Source: Bacilli bacterium (GTDB taxonomy: Bacteria > Bacillota_I > Bacilli_A > RFN20 > CAG-826). Taken from it: a DNA stretch of 64,000 nucleotides. How positions within the stretch are numbered: the first letter of the stretch is position 1; every line of letters starts with the position of its first letter. Below the pieces are notes generated by a model, which made no database searches, was not told the origin of the DNA, and saw only the letters and a program-made list of their open reading frames with translations. The position numbers were made by a program, and so were the translations under genes. Positions 1 through 64,000 of this stretch are shown one piece after another. The stretch lies in assembly GCA_024687185.1 (NCBI GenBank), contig JAILEX010000073.1:41-64040 (forward strand), written 5' to 3'.

Positions 1-374
1 ATTTGCCCAATAACATGATGCTTATTCCTTTGTGTTTTTGCAATAAACTGACAAAATCAATGAAGAATATTGAATTAGAGAAATCGAAAATAAATTTTCG
101 AATACTGGCTCGATATTCATTTTTCTTCGCCCCCGCGCTAGCGCATTTGACCCTTTTTGGGGCGAGGCATAACATCGAGGCAGTTTCGATATAGTAGCGA
201 GAAGGCAGTCCTTTGCGTTTTGCTTTCCGCACCTTGTCTTTATAGGGTGTTTCCCATCCATTCATAAGTTAAGGAAGGGTTACCCCAAAAGCCACATAAG
301 GGAAATCGTCGGAACAAGGATTTCTATAAGAAAGGAAAGGTTATGGGTCTATCCATAACGAAAAGGGAAAAGCT

Positions 375-2030
375 ATGAACCTAAAGAAAATCTTAGCGGC
401 TTCGATCATCTCCTTGTCCATGGCCGCGGGAGTCGGCGTTGGGGTTGTGGGAGCAAATAATGTTGAGGTAGATGAAGTCAACGCAACGGCGGATTATAGA
501 ATCAACATTCTAACAGCCAACTCTTATTGGTCGGCTGACAATGCGGTAACTCGCCTTAATTTCAGCGAACAGCAGTACGTATTTGCCACAACCGACTCCG
601 ATATAGGAACTACGGTGACTATAGGTGAGACTACCTACACCCTTTATACCTGTTTTGTCGACCAGACCAATCTTGGCAGTTACAATAACATAGAATTTAA
701 ACGTTATGGTTCGGACCAAACAACGGATAAAAATTGGACGATTTGGGGTGGTTACGTCTCAAGTGTTTCCGGGTCATGGAAGAACACCTTCGAGATTACC
801 ACTGCCGAGACCGCAAGCATCAATGAATGGGGCGACAAGTGGTGGAAGGTTACCACCCATACGGGCCGTACGGATAATTATTCTTCCGAAGAGGGAACAG
901 TATCGGGACATTTTATAGTGAATAACACCTCGTCCATTGACCACCCTGGTGACGTTCCTGATGGATATAGTTTTGCCGGATGGTATACAGATGCTGCACT
1001 CTCAAGCCCTTGGAATGAAACCGTTACAGGCGATTTGACTTTATATGCCAAATATGCTTCGACGGTCTATACGATTACAAAACAGATATATTACGATGGC
1101 GTCTATCAAAGCCAAACAACGGTAAATGTCGAAGAAGGAGCGGATCATGTCTTGTCTGCGCCCGATGCCGTTGAAGGCTATCATTTCGATGGGTGGTATA
1201 GCGATAATACGTTTACCTCTGCGGTGACCACGCTTGAAAACGTTTCAGCCAATATGACGGTTTGCGCCAACCTAAAGTCTAGAAGCAGCTATGAAGCAGA
1301 CTCCTATTTCTATTATATAGAAAACGTTGCCGAGGGGTATGAATCTGAAAACTATGTCTATACATATGGTGGGAATTCCGAGTTCGGCGCGTGGCATGGT
1401 GGTTTGATTTCCTCTGTTGGAACAGACGTTCATGGGTCCTTGGGCTTTAGGGGATGGGCTGATTCAGGATACATCAGAAAGATTTACAAAATACCCTTCA
1501 ATTCCGTTTTCGCCGACACGACATTGATCATCAATTCTAGCGGAGAACAAGCGGCCGACGCGGTTTTGACTAGCGGCGCAGCCTATACTTGGGATGGCGG
1601 CAAAGATGCCGATGCCGGCGCGGCGATTGACTTCTTGATTTCCGCAGAAGCCAAACGAAATGCCGTAACCGAAAGCAGTAGAATACTCAATTATTCTATT
1701 TGTGGTATTTCCAAATCCGATGCAGCTACACTCTATAGTGCCTACTCGGGATTAAGCAAAACCGCAAAAGGCTATGTCGACGCTTCCTATACTTATACCT
1801 ATTTGGGTGCATACGACGGGAAAAACGTTCCTTCGCAAGGCGGAGTCCTATATTCGGTTATCATGGCGAAGCTCTATGAGATCGCCAATGCCGAAGAAGG
1901 CGCGAAATTAACCGTTGCCACCTATTTCAACTCCACTAGCGCAGCCCTTATCGCCTTTATCGCCGGAGCCGTTATGGTCACTTCCGTCGGCGCATTCTTC
2001 CTCCTCCGCAGGAAAAAGGAAGATAGGTAA
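375..2030 (+). CDS. Secreted/surface protein with Listeria-Bacteroides (InlB B-type / Flg_new) repeats and a C-terminal membrane anchor
   Basis: 551-aa ORF. N-terminal signal-like helix (ILAASIISLSMAAGVGVGVV). Two repeat signatures: GYSFAGWYTDAALSSPW...LTLYAKY and GYHFDGWYSDNTFTSAV. C-terminal hydrophobic helix followed by RRKKEDR. Purine-rich RBS-like AAAGGGAAAAG lies upstream of the ATG. Confidence 0.7.
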   Translation: MNLKKILAASIISLSMAAGVGVGVVGANNVEVDEVNATADYRINILTANSYWSADNAVTRLNFSEQQYVFATTDSDIGTTVTIGETTYTLYTCFVDQTNLGSYNNIEFKRYGSDQTTDKNWTIWGGYVSSVSGSWKNTFEITTAETASINEWGDKWWKVTTHTGRTDNYSSEEGTVSGHFIVNNTSSIDHPGDVPDGYSFAGWYTDAALSSPWNETVTGDLTLYAKYASTVYTITKQIYYDGVYQSQTTVNVEEGADHVLSAPDAVEGYHFDGWYSDNTFTSAVTTLENVSANMTVCANLKSRSSYEADSYFYYIENVAEGYESENYVYTYGGNSEFGAWHGGLISSVGTDVHGSLGFRGWADSGYIRKIYKIPFNSVFADTTLIINSSGEQAADAVLTSGAAYTWDGGKDADAGAAIDFLISAEAKRNAVTESSRILNYSICGISKSDAATLYSAYSGLSKTAKGYVDASYTYTYLGAYDGKNVPSQGGVLYSVIMAKLYEIANAEEGAKLTVATYFNSTSAALIAFIAGAVMVTSVGAFFLLRRKKEDR

Positions 2031-2068
2031 TCGTTTTTCCTATGTTTTGTTGCCTGCCATAGGCATGG

Positions 2069-2103
2069 GGACCTCGCCATACAAAGCGGGGTCCTTTGTT
2101 TTA
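2069..2103 (+). terminator. Rho-independent terminator after the repeat protein
   Basis: 9-bp stem GGACCUCGC/GCGGGGUCC (one G-U pair), 8-nt loop, then TTTGTTTT. Confidence 0.6.
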
Positions 2104-2182
2104 GTAAAGAAAGTGGAATCAAGGGGATTAATTGTATACAATTACAGCGCTATTTTAAGCATTTCGACAAAAGGCATTCCGT

Positions 2183-5100
2183 ATGAAAAAAGCGTTGACC
2201 TATCTCTCTCTTGCCTCGTTTGGGCTTTTTCTTTCCCTTTCATCCATCTCCCCAAGGACGAATCCGGTTTTGGCGGAAGAAAAGGAGGAAGAGGTCAGCT
2301 TTGGTGGGGCCAAAGCCATTCCCTTCGAGGATAGATATAGCAGTAGCGATATCCCCGCGGAGCCAAAATATAGCCAAGCCTATCCCCTTAATTTCGAAGC
2401 GTTAAACGTCGGGGACAAATGGAACAACTACCGCGGCGAGAAGGATAACGGCGATCCTATTACCGTCGCAATCATCGATAGCGGCATCGATATCTATCAC
2501 GAAGACTTCCTGACCGCGGATGCCATAGGGAAGGAAGTCAATGCCGATAACATTGAGCAATATTCGATCCTAGACCCAAAAAGCTGCTATATCCACGATA
2601 CCGGGGATGGCGAATACACAAGCCAAGTCAAAACCGACGTCGGCATCAAATACGCCTACGAAAAAGATAGCGAGACCTATGATGGCGACTATGAGACCTA
2701 TTATTCCCATGGCACCGCCTGCTCATCTTGCGTTGCCGCCGCTATAAACGGGGTCGGTGGATTCGGCGTGGCCCCGAAAGCGAACATCCTCTTCATCAAG
2801 ATGGATTTCTATTTCACTTCCCTCGACGTCGCGATCCGCTACGCCGCCAATAATGGCGCAGACGTCATCTCGATGAGCCTAGGCGCCTATAACGAAACCT
2901 TCAAAGACGGATATGGGGATACCCAATCGGGTTCCTCGGGGACCAATACCTATTTGGAAAGCGCGATCGCCTACGCCCACAACAAGGATTGCGTGGTCGT
3001 CGCCGCAGCGGGGAACGAGAAGACCGACCACCATAGCTACCCTGCCTGCAATAGCGGGGTAATCGGGGTCGGTGCCTTGTCTAGAAAAGGCCGTACCTCC
3101 GCGGCCGATTTCTCCAATTTCAATATCAATGGCAGCGATAACGAAGGCGATGACGTCAATGTCGACGTGATGGCCCCGGGATACGTCTATACCGCCAACG
3201 TAAACGAAAGCGCCCCCGCCAAAACCAGTGGCGACCTAACCGATAATTACTATTACGAAACCCAGGGCACAAGCTTTGCCTGCCCTCTTACGGCTGGAGT
3301 CGTCGCCCTTGCTAGGGCTGCCTATCCCGAACTCAGCCATAGCGAAATCGAACGTAGGCTATTCGATTCCTGTTACGACATGGGAAGTAGCGGTTGGGAC
3401 TATAAATATGGATATGGCAGGGTCGACGTCGATAAGCTTCTTACCGATACTCCGCTCCAAAGCATCGCGCTTTCCCCGACGGAAACCACGATCGCAGTCG
3501 GCGAAACCCTTGACCTAAACGTCGAATATACCCCAGAGGACGCCTCCAATAAACTCGTCAACTTCCTCTCCGACAACGAAAGCGTGGCCACCGTCGATAT
3601 CGATAGCGGCAAAATCACCGGCGTGGCGGTAGGGGATGCCACAATCGAGGTGATCCCAGACGAAAACGGGGTCGATTCCGCCTCGATGGTAGTCCATGTC
3701 GAGGAAGGGAACCCCTTTACCCGCGTAAGTAGCGTAAGCGACCTTACTTCTGGAAGCGTGGTCACCTTCGTAAACGAGACCTCTAACAAAGTAATCGGCC
3801 AATATAGCGCCTCCTATTTCCCCGCGGTCGATGCGACTATCTCCAATGCGACGATGGCTTCTTTGCCTAGCGGGGCGGAGAAATTCGTCGTCAGAAAGGA
3901 TGGAAATAACTATACCTTCACCTTGACCAACGGTACCAAGCTCGGCCATAGCGGCAATAACGTTGCCTTCGATTCTAACTCTTCCTGGGCTTTGTCCATA
4001 AAAGACAACAACGTCACCATGACTAGTGGCAGCACCTATTTCTCCTATAATAGCGGTTCGCCAAGATGGAAGACGTACGCGGCTGAGCAAGGCAATTTCC
4101 AAATCTACAAAAGGGGTGGTGAGGTCATTCCCACACCCGTCGTCCATACCCTTTCCCCGATTAGCGGGGATAGTAGCGTCGAGGTGGATTCCAAGATCAC
4201 CCTGTCCACGAGTTGCGACCAATCCGACACCATTTCCTGGAGCTTTAGCGGTACTGGAACAATTGGCTTCAATTCTGGCAAAACCTCAACCGCTACCGGA
4301 AATAGCGTGGACGTGTATGGATTAACCGCCGGTAGCGTCACCGTTACGGCGACTTGCGCAGGCGAATCTAGCGTAAGCAAAACCATCACCGTGAACGAAA
4401 AGGAAGAAGATCCCCCCACCCCCGTAACCGAGGATTGCTTCTCGAAAATCACTAGCCAAAGCCAAATCGAGACCGGCGATTATCTAATCGTCTATGAAAG
4501 TGGTTTAGTTGCCTTCAATGGCGCCCTATCGACCCTAGATGGAGCCAACAACACGGTGAACGTGGCCATTAACGATAACAAAATCACCCATAGCGAGGCT
4601 TTGGAAGGGTCCACCTTCCATTATGATTCCTCCTCCAATTCGTTAAAAAGCAAATCCGGATATTATATTGGCAGAACCGCCGATTCTAACGGCATGGATA
4701 CTTCCACTAGCGAAGTCTATACCAACACCCTTACCTATAGCGGAGGGGACGTAACCATCGCTTCTAGCGGTGGACGCAGTTTGAAATTCAACGACGCCAA
4801 TGACCAAAATAGGTTCCGTTATTATGGCAATAACGCCACGGTAAAGGCGGTCCAGCTATATAAACTCTGCCTCACCGATAGGCCAGAGAAGGTATTGGAT
4901 AGCATCTCCGTTTCCTATACTGGCGGCGATCTTTATGTCGGCGATACCCTAGATACCTCCAAGATCACCGTCACCGCGCATTATAGCGACGAATATTATG
5001 CCGATGCCGTTATCGCTATCGGAAACTGCGTCATCACTGGTTTTTCTAGCGAAGCGGTAGGAGAAGTCACCGTCACAATCTCCTATACCGAAGGAAGCGT

Positions 5101-6172
5101 CGGCAAAAGCGCGACCTTCTCCCTTAACATAAAGGAAGATGCGCTGAATAGCATCTCCGCCACCTGCAACAAAACCTATGAACCGGGGGAAAGCATCGAT
5201 AAGTCCTCGATTAGCGTCATAGGCCACTACGCATCGGGAAATAAGGCTGTCACTAGTTTTGATATCTCCCCCGAAACCTATACGTTTAGCTATGCTGATG
5301 CCCCTAGCGGAGGAAGTAGTGCGGCAAAGGAATTCACCATCACCTATGCGGAAAAGGAATGCAAGGTAAACGTAGGTGTCGCTAGAAAGGCCTATGCGAT
5401 CCCTTCCCAACCCTCGAGCCTAGAGTTGACCGGCGATACCTTCGAAAACAAAATAGGCACGAGCACCTCGACCGCGACAACCGGGGAAGTGACGATAAGC
5501 GGCATCACCTATGAACTCGATTCCGCCTATACCTTCAGCAAAAACGGCAAGGCCTGCATCTCCTTTGGCAAATCTAGTCCTGGGTTTATCAAAAACAAAA
5601 CCGCTTTGCCCCACTTTATCTCCTCGATCGCGGTCATAGACGAAAATAGCATCACGCCCACCTTGGAAATAAGCCAAGATGGCGAGAACTACATCGCCTA
5701 TAACGGCGGTGAAATCGATGGCAATTACCGTTATTTCTACCTCCATTATTCCGTAAGCGAACTATCCAACTATTCTAACGTCTCTAGCATCACCATTGCC
5801 TATAAAGGCGATGAGACGTTAGAAAACGTGGTCAATTACATCAATTACGAGGATACGGCGAATCAATGTCTAACCAAACTAGACGAAGCCATCGAAAAGC
5901 TTAACGCCTGCTCTAGTAGCGACATATCCTCTTTCTTCTCTAGCGAAGACTATAAGGTGAGATTCGCAAGGACCAGACTTAACGCCTGGGCCGCTTATTC
6001 CAATAGGTCGCTTTCTATTAGCGCAGGAAAGGTAGTCGTCTCCGCAAAAGGGGAAAGGACCATTAGCTTTGACATCAAGCAAGAGGCGATCAACCCCGCA
6101 GTCTTCTTGCTACTAGGCTTGCCCTTATTAGGGGTAGGGGCCATCTTGATTGGCAAGAAAAAGAAGTCCTAA
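2183..6172 (+). CDS. Subtilisin-like (S8) serine protease, large surface form with Big_2 Ig-like domains and a C-terminal TM anchor
   Basis: 1329-aa ORF with a signal peptide. Catalytic triad contexts: AIIDSGID (Asp), HGTACSS (His), GTSFACPLTAGVVAL (Ser). Big_2-like segments (LSPTETTIAVGETLDLNVEYTPEDASN...). C-terminal hydrophobic helix followed by GKKKKS. Confidence 0.85.
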   Translation: MKKALTYLSLASFGLFLSLSSISPRTNPVLAEEKEEEVSFGGAKAIPFEDRYSSSDIPAEPKYSQAYPLNFEALNVGDKWNNYRGEKDNGDPITVAIIDSGIDIYHEDFLTADAIGKEVNADNIEQYSILDPKSCYIHDTGDGEYTSQVKTDVGIKYAYEKDSETYDGDYETYYSHGTACSSCVAAAINGVGGFGVAPKANILFIKMDFYFTSLDVAIRYAANNGADVISMSLGAYNETFKDGYGDTQSGSSGTNTYLESAIAYAHNKDCVVVAAAGNEKTDHHSYPACNSGVIGVGALSRKGRTSAADFSNFNINGSDNEGDDVNVDVMAPGYVYTANVNESAPAKTSGDLTDNYYYETQGTSFACPLTAGVVALARAAYPELSHSEIERRLFDSCYDMGSSGWDYKYGYGRVDVDKLLTDTPLQSIALSPTETTIAVGETLDLNVEYTPEDASNKLVNFLSDNESVATVDIDSGKITGVAVGDATIEVIPDENGVDSASMVVHVEEGNPFTRVSSVSDLTSGSVVTFVNETSNKVIGQYSASYFPAVDATISNATMASLPSGAEKFVVRKDGNNYTFTLTNGTKLGHSGNNVAFDSNSSWALSIKDNNVTMTSGSTYFSYNSGSPRWKTYAAEQGNFQIYKRGGEVIPTPVVHTLSPISGDSSVEVDSKITLSTSCDQSDTISWSFSGTGTIGFNSGKTSTATGNSVDVYGLTAGSVTVTATCAGESSVSKTITVNEKEEDPPTPVTEDCFSKITSQSQIETGDYLIVYESGLVAFNGALSTLDGANNTVNVAINDNKITHSEALEGSTFHYDSSSNSLKSKSGYYIGRTADSNGMDTSTSEVYTNTLTYSGGDVTIASSGGRSLKFNDANDQNRFRYYGNNATVKAVQLYKLCLTDRPEKVLDSISVSYTGGDLYVGDTLDTSKITVTAHYSDEYYADAVIAIGNCVITGFSSEAVGEVTVTISYTEGSVGKSATFSLNIKEDALNSISATCNKTYEPGESIDKSSISVIGHYASGNKAVTSFDISPETYTFSYADAPSGGSSAAKEFTITYAEKECKVNVGVARKAYAIPSQPSSLELTGDTFENKIGTSTSTATTGEVTISGITYELDSAYTFSKNGKACISFGKSSPGFIKNKTALPHFISSIAVIDENSITPTLEISQDGENYIAYNGGEIDGNYRYFYLHYSVSELSNYSNVSSITIAYKGDETLENVVNYINYEDTANQCLTKLDEAIEKLNACSSSDISSFFSSEDYKVRFARTRLNAWAAYSNRSLSISAGKVVVSAKGERTISFDIKQEAINPAVFLLLGLPLLGVGAILIGKKKKS

Positions 6173-6186
6173 ACAAAACTATAGAT

Positions 6187-6219
6187 AAGGCTCCATCCTT
6201 GAACAGGCGGAGCCTTTTT
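6187..6219. terminator. Bidirectional terminator between convergent genes
   Basis: 8-bp stem AAGGCTCC/GGAGCCTT, with a T-run on the + strand and a T-rich tract on the - strand. It sits between the S8 protease stop and the U32 peptidase stop. Confidence 0.6.
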
Positions 6220-8291
6220 CAGACGATTTTGGTGGGGATTAGCCCTTTGGGAACTTCCCTAATAACCTTTTTCCCTTCTAAGAACATATAGCAGTTACGG
6301 AAATTGAGGGTATAGGTTCTGTCGTTGTCTTTTACTTCATAATGGTGCTTCGCGCATTTGCCGCATCCCTTGTTCTCCGCCCCATAGTATTTCCCAACGG
6401 GGCAATGCTTCGCGACCATCAAAGGTTCGTCGTATTCCTCCAAATAGCCTAGATTGGAATCTAGTTCCCCTAGCTTTAGGGAATTCTCGAAAGTGGATTC
6501 ATAGGAGAGGATAAGGGTATCGTAGGTGAGGTTACGGAAGAACTTGATGGCCTCGCTATTGGCGATGCCGAAATAGGGGGAGACGATCGATTCCTTCCCT
6601 ATTTCCCCTAGATGCAAGGCAAAGGGGGCCTTTTTTAATCTTCCATAATCGATTAGTCCGCCATAGACGTCTTTTTTAGGTAGCACTAGGCTTTCTCGCT
6701 CATTGGAATGGATGAACAAGGAGGGGTCATCGTTAAAGGGATAGGGGGAATAGACCCTCCAGACGTTTGTCTCTAGCCTTTCCTTTACTTCCTCAAGAAG
6801 AGACGAGCGCATCTTATTGATCGTGGCGATTGGGATATATAGTCCCTCCTCGTTTCTTATCTTGGTCTTCTTATAGAGGAAGGGCAGGCCATTGTTTTTG
6901 GAGAACTGGGCCAAGACGGCGTCGTCTTTGACGGTCTTCGCCTTCTCCAAAACCTCATTGAATTCCCTTCTTACCTTTATCTCCCCGACGTCGATTTCGA
7001 CTACCTGTCTCGCCTCTTTTAGCTCAACGTATAGGCTTCCCGTTTGGAAGAAGGGGTATTCGTATACCTTAAGTTCCTTGGCGATTTTACTAGAGGAAGT
7101 CTTATAGACCTTCGTCCCGGGAAGGACTTTTTCCTCCACGTCTATATAGACTATTCCACGACTGGATTTGACCATGTTCCCGTTTTCTATGATGCGGGTC
7201 ACGCTATAGCCATATTCCTTGCCGTTATTCACAAAGCGGATGCCATCGAGAAGGGAAAGCTCCTCGACGAGTTTCACCTTGACCTGTTTATTCCTATATT
7301 CGACGACTTTGCCGATATAGACGCCTTGGTGTTTGACCGTGGTATTGGTGGTGATGTCCCTATTGTCCTCTTTGAAGATATAGCCCTTTGTCTTTTCCCT
7401 AGAATAGGAGGCATATAGGTCAAGGAGCATCTCCTTTGGGACCCCTTCCTTTTTGCCCGCGTTAAAATCATCGATCAATTTGCGGTATACCTTGGTGACG
7501 GATGCGACGTATTCTAGCGATTTCGCCCTTCCCTCTATCTTTAGGGAAGTGACTCCCAAAGAGAGGAGTTCATGGATATGGTCGATGGTATTTAGGTCCT
7601 TCATCGAGAATAACGCTCCCTTGGTAAGGGGTAAGCCATCTTCTAGAAGGGAGTATTCCTGGCGGCATGGCTGGGCGCAGGAACCGCGGTTCCCGCTTCT
7701 TCCGCCTTTATAGTAGGAGAGGTAGCACATCCCAGAGAAGCAAAAGCAAAGCGCCCCATGGATGAAGATCTCCAAATCGACGCCTTCCTTTTTTAATTCC
7801 CTTATGTCTTCTAACGGAAGTTCCCTGGCCAAAACGACGCGGTTGACCCCGATCGATTTGAGGAAGCGGATATCGTCTAGGTTATGGACGCTGCATTGGG
7901 TCGAGATATGGAGCGGGAAATCAGGATAATGGGAACGAAGATAATGGACGACGCCAAAGTCCTGGACGATTAGGGCGTCCACATGGCGATAGAGGAAATC
8001 GATATAGGGTTTCACGTCCTCGAATTCGTCTTCGTAGATGAGCGTATTCAAGGTGATGTATATCTTTTTGCCATGGAGGTGGCAGAACCTTGCGGCCTCG
8101 ACGATCTCCTCGTCAGTAAGGTTATTGATGAAACTCCTCGCCCCAAAGCGTTTGCCGGCGCAATAAACCGCATCGGCACCATACCTTATGGCGACTTTGA
8201 CGGCTTCTAGGTTTCCGGCGGGGGCGAGCAGTTCGTTGATCATATCGGGTCCAATTATAGTTCCACTTCCTTCCTTTATCCATCTTGGCAA
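6219..8291 (-). CDS. Peptidase U32 family (collagenase-like) protein
   Basis: 690-aa ORF. N-terminus ELLAPAGNLEAVKVAIRYGADAVYCAGKRFGARS. U32 signature EIFIHGALCFCFSGMCYLS. Confidence 0.85.
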   Translation of the reverse strand: MPRWIKEGSGTIIGPDMINELLAPAGNLEAVKVAIRYGADAVYCAGKRFGARSFINNLTDEEIVEAARFCHLHGKKIYITLNTLIYEDEFEDVKPYIDFLYRHVDALIVQDFGVVHYLRSHYPDFPLHISTQCSVHNLDDIRFLKSIGVNRVVLARELPLEDIRELKKEGVDLEIFIHGALCFCFSGMCYLSYYKGGRSGNRGSCAQPCRQEYSLLEDGLPLTKGALFSMKDLNTIDHIHELLSLGVTSLKIEGRAKSLEYVASVTKVYRKLIDDFNAGKKEGVPKEMLLDLYASYSREKTKGYIFKEDNRDITTNTTVKHQGVYIGKVVEYRNKQVKVKLVEELSLLDGIRFVNNGKEYGYSVTRIIENGNMVKSSRGIVYIDVEEKVLPGTKVYKTSSSKIAKELKVYEYPFFQTGSLYVELKEARQVVEIDVGEIKVRREFNEVLEKAKTVKDDAVLAQFSKNNGLPFLYKKTKIRNEEGLYIPIATINKMRSSLLEEVKERLETNVWRVYSPYPFNDDPSLFIHSNERESLVLPKKDVYGGLIDYGRLKKAPFALHLGEIGKESIVSPYFGIANSEAIKFFRNLTYDTLILSYESTFENSLKLGELDSNLGYLEEYDEPLMVAKHCPVGKYYGAENKGCGKCAKHHYEVKDNDRTYTLNFRNCYMFLEGKKVIREVPKGLIPTKIV

Positions 8292-8321
8292 GGGGAAGGG
8301 ATAGGGAAGACAAAAACCTTT

Positions 8322-9707
8322 TTATTCGGGTTTGGCTTCCTTTTCTAGGTAGGCGATGGAGGTATCTAGGGTAATCAGAAGCCTATCCCTATTTTCCTTA
8401 TAGGGTTTTAGGTCGAGTTTACCATAGGCGAAGGACTTCCAGATTTCCTTCATGTATTTTCCTATCGGGATTAGGTTGGGGTCGTCTTTGCTTCCCAAGG
8501 AGAAGGAGATATCGAACAAGGGGGCGATGTCCGCGCCATGGTAGCACCTACATCCTTTTTGCCTCACTTCCAGGGTGGTGTAGTCATAGTAATACATATA
8601 GGCGTCGCCTTTATAGTTATAGGCGATATCCTCGCTAGGAAGGAGGAAGACGTGGTCGGTTAATGCGTCGCTAGACCTCATCCAGAACCTGTCTTTTCCC
8701 TTTTTCGCCTTGACTGGGGTAACTAGGTTCATTAAGACGATCAAAAACTTGCTAAGGTCTTTCAAGAACAAGTCCCCTTCATGGCTTATCGTGCCGATAA
8801 GAAGTGGATGGGTCCGCTCCTTTTTGATTTTAAGGCTAGGAAGCTCCTTAAGGAATTCCCCGTCGATCGTCGGGGAGAAGGGAGGTTCTATATGGCCTTT
8901 CATCATGAAGGAATCCGCGACTTTGTTCATGACGCTTCTTAGTTTCCCTACCGATAGGGAAGCAATCTCATCGACGTCTTTTACCTTTAGGGCCTTGATA
9001 TACATCTTGGCGATTTTCTCGGCGAGTTTCCTATCGAAGAAATGGTCGACGCAGGGGCTTTGGGAGATCGCCTTATGGAATAGGGGCGAGGTTAGGTCGC
9101 TAGATAGGCATGCCAAGGTCAACGCGCCTCCCGCGGATTCCCCGAATACGGTGATGTTGTCTTTGTCCCCGCCGAAATTCTCGATGTTATCCTTGACGAA
9201 CTCCAAGCCCATCTTCAGATCATAAAGCCCGTTATTGGCGTCGAACCTATCGGAAAAGGCGTGGAGATAGAGGAACCCGAACACGTTTAGCCTATAGGAG
9301 AGGGCGACGACCACGGTTTTGGTGGCCTCACAAAAGGAAGAGAGGTCGTAGTTTAGTTCCTCTTTCCCTTCATGCGCCCTGCCGTTCCCCCCTTGCTCAT
9401 AGGCGCCGCCATGGATCCAAACCATGACGGGGACCTTCCTTTCTAAATTATGGGGGACATAGACGTTTAGATAGAGGCAATCCTCGCTGCAGCATTCCCT
9501 ATATTCATATCCGCCCGGGCGTTGGATGGGGTTGTTCTTCGCTTGCCTGCATTCCTTTGCCTCATCCCAAGGATCTGGTTTCACCGGATGTCGGAAACGG
9601 AGTTCGCCTAGGGGAGGCTTGGCGTAGGGGATACCAAGGTATTGGGCGCATCTAGGGGTGTCCTTGCCCAAGACGTAGCCATATTCGGTTTTGACTTTTA
9701 ATTCCAT
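8322..9707 (-). CDS. Carboxylesterase type B (para-nitrobenzyl esterase-like)
   Basis: 461 aa. Motifs EDCLYLNVYVP, VMVWIHGGAYEQG (oxyanion hole) and the nucleophile elbow FGESAGG. Confidence 0.85.
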   Translation of the reverse strand: MELKVKTEYGYVLGKDTPRCAQYLGIPYAKPPLGELRFRHPVKPDPWDEAKECRQAKNNPIQRPGGYEYRECCSEDCLYLNVYVPHNLERKVPVMVWIHGGAYEQGGNGRAHEGKEELNYDLSSFCEATKTVVVALSYRLNVFGFLYLHAFSDRFDANNGLYDLKMGLEFVKDNIENFGGDKDNITVFGESAGGALTLACLSSDLTSPLFHKAISQSPCVDHFFDRKLAEKIAKMYIKALKVKDVDEIASLSVGKLRSVMNKVADSFMMKGHIEPPFSPTIDGEFLKELPSLKIKKERTHPLLIGTISHEGDLFLKDLSKFLIVLMNLVTPVKAKKGKDRFWMRSSDALTDHVFLLPSEDIAYNYKGDAYMYYYDYTTLEVRQKGCRCYHGADIAPLFDISFSLGSKDDPNLIPIGKYMKEIWKSFAYGKLDLKPYKENRDRLLITLDTSIAYLEKEAKPE

Positions 9708-9933
9708 TATGTTTGCCTTCGAGGCAATTATACCCCCTAAACGAAGTGGCCAAAACCATAAGGGGGCCTATATTTTGGCCTAGGGGCGATTTCCTTTCGG
9801 CATAGGCATTAACCTACCTCCGAACCGATTTCGCGCTTAAAAGGGCAAAAGGCGAGAAAAATAAGCGCATACGTGTGGCAATTATTCGTTTGCTTGCTAT
9901 CATTAGCCTTGTGTAAACAAGGAGGACTCCCTT

Positions 9934-10950
9934 ATGTTTCGTAACGACTATGGCGTATTTTGCGCCGATGAGGTATTGGAGGCCCTATATAGGGTGAAGA
10001 ACGAGGAGAATTTTGGCTATGGCGAGGACATCCATACCAAAAACGCGGCCAAGCTCATCCGTTTGACCTTCGGGTTAAAGGAAGATGCGGGCGTCTATTT
10101 CCTATCCGGCGGCACCCAAACCAATATGGCGGTCATCTCCTATTACCTTAGGCCCTATGAGGCCGTGATCTGTTGCGATAGCGGCCATATCAACGTCCAT
10201 GAGACCGGCGCCGTCGAAGCAAGTGGCCATAAGATCCTCACTTGTCCCAATGAAGACGGCAAATTAACCGTGGCGGGGATTAAGGACATCCTTGCCAAGC
10301 ATATCGATAACCACATGGTCAAACCCAAGATGGTCTATATCTCCGATTCCACCGAGACCGGTACGATCTATTCGCTAAAGGAATTGAAGGCCATAAGGAA
10401 GGTCTGCGACGAAAATGGCCTCTATCTATTTATCGACGGCGCGCGTCTAGGGACCGCGCTTACCTGCGTCGGTAACGACGTATTGCCAATAGAATTGGGC
10501 GCCATCGCCGACGTCTTCTATGTCGGCGGGACCAAAAACGGGGCGCTATTTGGCGAAGCAGTGGTCATCAATGACCCCAAACTCGCCCCCGATTTCCTCT
10601 ACCACATCAAAAACAGGGGTGCCCTTCTTGCCAAGGGATTCGTGGCTGGGGTGATGTTTGAGACCCTATTCGATGGCGGGCTTTATTTTAGGCTCGCCCT
10701 CCATGCCAATGAGATGGCGAAGAAGATTAGGGAAGGATTAAGGGAAATCGGGGTTAGGCTATATGGCAATTCCCCGACCAATCAGATCTTCATCTACGTC
10801 GAAAAAGAGAAAAGGAACGCCGTTTTGCAGCGTTTTGCCCTAGAGCCTTGGGGCGAAGAAGGGAACGAAGCCATACTTAGGATCGTCACTAGTTACGCCA
10901 CAAAAGAAAAGGAAGTAGACGAATTGCTTGCCTACTTCCGGAATATTTAG
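9934..10950 (+). CDS. Threonine aldolase / beta-eliminating lyase family PLP enzyme
   Basis: 338 aa. N-terminal FRNDY, GGTQTNM, the PLP-lysine context GGTKNGALFGEA, and a length typical of low-specificity L-threonine aldolases. Ends with TAG. Confidence 0.8.
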   Translation: MFRNDYGVFCADEVLEALYRVKNEENFGYGEDIHTKNAAKLIRLTFGLKEDAGVYFLSGGTQTNMAVISYYLRPYEAVICCDSGHINVHETGAVEASGHKILTCPNEDGKLTVAGIKDILAKHIDNHMVKPKMVYISDSTETGTIYSLKELKAIRKVCDENGLYLFIDGARLGTALTCVGNDVLPIELGAIADVFYVGGTKNGALFGEAVVINDPKLAPDFLYHIKNRGALLAKGFVAGVMFETLFDGGLYFRLALHANEMAKKIREGLREIGVRLYGNSPTNQIFIYVEKEKRNAVLQRFALEPWGEEGNEAILRIVTSYATKEKEVDELLAYFRNI

Positions 10951-11423
10951 TTCCAATATTCGATCGTCAGTTTGTCGAATAGCTTTTCGACTTCGGGGGA
11001 AGGGTTGACGTAACGTTCGACCATGTCTTTGATGACGTCTTCCGGAACCCATTTCTCCTTGATGCGGCTTTTGTTGTTTTGATAGACCACGGAATAGTCA
11101 TGGAATTTGACCATGAAGTGTTCCAAATAGTCATATCCCTTTAGCCTTTTTAGGTAATACATCCTTCTTTCGTCGTCGAGGAAGGTGCTGTCCATGATGA
11201 CGGTGCAATCGCTTTCCCTGGCCATGATCTCGTTAGCCTGGCGGATCATTTCGTCCCAGGCAACAGAGACGGGGTTAGTGAAGATAAGATAGGAACCGGT
11301 TAGGGCTTTCCTGGTCTCATCGGTATCGATGATATAGGTATTGGGATGTTCGGAGGCGTATTTCTTGGCCCAGGTGCTTTTGCCGCTTCCGGCGACCCCG
11401 GCCATGAGAATGAGTTTTCGCAT
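10947..11423 (-). CDS. P-loop kinase-like ATPase (AAA_33-type)
   Basis: 158 aa with Walker A GVAGSGKST. The start overlaps the upstream phnE stop by 1 nt (TAATG), so it is likely co-transcribed with the phn transporter. Confidence 0.6.
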   Translation of the reverse strand: MRKLILMAGVAGSGKSTWAKKYASEHPNTYIIDTDETRKALTGSYLIFTNPVSVAWDEMIRQANEIMARESDCTVIMDSTFLDDERRMYYLKRLKGYDYLEHFMVKFHDYSVVYQNNKSRIKEKWVPEDVIKDMVERYVNPSPEVEKLFDKLTIEYWN

Positions 11424-12346
11424 TACTTCGTAACGACCTTTCTTAGGAAGCTAGAGAAGAGATCCACCAAGACGATGAGCAAGATGATGCCGAGGGTGTC
11501 GGCGCCTAATTGCTGGTATTTGCCATAGGAGAAGTGGAGCAAGACGTTCCAGCCGATACCGGCGTCCTGTTGGATGATAAGGCCTAGCATCGTTCCGGTA
11601 CGGATGTTGATGTCCAGCCTATATAGGCCTACCGAGATGAAGTTTGGCATGACCTGGGGGAGAAGTCCATAGCGGATCTGCTGGAACTTGTTTCCGCCAG
11701 AGCTTTCCAAAGCCTCCATGGGCCCGAAGTCGACGCCGTCGATTTGGTCGGCGTAGAGTTTGCCAATCATGCCGATTGAGTGGAAGGCAAGGGCTATGAT
11801 CGCGGTTAGGACGTGGTAGCCAGAAAGCCTAATGAGGAATAGGGCCAATAGGATTTCCGGGATCGTTCGGATCAAGATCAGGAAGATTTCGGAGATATAG
11901 GCCCACTTGCCGAAGATCCTGTGGCTTGCGAGGATGCCGAAGGGGATCGCGATGAAGAAGGCGATGAGGGTCGCGATGAAGGTGATCGCGAAGGTGATCA
12001 GGATGTTATAGAGAACCCCGCCCGTCCAGCCGCCATCGGCTTCGCTAAAGCCGAAGAAGTAGGCCCAGAAATCGCCGTCCCAAGTGAAGAAGGTGCGGAA
12101 GATCCTGCCGGTATATTCCCAGTTGATCGGCCTATCCCCGAAGGAGAGGATGTCGATTTGCCAGGACATGAAGATGAAGACGCCGATGAAGGTGGCTAGG
12201 AAGATGAGGTTCATGATCCATCTTCTTGGGCGTGCCTGATAGGCGCTTATGGGGTCGGCATAGCTTTTGATGCCGCGGGTATCGCCCACGAAATAGTCGT
12301 GGATGTCGAGGAAAGGCTTCTTGAGAGCTTCGAGGAACTGTTTCAT
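11423..12346 (-). CDS. phnE: Phosphonate ABC transporter permease (PhnE-type)
   Basis: 307-aa polytopic membrane protein with an EAA-like loop (MEALESSGGNKFQQIRYGLLPQV). Lies in an operon with PhnC- and PhnD-like genes. Confidence 0.8.
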   Translation of the reverse strand: MKQFLEALKKPFLDIHDYFVGDTRGIKSYADPISAYQARPRRWIMNLIFLATFIGVFIFMSWQIDILSFGDRPINWEYTGRIFRTFFTWDGDFWAYFFGFSEADGGWTGGVLYNILITFAITFIATLIAFFIAIPFGILASHRIFGKWAYISEIFLILIRTIPEILLALFLIRLSGYHVLTAIIALAFHSIGMIGKLYADQIDGVDFGPMEALESSGGNKFQQIRYGLLPQVMPNFISVGLYRLDINIRTGTMLGLIIQQDAGIGWNVLLHFSYGKYQQLGADTLGIILLIVLVDLFSSFLRKVVTK

Positions 12347-13257
12347 TTGTGGCCCCTCCTCATGAGGAAGTTGGAGACGAACTGGAGTATCATGACGAAT
12401 AGGATAAGCGGGAGTAGCATCGCGCCGACATAGTCATAGTAGTTGTTCTCGATGTTGTTCTGAAGGATTTTGATGTAGCCGCCGAATCCGACGTAAGACA
12501 AGATGACGGAGGCCCTGATGTTGATTTCTAGGCAATAGATGAAGTAAGAGATCCACATCGGTTTGGCATAGGGATGGATGGCGGTCATGATGCACTGGCC
12601 GTTTCTGCCGCCTGCGGCGCGGATCGCCTCAAAGGGCGACATCTCGATGGTTTCGACGTATTGGTACATCATGAGGTATTTGACCGAGATCGTGAATACC
12701 GCCATGGTCAAGACGCCGTTGATGGTGTTGCCGATGGAGAAGATCTGCGAGAAGAAGAAGCAGATAAGGAAGATCGGCAGGGTACGGATGATGTCGAAGA
12801 TGACCCTGACGCCGGTACGGAGCCATTTGACCCTGTTGGTGTTCCTTGCGCAGAGATAATAGATGGGAACCGAGAGGACGGAGCCGATCGCGGTGCCTAG
12901 GAAGCAGATATAGAATAGCTGGAGGAAGCTCGTGGAGAATTGCTGCCATGCATAGGCCCACCATCCGGCGATGTCCCCGGTCCTATAGGGGTTGGGGATG
13001 AATAGGTTCGCGATGGCCTGGCCAAAGGCGGGGAAGTTGATGTTAAGCCTCGCGCCCCAGTTTAGGAGGGCGATGGAGGCGATTAACACGACGATACCTA
13101 GGGTACCTAAGGAAATCAGAAGAACCGGCCTTTTCTTGGTGATGGTGCGCATGTCGCTTCCATCTTGGGCGTCGGAAAGGTCGACCTGGACCTCCCTATG
13201 GACCCATTTATAGAAAAAGCCCTTGTTTTCGGAGGACTCTGCTTTATTCATGGGCAT
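12343..13257 (-). CDS. phnE: Phosphonate ABC transporter permease (second PhnE-type)
   Basis: 304-aa polytopic membrane protein with an EAA-like loop (FEAIRAAGGRNGQCIMTAIHPYA). Has 4-nt overlaps with both neighbours. Confidence 0.8.
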   Translation of the reverse strand: MPMNKAESSENKGFFYKWVHREVQVDLSDAQDGSDMRTITKKRPVLLISLGTLGIVVLIASIALLNWGARLNINFPAFGQAIANLFIPNPYRTGDIAGWWAYAWQQFSTSFLQLFYICFLGTAIGSVLSVPIYYLCARNTNRVKWLRTGVRVIFDIIRTLPIFLICFFFSQIFSIGNTINGVLTMAVFTISVKYLMMYQYVETIEMSPFEAIRAAGGRNGQCIMTAIHPYAKPMWISYFIYCLEINIRASVILSYVGFGGYIKILQNNIENNYYDYVGAMLLPLILFVMILQFVSNFLMRRGHK

Positions 13258-14044
13258 CCTCCGTGACGGGCTCGATGTCGTCGATGTTGCCGAGGGTTTC
13301 GTTCTTGTTCAAAGCCCTGCCATAGATCTTCATGGTGACTTCGTCGGTGACTTCATCCGGCCTGCCGTCGAAAACGATCTGGCCGGCTTTGATGCCGATG
13401 ATGCGGGAAGAGTATTTCTTCGCGAGGTCAACGTGGTGCATGTTGGCGATGATGGTGATGCCCATCCTGTTGATGCGGGTGAAATCGTTCATGACGGCGA
13501 TCGTGGTCGCGGGGTCGAGGGAAGCGACGGGTTCATCCGCCAAAATGAGGTGGGGTTCCTGGGTTAGGGCCCTGGCGAGGGCGACGCGCTGTTGCTGGCC
13601 GCCGGAAAGGTGGTTGGCCCTGACGTAGGCTTTGTCGAGGATCCCAAATTTGTCGAGGGATTGCAAAGCCAAAAGCTTTTCTTCCTTGGAATAGATTCCA
13701 AAAATGGTCTCGAAGGTGGAGTGATACCCCACTCGGCCTGCGAGAACATTCGTGATGACGTTGCTGCGCTTGACCAAGTTGAAGGACTGGAAGATCATGC
13801 CGATGTTGCGACGCTGGACTCTTAGGGCTTTGCCCTTGAGGGTGGCGATGTCGACGCCGTCGATGATGATTTCCCCGGCTTGGACGTCGTTAAGACGGTT
13901 GATGCAGCGAACCAAGGTGCTCTTTCCCGCACCCGAGAGCCCGATGATCGAGACGAATTCGCCGTCCTCAATCTTCAAGTTGACGTCGGACAATGCTTTA
14001 AATCCGTTGGAGTAGACTTTGTCTACATGTTTAAGTTCAATCAT
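13244..14044 (-). CDS. phnC: Phosphonate ABC transporter ATP-binding protein
   Basis: 266 aa. Walker A GLSGAGKST, signature LSGGQQQRVALARAL, Walker B ILADEP. The N-terminus IELKHVDKVYSNG is typical of PhnC. Confidence 0.9.
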   Translation of the reverse strand: MIELKHVDKVYSNGFKALSDVNLKIEDGEFVSIIGLSGAGKSTLVRCINRLNDVQAGEIIIDGVDIATLKGKALRVQRRNIGMIFQSFNLVKRSNVITNVLAGRVGYHSTFETIFGIYSKEEKLLALQSLDKFGILDKAYVRANHLSGGQQQRVALARALTQEPHLILADEPVASLDPATTIAVMNDFTRINRMGITIIANMHHVDLAKKYSSRIIGIKAGQIVFDGRPDEVTDEVTMKIYGRALNKNETLGNIDDIEPVTEDAHE

Positions 14045-14111
14045 ATATGGGCTCTCCTGGGTGGGAAAATTAGTTAATTAATGGAATTGGTTAAGAAAGG
14101 TAGGAACGCGC

Positions 14112-15296
14112 TTATTTGGTGTTCTGAAGGGTCCACTTGTACATGGAGCGGGCACTTTCGTAGTCACTATCCTGGGCATCGACATAGCCGGTGTGGCTAT
14201 AGATCTGATAGAGGTAGTAGGCAGCGGTGTTTTCCTTGTCTTTGGCACCATCTTTGGCAGCGGCCTTGAAGGCTTTCTTGATGGCATCGATCTTGTCCTG
14301 GCTTAGGTCGGCGCGGACGGAGACGGTGTCGTTCATGATGGGATCCATGACTTCGACGCAATAGCCCTTGGTGAAGAGGGTTTCGTCTTTGTAGTACTTG
14401 GAGGAATCCTGGACGAAGGCACCGCCATAGCGGATATCCATATAGCCGCACATGGCATCGATTCTGCCTTCCATAAGGGCGGCGACGCCTTCGGAGTAGG
14501 AAGCCTGCTCAGCGGAGATCATGGCCTTTTCCTTGTCGGCGGCGGAGAGGGCATCGTAGTCGTTCTTGGCGTAGAAGCCCTTGGTGTAACCCTTCTGGTG
14601 GATGGTGTAGGTGGGATAGATGTAACCGGCGGAGGAGGTGGCGCCCATGACGCCGACGATGCCGTTGTTATCCTTGATTTCCTTGATGGTGGTCTTGCCA
14701 TCGCCGTCGCTATCGAGGGCGGGAAGCTTTAGTTCGGCCCTGGCGGAGTCGCGGAGGGTGATCATGATGGCGCTATAGAAGGAGACTTCGGTGGCGCTCT
14801 GTTCGCCGCGATAGACATAGGCGTTGGAGGCGTTGTCCTTGGTGACGGCCTTGCCATCCTTGGTGACTTCGCCGTTCATGGCAGCGCGCTGGAGTTCTTT
14901 GGCTTCGGCGGTGAATCCGGGGAAGTCGTCGGCCTGGACCTTATAGCCGGCACGGGAGGCGGAGAGGACGACCTTGACCTTGTTGGGGGTGTCGATGGTG
15001 CACTGGGCATAACCGGAAGCGGTTAGGAAGCCACCGTCGATTTGGCCTGCGGCAAGAGCGGACGTCGTTGCGGCATAGGAGGTACCAACGTCGATTTTGA
15101 AGGTATAGCCGGTGTCCTTAACGTATTCGTTGAGGTAGGGGGTGAGTTTGGTTGCCATGTTGAGCAACACGGTGGAGTCGTTGGAGGGGACGAGCTGGAC
15201 GTGGATCTCTTTGCTCTCAGCACTGCCGCCGCAAGAAGCGAGGGCAGACAAGCTCATGAGACCTAGTAGCAAAACGGATTTGGAAGTATGTTTCAT
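14112..15296 (-). CDS. phnD: Phosphonate/phosphite-type ABC substrate-binding lipoprotein (PhnD family)
   Basis: 394 aa. Lipobox LSALASCGG. Operon position is upstream of phnC-phnE-phnE. The periplasmic-binding-protein-like composition gives a family-level call only. Confidence 0.7.
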   Translation of the reverse strand: MKHTSKSVLLLGLMSLSALASCGGSAESKEIHVQLVPSNDSTVLLNMATKLTPYLNEYVKDTGYTFKIDVGTSYAATTSALAAGQIDGGFLTASGYAQCTIDTPNKVKVVLSASRAGYKVQADDFPGFTAEAKELQRAAMNGEVTKDGKAVTKDNASNAYVYRGEQSATEVSFYSAIMITLRDSARAELKLPALDSDGDGKTTIKEIKDNNGIVGVMGATSSAGYIYPTYTIHQKGYTKGFYAKNDYDALSAADKEKAMISAEQASYSEGVAALMEGRIDAMCGYMDIRYGGAFVQDSSKYYKDETLFTKGYCVEVMDPIMNDTVSVRADLSQDKIDAIKKAFKAAAKDGAKDKENTAAYYLYQIYSHTGYVDAQDSDYESARSMYKWTLQNTK

Positions 15297-15803
15297 TCTT
15301 TTTCCTTTCGCGCCTACAGTTGGCGCTATTGGCTTTTCGCCGTATTTGAATATGTTACGTCCGTGCGCAAAAAGAAAGAGGAAGATGATGAAACCGTTTT
15401 CTTATTTTTTCCAAACCGCTTTTCTCTTGCGCAATAGCACCTATAGGATGATAATGAAGTATTCCAAAAGACCGATAGAATCGAACTTTTTTTCTTTTGT
15501 AGTCAAATAGAATAATTCATTTTCCCCCATTTTGTAAAGAGCGAGATTTTCATAATACGGGCCGTTTTTCTCTTATCCATAAGTTATCTTTCGATATGGT
15601 TTTTTATAGATAAACCCACGTTTATTTTCTCGATGCCTTTTTCTTTGCGCCAACATCGTTTTGAAACCCTCTATATATAAATATAAATAGGATAGGTTGA
15701 ATCTATTTGGATAAGTTTGAATCAACATAAGAATCATCGCTACGAAACTTCTTGAATTTCTTTGAATTCCATTGTATTCTATAGTCATGAAGGAGGAAAA
15801 GAC

Positions 15804-16181
15804 ATGCCGATAACATGGTTTAGCCTAAAGGAAAAGGTGGGTACGGCCAGCTTCTATGGCACCAACATCACCTTGAACACCATCGCCTCAATCCCCTTTG
15901 CAGATGCCTATCGCGTCCAGGTGGGACTAGACGAATCGGGCAACGTCGTCATCCAACCTTTGTCCAAGGACAGGGTGATCCGCGGAGACCTAGACGAATA
16001 CGCGATCCAGACGATCGCGGTCAAGAAGACCTACTCCAGGATCTCCTCCACCCCCTTGATGAAACAGGTTGGCGAAGCCCTCGGGATCGAATTAAGCGAT
16101 TCCCCAAAGAAATACGAGACGACCTGGGATGAGAAGGAGAACATCCTCACCATCCATACCGGAAAGGAGAAAGCGAAATGA
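15804..16181 (+). CDS. Hypothetical protein, first gene of the NfeD/SPFH operon
   Basis: ATG at 15804 is preceded by a strong RBS (GAAGGAGGAAAAGAC). The ORF-track start at 15762 lacks an RBS. The stop overlaps the nfeD start (ATGA). No recognisable motif. Confidence 0.5.
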   Translation: MPITWFSLKEKVGTASFYGTNITLNTIASIPFADAYRVQVGLDESGNVVIQPLSKDRVIRGDLDEYAIQTIAVKKTYSRISSTPLMKQVGEALGIELSDSPKKYETTWDEKENILTIHTGKEKAK

Positions 16182-16627
16182 CATTCCTAGACTTTTTATG
16201 GGTCGTTTGGCTGGCGGTGTTCGTCATCGCCCTCATCATCGAGGCGTCCACAAGCGAACTCGTCTCCATCTGGTTTGCCCTAGGCGCCCTATTCGCGGTC
16301 GTGATCTCGGTCATTCCCGGCGCGGGATGGTGGATATCGCTCATCGTCTTCGCGGTCATCTCGGTGGCGACGCTATTATGTCTTAGGCCCCTTGCCAATA
16401 GGCTGCTTAAGCGCAACACCGTCAGGACCAACATCGACGAGATCATCCACAAGAAAGGCAAGATGGTCAAAGGTTATGACGAATATAACCATGGCGAAGT
16501 CAAGATCAACGGCGTGATCTGGACCGCCATCAACACGGAAGAGAAGAAGCCCCTTCCAGAAGGCACCTCCGTCGAGGTGCTCGCCGTAGACGGCAATAAG
16601 CTCGTCGTAAAGGAAATCGTAGGGTGA
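16178..16627 (+). CDS. NfeD family membrane protein
   Basis: 149 aa. Three or four N-terminal TM helices plus a C-terminal soluble beta-rich domain (GEVKINGVIWTAINTEE...VEVLAVDGNKLVVKE). Classic position immediately upstream of an SPFH gene. Confidence 0.75.
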   Translation: MTFLDFLWVVWLAVFVIALIIEASTSELVSIWFALGALFAVVISVIPGAGWWISLIVFAVISVATLLCLRPLANRLLKRNTVRTNIDEIIHKKGKMVKGYDEYNHGEVKINGVIWTAINTEEKKPLPEGTSVEVLAVDGNKLVVKEIVG

Positions 16628-16668
16628 TGCCTTCATCCCCTGGCGATTAGAAAGGAAAAACAATCAAT

Positions 16669-17610
16669 ATGGAACCCTATGTCGTAGCAATCATAGTCAT
16701 CGCGGTCATCGTCTTCGTGTTGCTCATCGTCTTCATCTCATCGATCCGCATCATCCGCCAGACGGAAAAGGCGGTCGTGGAAAGGCTAGGCAAATACCTG
16801 AAGACCTGGGACACCGGCATCCACATGCTCGTCCCGTTCGTGGACAGAGTCGCCCACAAAGTCTCCATGAAGGAGCAGGTCCACGACTTCCCACCCCAAC
16901 CCGTCATCACCAAGGACAACGTCACGATGCAAATCGACACGATCGTTTTCTTCCAGGTGACCGACCCCAAACTCTACGCCTATGGCGTGGAAAACCCGAT
17001 CGGGGCCATCGAAAACCTCTCCTCCACCACCCTTCGTAACATCATCGGCGAACTAGACCTAGACGCCACCCTTACTTCTAGGGATATCATCAACGCCAAA
17101 ATGCGTTCGATCCTAGACGAGGCGACCGACCCCTGGGGCATCAAGGTCAACCGCGTTGAGGTCAAGAACATCCTTCCCCCGAAGGACATCCGCGAAGCCA
17201 TGGAACGTCAGATGAGGGCCGAACGCGAGAAGAGGGAAAAGATCCTCCTCGCCGAAGGCCAGAGGCAATCCGCGATCTTGATCGCCGAGGGCGAAAAGGA
17301 ATCCATGATCCTTAACGCCGAGGCCAGCAAGCAAGCCAAGATCAAGGCCGCCGAGGCCGAAGCGGAATCTATCCGCAAGGTCAAGGAAGCCGAGGCCGAG
17401 GGCATCAAGATGGTCCGCGAAGCCGAAGCTAAGGGTCTGGAGATGCTAAAAGGCGCCGAGGTCGACGAAAAGGTATTGGCGTTAAAGTCCTACGAAACCC
17501 TCTCCAAGGTAAGCGAAGGACAGGCCACCAAACTCATCGTCCCCACTGACCTTACCAAGGTCACTTCCCTTGCCTCGGTCATCAAAGAGACCATCAAGGA
17601 AGATAAGTAA
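16669..17610 (+). CDS. SPFH/Band 7 (stomatin/QmcA-like) protein
   Basis: 313 aa. N-terminal TM helix. Strong resemblance to QmcA-type stomatins (VVERLGKY...LVPFVDRV, DEATDPWGIKVNRVEVKNI, AEGQRQSAILIAEGEKES). Confidence 0.9.
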   Translation: MEPYVVAIIVIAVIVFVLLIVFISSIRIIRQTEKAVVERLGKYLKTWDTGIHMLVPFVDRVAHKVSMKEQVHDFPPQPVITKDNVTMQIDTIVFFQVTDPKLYAYGVENPIGAIENLSSTTLRNIIGELDLDATLTSRDIINAKMRSILDEATDPWGIKVNRVEVKNILPPKDIREAMERQMRAEREKREKILLAEGQRQSAILIAEGEKESMILNAEASKQAKIKAAEAEAESIRKVKEAEAEGIKMVREAEAKGLEMLKGAEVDEKVLALKSYETLSKVSEGQATKLIVPTDLTKVTSLASVIKETIKEDK

Positions 17611-17638
17611 GCCTTAGTCCAAAACTAGCGGAAACGAT

Positions 17639-17689
17639 AACCCCGCCTTTCTCCCACATGGGGGAATGGTGGGGTTTTCCTTATTTTTT
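17639..17689 (+). terminator. Terminator after the SPFH operon
   Basis: 9-bp stem AACCCCGCC/GGTGGGGTT (one G-U pair) with a 20-nt loop, followed by the T-rich TTCCTTATTTTTT. Confidence 0.55.
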
Positions 17690-17753
17690 CCCTTATCTCT
17701 CCCCTAAGTGGAGGAAAAGATTTATCATAGATAACGTAAACAGGGGATACGAT

Positions 17754-18935
17754 ATGCTTTTTAGAATCTACTCCGACGCCTTCAAAGGCGTTTATAAACG
17801 CATGGGCGAGGAATTCCCGCCTTCCGAGATGAAGCCTTTCGAGGCCTTTTCCTCTTTGCTTGGCGATGGCAAATACATTTGCCTTGCCTTAAAGGAAGAC
17901 GAGGAGATCAAGGGCTATTGCCTAGGCTGCCCCATAGAGGGAGGGTATTTCTACCTCGATTACCTCCATGTCTATAAAGAGAACCAGGGAAGGGGGTATG
18001 GGCAGAAGATCCTTAGGGAACTGCTTTCTTCTTTTGGCGAATCAGGCGTCTTTTTGGAAACGGAGCCCGTAGAAGAGGATGAGGACTATGATTCGAACAA
18101 AAGCAGAAGGATGAGGTTCTACGATAGATTCGACATCGCCTGCGGGGATTTCGAATACCGCTTCCCCTGCGTGGATGGGGGCAGCGTCCACCTCGTCTTG
18201 GACTTTATCCCCGGGAAAAAGACGCATGTCGACGCGGACACCATCCGCTTCGTCATCAAAAGCGCCCACGACGTAATCCATGCGGCCTTGCCCCATAAGG
18301 ATGAGACGATGGCCCTATATTTTAATGACGTCAAGGATATCCTCGCCCATAGGTTCTCCTTCACCGGGGTCGATATGGAGAAGGAAGAGGAAATAGAAAC
18401 CGTCGGCAGGCTTATCTACCATACCGATCCTTACGTCTATCCCGATTATTTCGAAGGGGATATCGAAATGGCGGCCAAAGTCGCCAAGGGGCTTTTGCTT
18501 AGGGAAAACGTCTATAACCATAAACATATCTTGGTTGGAAGGATAGACGGGGAGATCGCGGGGTATCTAACCGTTTTGGATAGCTATCCTAAGGATAACC
18601 ACGAGGAGATGAAGCGCGCCTTTTTGGACACGATCGGTTACCTGCCCCCGTTATTCGACAAGGTCATGAAAGGCTATTTCGATGAATTGTCCTCGGGTTG
18701 GGAAGGGACGCAGATCCTCTCTTTGGCCGTCCTTCCCAAATATCGCCGCCTAGGGGTGGCGAGGAAGATGCTGAATTCGCTTCCCAAAGACAAAACCTAT
18801 ACCCTTGCCTGCGTTAAGGAAAATAGGGCAGGTAGAAGGCTATATGCAAAATGCGGGTATGTCCTTAGCTATGAATATCCAGGCTACACCGACGTCCCCT
18901 GCGTCGAACTCATCAAAAGGAGGAAGGAAAAATGA
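17754..18935 (+). CDS. Tandem (double) GNAT-family N-acetyltransferase
   Basis: Two acetyl-CoA motif-A-like segments: QGRGYGQKILRELL and RRLGVARKMLNSL. The start is chosen at ATG 17754 (RBS AGGGGA 7 nt upstream), because the longer ORF-track start at 17658 lies inside the upstream terminator hairpin. The stop overlaps the next gene's start (ATGA). Confidence 0.75.
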   Translation: MLFRIYSDAFKGVYKRMGEEFPPSEMKPFEAFSSLLGDGKYICLALKEDEEIKGYCLGCPIEGGYFYLDYLHVYKENQGRGYGQKILRELLSSFGESGVFLETEPVEEDEDYDSNKSRRMRFYDRFDIACGDFEYRFPCVDGGSVHLVLDFIPGKKTHVDADTIRFVIKSAHDVIHAALPHKDETMALYFNDVKDILAHRFSFTGVDMEKEEEIETVGRLIYHTDPYVYPDYFEGDIEMAAKVAKGLLLRENVYNHKHILVGRIDGEIAGYLTVLDSYPKDNHEEMKRAFLDTIGYLPPLFDKVMKGYFDELSSGWEGTQILSLAVLPKYRRLGVARKMLNSLPKDKTYTLACVKENRAGRRLYAKCGYVLSYEYPGYTDVPCVELIKRRKEK

Positions 18936-20317
18936 TCGGCAAGATTTTCGTTTCCTATCACCATGAATCCATCGATAAGGCGATGGAAATCGTCAATAAC
19001 CTGGAGGAGATGGGGTTAAAGTGCTGGATCGCCCCGCGCGACGTCGATTTCGACTACGCGGCCGATATCGTGGACGCGATTAGCAAAAGCAGCATCATGC
19101 TCGTCCTAATCGATAAGGGCGTCTTCGAATCGGTGCATGTCCTCAACGAACTGGAGCAGGCCTATAAGTACTATAAGGAAAACACCCTTACGATCATCCC
19201 GATTTTCCTAGAGGACGTAAGGCTTAACCCATCGATGGACTATTATCTCCACCGCATCCAGTCCCTCATGGCCTTCGATAAGGGGCTCGCCCCGCTTATC
19301 GTCGAGCTCCGCGACAAAATCGTCAAGGCGCAGGAGGCCATAGAAAAGGGCTTTGCCCCAAGAAACGATGGCTTACCCCCTCTATCAAGCGATGTCCCCG
19401 TTTCGGTATCCGCAACCCAGGTCATCTACCAGGCCCCGGGGGAATTTAGCCAAAGCGAAAGGCTTTCCAATCGCTACTACGACGTCGATGACAAATACGA
19501 AAAGCGTAGGCTAAAGGCCGAAGGCGAGGTACTCCGCCGCTTCGAAAAGGGCGTCTTCGACGATTTGAGCAAGGATAGGGAACACATGAACGGGCTCATC
19601 ACCTGCTGCATGTATTCCCACGCCATCATGGACAAACTGGATTTGGCGAAGTTCGATAAGATCCTTGGCTTTTGCTATAACGAAAAGGCGGTCTATGAGG
19701 CCAATTACGAATTCAAGAACGAAAACGTGAATTTCTATCATCTCGATATGGAAGACGACGAGATGGGGGAAAGGCTAATGGAATACATGGAGAAGATGGG
19801 GATAGAGAAATTCGATTACATCGATATCACCATGGGCTTCATCGACTGGAAGAACCCCTTTGGGGTCTTGCGTACCCTAAAGAAATACATGGCCAAGGAT
19901 TGCCGCATCTTCGTCCGCGACGTCGATGACGGCGTGGTTATGTATTATCCCGACAAGGACAGGAGCTTCCGCACCTTCAAGGGCTTCTATTCCCGCGACA
20001 CCTTGGCGGGATATCGCCATTCCGGGAGAAGGATCTATAGCTATTTCAAGAAGATCAAAGCCAAAAACATCGACCTAGTGCATTCTGGAATCGACGTTTC
20101 CGATATGACCGAAGAAGAGAAGGAGAAGATGTTCTTCGCCTACTTTGGCTTCATACCAAACGACTTCAAGATCCTTGCTAGACAAGAACCGGACAACAAG
20201 GAAATCGCCGAGATCAATGAGTGGCTTGAAGAGCATTACGATAACCTCGAGGAGGAGTTCATGGATGATTCCTTCTTCTTCAACGCGGGCTATTTCATCT
20301 ACGCCATACACATGTAA
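18932..20317 (+). CDS. TIR-domain protein with a degenerate class-I methyltransferase-like C-terminal domain
   Basis: 461 aa. The N-terminal ~130 aa match the bacterial TIR_2 pattern: IFVSYHHESIDKAMEIVNNLEEMGLKCWIAPRDV...SSIMLVLIDKGVFESVHVLNELEQA, including the conserved Glu position. The C-terminal ~280 aa have Rossmann-MTase-like strand/helix motifs (FDYIDITMGFIDW, LKKYMAKDCRIFVRDVDDG), but the Gly-rich SAM loop is replaced by GLITCCMYSH. Confidence 0.8.
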   Translation: MIGKIFVSYHHESIDKAMEIVNNLEEMGLKCWIAPRDVDFDYAADIVDAISKSSIMLVLIDKGVFESVHVLNELEQAYKYYKENTLTIIPIFLEDVRLNPSMDYYLHRIQSLMAFDKGLAPLIVELRDKIVKAQEAIEKGFAPRNDGLPPLSSDVPVSVSATQVIYQAPGEFSQSERLSNRYYDVDDKYEKRRLKAEGEVLRRFEKGVFDDLSKDREHMNGLITCCMYSHAIMDKLDLAKFDKILGFCYNEKAVYEANYEFKNENVNFYHLDMEDDEMGERLMEYMEKMGIEKFDYIDITMGFIDWKNPFGVLRTLKKYMAKDCRIFVRDVDDGVVMYYPDKDRSFRTFKGFYSRDTLAGYRHSGRRIYSYFKKIKAKNIDLVHSGIDVSDMTEEEKEKMFFAYFGFIPNDFKILARQEPDNKEIAEINEWLEEHYDNLEEEFMDDSFFFNAGYFIYAIHM

Positions 20318-20355
20318 AATAGTTACGTATCATCGTTTCGTTTAGGAGATAACGT

Positions 20356-22227
20356 ATGAAAGGAAATATCATTTTGCTTTCCCTGTTTTCCTCCTTCGCC
20401 TTATGCTCTTGCGGGGTTAACCCAACTAGGCTGGCAAGTAGCGGGGATATAAGCCAGGGAAGCACCTCGTCTACTAGCGCGTCTATTGGTAGCGAAGAGA
20501 AGGAGACCTACGATGGCATCAAGGTCTATTGCGATCCAAGCTGGAACAATATTTACGCCTGGGTTAGCGAAAACGGGAAGAACACCGAACTTTGCGGGGC
20601 TTGGCCTGGAACCTCATTGAAGGAAGCGGGGGAATGGAAATACTTCGAATTCCCCTCTAGGGACTATGTGAATCTGATCTTTAACAATTCCACTAACCAA
20701 ACCTCCGATTTAAGCCTCGCCGAAAAGGGCGTCTATTATTACCATGGCTCCTCTTGGTATGACCATAGGCCCGGGGGAGGGGAATCTAGCAGCTATGTCC
20801 CTGACGTTCCCTATCCCGATATCAGCGAAGACAATTACCGTACCTTCTATCAGCTCCTCGTCTATAGCTTCGCCGATGGCGATGGCGATGGCATAGGCGA
20901 CTTCAAGGGCATCATCGACCACCTGGATTACCTTAGCGATTTGGGCATCGGGGCCATTTGGCTTTCCCCCATCCAGCCTAGCGATAGCTACCATAGCTAT
21001 GACGCGACCGACTATTATTCGGTCAAATCTAGATATGAGGTCACCGTAAACGGGATCAAATACGATTTCGCCTCCCTTATCGAGGCGGCCCATAAGAAGG
21101 ACATTAAGATCATCATGGACATGGTCTTCAACCATACCTCCAAGAACCATACCTGGTATTCCTCCCATAGGGATTGGTATGGAAGCGACAACAAATTCGG
21201 CTTCCCCGAATTCGATTTCGACAAAACCGCGGTCAGGGAAGCGATAAAGGATGTTGGACGGTATTGGTTAGGCAAAGGCGTGGATGGCTTTAGGCTAGAC
21301 GCGGCCTATTGGGTCTATAATTCGGGGAGCGAACGCGATAAGAAAAACTTCTCGTGGTGGCAGGAATTCTCCTTAGCGATGAAGGAAAAGAAGGAAGAGT
21401 GCTACCTTATTGGGGAAGTATTGGATTCCAATCACGACCTAGCCTTCGACTATACCGCATGCGGGTTCGACTCGACCTTCGATTTCGAGGCGCCTAGGCA
21501 AACCTATGAGGCCTTTAACGGCAGGGCCAGCGGCTTTGCCTCTATGATAAAGGTCGACCAGGGGAAGATCGACGCGGTCAATCCTAGCGCCATCATGGCC
21601 AGGGCCTTAAGCAACCACGATATCGGCAGGTTCAGCCAAAGGCATGAGGAATCTAGCGACGCGCCCTATTTCATTGAGGCCCCTAACGTGCTTAAGATCG
21701 CCAACGCCCTAAATGCGCTTACCCCAGGCAACGCCTTTATCTATTATGGCGACGAATTGGGGCTAAAGGGGAGTTGCCCCCAAGGCTATACCGACATGAA
21801 TTACCGTACCCCCATGCCCTTTTCTAGCGGCAAGACGGATTCAAGCAAATACTTCGAGGGCTTCAAGGGGAATGGCGCGACAACTAGCGTCACCTTATCC
21901 GGGAATTCCATTTCCGCCGACCAAGCCGATCCCTATAGCGCATATAGCGTTTTGAAAAAGGCCATCGCGATAAAAAACAACAACGAAATCCTCCAAAAGG
22001 GCAGGGTCGAGGAATCTTCTAACCCAACTAGCGGCCTAATCGATTACAAGATTGCCCTAAAGGGGAAATCCGCCCATTTCTATTGCAACGCCAATAGCAA
22101 TGAAAGCATCCAAATCGAGGTGGCCGGAAGCTTAGAAGAAAGCATAGTCACGGGTTCGGAAAAGGTCACCTTGGCGAATAGGAAGCTGACCCTTCCCGCC
22201 TCTTCCATCGCCTTTATAGCGGAATAA
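20356..22227 (+). CDS. GH13 alpha-amylase family lipoprotein with an N-terminal starch-binding-like module
   Basis: 623 aa. Lipobox FALCSCG. CBM25/26-like segment (VYCDPSWNNIYAWV...CGAWPGTSL...LIFNNSTNQTSDL). GH13 regions DMVFNHTS, GFRLDAAYW, EVLD and LSNHD. Confidence 0.85.
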   Translation: MKGNIILLSLFSSFALCSCGVNPTRLASSGDISQGSTSSTSASIGSEEKETYDGIKVYCDPSWNNIYAWVSENGKNTELCGAWPGTSLKEAGEWKYFEFPSRDYVNLIFNNSTNQTSDLSLAEKGVYYYHGSSWYDHRPGGGESSSYVPDVPYPDISEDNYRTFYQLLVYSFADGDGDGIGDFKGIIDHLDYLSDLGIGAIWLSPIQPSDSYHSYDATDYYSVKSRYEVTVNGIKYDFASLIEAAHKKDIKIIMDMVFNHTSKNHTWYSSHRDWYGSDNKFGFPEFDFDKTAVREAIKDVGRYWLGKGVDGFRLDAAYWVYNSGSERDKKNFSWWQEFSLAMKEKKEECYLIGEVLDSNHDLAFDYTACGFDSTFDFEAPRQTYEAFNGRASGFASMIKVDQGKIDAVNPSAIMARALSNHDIGRFSQRHEESSDAPYFIEAPNVLKIANALNALTPGNAFIYYGDELGLKGSCPQGYTDMNYRTPMPFSSGKTDSSKYFEGFKGNGATTSVTLSGNSISADQADPYSAYSVLKKAIAIKNNNEILQKGRVEESSNPTSGLIDYKIALKGKSAHFYCNANSNESIQIEVAGSLEESIVTGSEKVTLANRKLTLPASSIAFIAE

Positions 22228-22372
22228 CCCCGCAAAACCCCATCGGAATTATTGGCATTGCCCTAAACGACGTAGGCGACTTTTTCTATTTTTACGCTAT
22301 AATGTCCTGGCGATTTTCTTAAAACCTTAAGAAAGCGATAACCAATAGATAATTGCAAGGAGAATTAAATAG

Positions 22373-24271
22373 ATGAGCGACATCAGAATCCAAGACGATC
22401 TTTATGAATACGTCAATCACGATTGGCTGGAGACCGCGGTCATCCCAGATGACAAACCCACCGTCGGCGGATTCGCCGATCTAGATACCGGCGTGGAAAA
22501 GATCCTAATGGGCGATATCAAGAAGATGGTCGAAATAGGAGACGTCCAAGATGAGGATATGGCCAACGTGGTCAAACTCTACAAGGTCTTGACCGACACC
22601 AAGAAAAGGAACCGCCAAGGCGCCAAACCCGCCCTCAAGGTTTTGAAAAGGGTAACCAAGCTCAAAAACGTCGCCGCGCTTAACCGTAACCTCAAGGACT
22701 TCGTCTTGGATGGCTTGCCCCTTCCCTTCTCCTTCTCCGTCGACGCCGACATGAAGGACACCACCAAGCACATGGTCAATATCCAAGGTCCTTCCACGAT
22801 CCTTCCCGATTCCTCTTACTATAAGGAGGAAAGGGCCCAGCAGAAGCAGATGATGATCGGCTTATGGACCAACATGACCAAAGCCGTCTTAGCCAAGGCG
22901 GGACTAGGGGAAGAAGAGATAAAGGCCTATGTCGAAGATACTCTGAAGTTCGACGAAATCATCGGCGGATTAGTCAAGTCGAGCGAGGAATGGGCCGATT
23001 ATCCCAAGGCCTATAACCCCATGAAGGTCGGCAGGGTCAATTCCCTATTGAAGCCCATCAAGTTCAAGAAGCTCCTTTCCGATATCTTCGGCTATGTGCC
23101 GGAGATGATCTGCGTTGGCGATCCTAGGTTCCTAAAGGGATTCTCCACTTTGTTCAACGAAGGCACCTTCGAAGCCTACAAGCATTGGGCCTTCGTCACC
23201 GAACTCCTTAGCGCCACATCCGTTTTGAGCGAGGAACTTCGCGATCTAGGCGGCACCTATCGCCGCGCCCTTTCCGGCATCGCCGCCGCCCCGACGCTAG
23301 AAAAATTCGCCTACCGCTATGTCTCTAGGGTCTACGCCGAGCCTTTGGGCCTATATTATGGGCGCAAATACTTTGGCGAAGAAGCCAAGGCAGACGTCGT
23401 TTCGATCGTTAGGGAAATCATCGAAACCTATAAGGGCAGGATCATGAAAAACGAGATCCTAAGCGAGGAAACCAGGGAAAAGGCGATCCTAAAGCTAAGC
23501 ACCATCGAAATCAAGATGGGCTATCCCGATAAGGTTGACCCCAAATTCAAGAAGATGCAGTTCGACGATTCCCTTAGCGCCTATGAGATCTCGCTCCATT
23601 TGGGCAGGATCCTTAGGGAGGATAACATGGAGGAACTAGGCAAGCCCGTCGACCGTACCAAGTGGCCCATGCCAGGGCATATGGTCAACGCCTGCTATAA
23701 CCCCTTCGCCAACGACATCACCTTCCCGGCCGCCATCTTACAGGCCCCCTTCTATAGCATCCATCAGAGCAGAAGCCAAAACCTCGGTGGCATCGGCGCG
23801 GTCATCGGACATGAAATCAGCCATGCCTTCGACAATAATGGCGCCCAATTCGACGAAAACGGCAACCTCAAGAACTGGTGGACCAAGGAAGACTTCAAGA
23901 AATTCGCCAAGAAGACCAAGGCCATGATCGACGAATTCGATGGTATCGAGCTCCCCTGGGGCAAGGTAAATGGCAAATTCGTCGTCAGCGAGAACATCGC
24001 CGATAACGGCGGTATGGGCGTAACCCTTGAGATGATGGCCAATTATGAAGAGGCCAACTACGAGGAATATTTCACCAACTGGGCCAAGGTCTGGTGCATG
24101 AAGGCCAAACCCCAATACCTCCAACTCCTCATCTCCGTCGACGTGCATGCCCCCGCCATCCTTAGGGCGAACATGCAGCCACGCAACTTCAACGCTTGGT
24201 ATGACACCTTCAAGGTCACCTCGAAGGATAAGATGTACCTTAAGCCCAATAAGCGCGTCTCCATTTGGTAA
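22373..24271 (+). CDS. pepO: M13 family metalloendopeptidase (PepO-like)
   Basis: 632 aa. Zinc motif HEISHAFD, second motif ENIADNGG, N-terminus IQDDLYEYVNHDWL and C-terminal W. Confidence 0.9.
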   Translation: MSDIRIQDDLYEYVNHDWLETAVIPDDKPTVGGFADLDTGVEKILMGDIKKMVEIGDVQDEDMANVVKLYKVLTDTKKRNRQGAKPALKVLKRVTKLKNVAALNRNLKDFVLDGLPLPFSFSVDADMKDTTKHMVNIQGPSTILPDSSYYKEERAQQKQMMIGLWTNMTKAVLAKAGLGEEEIKAYVEDTLKFDEIIGGLVKSSEEWADYPKAYNPMKVGRVNSLLKPIKFKKLLSDIFGYVPEMICVGDPRFLKGFSTLFNEGTFEAYKHWAFVTELLSATSVLSEELRDLGGTYRRALSGIAAAPTLEKFAYRYVSRVYAEPLGLYYGRKYFGEEAKADVVSIVREIIETYKGRIMKNEILSEETREKAILKLSTIEIKMGYPDKVDPKFKKMQFDDSLSAYEISLHLGRILREDNMEELGKPVDRTKWPMPGHMVNACYNPFANDITFPAAILQAPFYSIHQSRSQNLGGIGAVIGHEISHAFDNNGAQFDENGNLKNWWTKEDFKKFAKKTKAMIDEFDGIELPWGKVNGKFVVSENIADNGGMGVTLEMMANYEEANYEEYFTNWAKVWCMKAKPQYLQLLISVDVHAPAILRANMQPRNFNAWYDTFKVTSKDKMYLKPNKRVSIW

Positions 24272-24284
24272 TATAACCCAATCG

Positions 24285-24321
24285 AAAAAGTCGTCCGACC
24301 CATTTGATCGGACGACTTTTT
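24285..24321. terminator. Strong bidirectional terminator between pepO and the GH5 gene
   Basis: Perfect stem AAAAAGTCGTCCGA/TCGGACGACTTTTT with a 9-nt loop. A-run and T-run flanks serve both convergent genes. Confidence 0.8.
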
Positions 24322-24339
24322 ATATGCAAGGGGAACGCG

Positions 24340-26175
24340 TTATTTCCCGAAATGCTTCTTCAATACCTTATAGGTGAAGCCCGTCTCGTTATAGGTAAGC
24401 GAGGTGGTTTGATTAGAGAATAGAAGCAGGAGCTCTTCGTATTTCGCGTCCCTTAGGTCGAGTTTTAGGACCTTGTTTTTGAGGTTCATCTTGTTGATAT
24501 AGATGCCCCAGGAATTGTCCCACCAGCCGACGCAGGAGAGCTTATAGGTCCACATGGTCCAGGAATAGTTCCATTTTTCGAACTGGTCAAGCATCTTTAG
24601 CCAAGTGGCCTCGTCCTCGAAGAAATTGAATTCGCCGATATAGAAGGGGACCTCGTTATCGGCCTTGCTTAAGGCGATATTGACCATGTTCCAATATAGG
24701 TCGTCGCTGATGGCGCCATGGTTCCAGTTATAGAAATGGAATTCATAGACCACGTTTTCCCAAGAATAGGCCTTATGGTCTGGGAGGTTGGAAAAGTCCC
24801 ACACGCCCTCGAAGATCACGATATGGTCGGTATCGACTTCGCGGATCGCCTTATACATCTTGTCCATGACGTCCCATTGCTTTTTGAAGGAGCCGTTTTC
24901 CGCCTTCGGTCCTGGCTCATTCACCAAATCGAAACCGAATATCGTCGAATATAGGTCCGGCCTATCTTGCTTATAGTGACTTGCGATGCCCTTCCAAAGC
25001 GAGGCCATGTCCTTTTGGTAGTCTAGGTTATCCCAGAATTCGCATTTCCTAGAGCCGCTATGCTCATATCCGCTTTGCCCGCCTTCCACGCCATGCATGT
25101 CGAGCACGACCACCAAACCGTTTTCCTTGGCCATGTCCAGGAAGCGGTCAAGATAATAGAAGGCATTGGCTTTGAAGGTCAGCGCCCCGGGATTGCCTTC
25201 CATGAACAAGCCATAATACATCGGCAGCCTGATGCCATTCATCCCAAGGGATTTGATGTTAACGAAGTCGTCGCCAGTCGCATAGGTCTTATAGTAGGCG
25301 TCCCAAAGGGAGGCGATTTTGGTTTCGCTGAGGTTTGGGTTGTTCCTCATCGCCGCGATCATTTCCTCTTGGTACATCTCCTCGTATTCCTCGACGATGC
25401 CTTCCTCGTTTACCTTTTTATAGCTGCCGTCTTCGTTTTTTGCCTCACCCAAAGAGAAGGGGCTAAGCCAACCTTCCTGCATGAAATAGTTTCCGAAATT
25501 GACGCCTTTTAGGGTGAATAGGTCGCCATTAAGGTCATAGGTGCCCCTGCCTTTGGCGAAATAGGCCTTCCTGTTATTGCCGGGATCGACGTGGCTAGCG
25601 ACATCGTGATTGACGTTATTCCCGACTATGGACCCGACCCCGATCACGCCGAATAGGCTGATGACGACTATAAGAAGGCAGGCAAGCGAACCGAATAGCC
25701 CTTTCGTAAGGGGCTTTTTCCTTGCATAGAACCCAGGCTTTTCCTCCTTTTTGGATAGGTTTACCCCAACTATCCCCAAAACGGTTATGGCGAGTAAGGC
25801 ATGGGAAAGGATAATCGAAAGGAAGGCGAATATGCAGCCTAGTAGCGCAAAACCCATTAGGGGCAAGCCATCGGTCAGGGGCTTTGATTGCATGAGGAAG
25901 AAGGCAATCGAGACCAAAAACACGATTGGGGCATAGATATTGCTAATGGCCTTTTTCTTAATGCATAGGAATAGGGTGGCCAAAAACGCCAAAACCCCAT
26001 ATAGCAATAAGATCGTGTCTAGCGTCCCATAGGGGGTATCGAAGCGGAAGAAGGAGAGATAGGCGAACCCCAACATCCCCTTCATGCTCCCGATTCCAGG
26101 GAAGAAAGTGAGGAAGAAGCCAAACGAAGCGGTGAAAATAGTGGCGATCACCAACGCGGATTTTAGTTTTTTCAT
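24340..26175 (-). CDS. GH5 family glycoside hydrolase fused to an N-terminal polytopic membrane domain
   Basis: 611 aa. The first ~190 aa contain about 6 hydrophobic helices. The GH5-like catalytic region has VVLDMHGVEGGQSG, the acid/base context DLVNEP and the nucleophile context FYIGEFN. Confidence 0.75.
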   Translation of the reverse strand: MKKLKSALVIATIFTASFGFFLTFFPGIGSMKGMLGFAYLSFFRFDTPYGTLDTILLLYGVLAFLATLFLCIKKKAISNIYAPIVFLVSIAFFLMQSKPLTDGLPLMGFALLGCIFAFLSIILSHALLAITVLGIVGVNLSKKEEKPGFYARKKPLTKGLFGSLACLLIVVISLFGVIGVGSIVGNNVNHDVASHVDPGNNRKAYFAKGRGTYDLNGDLFTLKGVNFGNYFMQEGWLSPFSLGEAKNEDGSYKKVNEEGIVEEYEEMYQEEMIAAMRNNPNLSETKIASLWDAYYKTYATGDDFVNIKSLGMNGIRLPMYYGLFMEGNPGALTFKANAFYYLDRFLDMAKENGLVVVLDMHGVEGGQSGYEHSGSRKCEFWDNLDYQKDMASLWKGIASHYKQDRPDLYSTIFGFDLVNEPGPKAENGSFKKQWDVMDKMYKAIREVDTDHIVIFEGVWDFSNLPDHKAYSWENVVYEFHFYNWNHGAISDDLYWNMVNIALSKADNEVPFYIGEFNFFEDEATWLKMLDQFEKWNYSWTMWTYKLSCVGWWDNSWGIYINKMNLKNKVLKLDLRDAKYEELLLLFSNQTTSLTYNETGFTYKVLKKHFGK

Positions 26176-26182
26176 TTGCCTT

Positions 26183-26211
26183 ATTTTAGCCCTGCCTTTA
26201 GCGAAAGTTAA
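26183..26211 (-). promoter_or_regulatory. Candidate sigma-A promoter for the GH5 gene, possibly giving a leaderless mRNA
   Basis: On the - strand: TTAACT, 17 nt, TAAAAT, then only 7 nt (AAGGCAA) before the ATG. No properly spaced SD. Confidence 0.4.
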
Positions 26212-26224
26212 TCGCCTTTATATA

Positions 26225-26261
26225 GAAAAAAAGACACCGCAAGAAGATACAGGCGGTGTCT
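26225..26261 (-). terminator. Rho-independent terminator of the ytrA-like operon
   Basis: On the - strand: stem AGACACCGC/GCGGTGTCT with a 12-nt loop, followed by TTTTTTT. Confidence 0.8.
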
Positions 26262-26279
26262 ATTGGGGTTTGTGGGGGT

Positions 26280-27452
26280 TTATACGCCGATCGCGGTCGA
26301 GACAAGCATCAGGATGAGCCCGGTCCCGGCGACGCTAATAAAGGCGATTAGGTCGAATCTGCGCGGTTTAAACGACTTCCTTAGCAAGGATAACAAGGCG
26401 TAATAGATCGTCACGAAGAATAGGTATCCTCCCACGGAGAAGATGTTTAGCAATACCCCGCCAGAGCCATTGAAGTAGCCTAGTATCGATAGTAGTACCG
26501 CAATAAGCAAGGCGGCGATGTGGGGGAAGATGGAGATGGTCCAGTGGCGTGGGGTGGATTTCCCAGCGTATTCCCCGCTTGGGGAATCGGCGTACATCGT
26601 GTAGAGAAGGGCCAATAGGGAGAAGACGAAATGGAGGACCAAGACGATGATCATCAACTGAGGGAGATAGTTCACTTCCCAAACGTAATAGCCGATCGTT
26701 ATCGGGTTCATCATGAGCAGGAACACGCCCATGATGGATTGGATCGGGCCGAAGCCGATGAAGCAATATTGCATCAATTCCGTGCCGATGCCGAGGTCAT
26801 TGATTCGGTCTAATGCGACTAGGCTATAGGAATAGGGGGCGGCAAGGAATAGCGTGGTGACCACAGAACCCAAAACAAGATAGAAGATCTGGGTGATGAT
26901 GTTGTCGCCTAAGGAGACGAAGAAGCAGTTGATGAAATACTGGCCTCCCACCATAAGTAGGAGAAGGAGGTAGGTAAGGAAGATATAGCCGAAATTATAG
27001 TAGACCCTATAGGTGTAGATGGTATTGCCCGAATATTGGCTGATGTAGCTTTCCACTTCCGGGGTCGAAAAATAGCGAAGCGTCAAAAGCAGATACCCAA
27101 GGAGGAAGGCGATCGTCATCGAGGCCAAGACGATGATGAGCCCAATGGTGACCCTGACCCTGGATATGGTCTTTTTGTCGTGTCCCGCCTGATAGAAGCA
27201 ATCGACGGCCTGCAATGAGGTACGGTAGATATAGACGAATATCGGCATGACGAAGGTCGTAAGCATCGCGGGAATGGCCAAATAGAGCATGAAGATGGCC
27301 CTATAGCCCACCGAGGAGTTATAGTAGTCCGTCGTCGTGGTCATCCCCATCGCCTGGATGCTTGAGACGAAGAAAATCGAGATGACGGTGGTGAAGATAA
27401 GTAGTAGCGGCCACCACTTTTTGATGTGCCAAACGATGAGGCTTTTAAGCAT
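26280..27452 (-). CDS. ABC-2-type transporter permease (polytopic membrane protein)
   Basis: 390 aa, about 10 hydrophobic helices. The start overlaps the stop of the upstream ABC ATPase gene. Function is inferred from operon context only. Confidence 0.6.
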   Translation of the reverse strand: MLKSLIVWHIKKWWPLLLIFTTVISIFFVSSIQAMGMTTTTDYYNSSVGYRAIFMLYLAIPAMLTTFVMPIFVYIYRTSLQAVDCFYQAGHDKKTISRVRVTIGLIIVLASMTIAFLLGYLLLTLRYFSTPEVESYISQYSGNTIYTYRVYYNFGYIFLTYLLLLLMVGGQYFINCFFVSLGDNIITQIFYLVLGSVVTTLFLAAPYSYSLVALDRINDLGIGTELMQYCFIGFGPIQSIMGVFLLMMNPITIGYYVWEVNYLPQLMIIVLVLHFVFSLLALLYTMYADSPSGEYAGKSTPRHWTISIFPHIAALLIAVLLSILGYFNGSGGVLLNIFSVGGYLFFVTIYYALLSLLRKSFKPRRFDLIAFISVAGTGLILMLVSTAIGV

Positions 27453-28332
27453 GGCGGTCTCCTTTCTCCGCGAGCATCATCTCAAGGACGATGAGCTCGT
27501 CTGGGTCGATCGCGACCTTTTCTAGGAACAAAGGATGGAAGGCGCTTTCGAGTTTTTCCTCCACCCCTTGGGCGGAAATCAAGACGAAGTGGTAGACCGA
27601 GCCGATTCGCTTGAAGGAAACGACCTGGTAGCCCAAGGCGGTGAGGATCTCCTCATTGAATTCGCTTTTGAAGGCGGCTTGGTATTTCACGAATTCCGTG
27701 CCGATGTCCTCGCTCTTCCCGTCTTTGCTGATCTTGCCTTTATGGAGCAAGACGAAACGGTCCGCGAGTCGCTGCAGGACCGGCATGTTGTGGCTAGAGA
27801 TCAAAATGGTCTTGCCGGCTTCGCCCTCTTGGATGATCTCGCCCTTAATCTTTTCGACGACTAGGGGATCAAGGCCATCGAAGGCTTCGTCTAGAAGCAA
27901 GTATTGCGCGTCCATCGATAGGGCGAGGGCGATGAATACCTGCCTCCTCATGCCTTTGGAGAAATTGCTGATGGACTTCCTTTCGGGAAGGCCGAAGTTA
28001 CGGATGAGTTCGAGGAACCTATCCTTATTGAGGGGATGTAGCCCCTTATAGAAATCGATGATGTCGACCGGGGTCGCGCCATGGGGGGCGTAGGGGGTAT
28101 CGCTAAGGAAGAACAGGTTTAGCTTCGCTTCCTTGCTTCCGCTAGGATGGCCATCCACATAGACTTCCCCGCAGGTGGCCTCATAGATGCCGGCGATTGT
28201 GCGGAAAAGGGTAGACTTACCCGCTCCGTTTTCCCCGACGACGCCGGTGACGCCGGGCTGGAATTCCAAGGAAAAATTATCGACGGCATTCAAATCGCCA
28301 AACGACTTGGTGAGATTTCTGCACTCAATCAT
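27445..28332 (-). CDS. ABC transporter ATP-binding protein
   Basis: 295 aa. Walker A GENGAGKST, signature FSKGMRRQVFIALAL, Walker B LLLDEAFDGLD. Confidence 0.85.
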   Translation of the reverse strand: MIECRNLTKSFGDLNAVDNFSLEFQPGVTGVVGENGAGKSTLFRTIAGIYEATCGEVYVDGHPSGSKEAKLNLFFLSDTPYAPHGATPVDIIDFYKGLHPLNKDRFLELIRNFGLPERKSISNFSKGMRRQVFIALALSMDAQYLLLDEAFDGLDPLVVEKIKGEIIQEGEAGKTILISSHNMPVLQRLADRFVLLHKGKISKDGKSEDIGTEFVKYQAAFKSEFNEEILTALGYQVVSFKRIGSVYHFVLISAQGVEEKLESAFHPLFLEKVAIDPDELIVLEMMLAEKGDRHA

Positions 28333-28664
28333 TTTTCACCCTCCTTTATTTCCATTAGTTTATCCATGATCTCTTGCTTCGAATACCCTTTTCCTAATAG
28401 ATATAGCAGCGCTTGCGAAACCTCGTCCTCGACGCTGGGTTTTTCCGCCACGAAATACCCTTTCTTGGGGACGGCTATGACGATGCCTTTCTCCTCAAGT
28501 AGGCCATAGGCCTTCAAAACCGTATTGGGGTTGACCGCCTCCTGTAGGGCCACTTCCCTTACGGAAGGCAAAGGGGAACCGGGGGTATAGACCCCCTTGC
28601 CGATCATCTCTAGGAAGAAGTCGGCGATCTGTTCGAACAAAGGTTTTTTCGATTGGAGTATCAT
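28329..28664 (-). CDS. GntR family (YtrA subfamily) transcriptional regulator
   Basis: 111 aa. wHTH region LPSVREVALQEAVNPNTVLKAYGLLEEKG. The short C-terminal domain and the downstream ABC genes are typical of YtrA-type operons. Confidence 0.85.
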   Translation of the reverse strand: MILQSKKPLFEQIADFFLEMIGKGVYTPGSPLPSVREVALQEAVNPNTVLKAYGLLEEKGIVIAVPKKGYFVAEKPSVEDEVSQALLYLLGKGYSKQEIMDKLMEIKEGEK

Positions 28665-28673
28665 GCTGTCTTA

Positions 28674-28702
28674 ACTGTATTACTCAATACTACAGATGTC
28701 AA
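28674..28702 (-). promoter_or_regulatory. Promoter with an overlapping imperfect palindromic operator for the ytrA-like operon
   Basis: On the - strand: TTGACA (28697-28702), 17 nt, TACAGT (28674-28679). The imperfect 21-bp palindrome CTGTAGTATTGAGTAATACAG (28675-28695) spans the spacer and -10 region. Confidence 0.5.
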
Positions 28703-28720
28703 TACCTTTGTAACCTGGTG

Positions 28721-28742
28721 ACAAAATAAAGGGAATCCCTTT
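28721..28742 (-). terminator. Small terminator-like hairpin after the L-serine dehydratase gene
   Basis: On the - strand: AAAGGG-ATT-CCCTTT followed by ATTTTGT. The stem is short and the loop is 3 nt. Confidence 0.4.
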
Positions 28743-28776
28743 CGAAATCCCCTAGCGATACTCTTTATTCCTTTTT

Positions 28777-29961
28777 TTAGCAGATATTTAGCTTCGACAT
28801 GCCCTTGGTGGAGGTTTCCTTATAGCCTTGGTTCATGTCTAGCCCGGTTTGGTACATCGTCTCGACGATCTCATCGAAATGGACTTTGCTCTCGTCGGGG
28901 TTGGTGAAGGCGCTTAGCCTTGCGCAGTTGATGGCCTTGACGGCATAGATCGCGTTCCTTTCGATGCAGGGGATGAGGACATAGCCCCCGACGGGGTCGC
29001 AGGTCAACCCCAAAGAATGCTCAAGGGCGATTTCGGCGGCCTGGGCCACCGTCTTAATGGGTTTATCGAAACAATAGGAGATCATGGCGCTCGCCATTGA
29101 GGTGGCGCTGCCGATCTCGGCTTGGCAACCCCCTACGGCGCCTGAGACGGTCGCGTTGGTTTTGATGATCTTGCCGATTAGCCCCGCCACGCAAAGGCCT
29201 TTGACGATCTTCCTATCGTCGATCCCCCTTTTCCTTAGGTAGCAGATAACCCCTGGAATCACGCCGCAACTGCCGCAGGTGGGCGCGGTGGAGACGATTG
29301 CCCCGGCGGCGTTTTCCTCGGCCACGGCGATGGAGGTGGCCATCACCTCATATTCCGCGCTTTCCTCTTTGGACTTACTTTCCTCATATATCGCCTTCGC
29401 GCGTCTTTTTATCTTAAAGGAGGCGGGAAGGTAACCTTCCTTTTGCAGTCCTTCCCTTACGTTATTGTCCATCACGCGAAGCACCTCTTCCATATAGGGA
29501 AGGATATCCTTGCCTTCTTTTTCTATGACGTAGTCGCCTAGGTCGACTTTGTTATCGATGCAGTGCCTTAGGATGTCATGGAGGGTATGAAACGGATACA
29601 CGTCCTCGTTCTTTTTCCCTTTGCCTTCCTCCGTGAGGATACTTCCTCCGCCTATGGAGACAATGGTTTCCCTAACCGTTTTTTCACCGATGAAAAGGGT
29701 GAATTCCATCGTGTTGATATGGTCTTTGACCTCGTCTAGATTGGTCTTAACCTCACATGGGATATCCCCAAACACTTTTCTAATGATATCGTCCGTCCCA
29801 TGTCCCTTCCCCGTTAGGGCGAGGCTACCGAAAAGGGTGACTTCGGCCCTATCGATATGGGGGTATTTGCGCAAAAGGTATTCCACGGCCTTGCCTGGGG
29901 CGATGGTGTGGCTGCTACTAGGGCCATAGCCGGTGATGAAGATGTCGCGGATCGATTCCAT
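28777..29961 (-). CDS. L-serine ammonia-lyase (iron-sulfur dependent), single-chain form
   Basis: 394 aa. N-terminal GYGPSSSHT motif. Cys-containing alpha-domain motifs (TAPTCGSCGVIPG, GGCQAEIGSA). Confidence 0.8.
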   Translation of the reverse strand: MESIRDIFITGYGPSSSHTIAPGKAVEYLLRKYPHIDRAEVTLFGSLALTGKGHGTDDIIRKVFGDIPCEVKTNLDEVKDHINTMEFTLFIGEKTVRETIVSIGGGSILTEEGKGKKNEDVYPFHTLHDILRHCIDNKVDLGDYVIEKEGKDILPYMEEVLRVMDNNVREGLQKEGYLPASFKIKRRAKAIYEESKSKEESAEYEVMATSIAVAEENAAGAIVSTAPTCGSCGVIPGVICYLRKRGIDDRKIVKGLCVAGLIGKIIKTNATVSGAVGGCQAEIGSATSMASAMISYCFDKPIKTVAQAAEIALEHSLGLTCDPVGGYVLIPCIERNAIYAVKAINCARLSAFTNPDESKVHFDEIVETMYQTGLDMNQGYKETSTKGMSKLNIC

Positions 29962-30064
29962 GCTTGCAAAGATTTTATGGGTTTCCTTACCTAAAGGGAA
30001 GATATCCTTTTAATAAAAAGGAGCCCCCGACGGACCTCCCTGATATGGTTGATGGGGAACTCTA

Positions 30065-31012
30065 TTATTCCTTTTTCCCTTCGCTTTCCTTGGTTTTGAA
30101 GGGCAATTTGCTAACGACGAGGCAAACAAGGCAGGCGACTAGGGAAGAAAGGATCATGGCAAAGCTCACGTCGCTAAGGAAGTGGGCGCCGTTGACGATC
30201 CTGGCGAAGGCCATCGTGATGGCGAGGACATAGGCGAAGATGACCGAGCCGATGCGGATGGCTTTGTTGTCTTTCGTTTTCTTAAAGGAAGCGAATACCA
30301 GCGGCAAAACGATATAGGCGGTGACCCCACCCACATGGCCGCTAGGGAAGGACTTTAGGGCGTCGCTATTGCCGCCATTGTCTAGCTTATTGAAGAAGGA
30401 CCACTGCCACCAGGCGCGGAAATCATCGATCGAATAGGCGTTCTCGCTCCACACAAGGAAGCGGAACCTAGGACGTCCGGCGAGGAGTTTGAAGACCTCC
30501 AAAACGCCCTGAAAGACGGCGAAGCTAGCCAAGATGGCAAGGCCGTTTAGGATGATGCGGGGGCTATCCTCCCTATCGGCTAAGACATAGGCAACCGAAT
30601 ATAGGCCAAGGCAGAGGATGCCGCTTACCACCGCGGCGGCCCAATCGGGGATGGTATAGCCATAGCCCTCGGTCACGGTGCTGCCCTTAAGGTCTTTGAA
30701 CATGAAATAGAAGCAGATGGCCAAGGTGCCGACGCTAACGGCGGCCCCAAGGATATTGAGCCATACCTTGCCGCCTTTTCTTATTAACCCTTTGGCGAGG
30801 ATGCCTACCCCAACGGGGCCTAGGGCCGTGACGATGACCGAACCCCAGCTTTCGAAGAACATGCCATAGGGCGTGCCCTGGGTGGCCATATTGAGGGAGA
30901 GGTCCTTGTCGACGAAGCTACCGACGATCAGCCCGATTAGGCCAATGACCCAGAAGGGGATGAAGTAATAGAGCTTCATGCCCAAGAAACTCTTATTTAA
31001 GATGTTTTTCAT
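30065..31012 (-). CDS. PAP2-family membrane phosphatase
   Basis: 315 aa, polytopic. PAP2 motifs FPSGHVGG and RIVNGAHFLSDV. Confidence 0.8.
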   Translation of the reverse strand: MKNILNKSFLGMKLYYFIPFWVIGLIGLIVGSFVDKDLSLNMATQGTPYGMFFESWGSVIVTALGPVGVGILAKGLIRKGGKVWLNILGAAVSVGTLAICFYFMFKDLKGSTVTEGYGYTIPDWAAAVVSGILCLGLYSVAYVLADREDSPRIILNGLAILASFAVFQGVLEVFKLLAGRPRFRFLVWSENAYSIDDFRAWWQWSFFNKLDNGGNSDALKSFPSGHVGGVTAYIVLPLVFASFKKTKDNKAIRIGSVIFAYVLAITMAFARIVNGAHFLSDVSFAMILSSLVACLVCLVVSKLPFKTKESEGKKE

Positions 31013-31289
31013 TATGCACTCCTAATTTAGCGAAACAATTATGTCACTTTTGTTAGCGATAGGAAGGGCGAAAAGAGATATGGGCTATTAAAATCGACCT
31101 TTGTTCCCCCTTTGTCCCTATCTTTTTCTAAGCCCCATATCGCTTTATTTCATCCGATGGGGTTTTTAGGTAAAAAAGGGCGTAAGGGAAATAGGCCGAG
31201 TTTCCATTTCCAGGAAAACGCCACAAGGGAATGTAATCGCTTTCTTTCCTATATCTTTTATTCCATAAAACGAGTTTAATATTGCCGTT

Positions 31290-33059
31290 ATGCTTTTAGG
31301 GAAGATTCTGAGTAAGTATTACAAGAGGTATTGGTACCTGTTTCTTATAGGTGTTTTGACTTTGCTTGTGACCGACTATGTCCAGACCCTCATCCCAGAA
31401 AGCCTAGGCAACATCGTCGATTTGTTCCAGTCTGGCGAGTCAGACATCAAAGAACCCGTATTGAAGATCGTCTTGACCGTTGTGATCGTCGCCTTTGGCG
31501 TAGGCATCGGACGCGCCATATGGAGGATCGTTTTGTTTCAGGCTTCCTCCAGGATCGAAATGGGCATCCGCGACGAGATGTTCTCCAAATCCCAAAGGCT
31601 TTCCCAAAGCTATCTCCACCAAAACCCGGTCGGCAACATCCTTAACTGGTTTAGCACCGACATCGAGGAAATCACCGACTTCCTAGGTTGGGGCACGGTG
31701 ATGCTCGTCGACGCCTTCTTCATGAGCGCGATCGTCATCGTGAAGATGTATTTGGTCAACTGGCTCGTCGCCACGATCATCATCATCCCAATGCTACTAA
31801 TCGTCGCTTGGGGCGTCTTGGTGGAACGCATCATGTCAAGCATCTGGAACATGAGGCAAAAAAGCAACGACGAACTCTATGATTTCTCCCAGGAAAACAT
31901 CTCCGGCCTCCGCGTCATCAAGGCTTTCGTAAAGGAAAAGCAACAGCTCCGCGCCTTCTCCAAGGTCGCCCAAAAGAATAGGGAGATCAACGTTAAGTTC
32001 GCGCGTATATCCGTATTGTTCGACGTCTCGATCGAAGTCATCATCGGGGCCATCTTCTCCATCGCCCTTTGCCTAGGCGGCTATTTGGTATGGCGTGCCT
32101 TCGGCGGCGATCCCCTATGGGGCATCAATCTAAAATCCGGCGAACTCGTTTCGCTTATCGGCTATTTCTCCTCCCTTATTTGGCCTATGATCGCCCTTGG
32201 GCAAGTCATCGCCATGAGGAGTAGGGCCAAGACCTCCCTAAAGAGGATCACCACCTTCATCGAAAGCAAAGAGGACATCTACGATTGCGAAGACGCCGTC
32301 GAACTAAAGGACGTGAAGGGCCATATCGAGGTGAAGGACCTCACTTTCCGCTATAGCGATGGCAACCGCGATGTCCTTAGCCACGTCTCCTTCGAGGTAA
32401 AAGAAGGCGAGACCATCGGCGTTGTTGGCAAGATCGGAAGCGGCAAATCCACCTTATCCGTATTATTCGGACGCGTGCATAATGTGCCCGAGGGCTCCAT
32501 CTTCATCGATGGGGTCGATATCATGAAGGCCACCCTCCACTCCCTCCGCTCCAATATCGCCTACGTCCCCCAGGATAACTTCCTTTTCTCCGACGAAGTC
32601 GGCAATAACATCGGCTTCTGCAAGGAGGACGCGACGGAGCAGGAAATAGAGGAAGCGGCCAGATTCGCCTGCATCGACGGCGACATCAAGGGCTTTGCCG
32701 ACGGCTACCATACCCTCAACGGGGAAAGGGGCGTATCCCTATCCGGTGGCCAAAAGCAAAGGATTTCGATCGCTCGCGCCTATTTGAAGGACGCGCCGAT
32801 CTTGGTGATGGATGACTCCGTCAGCGCGGTCGACGTCAAAACGGAGGAGGAAATCCTCAATAGCATCAAGGAGAAACGCAAGGGTAGGACCACGATTTTG
32901 ATCGCCTCCAGGGTTTCCACCGTTTCTTCTTTAGACAAGATCCTCGTGTTAAAGCGCGGGGTCGTGGAGGCATTTGGCAGCCATGAGGAACTTCTAAAGG
33001 TCTCTCCGACCTATCAGAAGATGGTCATGCTGCAGGAACTAGAAGGGGAGGCAAGCTGA
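31290..33059 (+). CDS. ABC exporter, fused permease/ATPase, subunit 1 of a heterodimeric pair
   Basis: 589 aa. Six-helix TMD followed by an NBD: Walker A GKIGSGKST, signature LSGGQKQRISIARA, Walker B LVMDDSVSAVD. Confidence 0.85.
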   Translation: MLLGKILSKYYKRYWYLFLIGVLTLLVTDYVQTLIPESLGNIVDLFQSGESDIKEPVLKIVLTVVIVAFGVGIGRAIWRIVLFQASSRIEMGIRDEMFSKSQRLSQSYLHQNPVGNILNWFSTDIEEITDFLGWGTVMLVDAFFMSAIVIVKMYLVNWLVATIIIIPMLLIVAWGVLVERIMSSIWNMRQKSNDELYDFSQENISGLRVIKAFVKEKQQLRAFSKVAQKNREINVKFARISVLFDVSIEVIIGAIFSIALCLGGYLVWRAFGGDPLWGINLKSGELVSLIGYFSSLIWPMIALGQVIAMRSRAKTSLKRITTFIESKEDIYDCEDAVELKDVKGHIEVKDLTFRYSDGNRDVLSHVSFEVKEGETIGVVGKIGSGKSTLSVLFGRVHNVPEGSIFIDGVDIMKATLHSLRSNIAYVPQDNFLFSDEVGNNIGFCKEDATEQEIEEAARFACIDGDIKGFADGYHTLNGERGVSLSGGQKQRISIARAYLKDAPILVMDDSVSAVDVKTEEEILNSIKEKRKGRTTILIASRVSTVSSLDKILVLKRGVVEAFGSHEELLKVSPTYQKMVMLQELEGEAS

Positions 33060-33060
33060 T

Positions 33061-34839
33061 ATGGCGATGGATGATACCCGCGATAGGCTATATGGCGATA
33101 AGAAACTTTCCCTTTGGGTCATCGCCAAGAGGACCTTCGCCTATTTGAAGGGCGAGATGGTCTATTTCATCGCGGCCATTTTGCTTCTTGCCCTTAGCGT
33201 TGGGGCGAATATGCTCCTCCCCATCGTCTTAAAGGAATTCACCAACGACCTTAACCTAAAGGTCAGCGGCGTGAGCTTTGAGACGCTTCTAATCCTGGGT
33301 TTGAGCTACCTAGGCCTAACCGTCATCAACCAGTTCCTGCTCTATTGCGAGAGCATGCTGTTACAAAAGGCGGGCCAAAAGATCATCTATAGGCTCCGCA
33401 ACGACGTCTTCGAACACGTCGAGGAGATGTCGCTAAACCAGCTCAACATGATGCCGGTTGGCTCCCTTGTCACCCGCGTTGCCTTCTATACGGCGAATAT
33501 GAGCGACCTATTCACCAATACGCTCGTCTCCATTTTAAGGAACATTCTGACGATCGCGGGCGTAACCGTGGTCATGTTCATCCTCTCGCCCCTTCTCTCC
33601 CTTATCATGATGATCTTCCTTGCGATCGTCTTCGTCGCGAGTTTCTTCTTCTCTAGATACGTCAAGGAGATCTTCCGTCAGGAAAGGCAGAAGCAAAGCG
33701 AATTCAACACCTTCCTCAACGAGAACCTCTCTGGCATGAAGATCGTCCAGCTTTTCGTCCAGGAAAACCGCAAAAAGAAGGAATTCGACGCCAAAAACCA
33801 GGAATTAAGGAAACTAAGGATGAAGGTCGTCACGGCCTTTGCCTTCTACCGCCCCTTCGTTTCTTTCCTCTATTATGCGGCCATCGCGGTCACCTTCTTC
33901 TTCGCCCTCCAGTTCGAACTTAGCGCGGGCGACGTCGTCGCGTTCTATCTCTTACTTAGCAATTTCTTCTCCCCAATCGAAGCCCTTGCTGACTCTTTGA
34001 ATAACCTCCAAAGGGCGCAGGCTAGCAGCGAGAAGCTCTATAGTTTGCTTGACGTCAAGCCCGATATCGTCGACCTTCCCGAGGCCAAGCAAATCGATAA
34101 ATTCGAAGGCGAGATCGAATTCCGCAACGTCTGGTTCGCCTATAAAAACGAGGAATGGATCCTCAAGGACGTCTCCTTCACGGTGAAACCCGGCGAGACG
34201 GTGGCCTTTGTTGGGGCGACTGGCGCAGGCAAGACAACGATCCTTTCCCTCATCTCCAGGAACTATGTGCCACAAAAGGGCGACATCTTCATCGATGGGG
34301 TCAACATCAAGGAGATCCAGATCAAGAGTTTGCGCAAAGCCCTAGGGCAAATGCTTCAGGACGTCTTCCTCTTCTCCGGCACCATCAAAGACAACATCAC
34401 CCTCTATGATAGCGAGACCTATACCGACGAGGAGGTCATGGAAGTCTGCCGCTATGTCAACGCGGATAGCTTCATCGATACCTTAGACGATGGGCTAAAT
34501 AGCAAGGTCATCGAAAAAGGCGAAAACTTCTCGAGCGGACAACGTCAATTATTGTCCTTTGCCAGAACCGTTTTGGCCAAGCCCCAAATCCTAATCCTCG
34601 ATGAGGCCACGGCCAACATCGACACCGAGACCGAGGTTTTGATCCAAGACTCGCTTAAGAAGATGAGGAACATCGGCACGATGCTTGTCGTCGCCCATAG
34701 GCTATCGACGATCCAACACGCCAACAACATCATCGTCTTGCAGCAAGGCCGCATCATCGAACAGGGCACCCATCAGCAACTGCTCCATCAAAAGGGTTAC
34801 TACTATAAGCTATACCAGGTTCAGTTCGAGCAGCTTTGA
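33061..34839 (+). CDS. ABC exporter, fused permease/ATPase, subunit 2
   Basis: 592 aa. Starts 1 nt after the partner's stop. Walker A GATGAGKTT, signature FSSGQRQLLSFART, Walker B LILDEATANID. Confidence 0.85.
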   Translation: MAMDDTRDRLYGDKKLSLWVIAKRTFAYLKGEMVYFIAAILLLALSVGANMLLPIVLKEFTNDLNLKVSGVSFETLLILGLSYLGLTVINQFLLYCESMLLQKAGQKIIYRLRNDVFEHVEEMSLNQLNMMPVGSLVTRVAFYTANMSDLFTNTLVSILRNILTIAGVTVVMFILSPLLSLIMMIFLAIVFVASFFFSRYVKEIFRQERQKQSEFNTFLNENLSGMKIVQLFVQENRKKKEFDAKNQELRKLRMKVVTAFAFYRPFVSFLYYAAIAVTFFFALQFELSAGDVVAFYLLLSNFFSPIEALADSLNNLQRAQASSEKLYSLLDVKPDIVDLPEAKQIDKFEGEIEFRNVWFAYKNEEWILKDVSFTVKPGETVAFVGATGAGKTTILSLISRNYVPQKGDIFIDGVNIKEIQIKSLRKALGQMLQDVFLFSGTIKDNITLYDSETYTDEEVMEVCRYVNADSFIDTLDDGLNSKVIEKGENFSSGQRQLLSFARTVLAKPQILILDEATANIDTETEVLIQDSLKKMRNIGTMLVVAHRLSTIQHANNIIVLQQGRIIEQGTHQQLLHQKGYYYKLYQVQFEQL

Positions 34840-34856
34840 TTCCTAAGCGACACCAA

Positions 34857-34886
34857 GGGTCGAGAAATCGGCCCTTTTTTGTTTTT
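34857..34886 (+). terminator. Terminator of the ABC exporter operon
   Basis: Stem GGGTCGA/TCGGCCC (one G-U pair), GAAA loop, then TTTTTTGTTTTT. Confidence 0.65.
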
Positions 34887-35002
34887 AAGCGGCTTTTTGC
34901 GGGGAATTTAAGATTCTATCGATTTCCTTTCTGAACGCTTTTTATGGCCTTTCCATTGATGGTTTACCATAAGGGAAGGATTACCAAAACAGGGGGGTGT
35001 AA

Positions 35003-35044
35003 GAGAAAAAAGAAAAGGCGATTGCCCGTTGGAGGTAACCGCCT
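35003..35044 (-). terminator. Terminator of the lipoprotein gene
   Basis: On the - strand: 8-bp stem AGGCGGTT/AATCGCCT (one G-U pair), followed by TTTCTTTTTTC. Confidence 0.55.
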
Positions 35045-35074
35045 AAATAGGTTTTTCCTAATCGCTTATTCGGC

Positions 35075-35896
35075 TTATTCCGCGTCTCTTTGGGTGAACT
35101 TGGAGAGGTCGGGTTTGCTATTGTCGCAGGTGCCCCAGTTGAAGGTCTCTTCGCTGCTTATATTAAAACTGACGGCAGATTCACCTTCGCCATTGCTGAA
35201 GGAGGAGCTGGTCTTGATGCTCTTGGGTAGATATTTGTCAATGGAAGCGGTGAGGGTCATGGACAAGGAAGTGGTGGTCTTGGTGGTAACGCCCAATGCG
35301 CTTAATTCGAGGGTGCCTTTGAATTCGTAGGAGATATCCATGGTGAGGTTGCCATCGCCAGTGGAAGTGTAGTTTTCTTTGAATTCATTCTTCTCGATGG
35401 TATAGCCAGGGATGGAGGTGCTGGCGGAAGCTTCCTGGGATTCGACGGTTTCGACGGCGGAGCTTAAGGATTCGGATAGGCCTTTGAACAATTCGGCGAG
35501 GTCGAGTTCGCTGGTGTATTCCTTGATCATTTCCTCGGCACCGCTTTTTTCGATGTAGGCGTAGGTGCCGGTGGTTCCGTCGGTGGAGACGGCGGAAACG
35601 TATTTGTCGCCATCGGCATAGACCCAGGCATAATTCTTTTCTTCGGTGGTGTTGATGACGCTCCTTAGGTAGGTATTATCGAGGTCATAGGCCAGTTCGA
35701 TGGTACCCTTTTCTTCGCTACCGGACATGGTGGAGGTCATGGTGCATTTGGTGGGGGAGGTGAATTCTTCACTCTCGACGTACTTGGCGGACTTGGCGAG
35801 GTTTTCACTGGCCTGTTCGCGGGTGATGGTGGATCCTCCGCACGAAGCTAGAACGGTTCCGGCGGCGACCAAAAGGATGAGGTTGGTCTTTTTCAT
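35075..35896 (-). CDS. Lipoprotein of unknown function
   Basis: 273 aa. Signal peptide plus lipobox TVLASCGG. Ser/Thr/Glu-rich mature part with no recognisable catalytic motif. Confidence 0.6.
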   Translation of the reverse strand: MKKTNLILLVAAGTVLASCGGSTITREQASENLAKSAKYVESEEFTSPTKCTMTSTMSGSEEKGTIELAYDLDNTYLRSVINTTEEKNYAWVYADGDKYVSAVSTDGTTGTYAYIEKSGAEEMIKEYTSELDLAELFKGLSESLSSAVETVESQEASASTSIPGYTIEKNEFKENYTSTGDGNLTMDISYEFKGTLELSALGVTTKTTTSLSMTLTASIDKYLPKSIKTSSSFSNGEGESAVSFNISSEETFNWGTCDNSKPDLSKFTQRDAE

Positions 35897-36087
35897 TTTC
35901 TTTTTTCCTTCTTTTTTCTAACGGGTCTTCTTTATAGAAGCCTTGGGAATTATAGTACTTTTTATAAAAATGTTAAATTTTATAACACTCTCTTTATGAT
36001 GATTCCAAAAAGATTCGATTTTACCGTCACCTGCAGATAATTAGCCTTTTCCTTTCCAAAGCATCTTTTTGAGGGGATAATCCCCTT

Positions 36088-36519
36088 ATGAAGAAAAACC
36101 TGCTCGCGCTTGATTTAGGAAAGGGATCGCTAGGAATGGCGTTATCGCGTTCTGGGGAATTCATTTCGCCCCTTAACGAAGTTAGATTCCCAGCCGGGCA
36201 TTACGAATATGGCATTAACGCAATCCGCGACCTTTTGATGATCGAAAGGGTAGAGACCTTCGTCCTTGGTTTGCCCTTATTTCCTAGCGGAGACGATTGT
36301 GAGATGACCCCGATCGTCAATTCCTTCGCCAATAGGCTCAACGAGACCTTCCCCAATATCGAACTCGTTTTCCAAGACGAAAGGAACACCACCGTTGAGG
36401 CCAGCGCCTTGCTCCACGAATCGGGGAAGAAGGCAAAGAAACAGAAGAAATCGATCGATTCCATCGCCGCGGCCGTTATCCTAAGACGCTATTTGGTCTC
36501 GATTGGCCAAATGGATTAG
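36088..36519 (+). CDS. ruvX: Holliday junction resolvase-like protein RuvX (YqgF)
   Basis: 143 aa. N-terminus LLALDLGKGSLGMALS, LGLPLFPSGD, and C-terminal IDSIAAAVILRRYL. Ends with TAG. Confidence 0.85.
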   Translation: MKKNLLALDLGKGSLGMALSRSGEFISPLNEVRFPAGHYEYGINAIRDLLMIERVETFVLGLPLFPSGDDCEMTPIVNSFANRLNETFPNIELVFQDERNTTVEASALLHESGKKAKKQKKSIDSIAAAVILRRYLVSIGQMD

Positions 36520-36527
36520 ACTAGACT

Positions 36528-36559
36528 ATTTTTTCTTTTGGATTAAGGTAATCGCTTAG
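36528..36559 (+). repeat. Direct repeat copy L (left flank of the integrase gene)
   Basis: ATTTTTTCTTTTGGATTAAGGTAATCGCTTAG starts 9 nt after the ruvX stop. Its three blocks recur in the same order at 37764-37825. Confidence 0.6.
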
Positions 36560-36616
36560 CCTTGCCCCGACTTGATCGAAAAAGCTGGAAAGGGATGTAG
36601 GGCGGGCGTTTTTATT

Positions 36617-37753
36617 ATGCAAAAAGAAAATAACCCCAAGGTCTCTGGAATCAAATTAAAGGAAGATGGAACCTATTGCATCGACTGCGTCAAATTGCTG
36701 GAAGGGAAGAGGGCGCATATATATTCCTCTGGGTTTTCTAGCCTAGAGGAAGCTATGGAAGCCTTACCGATATTGGTGAAGAAAAAGGTCGAGGCATACG
36801 AGGAAAAACAGTACAAAAACATGACTTTTGCAGTGTTTTTCAAGAAATTCGACGATTATAGATTGCTTCATGTCAGGCTTTCTTCGGTTCAATTTTCTAG
36901 AAGCGTCGTGAATACCTATTGCCAAGGCTGGATGGAAATGGAGGCAAGGAAATGCTTTTCCTATAAGCAGATGGAAACCCTATATTCTTCCTTTCTTCGC
37001 CATCAGGGCGTGCCAAGTTGGAAAAACCGCTGCTTTGGCGTTTTTAGGCAAATGGCGGAGATGGCCTTCAAGTGGAGGATCATCGATTCCTCTTCCTACC
37101 AAGATGCCATGACGATATTCGAAAACATCCCCGAGAATAGGGGCGCAAAGAAGGAAAAGGACATATGGAATAAGAAGGAGAGGGAGCGGTTCTTCTCTTG
37201 CATCGAGGATGAGACCGATTTGGTCATCTTTTCCCTTCTTTCGACTTTGGGTCTGCGCATTGGCGAATTTTCTGGCCTTACATGGGATTGCTATGACGAG
37301 AAAAAGGGCGCGATGGAGATAAAGCAGCAGCTCATCTATGAGCAAAAGGGCAGGCGGATCTTGACGGGCCAGCTTAAGACGAGGGAGAGCTACCGCGTTT
37401 GTATCCTTCCCTCCAAGATGAACCAGATGCTAAGGGAATATAAGAAGAAGACCGAGGGCAAAGGCTTTATCTTCGCCTCGGACAGATCGGGGAATGACCC
37501 TTTGTCCAAATCCAGTCTTAGGAGGAAGTTATATTTTTATATAGAAAAGGCGGGCGTGAGAAAGATAACGCCCCATTCCTTCCGCCATGCCAAGGCAACG
37601 GCGTTAATGAAGGTATGCAAGAACATGCAGGAAGTAAAGGCCGCGGCCAGGTATCTAGGCCATAGCGCCACCATGATGATCGATACCTATGGGCATTCCG
37701 AGATGAGCGCGACGGAAGCGGTATTAAGAAGATTGGAAAAGGAAGAGGCCTAA
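36617..37753 (+). CDS. Tyrosine-type site-specific recombinase/integrase (phage integrase family)
   Basis: C-terminal catalytic motifs: LGLRIGEFSGLTW (Arg), ITPHSFRHAKAT (H-x-x-R) and LGHSATMMIDTYGH (His/Tyr). N-terminal small beta-rich arm-binding-like segment (GIKLKEDGTYCIDCVKLLEGKRAHIYSSGFSSLEEA). ATG 36617 is preferred over the upstream TTG at 36572, but the start is uncertain because no clear SD is present. Confidence 0.85.
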   Translation: MQKENNPKVSGIKLKEDGTYCIDCVKLLEGKRAHIYSSGFSSLEEAMEALPILVKKKVEAYEEKQYKNMTFAVFFKKFDDYRLLHVRLSSVQFSRSVVNTYCQGWMEMEARKCFSYKQMETLYSSFLRHQGVPSWKNRCFGVFRQMAEMAFKWRIIDSSSYQDAMTIFENIPENRGAKKEKDIWNKKERERFFSCIEDETDLVIFSLLSTLGLRIGEFSGLTWDCYDEKKGAMEIKQQLIYEQKGRRILTGQLKTRESYRVCILPSKMNQMLREYKKKTEGKGFIFASDRSGNDPLSKSSLRRKLYFYIEKAGVRKITPHSFRHAKATALMKVCKNMQEVKAAARYLGHSATMMIDTYGHSEMSATEAVLRRLEKEEA

Positions 37754-37763
37754 TCCATAACCA

Positions 37764-37825
37764 ATTTTTTCTTTTTGATAAATTTCGTTTAACGCATTTA
37801 GGTAATCTTTAATTTGACCGCTTAG
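37764..37825 (+). repeat. Direct repeat copy M (right flank of the integrase gene)
   Basis: ATTTTTTCTTTTTGAT matches copy L at 15/16. It is followed by an 18-nt insert, then TTAGGTAATC, an 11-nt insert, and CGCTTAG. Starts 10 nt after the integrase stop. Confidence 0.6.
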
Positions 37826-37854
37826 GATAATGGCGACCAAAAGGAGGATTCACC

Positions 37855-39711
37855 ATGAAATGCAATCGATCATTACTTAGGCTCGCACCCCTTGTCCTAT
37901 CCGGGGCATTGCTCGCTTCTTGCGGCAACATCTCCGCGAAAAACGCCCCGACTAACGATGATGGTGGCGGCAACACGACCGTAAACGTCTCCGATGCCGA
38001 ATCGATTACGATTGAGGAGGCAAGCGACGATATAAGCGAAAGCTTCTCCATCCAGGGCAACGATACCTCGACCCAAGAAGACGGTTCTTCCGCTTCCTCT
38101 AACGTCGAGAATAGCGATTCCAATATCATCCGTATCACCGAATACGGCACCTATACCTTGTCGGGACAGCTAAACGGGCAGATCTACATCGAATGCGAGG
38201 AAAACGAGAACGAAGACGACGTTGTCGAACTCGATTTGAATGGGCTCTCCCTTAGCTATGGGCAGAATTCGCCGATCTATATGATCTCTGGCAACGAACT
38301 AAAGATTAAGGCGTTAAAGGGAACCGATAATTTCATCTACGATACCCGTAGCGCCTATACCGCTGACGTAGAAGGCCAAGGAAAGGGCGCGATCTATTCC
38401 AAAGCCGATACAAAATTCGTAGGCACGGGGTCGCTAACCATAGTCGGAAACTACTATAACGGTGTCCATTGCACCAAAGACGTCAAGATCAAAAACCAGA
38501 CCCTTACCGTCAAGGCGAATAACCATGGTATCAAAGGCGAGGACTCCATCAAAATGGAGACCGGAAACGTGAACGTCATTGCCTATAATGGCGATGGTCT
38601 GCATAGCGAAAACACCGATTTGTCGAGTTCCAATAAGCAGCGGGGCAACATCGAAATCTATGGCGGCACCCTTAAGGTCCTCTCTTCCGGGGATGCCCTA
38701 GATGCGGCCTATGACCTAATCGTAAGCGATGGCACCGATGACGATGGCAATGCGACTTCCCCCGTTATCTATGCCTACACCAGCAAATACGCCAATGCAC
38801 AAAATAGCGACGTATCCGCTTCCTATTCGACTTCCACCTATAGCGACACCACTACCTATAACCGTCCAGGTGGCGGAGGCACGGGCGGAAATACCGGTGG
38901 CCCAGGAGGCGGCGGCATGGGCGGAGGCGGCATGGGCGGAGGCGGCATGGGCGGAGGTTCCTCCTCCCAAAAAGCCGATGAATCCGCGAAGGGTTATAAA
39001 GCCGCGAACACCATCACCATCAGCGGTGGCACTTCCACCCTATATACCTATGACGATGGCCTCCATGCCAATTATGGCGATACCTTCGAATCCGGCGGAA
39101 AAGGGGTAGGCGACATCAATATCAGCGGTGGCAAACTCACCATCAACGCAAGCGACGATGGCGTCCACGCAGACTCTAACCTCAATATCTCCGGCGGCAC
39201 GGTCAAAGTCGAGAGCTCCTATGAAGGGCTAGAAGGCAATTTGATCAACATCAGCGGTGGCGAATCCGTCGTCTATGCTAGCGACGACGCGGTAAACGCG
39301 GCTAACTGCGGCCCCAATAAGACCCCTGCCATCAAGGTCACCGGCGGATATCTGACCGCCTGCGTACCTTCTAATGGCGATGTCGATGGCATCGATAGCA
39401 ACGGCACCTATACCCAAATCGGCGGCGTCGTGGTCGTCTGTGGGCCAAGCAGTGAGATGGCCGCGGCCATGGATTGCGATGGCACGGCCTCGGTAAGTGG
39501 CGGTACCTTAGCGGTATTTGGCTATGCCAGGGTTAGCTCGAAAAGTGTCACCACTAGCAGCAAATCCGGTTCCTATAGCGGTGGCAGCGCCTATAAACTC
39601 ACCTTCGCCAATGGCAACGTGACCACAGGCACCTTGCTTAGCGGCTATACCTATAGCGGCTGCACCACCTATAGCAACCTTGGCACGCTTTCTTCCGTTA
39701 GCAAAGCCTAA
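37855..39711 (+). CDS. Cthe_2159-family (beta-helix, carbohydrate-binding-type) lipoprotein with a Gly/Met-rich linker
   Basis: 618 aa. Lipobox ALLASCGN and RBS AAAGGAGGA. Repeated beta-helix rungs typical of the family: ITEYGTYTLSGQLNGQIYIE, GSLTIVGNYYNGVHCTKDVKI, SAKGYKAANTITISGG, SYEGLEGNLINISGGESVVYASDDAVNAA. Internal linker GGGGMGGGGMGGGGMGGG. Confidence 0.8.
   Translation: MKCNRSLLRLAPLVLSGALLASCGNISAKNAPTNDDGGGNTTVNVSDAESITIEEASDDISESFSIQGNDTSTQEDGSSASSNVENSDSNIIRITEYGTYTLSGQLNGQIYIECEENENEDDVVELDLNGLSLSYGQNSPIYMISGNELKIKALKGTDNFIYDTRSAYTADVEGQGKGAIYSKADTKFVGTGSLTIVGNYYNGVHCTKDVKIKNQTLTVKANNHGIKGEDSIKMETGNVNVIAYNGDGLHSENTDLSSSNKQRGNIEIYGGTLKVLSSGDALDAAYDLIVSDGTDDDGNATSPVIYAYTSKYANAQNSDVSASYSTSTYSDTTTYNRPGGGGTGGNTGGPGGGGMGGGGMGGGGMGGGSSSQKADESAKGYKAANTITISGGTSTLYTYDDGLHANYGDTFESGGKGVGDINISGGKLTINASDDGVHADSNLNISGGTVKVESSYEGLEGNLINISGGESVVYASDDAVNAANCGPNKTPAIKVTGGYLTACVPSNGDVDGIDSNGTYTQIGGVVVVCGPSSEMAAAMDCDGTASVSGGTLAVFGYARVSSKSVTTSSKSGSYSGGSAYKLTFANGNVTTGTLLSGYTYSGCTTYSNLGTLSSVSKA
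38911..38955 (+). repeat. Perfect 15-bp tandem repeat x3 (coding, GGMGG units)
   Basis: GGCGGCATGGGCGGA is repeated three times head-to-tail, in frame within the lipoprotein gene. Confidence 0.9.
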
Positions 39712-39728
39712 GAAATCTAAATCCTTTG

Positions 39729-39764
39729 GAAGGCTCGCCTTAAGGCGGGTCTTCTTTTTTGTTT
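39729..39764 (+). terminator. Terminator separating the lipoprotein gene from the TIR-like/Nudix gene
   Basis: 11-bp stem GAAGGCUCGCC/GGCGGGUCUUC (with G-U pairs), UUAA loop, then TTTTTTGTTT. Confidence 0.7.
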
Positions 39765-39805
39765 CTTAGCGACTACAATATTCCCAAAGGGAAAGGGGTA
39801 AAACC

Positions 39806-41572
39806 ATGATTGAAGAGAAAATCGAGAATTACGATATCGATACCTTTATTTGCTATCGAAACGATCACCGTGTCTGCGCAGCAACCCTAAAAGAGGCGAT
39901 GAAAATCGATAAGATGCGCTATTATGGCAGGGTTTGGTATTCCAATTCCGAAGGCGGAGGAAACTATATCGATGGCATCGACCCCCTTTTGAAATCCGCG
40001 GAAAACGTCGTCTTGGTTTTGGCAAAAGGATTTACCGACCACTTTATCAAAGACGGCGAGGTCAACGACAACGACAATAAAATCGACGTGACCGCGACCA
40101 TTAAGGAACTACAGAAAATCGAGGAACTCCGCGAAGAGAATAACATCAAGATCTATGCGGTCAACGTCGATGGCTACTTTTTTGACGAAGAGGCGATGGA
40201 TGTGCTTATTAGGGCCATCATGCATTCCCCCAACGTCAAATCAAGCGAAGAGGAAATCCGTAAGGCCTGGGCCTTCCAGGGCAGAAACCCCTTGAAGCAA
40301 GAATATACCGTCTCCGATAAGAAGATGCTTATGTTCATGGAGGAAGAAGGACTCGCCTCCGCCTTGACCTTAAAATACATTAAGCCCAAGGAGGAGATAA
40401 CCTTCCTCGACCAAAATGACTACGACAAGGCGTTCTATCAGCTTGCAAAGGAAAAGAACAACCTGACCAACATCGCCTATTTCGGCTATGCCGGGGCGGT
40501 ATTTCTTCGCGAACTATTCGGTTCCACCTTTGGATACCGCGATAGGCAAAACGAGGAATATAAGGACATCAGAATACGTATATTGCTCCGCGATCCTATC
40601 ATTGAGGCGGAAGAAGAGAGGATGCAGGAGGTCAAAAAGGGCAGACGCCCAAGGAGAAAGAGCGCCGATATCCTAAAGACCTATCAGGAGATTAGGGAAA
40701 AAAGCGGGACCATCAGGCTCGATTGCCGTTTCTATTCCCATACCCCATATCTAAAGGGCGCGATATTCTGCGACAAAAACTGGGAACCCAGGGTCGGTTT
40801 GATCAATTTCGAATCCGCCTATGGCAAAGACTATATCAAAAAGGGCGGTTCCCCCTTTAAGGGCATCGATAGCGACATGATCTATTTCAATGGGGATTTA
40901 GAATATAACACCTCGACCATCAAGGCATTGAAAACGCTGATGACCCAGTTCGAATTCGACTGGAAAATGGGCAAAGCCCTCATCGATGAGGATGAGGTCT
41001 GCTCTCCATTATCCTTAGAATTAGAGGATCCCTATTACGATAGGGTTGATAGGGAAGCTTTGGGTTTAGGAGACCGTCCCGTCCGTCATTGTGTTAGGGG
41101 AATTATCGTCAACGAAAATGGCGAGATCGCCTTGCATCACTGCCATAGGGACGATAAATACGGCGACTTCGAATACTATGAACTCCCAGGTGGCGGATAT
41201 GCCGATAGCGAAGGAAGGGAGGACGAACTCCCCTTCGATGGATTAAAAAGAGAATGTGAGGAGGAATGCGGATTTAAGATCAAGCGCCTTGCCTATCTTG
41301 GGGAAGTCAAAGACGAATATAACCTCGCCGATAGGTTCAATTACCACTATGTCTTCTTGTGTAAACTTATTGGAGAGACAAAGAAGCATTTCGAGAGTGA
41401 GGGCGATAACTATATCCTCGACACCGATTTCTATCCTTTCCATACCGCGATAAAGATGCTTAAAAAACAACATCAAGACGGTTTTGCAGGGCTTGTTAGG
41501 CAAAGGGAACTGCCCTTCCTCGAACTTGCGGAAGAAGTATACGAAAATTTCTTCGAAGAGGAAGAAAATTGA
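39806..41572 (+). CDS. Three-part fusion protein: TIR-like N-terminal domain, uncharacterised middle domain, C-terminal Nudix hydrolase
   Basis: 588 aa with RBS AAAGGGGT.
- N-terminus has a TIR-like strand/helix pattern: DTFICYRNDH...AATLKEAM...VWYS...AENVVLVLAKGF...TIKELQKIEE.
- C-terminus has a Nudix fold start (VRGIIVNENGEIAL) and a Nudix box ending LKRECEEECGF, which matches R-E-U-x-E-E-x-G-U. The upstream Glu is at the canonical 7-residue spacing, with about 4 extra residues in the Gly-proximal half.
- The middle region (~aa 200-400; IRIRILLRDP, RFYSHTPYLKGAIF) is unassigned. Confidence 0.7.
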   Translation: MIEEKIENYDIDTFICYRNDHRVCAATLKEAMKIDKMRYYGRVWYSNSEGGGNYIDGIDPLLKSAENVVLVLAKGFTDHFIKDGEVNDNDNKIDVTATIKELQKIEELREENNIKIYAVNVDGYFFDEEAMDVLIRAIMHSPNVKSSEEEIRKAWAFQGRNPLKQEYTVSDKKMLMFMEEEGLASALTLKYIKPKEEITFLDQNDYDKAFYQLAKEKNNLTNIAYFGYAGAVFLRELFGSTFGYRDRQNEEYKDIRIRILLRDPIIEAEEERMQEVKKGRRPRRKSADILKTYQEIREKSGTIRLDCRFYSHTPYLKGAIFCDKNWEPRVGLINFESAYGKDYIKKGGSPFKGIDSDMIYFNGDLEYNTSTIKALKTLMTQFEFDWKMGKALIDEDEVCSPLSLELEDPYYDRVDREALGLGDRPVRHCVRGIIVNENGEIALHHCHRDDKYGDFEYYELPGGGYADSEGREDELPFDGLKRECEEECGFKIKRLAYLGEVKDEYNLADRFNYHYVFLCKLIGETKKHFESEGDNYILDTDFYPFHTAIKMLKKQHQDGFAGLVRQRELPFLELAEEVYENFFEEEEN

Positions 41573-41601
41573 GGTTTTGCAGGCTTATTGACCTATAAAA
41601 C

Positions 41602-41639
41602 CTAAGATAATTCGTTTTATTTGAACGCATTTTTAAAGG
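41602..41639 (+). repeat. Weaker third copy (R) related to the central part of repeat M
   Basis: CTAAGATAATTCGTTTTATTTGAACGCATTTTTAAAGG shares, in order, GATAA, TTCGTTT, AACGCATTT and AGG with 37777-37802. It lies between the TIR-like/Nudix stop and the cysK start. The region is AT-rich, so chance similarity is not excluded. Confidence 0.35.
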
Positions 41640-41651
41640 AGAAACAAGATT

Positions 41652-42572
41652 ATGAAGATATATAACGACATCACCGAAATGGTGGGTCATACCCCCTTGT
41701 TAAGGCTAAGGGGCATCGAACGTTATTTTAAGGTAGAAGGCGAGATCTACGCCAAGGTAGAAAAGGGCAATCCGACCGGTTCGGTAAAGGATAGGGCGGC
41801 CTTGCAAATGATCCTAGACGCCGAAAAAGAGGGTAGGATCAAAGAAGGTTCCACCATCATCGAACCCACTTCCGGCAACACGGGAATCGGCTTGGCGGCC
41901 ATCGCGGCCGCTAGGGGCTATAAGGCCATTATCGTCATGCCCGATTCCATGTCCAGGGAAAGAAGGAACGCCATCTCTTTTTATGGCGCGGAAATCGTTT
42001 TGACCCCCGGCGCCCAGGGTATGAAGGGAGCCATTGCCAAAGCCGAGGAATTACATAAGGAAATTGCTGGTAGTATAATCGTGGGCCAATTTGTCAATCC
42101 AAGTAACGTGAAGGCCCATTATCAAACTACCGGTCCAGAGATTTATGATGACCTAGACGGCAAACTCGATTATTTCGTCGCGGGCATCGGCACGGGTGGC
42201 ACCATTACCGGCGTAGGCAAATACCTAAAGGAAAAGGATAAGGGCATCAAAATCGTCGGGGTCGAACCCGCCTCCTCGCCTTTATTGACCAAAGGAAGCG
42301 CCGGCCCGCATAAGATCCAAGGCATTGGCGCCAACTTCGTTCCGAAGATTCTTGATACGGCTTTATTGGATGAAATCGAAGACATAGGGGACGAGGATGC
42401 CTTACAATTATCGAGGTTATTGGCTAAAACCGATGGGTTGGCCGTCGGTATTTCTAGCGGAGCGGCATTATCCGCCGCCGTTAAGCTTAGCAAAGCCAAT
42501 CCGGGCAAAAGGGTGGTCGTCCTCCTTCCAGATGGGGTTGACCGCTATTACTCGACCGAATTATTCAACTAA
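41652..42572 (+). CDS. cysK: Cysteine synthase A (O-acetylserine sulfhydrylase)
   Basis: 306 aa. PLP-lysine context NPTGSVKDRAAL, SGNTGIGLA and GIGTGGTITG. Confidence 0.9.
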   Translation: MKIYNDITEMVGHTPLLRLRGIERYFKVEGEIYAKVEKGNPTGSVKDRAALQMILDAEKEGRIKEGSTIIEPTSGNTGIGLAAIAAARGYKAIIVMPDSMSRERRNAISFYGAEIVLTPGAQGMKGAIAKAEELHKEIAGSIIVGQFVNPSNVKAHYQTTGPEIYDDLDGKLDYFVAGIGTGGTITGVGKYLKEKDKGIKIVGVEPASSPLLTKGSAGPHKIQGIGANFVPKILDTALLDEIEDIGDEDALQLSRLLAKTDGLAVGISSGAALSAAVKLSKANPGKRVVVLLPDGVDRYYSTELFN

Positions 42573-42583
42573 GGAGCAAGACC

Positions 42584-43423
42584 ATGAAAGGAATAAGAAT
42601 CCTATCCGCCCAAGATGTCTCTTGCTATGGCCAATGTTCGTTGACCGTGGCGCTTCCGATACTTTCCGCTTTGGGGGTGGAAACCGCGATTTTACCGACC
42701 GCGATCCTCTCCACCCATACCGCCGGATTCACCGGCTTTACCTTCCATGACCTCCAAGAGGAACTCCCCAAAATCAAGGCCCATTGGGAAAAGGAAGGCA
42801 TCCGCTTCGATGCCGTCTACACGGGCTATTTGGGCAGCAAAAAAGACGTTGATATCGTTATTGATATCGCTACTTCCCCGTTAAATAAAGGACCCCTAAT
42901 CGTCGATCCCGCATTCGGGGACCATGGCAAACTCTATGGTGGCTTCGATTTGGATTACGTTAACGAGATGAAGCTACTTTGCGCCAAATCCGACGTCTTG
43001 CTTCCCAATCTTACCGAGGCCGCGTTCCTATTGGACCGTCCCTTTAACCCCGAGCCTAGCGAAGGGGAAATCGAGGAAATATTAGATGGCTTAACCAAAC
43101 TGGGCGCCAAATCCATCGTATTGAAGGGTATCGGCTCTAGACCCGTCGATACCGGGGTCATCGTGAAAAACGGGTCCCTCATCCAAGCCTATTCCCATCA
43201 TAAGATCCCCCAGGATTTCCATGGGACGGGCGATATCTTCGCCTCCGTCTTCGTCGGGGCCAGGCTTAGGGGGCTAAGCGATATCGCCTCCGCCCAACTC
43301 GCCGCCGATTTCGTCAGCAGGGCCATCACCAATACGTTGGACGACCCCAAACACTTCTATGGCGTGAAGTTCGAACCGCTTTTGGTGGACCTCGCGGAAG
43401 AAGTCAGGGAATTGACCGAATAG
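42584..43423 (+). CDS. pdxK: Pyridoxal/pyridoxamine kinase
   Basis: 279 aa. N-terminus ILSAQDVSCYGQCSLTVALPILSALG, YTGYLGS, and C-terminal GTGDIFASVF (ribokinase-fold anion hole). Ends with TAG. Confidence 0.8.
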   Translation: MKGIRILSAQDVSCYGQCSLTVALPILSALGVETAILPTAILSTHTAGFTGFTFHDLQEELPKIKAHWEKEGIRFDAVYTGYLGSKKDVDIVIDIATSPLNKGPLIVDPAFGDHGKLYGGFDLDYVNEMKLLCAKSDVLLPNLTEAAFLLDRPFNPEPSEGEIEEILDGLTKLGAKSIVLKGIGSRPVDTGVIVKNGSLIQAYSHHKIPQDFHGTGDIFASVFVGARLRGLSDIASAQLAADFVSRAITNTLDDPKHFYGVKFEPLLVDLAEEVRELTE

Positions 43424-43516
43424 AACCTCTCCTTTTTAAAGGAGCGTATTTCATCTTTTTGAAACAAAGGTATAATCCCTTTGCGAGTTTTTTAATCTCG
43501 GCCGAGGTAAATAGAT

Positions 43517-45928
43517 ATGAGTTACGACTTCAAGACCATCGAAAAGAAGTGGAGACGCTACTACGAGGAACATAACACCTTCCATTGCGACGTCCACGAT
43601 TTCAGCAAACCCAAATATTATGCGTTGGATATGTTCCCCTATCCTTCCGGGCAGGGGCTCCATGTCGGCCATCCAGAAGGCTATACCGCCACCGACATCG
43701 TCTCCAGGATGAAGAGGATGCAGGGCTACAACGTCCTCCACCCGATGGGTTGGGACGCCTTTGGCTTGCCCGCGGAGCAATTCGCGATCGCCAATAATTC
43801 CCATCCTGAGGAATTCACCAGGAAGAACATCGCCAAATTCAAGGATCAAATCCAATCCCTAGGGCTGAGCTATGACTGGTCCAAGGAATTCGCGACCATC
43901 GACGAGGGTTACTACAAGTGGACCCAATGGATATTCTTACAGCTTTTCAAACACGATCTTGCCTATGTCGCCGACATCCCCGTCAACTATTGCCCCGACC
44001 TCGGCACCGTTTTGGCCAACGAAGAGGTGATCGATGGCAAATCCGAACGCGGTGGCTATCCCGTTATCCGCATGCCCATGAGGCAATGGGTTTTGAAAAT
44101 CACCGAATACGCCGATAAATTGGACCAAGACCTAGAGCTTTTGGATTGGCCTAAATCCACCTTGGAGATGCAGCGCAACTGGATTGGCAGAAGCGAAGGC
44201 GTCGAAATCGAATTCAAATTCGCGGGCAGCGAGGAATCCTTCCGCGTCTTCACCACCCGCGTCGATACCCTGTTTGGCTGCACCTATTGTTGCCTAGCCC
44301 CCGAGCATCCTCTTGTCAAGAAACTAGTTAGCAAAGCCCAGGAAAAGGAAGTCCTCGCCTATGTCGAGGCCACCGCGAGGAAGAGCGAACTCTCCCGTAC
44401 CATGGGCGAAGATAAGGAAAAGACCGGCGTTTATTTGGGCATCGATGCCATTAACCCGATAAATGGGAAGAAGATTCCCGTCTATGTCGCCGACTACGTC
44501 TTAGGCTCCTATGGAACCGGTGCCGTCATGGCTGTTCCCGCCCACGACGAAAGGGACTATGAATTCGCCAAGGTGCATAACCTCGAAATGATTCAGGTCT
44601 TAGAGGGCGATATCTCCGAAAGCGCGATGATTGAGGATGGCAAGCACATCAATAGCGAATTCGCCGACGGTTTGGATATCGCGGGCGCCAAAGCGGCCAT
44701 CACCAAGAAACTAGAGGAACTAGGCGCTGGCAAACGCGTCATTAACTACAAACTCCGCGACTGGATCTTCTCCCGTCAGCGTTATTGGGGCGAGCCTATC
44801 CCGGTCGTCACCCTGGACGATGGCACCGAATTCCCCGTCCCCGAGGACCAGCTCCCCGTCTCCCTTCCCGAGATGGAGAACTATCAGCCTTCGCGCAACG
44901 GCAAACCCCCGCTTTCCCTTGCCCCAAGTGCATGGCTAGACTATGAAACCCCGGATGGAAGGAAGGGGAAAAGGGAAACCAACACCATGCCCCAATGGGC
45001 TGGCAGCTCCTGGTACTATATCCGCTATATCGATCCCAACAACAACGATGAGATCGCCGAAAAGAAGCTCATGGACCATTGGCTCCCCGTCGACTTATAT
45101 GTCGGTGGCGCCGAACACGCCGTCTTGCATTTGCTCTATGCGAGGTTCTGGCATAAGTTCCTTTACGATATCGGCGTAGTTTCCTGCAAGGAACCCTTCA
45201 AGAAGGTCTTCCACCAAGGAATGATCTTAGGCGCCAACGGCGAAAAGATGAGCAAGAGCAGGGGCAACGTCGTCAATCCCGACGATATCATCAACTCCAG
45301 CGGCGCGGACTCCTTAAGGCTATTTGAGATGTTCGCGGGCCCGCTTGAATCCGAAAAGCCCTGGTCCACCACCGGCATCGATGGCGCCTATCGCTTCATC
45401 GCCCGCGTCTTCCGCCTAGTGGACGAGCCCGAATTCAAGGAAAGGCATAGCGAGAACAATAGCGGCGAACTCGATTATTCCTATAACTTCCTCGTAAAGA
45501 AAGTCACCGGCGACTTCGAATCGCTTAACTTCAATACCGCCATCTCCGCGATGATGGTCTTCATCAACGATTGCTACAAAGCCAAGACCATCTACCGTCC
45601 CTATTTGGAGGGATTCGTGAAGATGTTTAGCTGCGTCTGCCCCTTCGCTGGCGAAGAGATGTGGGAAAAACTCGGCCACAAGGACTGCATCGACTATGAA
45701 GCCTGGCCGACCTATGATGAATCCAAACTCAAGAAAGAGACCATCCAAATGGCGGTCTCGGTCAACGGCAAAACCCGCGACGTCATGGAATTCCCCACCG
45801 ACATCGACCAAGAAGGCGCCGTCAAGGCGGCGATGGACAATCCCCGCATCCAGCTCTTCCTCGAAGGGAAGACCGTGCGCAAAGTCATCTTCGTCAAGGG
45901 AAGGATCCTCAATATCGTCGTAGGATAA
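43517..45928 (+). CDS. leuS: Leucyl-tRNA synthetase
   Basis: 803 aa. HIGH-type motif [21 protein letters not shown] motif and a CP1 editing-domain region. No T-box-sized leader. Confidence 0.95.
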
Positions 45929-45938
45929 AAGGGAATCT

Positions 45939-47129
45939 ATGGTCCAACTCGCGCTTTATGGCGAAAATACGCTTCTAGGCAAGATGCTTGTATCGCTCCT
46001 TAGGAAGGAGGGGTATGAGCTTTCGATTTTGACTGATGAGTTCGACCAAAAGGCGATCGAGGAGAGCAAGATGGTCCTCTTCCTCCTCCCTAGGAAACTA
46101 GATGAGGACAAGAAGATCCACGAGGAGGTTTTGGACTTCGTTTTGAAAACCCTCTCGGGGCTTAGGAAAAGGATCCCCGTCCTCTACGTCTCCTTCGAGG
46201 GGAAGAAGTACGAAAGCCTCAACAGGATGATCGAATCCTATGAGAAACCCTGTTTCATCCATTACCTCCATACCCTCATCGAAGACAAGACGATGCTGCC
46301 CAACTATTCCTATTTCGAAGACCTCATCATGAGCTTCATCAATGGGTATGAAAACGAAAAAGAGGACACCCATACATTCGAATTCGAAAACGATATCGCC
46401 GAAAGGATATTGAACGAAGTCGTCTCCTACTTCGAATATCCCCGCCTGCCAAAGAAAGCCCAGATCATCGACTTGGGCGGCAGCATCACCTATTCGGAGA
46501 GGGAGATCTTCGATAAGCTATCTAATTTCAAAGGCATCATCGAGGACAAGGAAAAGAGGATGCCCCTACTTGGCAACTATTTCGATTCGGTTTTGTTTTG
46601 CTCCTATTTGCTTCTGGCTAGCGACATCGAGGAACCCGTCTACGATTACCAATATAAGGGCTTTTACGTTAGGGAATTATTCAAATACCAGGATATCGGC
46701 ACCTATCTTCTATTGATCGGCGACCCTTATGAGACCTTCTCCAGGGTCAATAGCAAAGACGTAACCGCCAAATACCTCACGGTTTTCGGTAACGTCTCCT
46801 ATTCCAAGAGGAAGAAAAACCGCAAAGACTTCAAGGTCGAGGTGCTCAATAGCGCCAATCCCCAATTCTATGAAGTGCCCCCTTCCTATTCCGTCGCCAT
46901 CACCCCAATGAAGGGGAAGGCCGTCGTTTTGTGTTACTTCGATAAGGTCCTTTCGCCAAGTTCGGACGAATTCATCTCCGCGGGAATCGGGGAAGGACGC
47001 GATACCTTCTATAACGAACTTTATTCCCCCGAGCAGCAAAATCCCTATAAGGCCATCAACAAGATGGTGAAGCTACAAAAGGAAACCTATGGGGATGAAA
47101 GCGGCAGAAAGGATGGCAAGCCAAAATGA
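45939..47129 (+). CDS. Hypothetical protein (degenerate Rossmann-like N-terminus), translationally coupled to ugd
   Basis: 396-aa ORF with coding-like composition. The N-terminus LALYGENTLLGKMLVSLLRKEGYEL resembles an NAD(P)-binding epimerase start, but the Gly motif is degenerate. The stop overlaps the ugd start (ATGA). Confidence 0.5.
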   Translation: MVQLALYGENTLLGKMLVSLLRKEGYELSILTDEFDQKAIEESKMVLFLLPRKLDEDKKIHEEVLDFVLKTLSGLRKRIPVLYVSFEGKKYESLNRMIESYEKPCFIHYLHTLIEDKTMLPNYSYFEDLIMSFINGYENEKEDTHTFEFENDIAERILNEVVSYFEYPRLPKKAQIIDLGGSITYSEREIFDKLSNFKGIIEDKEKRMPLLGNYFDSVLFCSYLLLASDIEEPVYDYQYKGFYVRELFKYQDIGTYLLLIGDPYETFSRVNSKDVTAKYLTVFGNVSYSKRKKNRKDFKVEVLNSANPQFYEVPPSYSVAITPMKGKAVVLCYFDKVLSPSSDEFISAGIGEGRDTFYNELYSPEQQNPYKAINKMVKLQKETYGDESGRKDGKPK

Positions 47130-48313
47130 AGATCGCGGTCGTCGGTTTGGGCTATGTGGGTGCCTCAATTGCCGCCTGCCTTTCCCCAAAACACGAAGTC
47201 ATTGGCTTCGATATCGATAAGGAGAAGGCGGATAAGGTCAATCGTGGTGACTTTTCTTTCCTTGGTCCTACCCAAGACGAACTAATCAAAAAAGAGGGGC
47301 TTTCCTTTCTTTGCGCCCCAAGTTTGGATGATGCCATAAAGGGAAGCGACTTCATCATCGTTGCCGTCCCAACCGATTACCATGAATCCTTATCTAGGCT
47401 AGACACCTCGATAGTGGAAGAGGTGGTAGGATCCTGCGTTAGGGCCAATTCCAATGCCACCATCGTCATCAAGTCGACCGTGCCCATCGGTTTTTGCGAT
47501 AGCCTGCAAGACGTCTATAAAGAGGCCACCATCCTCTTCTCACCGGAGTTTTTAAGGGAGACGACCTCGATCGAAGATACCTTCTTCCCCTCTAGGATCA
47601 TCGTGGGTTCTAGAAAGGAAAATAAGGCGAAATCGCTGCAATTCCTTGATATTTTATCTGATATTTGCCGTAACTTTGAGGCTAAGAAGATGACGATGAG
47701 CCTAATCGAGGCGGAGTCGGTCAAGCTTTTCACCAATACCTATCTCGCCCTTAGGGTAGCCTATTTCAATGAGCTCGATTCCTTTGCCTATTCCAAGGGG
47801 ATGGACGCCAAAAAGGTGATAGGCGGGGTTTGTGCCGACACTAGGATCGGCGATAACTATAACAATCCCTCCTTCGGCTATGGCGGGTATTGTCTGCCAA
47901 AGGATAGCAAACAGCTTTTCTCTTCCTATGAGGGCGTGCCAGAGGAAATCGTGAAGGCCACGATAGCCTCCAACTCCATCCGCGTATCCTTCATCGTCGA
48001 CGCGGTGAAAAGGAAGGTCGAGGCAAAGGAAGACCCCGTTATCGGCATCTACCGCCTCAATCAGAAGAAGGGTTCGAATTCGTTAAGGAATTCCACCTCC
48101 GCCAGGGTGCTTGAATCCTTAAGCGAGGAAGGCTATTCCGTCCTTGTCTATGAGCCGCTATTGACGATGGGCGAATATCTTGGCGCGAAGGTAGATAACG
48201 ATTTGCCTTCCTTCCTCTCTTCTTGCGATTTGATCGTCGCAAACCGCTACGAAAAGGAACTAGAACCAGCCAAGGCAAAGGTCTTTACCAGGGACCTTTT
48301 CGGCGAGAATTGA
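47126..48313 (+). CDS. ugd: UDP-glucose 6-dehydrogenase family nucleotide-sugar dehydrogenase
   Basis: 395 aa. N-terminus MKIAVVGLGYVG and the catalytic Cys context GFGYGGYCLPKD. Confidence 0.85.
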   Translation: MKIAVVGLGYVGASIAACLSPKHEVIGFDIDKEKADKVNRGDFSFLGPTQDELIKKEGLSFLCAPSLDDAIKGSDFIIVAVPTDYHESLSRLDTSIVEEVVGSCVRANSNATIVIKSTVPIGFCDSLQDVYKEATILFSPEFLRETTSIEDTFFPSRIIVGSRKENKAKSLQFLDILSDICRNFEAKKMTMSLIEAESVKLFTNTYLALRVAYFNELDSFAYSKGMDAKKVIGGVCADTRIGDNYNNPSFGYGGYCLPKDSKQLFSSYEGVPEEIVKATIASNSIRVSFIVDAVKRKVEAKEDPVIGIYRLNQKKGSNSLRNSTSARVLESLSEEGYSVLVYEPLLTMGEYLGAKVDNDLPSFLSSCDLIVANRYEKELEPAKAKVFTRDLFGEN

Positions 48314-48424
48314 CCTAGGTAACCGCTTACCTTACTTGTTTTCGTATATGTGCACGCGTAAAGGTGCTATAGTTTTCGTCGGTTAAATCCTATGGATTTT
48401 CCCTACGCTTCAGAGGATAGGCCT

Positions 48425-49192
48425 ATGTTAATTTGCTTCGATATCGGTAACTCCACCGTCTCCATCGGATGCTTTGGGGACAATGGGTTGCTTTATGCTA
48501 CCTCCATCCCAAGCAATCCTAGGCCTAACATAGAGCAGTGGGAAGGCGTGTTCGAAGCCTTGCTCAAATATGGCAAGAAGGAAAGATACGAAGTCACCGG
48601 GGTCGCCTATTCTAGCGTCGTCCCCGATATCGAGGAAAAGGTAAAGGAAGCCGCCATATCCTATTTCGGGTTGGAACCCTATTCCGTCACCATCGCCTCC
48701 GATTTGGGGCTAAGGGTCAACGTCGACCACCCCGAGGAAGTGGGCGCCGACCTTCTTTCCGATGCGGTCGCCGCGAAGAAGATAAGCGGCGGGGATACCG
48801 TCATCGTCGATATGGGCACCGCGACCAAGATCATCCTATTAGGGGAAGAGGGGTCATTTGAAGGCTGCACGATCGGCGTGGGCCCGGGCATCGCCAAAAA
48901 GGCCCTCAACCTAGATACCGCCGCGCTTCCCGAAGTCGAATTCTCCCTTCCTAAGAAGGTGCTAGGCAAAAATACCCACGATTCCATCAATTCCGCATTG
49001 TTCTATGGCCTATCCGCCGAGGCGAGGGGCCTATGCGATATGATCGAAAGGGAATATGGCAAGCCCCTTCACCGCGTTTTGACCGGCGGCTATGCCAATT
49101 TGATAAAGGAACTCCTAGGAGAGTTCAGCTTTTATCCCGACCTCGCCCTATATGGGGTAAGGGAAGTCTACCTGAGGAACAAAAAAGCCTAA
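48425..49192 (+). CDS. coaX: Type III pantothenate kinase
   Basis: N-terminus MLICFDIGNSTV, internal VIVDMGTATK. The start is chosen at ATG 48425 (RBS GAGGA), not at the ORF-track start 48392. Confidence 0.85.
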   Translation: MLICFDIGNSTVSIGCFGDNGLLYATSIPSNPRPNIEQWEGVFEALLKYGKKERYEVTGVAYSSVVPDIEEKVKEAAISYFGLEPYSVTIASDLGLRVNVDHPEEVGADLLSDAVAAKKISGGDTVIVDMGTATKIILLGEEGSFEGCTIGVGPGIAKKALNLDTAALPEVEFSLPKKVLGKNTHDSINSALFYGLSAEARGLCDMIEREYGKPLHRVLTGGYANLIKELLGEFSFYPDLALYGVREVYLRNKKA

Positions 49193-49212
49193 TAGAGAAA
49201 GAATAAAAAGAA

Positions 49213-49947
49213 ATGGATTACGAAAACATCCGCGCGCTCATCGCGCTTATACTCGTGCTCGCGATTTCCCTTTGGATGGTCATATTCGACCGCAAGGGGA
49301 AGGAAGAGGAAATCGACGAGGAGGACAAGAGGAGGAAGCGCATCCGCTCCATGGCCTTCGATGCCGTCATCATCGCCCTTCTCATCGCCATGAGCTTCAT
49401 CCCCTATGTCGGGTTTATCAACGTCGGACCCTTCTCCCTTACCTTGCTCCATCTCCCCGTTTTGCTAGGGGCGAGCCTATTCGGCTGGAAAAGGGGTTTG
49501 ATCTATGGGACCGTCTTCGGCCTACTTTCCTGGGCGAAGGCGCTTTCTGGCGCCACCAGCGTATTCGACATCGCCTTCCAAAAGATTTATGTGGCCGTGC
49601 CGCCTAGGATGCTATTTGGGCTAATCATCGGCGTCCTTTCTAGCGTCACCATGAAGATAAGGGACGAGAAGAAGAGGAACGTCTTCCTAATCGTTTCTTG
49701 CTTCGTCTCGACTTGCCTACACACCGTTTTGGTCTTCGGCGACCTCTTCCTGGCGGAAAGCTGGGTCTTCGGCTGGGTCTTCTCCGACTCCGTCGCGATC
49801 GAAGGCACGGGTATCACGATTCTGGGCTTCCTTGCCATCGGCATGGTCCTAGAGGCGAGCTTGGGCGCCATCATCACCCCAATATTGAACAAGACGCTAA
49901 AGCGCGCGATCCCAACCTTGAAGACCGCCGAAAGCGCATCCATGTAA
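49213..49947 (+). CDS. ECF-transporter S-component-like membrane protein (possibly pantothenate-specific, by context)
   Basis: 244 aa with about 6 TM helices. The segment FIPYVGFINVGPFSLTLLHLPVLLG resembles ECF S components. The substrate guess rests only on adjacency to coaX. Confidence 0.55.
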   Translation: MDYENIRALIALILVLAISLWMVIFDRKGKEEEIDEEDKRRKRIRSMAFDAVIIALLIAMSFIPYVGFINVGPFSLTLLHLPVLLGASLFGWKRGLIYGTVFGLLSWAKALSGATSVFDIAFQKIYVAVPPRMLFGLIIGVLSSVTMKIRDEKKRNVFLIVSCFVSTCLHTVLVFGDLFLAESWVFGWVFSDSVAIEGTGITILGFLAIGMVLEASLGAIITPILNKTLKRAIPTLKTAESASM

Positions 49948-50008
49948 AAGAAAACAACCTTAGGGAATAAGGAAAACGTTATAGAAGAAGTAAGAAGGGA
50001 AAATAGAT

Positions 50009-51385
50009 ATGCCAAACTTCAAAAAACTTGCCCAAAACTACCATGGCCTAGCCGAGGGCGCCTTAGTGGAATTCGTGAAGAAGAAATCCGTTTATGACGC
50101 CTCCACAATCGAAAAGGGAGCACCCTTTGGAAAAGGGGTCAAAGGCGCTTTGGACTTCATCGCCAACCTAGGCGAGGAATATGGATTCGATGTCGATCGC
50201 TGCGATGGCTATGCCACCGAGATCAGCTTCGGTAGCGGATCTGGACCCTTAGTTGGCATCTATGCCCATAGCGACGTCGTGCCGGTCTCCGGGAAATGGG
50301 ATAAGGATCCCTTCTCCGGCAACATCGTCGGCGAAGGCAAGGAGAGGAAGATGATCTCCCGCGGCTCCACCGACGACAAAGGCCCCCTCATCGCGGCTTT
50401 GATGGCCATGAAGCTATTAAAGGACAATAACCTCCTCGAAGGATATCGCGTAAGGCTAGTTAGCGGCGGCGACGAGGAAAGGGGATCCTCTTGCTTGCGC
50501 TACTATTTCGAAACCCTCAAAAAGCCTCATTGCGACTATGGTTTCACCCCCGATGCGGATTTCCCCCTCATCTATGCCGAAAAGGGTATTTACCATGGCT
50601 TGATTAGGCGCAAAGTCGACCTAGCCCCGATAATCGGGATCTCTGGGGGACACGTCTCCAATGCGGTCTGCGACCATATCGTCGTCACCGTCAAATCCGA
50701 TAAGAAGCTAGAAAGGAAGCTCGTCGAGGAAAAGCTCGCCGACGTCTCGAGTATCGGCGAGGCGATGGTTTTGACCTTCAAAGGCAAAACCTCCCATGGC
50801 TCGATGCCCCAACTTGGCGATAACGCCGGCATCAAGGCCTTCAGGGTCCTAGGCGAATATTATGGCAACGAATACCTAAAGACCCTTGCCTCCGCGCTTT
50901 CCGATCCTTTCGGCGCCAATTTCGGCGGCAAGGAGAGCAGCCCCGAATTAGGCGAGAATACCTATAACTATGGCATCTTCAAATACGATGACCATTCCAA
51001 ATTCCTTTGCATCACCCTCGACTTCCGCTATGGCGAAGCCGCCCATCCAGACGATTGCGTCGAGAAGATGAAGAAGGCCATCTCTAGCGACGTCATCATC
51101 GGCGGCAAGGCCGAGATCCTCATCATGGACAAGAAGTCCCCCTTGGTCTCCACCTTGATGAAATCCTATAAGAGGCAATCCCATAAGCTCTTCGCCAAGC
51201 CCTATGCGATCGGAGGCGGGACCTACGCCAAAGAGGCGAAGAACACCGTCGCCTATGGCGGAGCCTTCCCTGGCCGCCCTGGCAACATCCATTCGCCCAA
51301 CGAATATTTCCTGATGGAAGACCTATACGATTCGATTGCCTATTATGCAGACGCGATCTATTCCTTGGGCCAACTAAGGAAATAA
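50009..51385 (+). CDS. pepV: M20-family dipeptidase (PepV/Sapep-like)
   Basis: 458 aa. Motifs YAHSDVVP and SRGSTDDKGP. Length and lid-domain pattern are typical of PepV. Confidence 0.8.
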   Translation: MPNFKKLAQNYHGLAEGALVEFVKKKSVYDASTIEKGAPFGKGVKGALDFIANLGEEYGFDVDRCDGYATEISFGSGSGPLVGIYAHSDVVPVSGKWDKDPFSGNIVGEGKERKMISRGSTDDKGPLIAALMAMKLLKDNNLLEGYRVRLVSGGDEERGSSCLRYYFETLKKPHCDYGFTPDADFPLIYAEKGIYHGLIRRKVDLAPIIGISGGHVSNAVCDHIVVTVKSDKKLERKLVEEKLADVSSIGEAMVLTFKGKTSHGSMPQLGDNAGIKAFRVLGEYYGNEYLKTLASALSDPFGANFGGKESSPELGENTYNYGIFKYDDHSKFLCITLDFRYGEAAHPDDCVEKMKKAISSDVIIGGKAEILIMDKKSPLVSTLMKSYKRQSHKLFAKPYAIGGGTYAKEAKNTVAYGGAFPGRPGNIHSPNEYFLMEDLYDSIAYYADAIYSLGQLRK

Positions 51386-51400
51386 AAGCGAAATAGGACT

Positions 51401-52012
51401 ATGAGGGCAAGGAAGAAGAAGTGGGTCAGCCCATATTTGGAAAGCCACCCCGAACTAGACGGGGAATCCTTTGATCCCGCCCCTTTTAAGGGGAAATCGC
51501 CTTTATATTTGGAAATAGGGACCGGCAAAGGCGACTTCATCGTCGCCCAAAGCCAGAAGATAGAAGGGACCTATATCGGATTAGAAAGAGATGAGATGGT
51601 CCTTTCGATCGCCCATAAGAAAGTCGTTTCAAGCGAATGCAAGGAAGTATACCTATACCGCGCCGACTTCGATTTCCTCTTTGAGAGGCTAAGTGGGCTT
51701 TCCTTTGACATCATCTATTTGAATTTCTCCGACCCCTGGCCCAAAAAACGCCACGAGAAAAGGAGGCTTACCTTCGCGCCAAGGCTTAGGAACATCGTTT
51801 CCTTGCTTAGCGAAAAAGGTGAACTCCGCATCAAAACCGATAACGACACCCTCTTCGAGTTCACCCTCGAGCAGGCTGTGGAGGTCGGGCTTCACGAAGT
51901 CAGCGTCGACAAAGACTATCAGACCGATAGCGAAACCGACTCCGTGACCGAATATGAGGCCGCCTGGAGAGGGAAGGGCAAAAACATATACCGCATGGTA
52001 TATACTAAATAA
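51401..52012 (+). CDS. trmB: tRNA (guanine46-N7)-methyltransferase
   Basis: 203 aa. Motifs LEIGTGKGDF and LNFSDPWPKKRHEKRRL. Confidence 0.9.
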   Translation: MRARKKKWVSPYLESHPELDGESFDPAPFKGKSPLYLEIGTGKGDFIVAQSQKIEGTYIGLERDEMVLSIAHKKVVSSECKEVYLYRADFDFLFERLSGLSFDIIYLNFSDPWPKKRHEKRRLTFAPRLRNIVSLLSEKGELRIKTDNDTLFEFTLEQAVEVGLHEVSVDKDYQTDSETDSVTEYEAAWRGKGKNIYRMVYTK

Positions 52013-52035
52013 GAAGAAAAGAAGGAGCAAAGCCT

Positions 52036-52629
52036 ATGTACCGCCTTTATTATAACCATAAGACCAACGGCGATATCCTCTTCCTGGTCTATGAGCCAGA
52101 GAGCTATCCGGATAGAGTCGAGCAACGCGACGATATCGTCGCCCTCTATAAGGAAGACCGCCTGATCGGGGTCAATTTCCTCCATATCGGCAAAATCATG
52201 AAGATCCGCGCGGACGGGATGATCGTGACCCCCGAGGATAAGATGGTCGAGGTCCTCTCCTCCATGATGGAAAACGCGGGCTTGCCCTCTTTGCCCCCTT
52301 GCACCGATTCCGGCTACGTCGTCGCCAAGGTTTTGAAGATAGAGGAACACCCCCTAAACGAAAAACTATCCATCTTGACCCTGGACATTAAGGAAAAGAC
52401 CCTTACCACCGTCACTAGGTATAACAACTTCAAAGAAGGCGACCACGTGGTCATCGCCAAAGATAATTGCTTGCGCTTCGATGGCAGCGCCTTCCACGCA
52501 AGGGTGGAAAGAAACATCCCAATCGAGTGCGAACTCTGTTCCGAAAAAGACCTCCGCCTAGGGGAGGAAGATAAGAAGGCGATAGTCGCCAACGAGCTTT
52601 CCTTCGGCATGGATTTCTTCCTCCGCTAA
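52036..52629 (+). CDS. ytpR: YtpR-like tRNA-binding domain protein
   Basis: 197 aa. N-terminal DUF4479-like part plus a C-terminal OB-fold tRNA_bind-like segment (AKVLKIEEHPLNEKLSILTLDIKEK...). Lies downstream of trmB, as in Bacilli. Confidence 0.7.
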   Translation: MYRLYYNHKTNGDILFLVYEPESYPDRVEQRDDIVALYKEDRLIGVNFLHIGKIMKIRADGMIVTPEDKMVEVLSSMMENAGLPSLPPCTDSGYVVAKVLKIEEHPLNEKLSILTLDIKEKTLTTVTRYNNFKEGDHVVIAKDNCLRFDGSAFHARVERNIPIECELCSEKDLRLGEEDKKAIVANELSFGMDFFLR

Positions 52630-52846
52630 TTAAGATTTTTTTATAAACCGAACGAAATAAGCCAAAATGTATGGCGAGATTCATTTTCTTTTTTTGACAA
52701 TTTGCGAAAGAAAATGTGCCATTTATGAAGTTTTTATATCAAATTTTGTCATGCAAAAATGAAAAAAATTTTCAAAAATGCCGATTTTATGGGAAAAATG
52801 CCCGTCAATTGCTTAAATTATTTAAGAAATCATGAAAAAATTATGA

Positions 52847-52875
52847 TTGCTTATTGGTATCAATTTAAGGATAAT
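52847..52875 (+). promoter_or_regulatory. Candidate promoter of the LacI-family regulator gene
   Basis: TTGCTT (52847-52852), 17 nt, GATAAT (52870-52875), about 65 nt upstream of ATG 52943. Confidence 0.4.
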
Positions 52876-52942
52876 TTTGTCACCTAGAACAGTGATACGA
52901 CAAAAAACATGCTGTTTTGGCTTACAAAAGAGAGTACTACCC

Positions 52943-53971
52943 ATGAATTACGAAAAAGATCGCGTCACCATCTACCAAGTCGCCAAGGCCTCCGGCGTTT
53001 CTTTGGCCACGGTCAGTAGGGTCATCAACAAGCAGGGTTCGGTTACCCCCGCCACGAGGAAGAAGGTTGAGGACACCATCGCCCGTTTGGGCTATCGCCC
53101 CTCCTCCTTGGCCCAGTCGCTTGCGACCAATAGGACCACCAATATCGGGGTCGTCATCCCTAGCGCCAACTACGTATTTATCTCCAATGTCCTCGCCGGC
53201 ATCACCGAAGTGGCGAGGGAAAGGGGCTATCTATTGACCCTATTCGCCACCACCCATTCTAGGGAAGAGGCCCTCGCCTCCATCGAGAAGGTCATCTCCA
53301 GCCACGTCGACGGCGTCATCGTCTTCGACGACCAGCTTTCCAAAGACGACGTCTCCGTCATCACCTCCTATAACGTTCCCGCCGTCATCATCGACGAGCA
53401 GGTTTCCGGCGACATCGTGGCCAATATCCACCTAAGCTACGATCCCTTGCTCACTAGCTTCATCAAGCAATATTATTCCAGGCGTGGCAACAAGGCCATG
53501 AGTTTCCTCCACGTCCATAACGCGGGCCGCCTCCTCCAGCATGCCGAAAAGAGCTTCATCCGCAACCATAACGAACTCGGCAAGGAATATAACATCATCA
53601 ACTGCGACGATTCCTACACCCGTACATACGCGCAGTTCCTTGAATATTTCAAGACCAACCGTTCTGGGCTATTCGTCTGCTACCGCGACTCCATCGGCGC
53701 CGCCGTCATGAACGCCGCCACCGATAGCGGGCTAAACGTCCCCAATGACGTAGAGATCCTTACCCTCATCGGCACCAAATACGCCAGGATCTGCCGTCCC
53801 GTCCTCTCTTGCTTCCATATCGACATGGAAGAGGTGGGGAAAAGGAGTATGTACATGCTGATCGACTTGATCAACAACCAGCTCCAGGAGCGCACGGCGA
53901 CCTTCGATGCCACCTATTCGATCGGTGAAAGCACCGTCGATAGGAGGGGGCTAGACCCTGATTACAAATAA
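52943..53971 (+). CDS. LacI family transcriptional regulator
   Basis: N-terminal HTH VTIYQVAKASGVSLATVSRVINKQGSVTPATRKKVEDTIARLGYRPSSLAQSL, followed by a periplasmic-binding-protein-like sugar-binding fold. The start is at ATG 52943, not at ORF-track 52847. Confidence 0.85.
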   Translation: MNYEKDRVTIYQVAKASGVSLATVSRVINKQGSVTPATRKKVEDTIARLGYRPSSLAQSLATNRTTNIGVVIPSANYVFISNVLAGITEVARERGYLLTLFATTHSREEALASIEKVISSHVDGVIVFDDQLSKDDVSVITSYNVPAVIIDEQVSGDIVANIHLSYDPLLTSFIKQYYSRRGNKAMSFLHVHNAGRLLQHAEKSFIRNHNELGKEYNIINCDDSYTRTYAQFLEYFKTNRSGLFVCYRDSIGAAVMNAATDSGLNVPNDVEILTLIGTKYARICRPVLSCFHIDMEEVGKRSMYMLIDLINNQLQERTATFDATYSIGESTVDRRGLDPDYK

Positions 53972-53991
53972 GGATAAATCTTTGATTTAGG

Positions 53992-54023
53992 ACCCCTTAG
54001 CGATAAGGGGTTTTCCTTTTTTT
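53992..54023 (+). terminator. Terminator after the LacI-family gene
   Basis: Stem ACCCCTTA/TAAGGGGT with a GCGA loop, then TTTCCTTTTTTT. Confidence 0.75.
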
Positions 54024-54044
54024 CCGAAACGTGTTTCAAATTCT

Positions 54045-54086
54045 TTGGCACTCAGGTGTTGACACTGCTAAAGAATTGCATACAAT
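54045..54086 (+). promoter_or_regulatory. groESL promoter with an overlapping CIRCE-like inverted repeat
   Basis: TTGGCACTC-N9-CACTGCTAA (54045-54071) matches the CIRCE consensus TTAGCACTC-N9-GAGTGCTAA at 15/18. TTGACA (54059-54064), 16 nt, TACAAT (54081-54086). Confidence 0.55.
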
Positions 54087-54122
54087 ATAAGGCGATTGAA
54101 GCGAAAGGAAGATGAAACAACA

Positions 54123-54404
54123 ATGATTAAACCACTTCATGATCACGTTCTACTGGAGAAGCTTCCCAATGAGAAGAAAGTCGGCTCCATCGTGCTAACC
54201 ACCGAAAAGAAAGTCGGTAACGTCGCCACCGTCGTCGCTATCGGCGAAGGCAAACTCGATGAGAAGGGCAATCTCCGCCCCGTCTCCGTCGAAGTCGGGG
54301 AAAAGGTCATCTACCGCGAATACGCCGGTACCGATTACGAGGATAACGGACACAAATACCTCCTTCTCAAGGACGAGGACATCCTCGCCGTCGTAGAAGA
54401 CTGA
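54123..54404 (+). CDS. groES: Co-chaperonin GroES
   Basis: N-terminus MIKPLHDHVLLE, internal GDKVIY-like EKVIYREYAGT. About 93 aa from ATG 54123. Confidence 0.95.
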   Translation: MIKPLHDHVLLEKLPNEKKVGSIVLTTEKKVGNVATVVAIGEGKLDEKGNLRPVSVEVGEKVIYREYAGTDYEDNGHKYLLLKDEDILAVVED

Positions 54405-54409
54405 GTTAG

Positions 54410-56047
<1,638 letters not shown>

Positions 56048-56068
56048 TCCCATAAAAACCCAAAAAGA

Positions 56069-56108
56069 GGGCACCCATACATCAATATTCGTGGGTGTCC
56101 TTTTTTCT
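56069..56108 (+). terminator. groESL terminator
   Basis: 9-bp stem GGGCACCCA/UGGGUGUCC (one G-U pair) with a 14-nt loop, then TTTTTTCTTT. Confidence 0.7.
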
Positions 56109-56166
56109 TTCTTTGTCTTTCTATCCAATTGGGATAGAATTATCCCCGCAACAAAGGAGAAACCCC

Positions 56167-57414
56167 ATGGATTTCATTGATGAACTGAATTACCGCGGAT
56201 TAATCGAGCAATATTCCAACGAAGAAGCCGTCCGTGACTTACTGAAGGAAAAGACCACCATCTATTGCGGCTTTGACCCTAGCGCCGGCAGCATGCATTT
56301 AGGAAACTATGTCATGATCTGCTTGCTAAAAAGGTTCCAAAAAGCCGGACATAAGGTCGTTGCGCTTGTTGGCGGGGCGACCGGCATGATTGGCGATCCT
56401 AGCGGCAAAAGCAAGGAAAGGAACCTCCAAACGAAGGAGAAACTATTCGAAAACACCGCCTCCATTAGGGCTCAGTTAGAGAAATACATCGATCTAAGCG
56501 ACCCCGAGAAAGGGTGCCTAGTCTCCAATTACGATTGGCTGGGCGATATGACCATGATCGATTTCCTGCGCGACTATGGCAAATATTTCTCCATCAACTA
56601 CATGCTTTCGAAGGAAATCGTGAAGTCTAGGCTTGATGCCGGGCTTTCCTTTACCGAATTCGCCTATCAGATCCTCCAGTCCATCGACTTCTATCATCTC
56701 CATCATACCTTAGGCGTTTCGATGCAGATCGGCGGCAATGACCAATGGGGCAACCTCACCTCCGGCTTAGAGCTTATCCGCAAAATCGATGGCAATGACG
56801 AAAAGGTCGAGGCAATGACAGGAAGATTGCTTCTAAGAAGCGATGGCAAGAAGTTTGGCAAAAGCGAAAAAGGCGCTTTGTTCCTTGATCCCTCCCTTAC
56901 CTCCCCCTATGCGATCTACCAGTATTTCATGAACGTCACCGACGAAGATGCGATCCGCTTCCTCAAGGTCTTCTCTTTCCTCACCCCCGAGGAAATCGAA
57001 GACGTCGCTAGGGAGCATTTCGCCTCTCCTGGCGCCCGCATCGGCCAAAAGAAGGTCGCCTATGAGGTCACGAAGGACGTGCACGGCAAAGAAGCCGCGG
57101 AAGAGGCCATCGCCATGACCCAGGTATTGTTCTCCGGCGAAGTCGCTTCCTTGAAGGAAAGCCAGATCGAAGAGCTTTTTGGCGACATGAAGGTGAAGTT
57201 AGAAGAAGGGGTTGGCATCATGGACGCGCTTGTCGCGGTTGGCGCCACCACCTCCAAAACCGAGGCCAGGAAGGCGATTCAGCAAAACGCCATCTCCCTT
57301 AATGGCGGCAAGGTCGCCGACATCAACCTAACCCTTTCCAAAGACAAGGCCCTTTATGGCAAATATCTCGTCTTAAGGAAGGGAAAGAAGAACTACTTCC
57401 TCGGTGAGCTCTAA
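56167..57414 (+). CDS. tyrS: Tyrosyl-tRNA synthetase
   Basis: The start at ATG 56167 (RBS AAAGGAGAAA) gives MDFIDELNYRGL. HIGH-type GFDPSAGSMHLGN, KFGKS motif and a C-terminal S4-like domain. Confidence 0.95.
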   Translation: MDFIDELNYRGLIEQYSNEEAVRDLLKEKTTIYCGFDPSAGSMHLGNYVMICLLKRFQKAGHKVVALVGGATGMIGDPSGKSKERNLQTKEKLFENTASIRAQLEKYIDLSDPEKGCLVSNYDWLGDMTMIDFLRDYGKYFSINYMLSKEIVKSRLDAGLSFTEFAYQILQSIDFYHLHHTLGVSMQIGGNDQWGNLTSGLELIRKIDGNDEKVEAMTGRLLLRSDGKKFGKSEKGALFLDPSLTSPYAIYQYFMNVTDEDAIRFLKVFSFLTPEEIEDVAREHFASPGARIGQKKVAYEVTKDVHGKEAAEEAIAMTQVLFSGEVASLKESQIEELFGDMKVKLEEGVGIMDALVAVGATTSKTEARKAIQQNAISLNGGKVADINLTLSKDKALYGKYLVLRKGKKNYFLGEL

Positions 57415-57439
57415 ACCTTATAGCTTCGTTAATGTAATC

Positions 57440-57467
57440 GCCTAGGTGAATTCCTAGGCTTTTTTTG
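57440..57467 (+). terminator. tyrS terminator
   Basis: Stem GCCTAGG/CCTAGGC with a 6-nt loop, then TTTTTTTG. Confidence 0.75.
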
Positions 57468-57727
57468 TTGAAAAACCTTATGCCTTACCCGCCGAGTTTC
57501 CTTGTTTGAAGCAATGGCATTCCTTAAAAGGCCATATACAAACACGTAAGTTCATGATGAGAAAAACCAAGGTTATGTGAGAAAAGGGAATTCGGTGAGA
57601 TAAAGGGAAGGTATGTGCTTTATCATGAGGAGGAAAAAGAAGAAGGAGAGTCCGTTTATCTTAACGTTTTCTCTTTCCTAAAGCCCTTGCCCCTATAGGC
57701 TTATATATAACAAGGATAAAGAGAAAG

Positions 57728-57755
57728 CCCCTCGCGCAGCTTGCGAGGGGTTTTT
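57728..57755. terminator. GC-rich hairpin downstream of rpsD, usable on either strand
   Basis: Stem CCCCTCGC/GCGAGGGG with a 7-nt loop. The + strand is followed by TTTTTG, and the - strand by CTTTCTCTTT. Confidence 0.7.
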
Positions 57756-57776
57756 GATTCCGTTTTGTGTCGGATA

Positions 57777-58385
57777 TTACAGCTTGCGGTTGTAGTATTC
57801 GATGATGGCGGCGTCTTTGATTTCAGGGGTTAGTTCGTTCCTTTCGGGGAGACGGACGAACTTGCCACAGAACTTTTCCTTATCGACTTCGACATAGGGG
57901 ACGAAGGCGGGAGCGGTGTCCATGGATTCCTTGACGCACTTTAGCGGGGTCTCTTCCTTGAGGGTGATGACGTCGCCGGTCTTGCAAAGATAAGAGGCGA
58001 TGTCGACCTTCTTGCCATTGACCAAGATGTGGCCATGGTTGACAAGCTGCCTGGCGCCGGCACGGGTCCTGGCGAATCCAATGCGGTAGACGAGGTTGTC
58101 AAGACGGCTCTCGAGGAGGCGGAAGAAGGCTAGACCGGTAACGGTTTCCTTATCGCGCTTGGCAAGGATGAAGAGCTTGCGGAACTGGCGCTCGTTGACG
58201 CCATAGAGGTTGCGAAGTTTCTGCTTCTCAAGAAGCTGGGTGCCGTATTCGGAGGGCTTCCTCTTACGGTCTTGGCCGTGTTGACCCGGGCCATACGGGC
58301 GTTTCTTGAGCTCTTCGCCGGTCTCAAGAATGGAGAAGTTCAAATGGCGCGATTTGCTCCATCTGCTTCCAGTGTACCTAGACAT
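57777..58385 (-). CDS. rpsD: 30S ribosomal protein S4
   Basis: MSRYTGSRWSKSRHLNFS... from ATG 58385 (RBS GAAAGGAAA). The ORF-track start 58415 is an upstream extension. Contains an S4 RNA-binding domain (LDNLVYRIGFARTRAGARQLVNHGHILVNGKKV). Confidence 0.95.
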   Translation of the reverse strand: MSRYTGSRWSKSRHLNFSILETGEELKKRPYGPGQHGQDRKRKPSEYGTQLLEKQKLRNLYGVNERQFRKLFILAKRDKETVTGLAFFRLLESRLDNLVYRIGFARTRAGARQLVNHGHILVNGKKVDIASYLCKTGDVITLKEETPLKCVKESMDTAPAFVPYVEVDKEKFCGKFVRLPERNELTPEIKDAAIIEYYNRKL

Positions 58386-58544
58386 ATGTTTGGTTTCCTT
58401 TCTTTGGCTGTGCAAAGGTTAGGTGCTTCCCCTCTCTTCCCGGGTGTCGCTAGGTTCAGCCCAAGTAGCTGCAGGGCTTACTGATGTTAGTTTTAGCGAC
58501 GTCAGGCGGAAGAATGGAAACATGCTTCTTTCCACGCAAGCGTA

Positions 58545-58573
58545 AATATACGCGCACAAGGATTAGGAGTCAA
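58545..58573 (-). promoter_or_regulatory. rpsD promoter, implying a ~150-nt 5' UTR
   Basis: On the - strand: TTGACT (58568-58573), 17 nt, TATATT (58545-58550). Confidence 0.6.
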
Positions 58574-58851
58574 TAACATGTTGCGATTGGCGTTTTCCCT
58601 GAGTTTTGGCGATTTGCCGATTTTTACATATGCCTATGTAATATTTTCGGTGCCAAAAAATCGAAAATGAATGCATGGTCCACATATTTATACACTGTAT
58701 AGTCGGCAAAAATTACATTTCAAAATGGATGAAAACGGGATTTGGGCAAAAAAAGGAAGCAAAAATAGGGTAAAAATCAAGCGATAAAAACGTTGAATAT
58801 TTGCCTTCAATCCCCTCGCGCATACGGGAATATGCGTGCTAAAATATCTAT

Positions 58852-60582
58852 ATGCAGTTATCTAGCAACGTTTTTGTTATCCTTGATGCCACCGTCCCGC
58901 TTATCGTCGGGCTGTCCGTGGGATTCGTCGCGCTTATCGGCCTAGCCGTTTTGCTTTATTTCACCTTGTTCGCCCACATGATCCTTAAGAAGAAGGTCAG
59001 GGAAGCCGAAAGGAAATTCGAATACCTCCACGCATTGTTGATGGGACAGGATTCCCAATACATCAAGCGCATCGAGATCATCTCCCAAACCAACCTCGTC
59101 TATTGCGATATCCACCTCGCCTATTCCAAGAGGTTCAAGGAAATCCGCGACAATAGCGATTCCTTCATGCAGACCGAAATCAACCGCATTCGCGACCTCG
59201 TCGATGAGCATAACTACAAAAGCCTAAGGATCGAGCTTCCCCACGTTAAGGAGGAACTCGCCGAATTCGAGGCCAAGGTCAACGGGCTCAACGACGATTT
59301 GAAGACCGTCATCAAACCCGAGGAGGAATGCCATCAGATTTCCTTACAGCTTAAGGAAAGGCTTCGTCAGGTCAAACAGGACTACTACGTGAAGCAAACC
59401 GAGCTCTTTCTAGTCGCCGATTCCTTCGAAAAGGTCTTCTCTAGGCTAGACGAAGTATTCCATACCTTCGAGGATTTCGTCGATTCGGGCCATTATGAAG
59501 AGGCCAAGGAAACGTTAAAGACCACCCCCGCGATCATCGATGAGCTCTCTAGGGACCTCGCGGTATTGCCGGACCTTTGCATCTCCATCCAATCCGTCTT
59601 GCCCGATAAGATCAACTCCCTTCGCAACCGCTATGAGACCATGATCGACGAGGGCTATCCCCTATTCATGATCATGCCCAAGGAAAGAACCAGCGAAATG
59701 AGCGAGGAACTTGAGGTCGTCACCAGAAAAGTGCAAAGCTTCAAACTCGCCGGCATCCAAGACGAACTCGATGGCATCTCCGCCGAGATCGAGGAATATT
59801 TCGACGCCTTTGAAAAGGAGAAGGTCGCCAGGGTCAAATTCGAGAACGAATGCGAAGGCATCTATCAGGAAAACTCCCTTATCGAACAAAAGAACATCCG
59901 CTTGATGAACGCGATCCCGGATATCAAAAAAGCCTATGCGATCCCCGCGGAAGAACAGGCCAAGGTCGACGGCATCAAAGCCCTTATTTCCAAAGCCAGC
60001 GCCACCAAGCGTAACCTAGACACCTATATCCATAGCGCGGATAACCAGCCCTATACGGTACTCGTGGAGAAGATGTACCTCCTCCGCGACGAAGCGCAAG
60101 ACGCCGAAAGGGCGATTCAGGAATTCAACGATTACCTCCAATCCCTTAAATCCGATAGCGAAAACGCCCTTCGTCAGGTTGCCGTCTACTATGAGATGAT
60201 GCAATCCAGCGAAATCGTTTTGAGGAAGATAAACATCTCGAGCGTCACCGAGGAATATTCGCCCCGCATCGCCGAGCTTTACCAGACGATAGACAAGATA
60301 TTCAACCTCCTCTATACCCGCCCGATAGACGTCGTGGCGATCAATAGCCTCGTCGAGGGGCTGATGAGAGAAGGGGACGACGTCTGCTCTGGCATCAAAA
60401 AGCTATACGATTCCATGATCATGGCCGATGCCGCCATCTTGATGGCCAACCGCGAGAGGAAGGACTTCTCCCAGATGAACGTCATCCTCCAACAGACCGA
60501 AAAGCTCTACTTCGCGGGCCAATTCGAAACTTGCTACGAGGACACAAGGGCCGCCATTCAGCGTCTCCGCTTCAACGAATAG
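58852..60582 (+). CDS. ezrA: Septation ring formation regulator EzrA
   Basis: 576 aa. A single N-terminal TM helix followed by a long helical-repeat cytoplasmic part. N-terminal region (KKVREAERKFEYLHALLMGQDSQYIKRIE...) and length are typical of EzrA. Ends with TAG. Confidence 0.85.
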   Translation: MQLSSNVFVILDATVPLIVGLSVGFVALIGLAVLLYFTLFAHMILKKKVREAERKFEYLHALLMGQDSQYIKRIEIISQTNLVYCDIHLAYSKRFKEIRDNSDSFMQTEINRIRDLVDEHNYKSLRIELPHVKEELAEFEAKVNGLNDDLKTVIKPEEECHQISLQLKERLRQVKQDYYVKQTELFLVADSFEKVFSRLDEVFHTFEDFVDSGHYEEAKETLKTTPAIIDELSRDLAVLPDLCISIQSVLPDKINSLRNRYETMIDEGYPLFMIMPKERTSEMSEELEVVTRKVQSFKLAGIQDELDGISAEIEEYFDAFEKEKVARVKFENECEGIYQENSLIEQKNIRLMNAIPDIKKAYAIPAEEQAKVDGIKALISKASATKRNLDTYIHSADNQPYTVLVEKMYLLRDEAQDAERAIQEFNDYLQSLKSDSENALRQVAVYYEMMQSSEIVLRKINISSVTEEYSPRIAELYQTIDKIFNLLYTRPIDVVAINSLVEGLMREGDDVCSGIKKLYDSMIMADAAILMANRERKDFSQMNVILQQTEKLYFAGQFETCYEDTRAAIQRLRFNE

Positions 60583-60585
60583 ACC

Positions 60586-61719
60586 ATGATTTACCTAGAT
60601 TATGCCTCGACGGAAAGAATGTCCGACGAGTCCTTTGAGAAGTATAAGGAACTGTCTTTTTCCCATTTTGGCAACGCCGGCAGCACCCATGCCTATGGCC
60701 GCGATGCCTCTAGGCTACTAGAGGGTTTCCGCAAGTGTTGCCTAAAGGCACTGGGAGTGGAGAAAACCCACGACATCATCTTCACTTCCGGGGCGAGCGA
60801 AAGCAACAACATGGCGATAAAATCAATCGCCTTCCAATACCAAAACCGCGGCAAGAGAATCATTTCCTCTTCCGCCGAACATGCTTCCGTCAGCGCCTCG
60901 TTAAGCCAGTTAAAGGATAGCTTTGGCTTTGATGTCGCTCTTCTTGACGCAAAAAAAAGCGGGGCCATCGATCCAAGGGAATTAGAAGAGGTAATCGACA
61001 AATCGACGATCCTGGTGACCCTAATCGGGGTCAATAACGAAACCGGTGCCATCAGCCCCATAAAGGAAGTCGCCGAGATCGTTTCCAAATACCCGAAATG
61101 CTATTTCCATGTCGACGCCACCCAGGCGATAGGCAAGGCCAAGATCGACTATTCCAAAGTCGACCTCATCTCCTTAAGCGCCCATAAATTCGGCGGCCCT
61201 AAGGGAGTAGGCATCTTAGCCTATAGGAAGAACATCAGCTTCCTGCCCCTAGTCTCTGGGGGTTCGCAGGAACATGGCCTTCGCGGCGGGACGCAGGATC
61301 TGCCTTCCATCGGCTCCATGGCCGTGGCGTTAGAATCGACCATGAAGTCGCCTTTGCCTAATGCCCGTGTCCATTCCCTTGCGTTGAAGATAAGGGATTA
61401 TGTGGCCAATAACCCCACCTTATTAAGGCTAAATTCCCCAGAGAACGCCTCCGATTTCATCGTGAATTTCTCCTTCTTGGTCCATAAGGCCAGCGTCGTG
61501 CTTGAGGCGCTATCGGAAAGAGAAATCTACGTTTCTAGCGTCGCCGCGTGTTCAAGCAAGGGCGAACCCCTTTCCCACGTCCTTCTTTCGATGGGCCTAG
61601 ACAGGGGATTGGCCGGAAATTCCATGCGCGTCTCCTTCGATAGGGACACAAAGGAAGAAGACGTCGACACCTTCTTAAACGCATTAACCGATATATTAAA
61701 GGAGCTCTCACCTAGATGA
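60586..61719 (+). CDS. Cysteine desulfurase (NifS/IscS class, ThiI-partner type)
   Basis: 377 aa. PLP-lysine context SLSAHKFGGPKGVG and the active-site Cys loop SSVAACSS. The stop overlaps the thiI ATG. Confidence 0.9.
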   Translation: MIYLDYASTERMSDESFEKYKELSFSHFGNAGSTHAYGRDASRLLEGFRKCCLKALGVEKTHDIIFTSGASESNNMAIKSIAFQYQNRGKRIISSSAEHASVSASLSQLKDSFGFDVALLDAKKSGAIDPRELEEVIDKSTILVTLIGVNNETGAISPIKEVAEIVSKYPKCYFHVDATQAIGKAKIDYSKVDLISLSAHKFGGPKGVGILAYRKNISFLPLVSGGSQEHGLRGGTQDLPSIGSMAVALESTMKSPLPNARVHSLALKIRDYVANNPTLLRLNSPENASDFIVNFSFLVHKASVVLEALSEREIYVSSVAACSSKGEPLSHVLLSMGLDRGLAGNSMRVSFDRDTKEEDVDTFLNALTDILKELSPR

Positions 61720-62930
61720 AACCCGATTCCATCCTCGTCCATTTCGGGGAACTCTCCACCAAAGGCGATAACCGCAAGTAGTTCGTCAGCTGTTTGTATT
61801 CCAATATCAAGAATACCCTGAAATCCTTCTCCACCCTTTCTTTCCAAAAGGATAGGGACCATATCCTAATCAACCTAGGTGAGGAAGATGCGGAGGAAGT
61901 GCTTGAAAAAGCCTGCAACATCGCTGGCATCCAGCGTCTTTCCTTATGCTATGTTTGCGATAGCGTATACGAGAAAATCGCAACGGCGGCATTAGAGATC
62001 ATCAAAGACGAAGAAGGCTCCACCTTCAAGGTAAAGGCGCACCGCATCGATAAATCCTTCCCGATTCCCTCAATGGAACTCGCGGCAAAACTAGGAGGGG
62101 TCATCCTCCATAATATCCCCTCCCTAAGCGTCGACGTCCATAATCCGGATATCACCCTGAAAGTGGACGTTAAGCCCAAGCAGACCTTCATCTACTGCAA
62201 GGAAGCCCTAGGCTTAGGTGGATATCCTTTGGGGATGAACGGCAAGGTCACGATGCTTCTTAGCGGTGGCATCGATTCCCCCGTCGCGGCCTATTCCTTG
62301 ATTAGGCGCGGCATCAAGGTCGAATGCCTCCATTTCGCCGCGCCTCCCTATACTAGCGACGCGGTCATCGACAAATTGACCGACATCATGGGCGTGCTCA
62401 ATAACTACCAGGAGCAGATCCGCCTTCAGGTCATCCCCTTTACGAAGCTTCAGATGGCGATCTACGCCAACGCCGCCGAACCCTATTGCATCACCATCAT
62501 GAGAAGGATGATGATGAGAATCGCGGCCAAGGCAAAGGAAAGGAACCATGCCCTAGCCATCGCCACGGGAGAAAGCGTGGGACAGGTTGCTTCGCAAACG
62601 TTGGAATCGCTTAACGTCATTAACGAAGTCACCAACATCCCGGTCCTCCGTCCCCTCGCCACCAGCGACAAGCTTTCGATCATCGCTACCTCCAAAAAGA
62701 TCGGAACCTACGATATTTCCATTAGACCCTATGAGGATTGCTGTACGATCTTCACACCCAAAAACCCAAAGACCAAGCCAAGTTTGAAGGACGCCAAATT
62801 CTATGAATCCAAGTTCGATTTCGAATCGATGATAGAAGAAGCGCTCGACAATAGTTACTTCATAACCGTCAAAGACGGCGAAGTCATCGATAAGAAGATG
62901 GCGTATCAGAAGAAAAACCAAGATGAATAA
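61716..62930 (+). pseudogene. thiI: tRNA 4-thiouridine synthase ThiI, interrupted by an in-frame TAG at codon 22
   Basis: ATG 61716 gives MKPDSILVHFGELSTKGDNRK, then TAG (61779-61781), then FVSCLYSNIKNTLK... in the same frame. Both halves align with the canonical ThiI N-terminus (ILVRFGEISTKGKNRKKFIEKL in B. subtilis, from memory). The downstream ORF (61794-62930) carries the THUMP and PP-loop regions (LLSGGIDSPVAAY). Confidence 0.75.
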
Positions 62931-64000
62931 GTCCCAATTCGATATCGCAATAGACCGCTACCAAAGCGATTCCGAACGCTATAACGTGAAAAAGGGTTTT
63001 ATCCCCCTAACGATAGCCGATACCGATTTCATAACCGCTAAAAGCGTATTAGACGCCATAAAGAATAGGGCCGAACACCCTCTTTTGGGCTACCCCAAAC
63101 TAAACGAGGAATGGAAGAAGGAGTGCGCCGATTTCTACCAAAGAAGGTTTGGTTTGTCTTTGAATATCGATAAAATCGGTTACGCAAGTAGCGTTCTTGC
63201 CATCATCGACGCTTTTTTGTTCCGTTTCACCAAACCTAGCGACGGCGTAGTCGTCACAGGGCCCGTCTATAATTGTTTCTATTCCTGCATCGAACATACG
63301 GGAAGAAAGGTGGTCGATGTCCCTATAAAGGATAATCGCCTGGATTTCCTTGCCCTAGAGGAAGCGTTTAAAACCAATAAGGCAATGGTCCTTTGCTCTC
63401 CCCATAATCCCCTTGGCATAGGCTTTGGGAAAGAGGATTTGGATAGGCTTTTCCTCCTCGCCAAAGAATATGGCGTTATTATCCTTAGCGATGAGATACA
63501 TGGCCTGTTGTCTTTGGATTATGCATACACGCCCTCGCTATCTTTGCCTTCCGCAGTCTCCAATGTCATTATGGCCGTGAGCCCTAGCAAGGCCTTCAAT
63601 ACGGCTGGCATACACGCGGCGATGTTTGCTTGCCTAGACCAAAACCTATTTGACCAAATCCAGGAACAGCTTTTCTATCTAGATACGGGGGAACCCAATG
63701 TTTTCGCCCAACCCGTTTTGGAATCCGCCTATAGGGAAGGCGACGGTTATCTAGATGCCCTATTGTCCTATTTAAAGGATAACCGCGCCTATCTATACGA
63801 AAAGCTTAACAGGATACCAGGGCTAAAAATGGAAAAAGCCCCATTCACCTATCTTGCCTGGATCGATACTAGGGATATTTGCTTAGACGAAAAAGAACTA
63901 TTGCCCTATCTGGAGGATGCGGGAGTGGGACTTGCCCCCGGAAGCCATTATGGAAAATATGGCAAAGGGTTCCTAAGGCTTAATTTCGCTACCCCAAAGG
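62923..64000 (+). CDS. MalY/PatB-type PLP-dependent C-S lyase (aminotransferase class I/II), 3' end outside the window
   Basis: An open frame runs from ATG 62923 to the window end. It is absent from the ORF track because no stop is reached. N-terminus FDIAIDRYQSDSERYNV, LCSPHNPLG, the PLP-lysine context SPSKAFNTAG and FLRLNFATP. Overlaps the thiI end by 8 nt. Confidence 0.8.
   Translation, partial: MNKSQFDIAIDRYQSDSERYNVKKGFIPLTIADTDFITAKSVLDAIKNRAEHPLLGYPKLNEEWKKECADFYQRRFGLSLNIDKIGYASSVLAIIDAFLFRFTKPSDGVVVTGPVYNCFYSCIEHTGRKVVDVPIKDNRLDFLALEEAFKTNKAMVLCSPHNPLGIGFGKEDLDRLFLLAKEYGVIILSDEIHGLLSLDYAYTPSLSLPSAVSNVIMAVSPSKAFNTAGIHAAMFACLDQNLFDQIQEQLFYLDTGEPNVFAQPVLESAYREGDGYLDALLSYLKDNRAYLYEKLNRIPGLKMEKAPFTYLAWIDTRDICLDEKELLPYLEDAGVGLAPGSHYGKYGKGFLRLNFATPK

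Follow-up and report, generated by a model that had tools for sequence, protein, structure and literature searches.

The 64,000-nucleotide stretch of DNA analysed here (the window) contains two forward-strand genes that encode a tandem GNAT acetyltransferase (gene 1, 393 aa, 17754-18935) and a TIR domain fused to a predicted pseudo-methyltransferase (gene 2, 461 aa, 18932-20317). Comparison with relatives shows that the pair is a conserved operon-like unit whose adjacency goes beyond chance, and we read it as one form within a broader, so far undescribed family of TIR-(pseudo)methyltransferase modules. The module probably acts on a small, NAD-derived molecule.

The stop codon of gene 1 and the start codon of gene 2 share the tetranucleotide ATGA at 18932-18935, an overlap already reported in the sequence-only reading and evident in the DNA. 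A GGAGG at 18919-18923 lies 8 nt 5' of the gene-2 ATG, and the interval 18919-18935 (+ strand) is a translational-coupling junction; the spacing or overlap of the GNAT and TIR genes is comparably tight in relatives. The 5' edge of the module is the intrinsic terminator of the upstream NfeD-SPFH operon (17639-17689, + strand). The fold energy of this hairpin (−33.4 kcal/mol), its z score (−4.7) and the U-run that follows agree with the terminator first proposed at this position; a simple consensus terminator scan missed the hairpin. A longer open reading frame for gene 1, starting at 17658, was rejected because this start falls inside the hairpin and homologues begin at the equivalent of 17754. 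A sigma-70 promoter scan 5' of gene 1 returned no promoter, an Rfam search of the whole 64-kb window returned no RNA family, and the GC content of the pair equals that of its flanks, with no compositional anomaly. Downstream, an amylase gene begins 38 bp 3' of gene 2, with no terminator detected between them. Amylase genes are near the pair in three related Bacilli loci. As adjacency is confined to these three, and the orientation varies, the amylase was not counted as part of the module, and its earlier description as unrelated fits relatives in which it is only sometimes nearby. The NfeD-SPFH genes were also set aside, since relatives without the pair conserve them too. Relatives retain this block, but what follows it differs and includes a HepT/MNT toxin-antitoxin pair; the GNAT/TIR pair occupies a variable genomic spot and is accessory.

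Gene 1 contains two GNAT stretches in Pfam, PF13673 at residues 14-94 and PF00583/PF13508 at residues 253-370 (PF00583, E 9e-18). The N-terminal GNAT (approximately residues 1-195) displays the motif ENQGRGYGQK(I) and the sequence RFYDRF, which includes Tyr123, while its C-terminal counterpart (approximately residues 196-393) displays YRRLGVARKM and LYAKCGY, which includes Tyr364. Both acetyl-CoA motifs recognised at the outset are present, in agreement with Pfam and with the AlphaFold2 model, a tandem GNAT with a pLDDT of 92. The 26 homologues of gene 1 share 42-70% identity. Across 17 homologues, Gly83 (the last Gly of the N-terminal motif A), Tyr123 and Tyr364 are invariant and Gln78 is nearly so; the Gly of the C-terminal GNAT motif is variable. 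Both motif-A segments and both motif-B Tyr residues (Tyr123, Tyr364) are conserved, and both halves look competent. Foldseek matched the model to 3ey5 and, with E values of 7e-9 to 7e-8, to the tandem GNATs 2wpx (clavulanic-acid pathway) and 5kf1 (glucosamine N-acetyltransferase), although identity to the latter two is low, at 10-13%, and the superposition of the two-domain arrangement is poor (rmsd ∼23 Å). Mycothiol synthase, MshD, is also a tandem GNAT enzyme. Against PADLOC and NCBIfam, gene 1 gave generic GNAT matches only, and no toxin family.

The TIR domain of gene 2 comprises approximately residues 1-138 (18932-19345, + strand) and matches Pfam TIR_2 at residues 5-101 (E 5e-14). The predicted catalytic residue, Glu73 in SVHVLNELEQA, is invariant in an alignment of 20 homologues, and its equivalent is invariant also in the deepest lineage with a degenerate SAM site; together with the Pfam match, this upholds the original assignment of a TIR_2 domain with a catalytic Glu. 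The nearest solved TIR sequences are CRISPR-associated Cat1 (9mud, E 1e-11), in which a Glu within the stretch DELEQAY aligns with Glu73, and then TIR-STING (6wt6, E 2e-7). On these sequence grounds the domain is a probable NAD-cleaving enzyme. PADLOC v2, run on both proteins, gave only a weak match to the TIR domain of gene 2. A second TIR-type gene had been proposed at 39806; Pfam gives NUDIX only for this gene and the TIR resemblance of its N-terminus scores no more than 3.5 bits, so that it is at most a NUDIX protein whose N-terminus is weakly TIR-like. The TIR domain of gene 2 is followed by a disordered linker of variable length (approximately residues 139-176; 19346-19459, + strand), with a pLDDT below 50 at residues 141-176 and both length and sequence varying in the alignment.

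The remainder of gene 2 (residues 177-461; 19460-20317, + strand) adopts a class-I Rossmann methyltransferase fold. The Foldseek comparison of this domain that had been suggested at the outset returned the methyltransferase 3mgg (E 4.5e-11, TM 0.71), and nearly all of the best 50 matches listed are SAM-dependent methyltransferases; the profile match to 3mgg has an E value of 7e-7. In the alignment, GLITCCMYSH sits at the Gly-rich loop (motif I), where canonical relatives contain VLDLGSNNGD or ILDIGCGNGD, and the motif-II acid at the end of strand 2 is replaced by Cys (G-F-C versus the canonical G-L/I-E/D). The early observation that GLITCCMYSH replaces the Gly-rich loop of a methyltransferase-like domain is thus borne out by both Foldseek and the alignment. 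Both SAM determinants are absent across the whole degenerate clade, and from sequence and model the domain is predicted to be a pseudo-enzyme unable to bind SAM. The window protein retains the family hallmarks R177, Y182, E190, R193, RDVDDG (329-334), YPD and GYRHSGRR. Residues R177, Y182, E190, R193, D330, D332 and D333, as well as P340, D341, G360, R362 and R366, are invariant in degenerate and canonical forms alike. Regarding the proposal of a ligand-sensing pseudo-methyltransferase, the loss of the SAM determinants stands and sensing is possible, but a retained substrate pocket operating together with an exchangeable tailoring enzyme fits the data better. The architecture, with its conserved pocket kept, appears compatible with a TIR NADase joined to a sensor domain.

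An exhaustive profile search with the methyltransferase-like domain identified 917 cluster representatives. Approximately half of the sampled members are fused to a TIR domain, and 45 of about 195 stand alone. Distant members have canonical motifs I-III and match Pfam Methyltransf_23/31/11/12. The same family is also fused to GNAT domains (P0197, P0198, P0232) and to a cytidine deaminase (P0104). The GNAT found in fusions with canonical methyltransferases has no detectable kinship to either half of gene 1 and belongs to another GNAT subfamily; this fusion therefore backs a link at the level of the family and not orthology.

The organization of these genes was compared across 54 non-redundant TIR-methyltransferase cores, 41 with a degenerate and 13 with a canonical SAM site. 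In a neighbour-joining tree the 41 degenerate forms are one clade. Of the 41 degenerate forms, 25 have a GNAT gene immediately upstream in the same orientation, compared with 1 of the 13 canonical forms (Fisher p = 0.001, shared ancestry ignored), while an adjacent partner enzyme of any kind is found in 36/41 versus 2/13 (p = 3e-6, again ignoring shared ancestry). Conservation of the two genes as neighbours, set beforehand as a test of the pairing, is seen in 25 non-redundant lineages. The identities of the GNAT and of the TIR-pseudo-methyltransferase co-vary (r = 0.94), and the GNAT is a single fused gene in some lineages and two separate genes in others. Elsewhere the adjacent slot is occupied by a standalone canonical methyltransferase paralogue, an aldo/keto reductase, an aminotransferase or a convergent GNAT; in a rumen lineage, an active-type methyltransferase paralogue lies directly upstream of the degenerate form. 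Two loci look like intermediates: L030, where a canonical motif coexists with a GNAT, and L013, an array of a canonical TIR-methyltransferase, two GNAT genes and a degenerate TIR-pseudo-methyltransferase. The distribution is sparse and patchy, with 38 loci in 185,579 species genomes, in Bacilli, Clostridia and an Olsenella. The metagenome scan used one deep degenerate lineage; a combined alignment of all was too diverse. Conservation of the pair extends to many gut bacteria.

A membrane protein of ∼700 aa is encoded in the flank of 11 of the 54 cores, and within the same gene row in L058 and L101. Its C-terminus is weakly RyR-like (hhalign E 0.018 to a RyR-domain protein), and the protein has no Pfam match and no PDB profile match. 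Genes encoding RyR, SLOG(-RyR), TIR-HD and TIR-STING proteins are found near some loci. Neither a homologue of the ∼700-aa protein nor a SLOG or Macro gene is present in the 64-kb window, and no receiver or effector gene is linked to the pair in the window or in its three nearest full-length relatives. Housekeeping genes, largely metabolic or transport, make up most of the 112 neighbours sampled at about 30 loci; known defence genes are not enriched in this small sample, which was assessed without a background model, and defence-type matches consist only of scattered TIR, WYL, AriA and PDC. Phage, plasmid and IMG/VR viral-contig collections contain no relatives. A defence-island setting, for which the sequence-only reading had suggested a test, is thus not seen in this sample.

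The combination of a GNAT with a TIR-pseudo-methyltransferase is absent from PADLOC v2, and the literature searched contained nothing relevant on TIR-methyltransferase or GNAT-TIR systems; the initial impression that the pairing is not a described system holds for both PADLOC v2 and the searchable TIR literature. A review of NAD-ADPr and viruses does not mention the architecture, and the text and supplements of the TIR survey of Yirmiya et al. 2025 (bioRxiv 10.64898/2025.12.03.692087) contain no methyltransferase, acetyltransferase or RyR partner. Thoeris-type signalling comprises ThsB and an effector, in types I-XI (bioRxiv 10.64898/2025.12.03.692087). Like Thoeris, the module places a bacterial TIR with a predicted catalytic Glu in a small operon, and a multi-domain membrane protein encoded next to it in some relatives could act as the effector. 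Unlike Thoeris, the operon in the window consists of the GNAT and the TIR fusion only, with no linked effector, the TIR shares its chain with a degenerate methyltransferase fold and is coupled to an acetyltransferase, and the module is not found in defence islands. Cat1 (CARF-TIR), TIR-STING and TIR-SAVED similarly combine a TIR with a second ligand-type domain in one chain, although here that domain is a methyltransferase fold instead of CARF, STING or SAVED, there is no cyclase or CRISPR partner, and the constant partner is a GNAT. The fold is shared with class-I small-molecule methyltransferases (3mgg; juvenile hormone acid, histamine and pavine N-methyltransferases), from which the window protein differs in lacking the Gly-rich loop and the motif-II acid. 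METTL3-METTL14 is a pair of a catalytic and a pseudo-methyltransferase, and the rumen lineage and the L013 array likewise keep a degenerate paralogue beside an active one. The two cases differ in that family and substrate are unrelated, the active partner in the window is an acetyltransferase, and a heterodimer is here only presumed.

We tentatively propose, as a plausible reading that falls short of probable, that NAD+ is cleaved by the TIR domain, that the pseudo-methyltransferase retains the substrate pocket of its family and that acetylation by the GNAT takes the place of the lost methylation. The TIR, via Glu73, would cleave NAD+ or a related nucleotide. In the methyltransferase-fold domain the alignment shows motifs I and II to be lost and the Arg/Asp-rich family pocket to be conserved; this pocket may bind the family substrate or product, or may dock the partner enzyme. 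The tandem GNAT, encoded on the same message and translated in a coupled manner, would supply acetyl-CoA-dependent acetylation as a substitute for ancestral methylation, a role suggested by the partner-swap pattern at the same position in sister lineages. The output would be a tailored nucleotide or metabolite. In many relatives the ∼700-aa membrane protein is a candidate receiver, by analogy with Thoeris-like signalling; in the sub-lineage of the window the reader of the output may be encoded elsewhere in the genome, or the consumption of NAD+ may in itself be the effect. A more specific version, which we consider doubtful, is a signalling system in which an ADP-ribose-type product made from NAD+ carries a swappable decoration and is read by a RyR-like membrane protein. 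The adenosine-binding remnant of the methyltransferase fold would then hold the TIR product; the GNAT would acetylate this product here, in sister lineages it would be methylated, reduced or transaminated, and the modified nucleotide would be sensed by the membrane protein through its RyR-like domain.

The pair could instead serve non-immune small-molecule metabolism, with the TIR acting as an N-glycosidase and the methyltransferase-fold domain and partner enzyme processing the released base or sugar, whether for salvage, for detoxification of a nucleoside-type xenobiotic or to make a niche metabolite in gut anaerobes. We regard this as unlikely on balance, if a serious contender. It is consistent with the largely metabolic or transport flanking genes, with partners that are classic metabolic enzymes (aldo/keto reductase, class I/II aminotransferase, GNAT, methyltransferase), with the standalone (45 of about 195 sampled) and cytidine deaminase-fused members of the methyltransferase family, with the lack of phage or plasmid association and the GC match to the flanks, and with the amylase near the three related Bacilli loci. 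A metabolic role sits less easily with the very sparse, patchy distribution (38 loci in 185,579 species genomes), with a variable spot that houses a toxin-antitoxin pair in a relative, with the recurrence nearby of RyR-like membrane proteins and SLOG-RyR, TIR-HD and TIR-STING genes, and with a TIR closest to the immune-type TIRs Cat1 and TIR-STING; moreover, no complete recognisable pathway is conserved around the module. As the module is patchy and in a variable spot we favour, by a narrow margin, a role in conflict or stress over core metabolism.

Along the lines of the sequence-only reading, the pair could be an abortive-infection or toxin module, in which the TIR is an NAD+-depleting toxin, the pseudo-methyltransferase its ligand sensor and the GNAT, acting on protein, a second toxin or a neutraliser that might, for example, acetylate the TIR protein. 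A TIR with a predicted catalytic Glu and a variable C-terminal domain does recall many NADase effectors, tight translational coupling suggests fixed stoichiometry, and the spot is variable. TacAT, AtaRT and KacAT are GNAT toxin-antitoxin systems whose GNAT gene likewise belongs to a tight operon of two genes, situated at a variable position in the genome. Their adjoining gene for a small DNA-binding (RHH/DUF1778) antitoxin is missing here, however, as is a single-domain toxin-type GNAT, since the gene-1 protein is a 393-aa tandem whose partner is a 461-aa TIR fusion; NCBIfam and PADLOC match no toxin family, the PADLOC match being confined to the TIR domain, and defence-island enrichment is not seen. 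The methyltransferase, aldo/keto reductase and aminotransferase of sister lineages are implausible as protein antidotes, and with small-molecule enzymes filling the same slot a GNAT toxin or neutraliser is unlikely. We judge the toxin module as a whole improbable. It is more improbable still, to the point of being nearly negligible, that two unrelated genes have simply travelled together in one clade by inherited synteny. Since all degenerate forms belong to a single clade, many of the 25 lineages with a linked GNAT do not represent independent events, but the adjacency holds down to 32-35% protein identity, across bacterial classes and with unrelated flanks, persists through fission and fusion of the GNAT, and in many loci involves starts and stops that overlap or lie within a few bases. 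Furthermore, GNATs of independent subfamilies have become linked with the same methyltransferase family, both through fusion and through convergent adjacency.

TIR domains play a central part in bacterial, plant and animal immunity, and in the bacterial systems known so far a TIR works with an effector. The data presented here describe a sizeable family, of 917 cluster representatives, in which approximately half of the members sampled join a TIR and a methyltransferase fold in one protein. In one clade the cofactor site appears to have been lost at about the time when an acetyltransferase or another small-molecule enzyme became the fixed neighbour, a clear natural case of a pseudo-enzyme kept beside a replacement catalyst. 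If the TIR product is the substrate, this would add a new layer of signal diversification. Were the modified product indeed read by the RyR-like membrane protein, enzymatic decoration would be a means by which bacteria diversify TIR second messengers, and ADP-ribosyl-cyclase chemistry would be linked to a RyR-type receiver domain in prokaryotes. If the module is instead metabolic, it would point to a non-immune enzymatic role for TIR domains in gut anaerobes.

The two genes lie on the same strand, flanked by an NfeD-SPFH operon and an alpha-amylase gene. Gene 1 (17754-18935, +) is an ORF of 393 aa and gene 2 (18932-20317, +) one of 461 aa; the stop of the former and the start of the latter share ATGA, and a GGAGG is located 8 nt 5' of the gene 2 ATG; the two reading frames are translationally coupled. 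The SPFH operon ends in a terminator, the hairpin at 17639-17689 (RNA fold -33.4 kcal/mol, z = -4.7) with a U-run after it. An alternative gene 1 start at 17658 would fall within this hairpin and was rejected. Homologues begin at the position of 17754, and the start proposed in the sequence-only reading is therefore correct. No terminator-like hairpin was detected in the 38 bp between gene 2 and the amylase gene (20318-20355). The latter encodes a lipoprotein alpha-amylase with CBM26 and GH13-type domains, and may be co-transcribed with the pair in the window, although elsewhere it is no conserved partner.

Gene 1 encodes a tandem GNAT. The protein gives two matches to GNAT models (Pfam PF00583, E 9e-18), and its AlphaFold2 model (pLDDT 92) displays the tandem arrangement; in Foldseek searches one half superposes on 3ey5 (TM 0.80), and the complete model is similar to 2wpx and 5kf1, both tandem GNATs. 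Across 17 aligned family members the acetyl-CoA motif A and the motif B tyrosine (Tyr123 and Tyr364) are kept in both halves, with the glycine of the C-terminal GNAT motif being variable. Gene 2 begins with a TIR_2 domain (Pfam, E 5e-14), for which the closest solved sequences are the CRISPR-associated TIR Cat1 (E 1e-11) and then a TIR-STING protein; Glu73, within SVHVLNELEQA, is invariant in the alignment of gene 2 homologues. The model shows a disordered linker at residues 141-176, after which the remainder of the protein (residues 177-461; pLDDT mostly >90) adopts a class I methyltransferase fold; Foldseek ranks 3mgg first (E 4.5e-11), and many small-molecule methyltransferases come next.

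The suspicion, raised from the sequence alone, that this methyltransferase fold is degenerate was confirmed by alignment with distant full-length homologues (28-33% identity), which display clear Pfam methyltransferase matches and canonical motifs. Motif I, VLDLGSNNGD or ILDIGCGNGD in the canonical homologues, is GLITCCMYSH in the window protein, and in motif II a Cys takes the place of the acidic residue that closes strand 2 in those homologues (G-L/I-E/D). The window protein is a methyltransferase by fold and not by motifs, having lost two SAM determinants, and is predicted not to bind SAM, in contrast to a canonical relative such as P0046. The family pocket is retained: R177, Y182, E190, R193, D272, F294, D295, D330, D332, D333, P340, D341, G360, R362 and R366 are invariant in canonical and degenerate members. 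As motifs I and II are lost while these family-specific residues are invariant, the alignment points to a cofactor site that has decayed and another functional surface that is still under selection.

When the C-terminal domain served as the query of an exhaustive profile search, 917 cluster representatives were retrieved, of which 280 had E < 1e-30. The sampled family members comprised TIR fusions with a canonical (42) or degenerate (56) motif, standalone canonical proteins (45), proteins with another N-terminal extension (17, including TIRs that the TIR search model missed, such as representatives P0107 and P0140) and proteins with a C-terminal extension (10). All degenerate forms fall into one clade of a neighbour-joining tree. 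The N-terminal extension of the canonical member P0104 is a cytidine/dCMP deaminase, and the three C-terminal extensions that were checked (canonical members P0197, P0198 and P0232) are GNAT domains, of a subfamily different from the gene 1 GNAT. In these three proteins a Cys-rich CPxCxGRCxCD motif follows the fused GNAT.

A first scan, of one genome per species, yielded 38 loci, which were then searched with HMMs. The sources are nearly all Bacilli and Clostridia MAGs from the gut or rumen, and one is an Olsenella isolate. In these loci a degenerate motif I always goes with a same-strand GNAT as the next gene upstream, which is either fused as in the window or split in two but never lacks the C-terminal-type half. 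Where motif I is canonical the GNAT is missing, except in two loci. Locus L030 has a canonical motif I yet a GNAT is present, while L013 contains a four-gene row (5557-9308) of canonical TIR-methyltransferase, N-type GNAT, C-type GNAT and degenerate TIR-pseudo-methyltransferase, with a gene for a RyR-domain protein just upstream (3765-5543). Both loci look like evolutionary intermediates, although the L013 array may instead be a heteromeric system. The same GNAT/TIR-fusion arrangement is found in the gene calls of public assemblies, and pairwise identity for the GNAT tracks that for the TIR fusion (r = 0.94). In L001 (53% identity; 1-4807) a gene for a 1102-aa DUF4062 protein and three small genes without Pfam matches, all on the strand of the pair, are 5' of it and an LRR_5 protein gene is 3'; this set of neighbours is not conserved among the other loci.

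That the partner is exchanged emerged when metagenomes were scanned with the deepest degenerate lineage as seed. In a human-gut degenerate lineage a tandem GNAT is directly upstream of the TIR fusion; in a rumen lineage that position is occupied by a canonical, standalone paralogue from the methyltransferase family itself, and the gene directly downstream often encodes a class I/II aminotransferase. An aldo/keto reductase is directly upstream in three different sub-lineages, and a further one has a convergent GNAT downstream. Among cores non-redundant at 90% identity, a GNAT is directly upstream in 25 of 41 degenerate cores, compared with 1 of 13 canonical cores (Fisher p = 0.001, phylogeny ignored). 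The two genes are thus conserved neighbours, against the refuting condition set in the sequence-only reading. The remaining arrangements are a convergent downstream GNAT (2/41 degenerate, 0/13 canonical), a same-strand downstream GNAT (0/41 and 1/13, the L013 array), an upstream methyltransferase paralogue (6/41 and 0/13) and an upstream aldo/keto reductase (3/41 and 0/13). No partner was seen in 5/41 degenerate cores, four of which have <1.3 kb of upstream sequence, or in 11/13 canonical cores (any partner, degenerate versus canonical, Fisher p = 3e-6, phylogeny ignored).

In 11 of 54 cores the module has a neighbouring gene for a membrane protein of ∼700 aa, which accompanies TIR-methyltransferase genes of canonical and degenerate type alike (among others L006:8053-10182, L017:5135-7228, L020:9364-11424, L030:9303-11351, L040:12336-14420, the human-gut locus L068:1461-3644 on the minus strand and L101:1549-3576); in L058 and L101 it stands in one gene row with the module. 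The protein has transmembrane helices near its N-terminus, then a GxGxxG segment, and its C-terminal 'EHxRWNAY' region is weakly RyR-like. Searches of Pfam, PADLOC and the PDB gave no match, and the alignment with a RyR-domain protein is weak (E 0.018). Genes for RyR, SLOG-like, TIR-HD and TIR-STING proteins are present in some related loci; neither these nor the ∼700-aa protein gene occur within the 64-kb window. The L058 row (1480-7439), the most defence-like context observed for the family, consists of a 793-aa protein resembling the ∼700-aa family, a 96-aa ORF, an aldo/keto reductase, a degenerate TIR-pseudo-methyltransferase and a TIR-STING (CAP12 TIR and prokaryotic STING).

The pair itself lies outside a classical defence island. 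Among the flanking proteins (n=112) transporters and metabolic enzymes make up the majority and known defence families are rare, and IMG/VR contigs, phage genomes and plasmids contained no relatives. The GC content of the pair matches that of its flanks (window 50%), and Rfam over 1-64000 gave no family at the gathering score, and no tRNA, rRNA or riboswitch matches. The preceding block of 125-aa protein, NfeD and SPFH genes (15804-17610) was compared with loci L116-L119: it is kept where SPFH is 90% and 82% identical, with different genes after it. These are a small methyltransferase and an iron ABC transporter in L116 and L117, and a HepT/MNT toxin-antitoxin pair in L118; L119 has an IS110 transposase nearby. 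There seems to be a variable hotspot 3' of SPFH, and the pair, whose place is taken by other genes in these relatives, is accessory. The second TIR-type gene proposed by the sequence-only reading (39806-41572, +, 588 aa) is at best faintly TIR-like: its N-terminus ('DTFICYRND...') scores 3.5 bits against the TIR profile, and its sole Pfam match is a C-terminal NUDIX domain (residues 430-554). Immediately 5' of it are genes for a tyrosine recombinase of the phage integrase family and for a Cthe_2159-family protein (36572-37753 and 37855-39711), so this region may be an integrated element.

We tentatively propose that the pair is a tailoring module, a model that is possible rather than probable. 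The TIR of gene 2 would cleave NAD+, the pseudo-methyltransferase would bind the substrate of the family or dock the partner, the GNAT would exchange methyl transfer for acetyl transfer on a small molecule, and the ∼700-aa protein would be the receiver. A purely metabolic role is somewhat less likely. That the two genes form a toxin and its neutraliser is improbable, and that their association is mere synteny is very improbable indeed.

The TIR is what the pair shares with Thoeris-type systems and with other TIR systems, but the pair has neither a linked effector nor a defence-island context. PADLOC v2 matched the TIR domain of the pair and nothing else, and the TIR-methyltransferase/GNAT architecture is unmentioned in targeted literature searches. 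The pair is a TIR-based module with an architecture that is in neither PADLOC v2 nor the 2025 systematic survey of TIR systems, and its interest, while unproven, is real.

Follow-up and report, generated by a model that had tools for sequence, protein, structure and literature searches.

In the immunity of bacteria, plants and animals alike, TIR NADases fused to sensor domains play a central part. In TIR-STING, TIR-SAVED (Cap; CBASS / type III CRISPR) and SARM1, a TIR NADase shares one polypeptide chain with a regulatory or ligand-binding domain that drives its assembly. A similar arrangement is encoded in the 64,000-nucleotide stretch of Bacilli DNA analysed here (the window), by a gene whose product joins an N-terminal TIR domain to a middle domain, hereafter M, and a C-terminal Nudix hydrolase; for this protein we infer that assembly would likewise be induced, by a ligand. 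However, its regulatory slot is occupied by M, which is probably PLD-like and is neither STING, SAVED nor ARM/SAM, and a hydrolase (Nudix or HAD) is built in, unlike in these three systems. Moreover, unlike TIR-STING and TIR-SAVED, the window locus and the homologous loci encode no cyclase or other signal generator nearby. In Thoeris (ThsB TIR and ThsA), NAD+ is the substrate of a bacterial TIR domain whose Glu is conserved, and by its sequence the window TIR domain likewise appears to have the conserved Glu; however, the window protein has a single-chain architecture, a ThsA-like partner (SIR2/SLOG or Macro-TM) is absent from the window and from the homologous loci, and no PADLOC match to Thoeris was obtained.

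The M family may also be likened, by logic and with no claim of homology, to PUA-Calcineurin-CE-HAD (PUA-Cal-HAD), in which a sensor triggered by a DNA-breakdown nucleotide that infection releases is combined with interchangeable effectors, TIR included, and with an accessory HAD phosphatase (PMC12871103). The M family differs in that it lacks PUA and calcineurin, has M in the sensor slot and TIR or a two-transmembrane (2-TM) module as the effector, and includes Nudix, DeoC aldolase and PfkB kinase among its accessory enzymes. Finally, in NadM (NMNAT-Nudix) and in giant-virus KptA-Nudix, a Nudix domain is found in cis with an NAD-utilising domain, which makes or uses a compound of the ADP-ribose type and whose product it is presumed to process (PMC9503650); there the partner is an adenylyltransferase or an ART, whereas in the window protein it is a TIR domain. 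Text searches of the literature on DUF5919, on DeoC/PfkB in defence and on TIR-Nudix fusions found neither a description of the TIR-M-Nudix architecture nor any TIR-X-Nudix precedent. The TIR-M-Nudix protein is a rare three-part protein and belongs to an undescribed, mix-and-match (modular) family.

Gene and chromosomal setting

The TIR-M-Nudix ORF (39806..41572, forward strand) is complete, with an ATG start and with the stop codon inside these coordinates, and it encodes 588 aa, exactly as given in the preliminary description of this DNA; the motifs quoted there (FICY, AENVVLVLAKGF, TIKELQKIEE, IRIRILLRDP, RFYSHTPYLKGAIF and LKRECEEECGF) are all present. NCBI lists the identical product as MCR5079252.1 ('MAG: NUDIX domain-containing protein [Bacilli bacterium]'). 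Full-length homologues from four other metagenomic Bacilli lineages (P0002-P0005) align with it end to end, at 78, about 52-53, 51 and 46% identity, respectively, and the alignment of the five family members contains 200+ invariant columns spread across all three parts. Such conservation indicates a real gene rather than a chance ORF.

The gene had been described as a stand-alone transcription unit with its own ribosome-binding site and a -10-like element. A Shine-Dalgarno-like stretch, GGAAAGGGG (39790-39798), and the sequence TACAAT (39774-39779) do precede the ORF, but a consensus promoter scan of the upstream region returned no sigma-70-type site. Similarly, a strong intrinsic-terminator-like hairpin with a T-run (39728..39765, forward strand; hairpin 39728-39755, with a 12-bp stem, 7 G-C pairs and the tail TTTTTTGTTTC) ends the upstream 618-aa gene, but no terminator-like site was detected between the TIR-M-Nudix gene and cysK, 80 nt downstream, and a stand-alone unit is therefore not established.

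Between RuvX and the TIR-M-Nudix gene, and outside the TIR-M-Nudix unit, lies an insertion specific to the window (36572..39711, forward strand), comprising a tyrosine-integrase-like ORF (36572-37753, forward strand) and an ORF for a 618-aa Gly-rich lipoprotein-like protein (37855-39711, forward strand). In tblastn searches of three homologous loci (L001-L003), neither protein was found, whereas RuvX, PdxK and LeuRS were all recovered, and in L001 the TIR-M-Nudix gene begins 45 nt past RuvX. No att-like direct repeats flanking the ~3.3-kb insertion were detected. Downstream, the backbone (41652..45928) encodes CysK (41652-42572), a PdxK-type kinase (42584-43423) and LeuRS (43517-45928), all on the forward strand; identity to the window proteins in L001, L002 and L003 is 93, 84 and 84% for LeuRS and 85, 73 and 63% for PdxK. 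In four of the five genomes the gene occupies one syntenic position (RuvX ... [CysK] PdxK, LeuRS, UDP-glucose dehydrogenase, pantothenate kinase), and the idea that it sits in an integrase-associated islet was abandoned after this comparison. The divergence of the gene (78/53/51%) resembles that of neighbouring non-essential genes, e.g. UDP-glucose dehydrogenase (66/46/49%), as vertical inheritance would predict. No defence genes occur near the window gene or its syntenic homologues; both here and at four homologous loci the neighbours are housekeeping genes, in agreement with the earlier remark that the vicinity holds no partner of the ThsA-like, STING, SAVED or Argonaute kind.

The TIR, M and Nudix domains

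On sequence evidence, the N-terminus (39833..40255, forward strand; about aa 10-150) is a divergent TIR domain, from a SARM1-like subfamily in which one Glu does not vary. The window protein itself matches Pfam TIR_2 (PF13676) over aa 14-122 with E=0.034 and 15.1 bits, and the other four members of the family score 13.8-15.9 bits, i.e. under the gathering cutoff of 28, which is an operational threshold and not a structural definition; a weak TIR_2 match is common to four of the five members. Searching 1.84 billion representatives with the family profile yielded 65 relatives that share only the N-domain (E<=1e-3), 17 of which match TIR_2 at E<=0.01 (best 9.8e-10); among ten sampled relatives, eight match it with E between 1e-5 and 4e-3, in alignments that begin from profile position 1-2. 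A direct search of PDB sequences with the full window protein returned marginal matches only. With a 47-sequence profile of the N-domain, 12 of the 13 PDB matches are TIR-1, SARM1, RPS4 and AbTir (E 0.006-1.1), the closest solved structures being SARM1/TIR-1. The conserved motifs of this part are the FICYR strand, WYS, GNY and T98..E101, and E101, Y17, R18 and F80 are invariant in the 47-sequence alignment. Glu101 (codon 40106..40108, forward strand), the candidate catalytic glutamate, is placed by the full-length model within a predicted helix (93-112) that follows the third strand (67-72). We infer its equivalence to SARM1 E642 from the spacing and context of the motif (TIKE-L versus WVHKE642-I), as the HMM alignment from the PDB search stops just short of Glu101. 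In the full-length model, which was built from five sequences and is of low confidence here (pLDDT 41-53 for aa 1-60), the predicted succession of strands and helices in aa 10-139 would suit the alternating strand-helix pattern of a flavodoxin-like fold. The proposal of a TIR-type N-terminus with a Glu at the catalytic position is thus supported by the TIR_2 matches of the relatives, by the profile matches to SARM1/TIR-1 and by the invariance of E101; the latter also suggests an active TIR domain, which probably cleaves NAD+. Elsewhere, this TIR subfamily is joined, in architectures that typify conflict systems, to NACHT (10 proteins), nSTAND NTPase5 (8), NPHP3_N and HD_3, as well as to TPR, WD40, LRR and Sel1 repeats.

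The middle domain M (40391..41005, forward strand; about aa 196-400, ~200 aa) is unannotated. The preliminary description could not assign it, and no Pfam family matches M in the window protein, in the family members or in the 2TM-M relatives. The domain is conserved and rich in invariant Arg, Lys and Glu, with a GGS loop; L260, R262, E267, R281, K285, P314, G347-G348-S349, F382 and W386 are invariant in an alignment of 36 sequences. The AF2 model of M (pLDDT 84.2, pTM 0.85) suggests that the fold is probably PLD-like: the top four Foldseek matches in the PDB all possess the PLD fold (FAM83 DUF1669, 4urj; vaccinia F13; PLD3; PPK), at weak scores (E 5e-3 to 0.15, TM 0.34-0.46). The best of them is the non-catalytic FAM83 domain, and M resembles such PLD pseudo-enzymes in its best structural match, whereas the HKD histidine is absent from it. 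In particular, of the HxK(x)4D motif K317 is nearly invariant, no His is found two residues before it, and H312 varies among the 36 sequences; the clade of the window protein shows a vestigial K(x5)D(x7)GxxN pattern. A PLD catalytic function was therefore dropped. Neither a search of PDB sequences with the M profile nor a Foldseek search of viral predicted structures with the M model produced any match.

The tentative likeness to DUF5919 proposed in the preliminary description finds no statistical support. Three of the five family members show weak collinear matches to this family (PF19319; E 0.055-0.19, about 13 bits), but the cutoff is 23.5. None of the 28 2TM-M proteins matches it, hhalign of the M profile with a shallow, four-sequence DUF5919 alignment was not significant (E=0.14), and neither was hhalign of the M and N profiles with a TIR-like-DUF5919 protein encoded at one of the related loci (L016). 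Because of the sub-cutoff scores and the non-significant hhalign, we do not file M under DUF5919. As an analogy the comparison is nevertheless fitting, and remote homology is possible: DUF5919 occupies the same slot in the TIR-like protein of L016, where a genuine TIR-like-DUF5919 protein and a phosphatase stand in tandem with TIR-M and HAD.

The C-terminus (41081..41551, forward strand; about aa 426-582) is, by its sequence, a bona fide Nudix hydrolase domain with an intact catalytic helix, followed by a conserved C-terminal helix. Pfam NUDIX (PF00293) matches aa 430-554 with E=1.9e-8 and 34.8 bits, over the cutoff of 21.1, and P0003-P0005 score 50-60 bits; this and the intact helix bear out the Nudix assignment made earlier from the REUxEE core. 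Foldseek with the full-length model, which is of low confidence, retrieved Nudix structures only (best E=1.3e-6) and is therefore uninformative on the other two domains. The Nudix box region (41189..41275, forward strand; aa 462-490) contains the catalytic helix R482-E483-C-E-E486-E487-C-G489-F, of which all five family members share R482, E483, E486, E487 and G489 without exception. The signature GX5EX7REUXEEXGU is exact in P0003-P0005; the alignment indicates that in the window protein and P0002 a 5-residue loop insertion before the helix alters the G-x5-E spacing, although the window protein retains both an intact REUXEEXGU helix and the upstream Glu. In the family alignment the C-terminal motif GF.GL..QRELPFL.L does not vary. 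As to specificity, sequence searches assign the domain to a generic MutT/RppH/Ap4A-like type with no ADPR- or NAD-specific signature. All NCBIfam equivalogs score far under their cutoffs, the best being of the MutT, RppH and YtkD types; models of YffH/AdpP and NAD diphosphatase match just two of the five members (E 1e-4 to 3e-4); and the profile search of the PDB found MutT/Nudix proteins, Ap4A hydrolase and RppH, the best match being the uncharacterised MutT/Nudix protein 2azw. An ADPR-specific Nudix (ADPR pyrophosphatase or NADH pyrophosphatase) was dropped, as the subfamily signal is wanting in the equivalog and PDB profile searches, and the notion of a producer and an eraser of NAD-derived nucleotides in one protein is, with this generic Nudix and no ADPR-pyrophosphatase equivalog, a conjecture.

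Relatives with exchanged modules

In other genomes M is joined either to the TIR subfamily of the window protein or to a membrane module with two TM segments (2-TM); in nearly all cases it has a phosphohydrolase (Nudix, HAD or His-phosphatase) as a fusion partner or neighbour, and a DeoC-type aldolase and a PfkB-type kinase often accompany it. Single-chain TIR-M-HAD proteins are represented by P0007, L012 and L013, whereas in L015/L016 TIR-M is followed by an overlapping HAD gene and in L019 by an overlapping Nudix gene. The L019 cluster has 14 members on more than 60 contigs, and we therefore regard the split form, TIR-M plus Nudix, as real. Among the 2TM-M proteins, DeoC-PfkB lies upstream in L007, L011 and L022, and other orders are DeoC-2TM-M-HAD (L017), 2TM-M-HAD-DeoC (L020) and PfkB-2TM-M-His-phosphatase (L023). 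P0043 combines TIR_2, Peripla_BP_4 (a sugar-binding fold), HAD_2 and PfkB in one polypeptide, and in L016 the genes for TIR-like-DUF5919 and for an inositol-monophosphatase-family protein are located directly upstream of TIR-M and HAD. A functional tie of the window gene to the adjacent PdxK-type kinase, by comparison with PfkB beside 2TM-M, was considered and judged a probable coincidence, since the kinase is a standard pyridoxal-kinase-family protein of the conserved backbone and CysK intervenes in two genomes.

The neighbourhoods vary by locus. Defence or mobility genes surround the relatives in L008 (NERD and AspBHI/Mrr), L011 (a SMODS gene 1.5 kb away), L019 (TraG and ClpP), L020 (an Mrr-type nuclease and MobA/TraG/ParB) and L022 (an AbiJ_NTD3-AAA ATPase), whereas the surroundings of the window gene and three homologues are housekeeping. 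The family is very sporadic, with a handful of clusters among 5.8 billion proteins; scans for loci with one narrow conserved peptide pattern gave two in genomes and five in metagenomes. No relatives were found by tblastn among annotated plasmids and phages or by pattern scans of viral contigs. The PADLOC check recommended at the outset identified no known system beyond one generic Nudix model: no model of PADLOC-DB v2 (Thoeris, CBASS effectors or others) matches the TIR or M part, the Nudix part weakly matches the candidate PDC-S07 (E=5e-5), and ten network relatives gave no match at all.

Possible functions of the TIR-M-Nudix protein

As the best explanation, plausible but tentative, we propose that the TIR-M-Nudix protein acts in conflict as a ligand-gated effector that depletes NAD and carries a nucleotide-processing enzyme on its single chain. 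M would be the regulatory or sensor module, with a phosphorylated sugar or a nucleotide-type compound as its ligand and with control over self-assembly; assembly driven by M would switch on the TIR domain and lead to the cleavage of NAD+, as in TIR-STING, TIR-SAVED and SARM1, while the 2-TM versions would damage the membrane instead. The Nudix domain would process a nucleoside-diphosphate-X compound tied to the TIR switch. It could clear the activating ligand, thereby setting the threshold or resetting the switch, or it could destroy the ADP-ribose made by the TIR domain, so that the loss of NAD+ could not be reversed, e.g. by phage ADPR-recycling pathways such as that of NARP1, which rebuilds NAD+ from ADPR (PMC13464706). 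Overall, the protein would be an abortive-infection or dormancy effector, now fixed in the chromosome backbone of this lineage of Bacilli.

Several observations support such a role in conflict: the identities of the three domains, the fusion of the TIR subfamily to NACHT, STAND NTPases, repeat sensors and HD_3, the swapping of domains at each slot among the relatives, the accessory or mobile neighbourhoods of L008, L011, L019, L020 and L022, the parallel TIR-like-DUF5919 module of L016 with its inositol-monophosphatase-family gene, and the published precedents of PUA-Cal-HAD and NARP1. A further one is the presence of a known ligand-binding fold, the sugar-binding Peripla_BP_4, in the M slot of P0043. 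On the other hand, the conflict role is opposed by the housekeeping synteny in four of the five genomes, the vertical-looking divergence and the lack of defence genes nearby, by the lack of PADLOC matches and of copies on annotated plasmids, phages and viral contigs, by the sub-cutoff TIR_2 score of the protein itself, the low-confidence N-terminal model and the weak PLD-like match, and by a Nudix domain with no ADPR- or NAD-specific signature. It is possible, if doubtful, that M is a new sensor domain for a 'danger metabolite' of the pentose-phosphate/ADP-ribose type and heads an undescribed class of metabolite-gated abortive-infection systems, in which a TIR NADase or a 2-TM module does the killing and Nudix, HAD, His-phosphatase, DeoC and PfkB set the trigger threshold or, in the TIR-M-Nudix form, may destroy ADP-ribose instead, in which case NAD+ reconstitution by phages would fail to rescue the cell.

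The same synteny and vertical-looking divergence, together with the PADLOC result, also speak for a physiological role outside immunity, as an enzyme that turns over NAD or nucleotides, i.e. a regulated catabolic or salvage device of small-genome gut-associated Bacilli. The TIR domain would then strip NAD+ or another nucleotide of its base, the ADP-ribose-type product would be split by the Nudix domain into AMP and pentose phosphate, and M would serve as an allosteric domain that senses pentose phosphate; DeoC, PfkB, the HAD and His phosphatases and Peripla_BP_4 of the relatives are classic proteins of sugar-phosphate and nucleoside catabolism. Nonetheless, we regard such a device as unlikely: M is also fused to 2-TM modules with no obvious catalytic role, relatives adjoin restriction, Abi and conjugation genes, fusions of the TIR subfamily elsewhere are to STAND NTPases and repeat sensors, the distribution of the family is extremely sporadic, and slot-by-slot shuffling of domains is typical of conflict systems (as argued in PMC12871103).

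The self-limiting signalling enzyme suggested in the preliminary description, in which the Nudix domain would erase a messenger (of the cyclic-ADPR type or otherwise derived from ADPR) made by the TIR domain of the same chain, appears improbable. The coexistence of a conserved-Glu TIR and an intact Nudix on one chain is compatible with it, and Nudix, HAD and related phosphoesterases have been proposed to process ADPr derivatives when coupled to NAD-utilising domains (PMC9503650). However, none of the loci inspected encodes, close by, a receptor or effector that could respond to such a signal, and the Nudix domain does not belong to an ADPR-specific type. Moreover, HAD replaces Nudix in some TIR-M proteins and M pairs with 2-TM modules where TIR is absent; the hydrolase therefore tracks M and not the product of the TIR domain.

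A regulated Nudix 'house-cleaning' or RNA 5'-end enzyme, for instance in two-step decapping of NAD-RNA (TIR removing nicotinamide and Nudix then the ADPR cap, with a precedent in AbTir, which takes nicotinamide off NAD-capped RNA, and NudC, which then completes decapping; PMC10937652) or with TIR as an oligomerisation scaffold only, is very improbable despite the MutT, RppH, YtkD and Ap4A-hydrolase types among the best Nudix matches and the housekeeping context of the gene, as otherwise equivalent proteins have HAD, His-phosphatase or no fused hydrolase in place of Nudix, which is at odds with cap removal, the Pfam search of the window protein detected no RNA-binding domain, and the invariant Glu argues for an active TIR domain.

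The TIR-M-Nudix family, with its candidate new sensor domain and built-in nucleotide hydrolase, offers a compact single-gene test case for what TIR NADases sense and how their accidental firing is avoided. Judging by its natural variants (fused or split, with Nudix or HAD, with TIR or 2-TM, aldolase and kinase present or absent), the ligand would be a sugar phosphate or a nucleotide. If the protein is indeed a ligand-gated conflict effector, the clearance of a metabolite in cis would be an added design principle of immune effectors, and the family might show how hosts counter the recycling of NAD+ by phages. Should the protein instead be a housekeeping NAD-catabolic enzyme, a catalytic TIR domain would here serve bacteria in an unusual way, outside immunity.

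The gene and its neighbourhood

The open reading frame for the 588-aa TIR-M-Nudix protein, in which M is a middle domain (~aa 196-400), lies exactly where the preliminary description had placed it, at 39806..41572 on the plus strand, with an ATG start. Its upstream signals were likewise recovered: the ribosome-binding-like stretch GGAAAGGGG is found seven bases 5' of the ORF, TACAAT is present at 39774-39779, and a strong terminator-like hairpin with a 12-bp stem and a T-run (39728-39755) closes the upstream gene. The consensus promoter scan detected no sigma-70-type site before the gene, and no terminator-like site occurs in the 80 nt that separate it from cysK, so that the proposed independent transcription unit is plausible at its 5' end and unproven at its 3' end. 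The GC content of the gene (0.46-0.48) is in line with its surroundings. NCBI lists the identical protein as MCR5079252.1, "MAG: NUDIX domain-containing protein [Bacilli bacterium]". Among 5.8 billion proteins, a word-indexed search yielded only four other full-length relatives (78, 52, 51 and 46% identity), all of ~580-590 aa and with invariant columns throughout the alignment. As judged from these comparisons, the gene is real and very rare, and it is under selection from end to end.

At three loci with window-like synteny (L001-L003) the homologous gene comes after RuvX and before a PdxK-type kinase; LeuRS is next, and UDP-glucose dehydrogenase (UDPGDH), pantothenate kinase, an ECF component and an M20 peptidase are encoded further along. 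In L001 the gene begins 45 nt after RuvX. Identities to the window in L001, L002 and L003, respectively, are 93, 84 and 84% for LeuRS, 87, 81 and 78% for RuvX, 85, 73 and 63% for PdxK, 78, 53 and 51% for the TIR-M-Nudix protein, and 66, 46 and 49% for UDPGDH. The conserved synteny and these values indicate, at the level of sequence, that the gene is part of the vertically inherited backbone and that it evolves like a non-essential gene. The more distant relatives P0005 and P0006 adjoin a ClpP, large-protein, TraG-type block instead. Between LeuRS and UDPGDH the window also carries a conserved 396-aa ORF (45939-47129), whose counterparts in L001-L003 (399, 384 and 418 aa; 64% identical in L001) have no Pfam match on record.

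The "integrase islet" to which the gene had been assigned is in fact a separate, window-specific insertion of 3.3 kb (36572-39711) between RuvX and the TIR-M-Nudix gene. It comprises a tyrosine-integrase-like ORF (36572-37753) and a Gly-rich ORF of 618 aa with a lipoprotein signal (37855-39711), both absent from all three homologous loci. The Gly-rich ORF has internal repeats, with GGGMGGGGM runs at ~38860-38955. A 19-nt near-repeat (36528-36546 and 37764-37782, 89% identical) flanks the integrase gene alone, and no att-like repeats were found around the whole insertion.

Three domains of a single chain

The TIR_2 match of the window protein is under threshold (E=0.034; 15.1 versus 28 bits), and it is likewise weak in four of the five family members. 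The TIR assignment proposed earlier is carried by their relatives. When 1.84 billion representatives were searched exhaustively with a profile built from residues 1-425 of the five homologues, 97 proteins were recovered, 65 of which match the N-domain alone. TIR_2 is found at E<=0.01 in 17 of these 65 (best 9.8e-10), and in 8 of 10 sampled mid-range relatives at E 1e-5 to 4e-3, each match beginning at the start of the profile. An alignment of 47 N-domain sequences contains four invariant residues (Y17, R18, F80 and E101), and the corresponding profile matches in the PDB almost solely TIR NADases (E from 0.006 upward), including C. elegans TIR-1, human SARM1, RPS4 and AbTir. The full-length model, the only one to cover the N-domain and of low confidence over it, puts E101 in the helix that follows strand three, and the context of this residue is similar to SARM1 WVHKE642; from motif and spacing we infer that E101 is the equivalent of SARM1 E642. 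From this transitive evidence we conclude that the window protein belongs to the TIR superfamily and that its N-terminus is, at the level of sequence, a divergent TIR domain of SARM1-like kind that keeps the catalytic-type Glu. The same subfamily is elsewhere fused to NACHT, other STAND NTPases and repeat sensors. Among the N-domain relatives P0009-P0101 it is also joined to DUF6273 (7 proteins), GDPD phosphodiesterase (3), HD_3 (1) and FtsK-type modules, which add to the phosphoesterase pairings.

The M domain has no match in Pfam. It occurs without TIR in 28 relatives, almost all of which begin with two transmembrane helices and a conserved P..W linker (2TM-M). In an alignment of 36 M sequences, L260, R262, E267, R281, K285, P314, G347-G348-S349, F382 and W386 are invariant and E271, K317, K352 and Q381 nearly so, while the His singled out in the preliminary description (H312) is not conserved. 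The AlphaFold2 model built from this alignment is confident (pLDDT 84.2, pTM 0.85), and its four best PDB matches are all of the PLD fold (FAM83 pseudo-PLD domain, vaccinia F13, PLD3 and the polyphosphate kinase C-domain), with weak scores (E 5e-3 to 0.15, TM 0.34-0.46). Thus modelled, M lacks the HKD motif and is probably PLD-like; its conserved surface is strongly charged and would lend itself to the binding of a phosphate ligand. The likeness to DUF5919 suggested in the preliminary description finds weak support: collinear matches occur in three of the five family members but are under threshold, and hhalign of M against true DUF5919 sequences was not significant. Membership of M in either the PLD superfamily or DUF5919 is unproven.

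The Nudix call stands: aa 430-554 match Pfam NUDIX above the cutoff (34.8 versus 21.1 bits), and the catalytic helix is intact, with R482, E483, E486, E487 and G489 invariant among homologues. The exact GX5EX7REUXEEXGU box is present in three more distant homologues, and the window protein and its homologue P0002 carry a five-residue insertion in the loop preceding the helix. A structure search with the full-length model matched solely Nudix enzymes. The protein belongs to the Nudix superfamily, and the domain is, from its sequence, probably active. Profile searches gave generic MutT, RppH, YtkD and Ap4A-hydrolase-type matches, all far under equivalog cutoffs; a signal specific to ADPR or NAD was absent.

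A family with interchangeable slots

The main new result is the wider family, in which the slots of the TIR-M-Nudix protein are interchangeable. TIR-M-HAD occurs as a single chain of 622-623 aa in Staphylococcaceae and Clostridia MAGs (P0007, L012, L013), and TIR-M is followed by an overlapping HAD gene in L015/L016. In L019 the gene that follows and overlaps TIR-M encodes a Nudix orthologue of the C-terminus of the window protein; the cluster has 14 members, seen on more than 60 contigs. In this commoner P0006 lineage (L019, 7140-7260) the TIR-M ORF stops at a TGA within ...AAAATGAGC..., and the Nudix ORF starts either 31 nt upstream or at an ATG that is part of an ATGA overlap. Compared with the single chain of the window, this is a natural point of gene fission or fusion. 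In L016, four consecutive genes (2215-6315) encode a TIR-like-DUF5919 protein (392 aa; Pfam DUF5919 E=1.4e-10) and an inositol-monophosphatase-family protein (264 aa), directly upstream of TIR-M (418 aa) and HAD (237 aa), which looks like two parallel modules of TIR, sensor-like domain and phosphatase in tandem. The N-domain relative P0043 (986 aa, metagenomic) combines TIR_2, Peripla_BP_4, HAD_2 and PfkB in a single chain, with Peripla_BP_4, a recognised sugar-binding fold, in the slot held elsewhere by M.

The 2TM-M proteins form an apparently undescribed recurrent cassette with a DeoC-type aldolase, a PfkB kinase and/or a phosphatase: DeoC-PfkB-2TM-M (L007, L011, L022), DeoC-2TM-M-HAD (L017), 2TM-M-HAD-DeoC (L020) and PfkB-2TM-M-histidine phosphatase (L023); HAD is also present in L014. 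Start and stop codons of the cassette genes often overlap. Several cassettes adjoin restriction, Abi or conjugation genes; accessory or mobile neighbours in the family include an Mrr-type nuclease with MobA/TraG/ParB, an AbiJ-N-terminal AAA ATPase, a SMODS gene, and NERD with AspBHI/Mrr. The network of the TIR-M-Nudix protein has no PADLOC match, the M protein of 2TM-M also lacks Pfam annotation, and no description of the TIR/2TM-M network was found in the searchable literature.

Possible function

Our preferred reading, still a tentative one, is that of an M-gated TIR conflict effector with a Nudix domain that processes its ligand or product. The analysis shows the domain identities, the conserved Glu, the intact Nudix helix and the network of fusions and neighbours. 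In the scheme built on these, every functional step of which we infer, M would act as a sensor or drive assembly: TIR and 2TM, two killing-type modules unrelated to each other, both have it as their constant partner, and a known ligand-binding domain can stand in for it. Its ligand would probably be a phosphorylated pentose or nucleotide-type compound, given the enzymes that are linked to it: phosphatases, Nudix, an aldolase of the deoxyribose-phosphate type and a kinase of the ribokinase family. The activated TIR would deplete NAD+, and the Nudix domain may either clear the ligand, setting the threshold or resetting the switch, or destroy the ADP-ribose product. The latter would have a rationale in phage NARP1, which rebuilds NAD+ from ADPR (PMC13464706). 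A published precedent is PUA-Calcineurin-HAD, in which the effectors joined to the sensor are interchangeable and HAD is an accessory; m6-dAMP, a product of chromosome breakdown, is the trigger (PMC12871103).

The catabolic nature of the linked enzymes, and the conserved housekeeping synteny, would also suit a non-immune enzyme of NAD or nucleotide catabolism or regulation, which we regard as unlikely though worth serious consideration. Signalling by a TIR producer and a Nudix eraser, as put forward in the preliminary description, is improbable, as the hydrolase tracks M and not TIR and no receptor is encoded nearby. Still less probable is a regulated Nudix or NAD-RNA decapping role, which has a biochemical precedent in AbTir followed by NudC (PMC10937652) but is at odds with the HAD and His-phosphatase substitutions.

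For the M-gated effector, the closest working likeness would be the single-chain sensor-TIR effectors TIR-STING, TIR-SAVED and SARM1. However, the window protein has another sensor domain and no signal generator nearby, and thus falls outside these families. Thoeris is ruled out, as there is no ThsA. On the preferred reading, the protein would be a conflict effector built on TIR, in which both the candidate sensor domain and the theme of accessory enzymes are new. The housekeeping context of the window copy tempers its interest; the TIR-M-Nudix architecture and the network around it seem not to have been described before, and both are open to direct testing.
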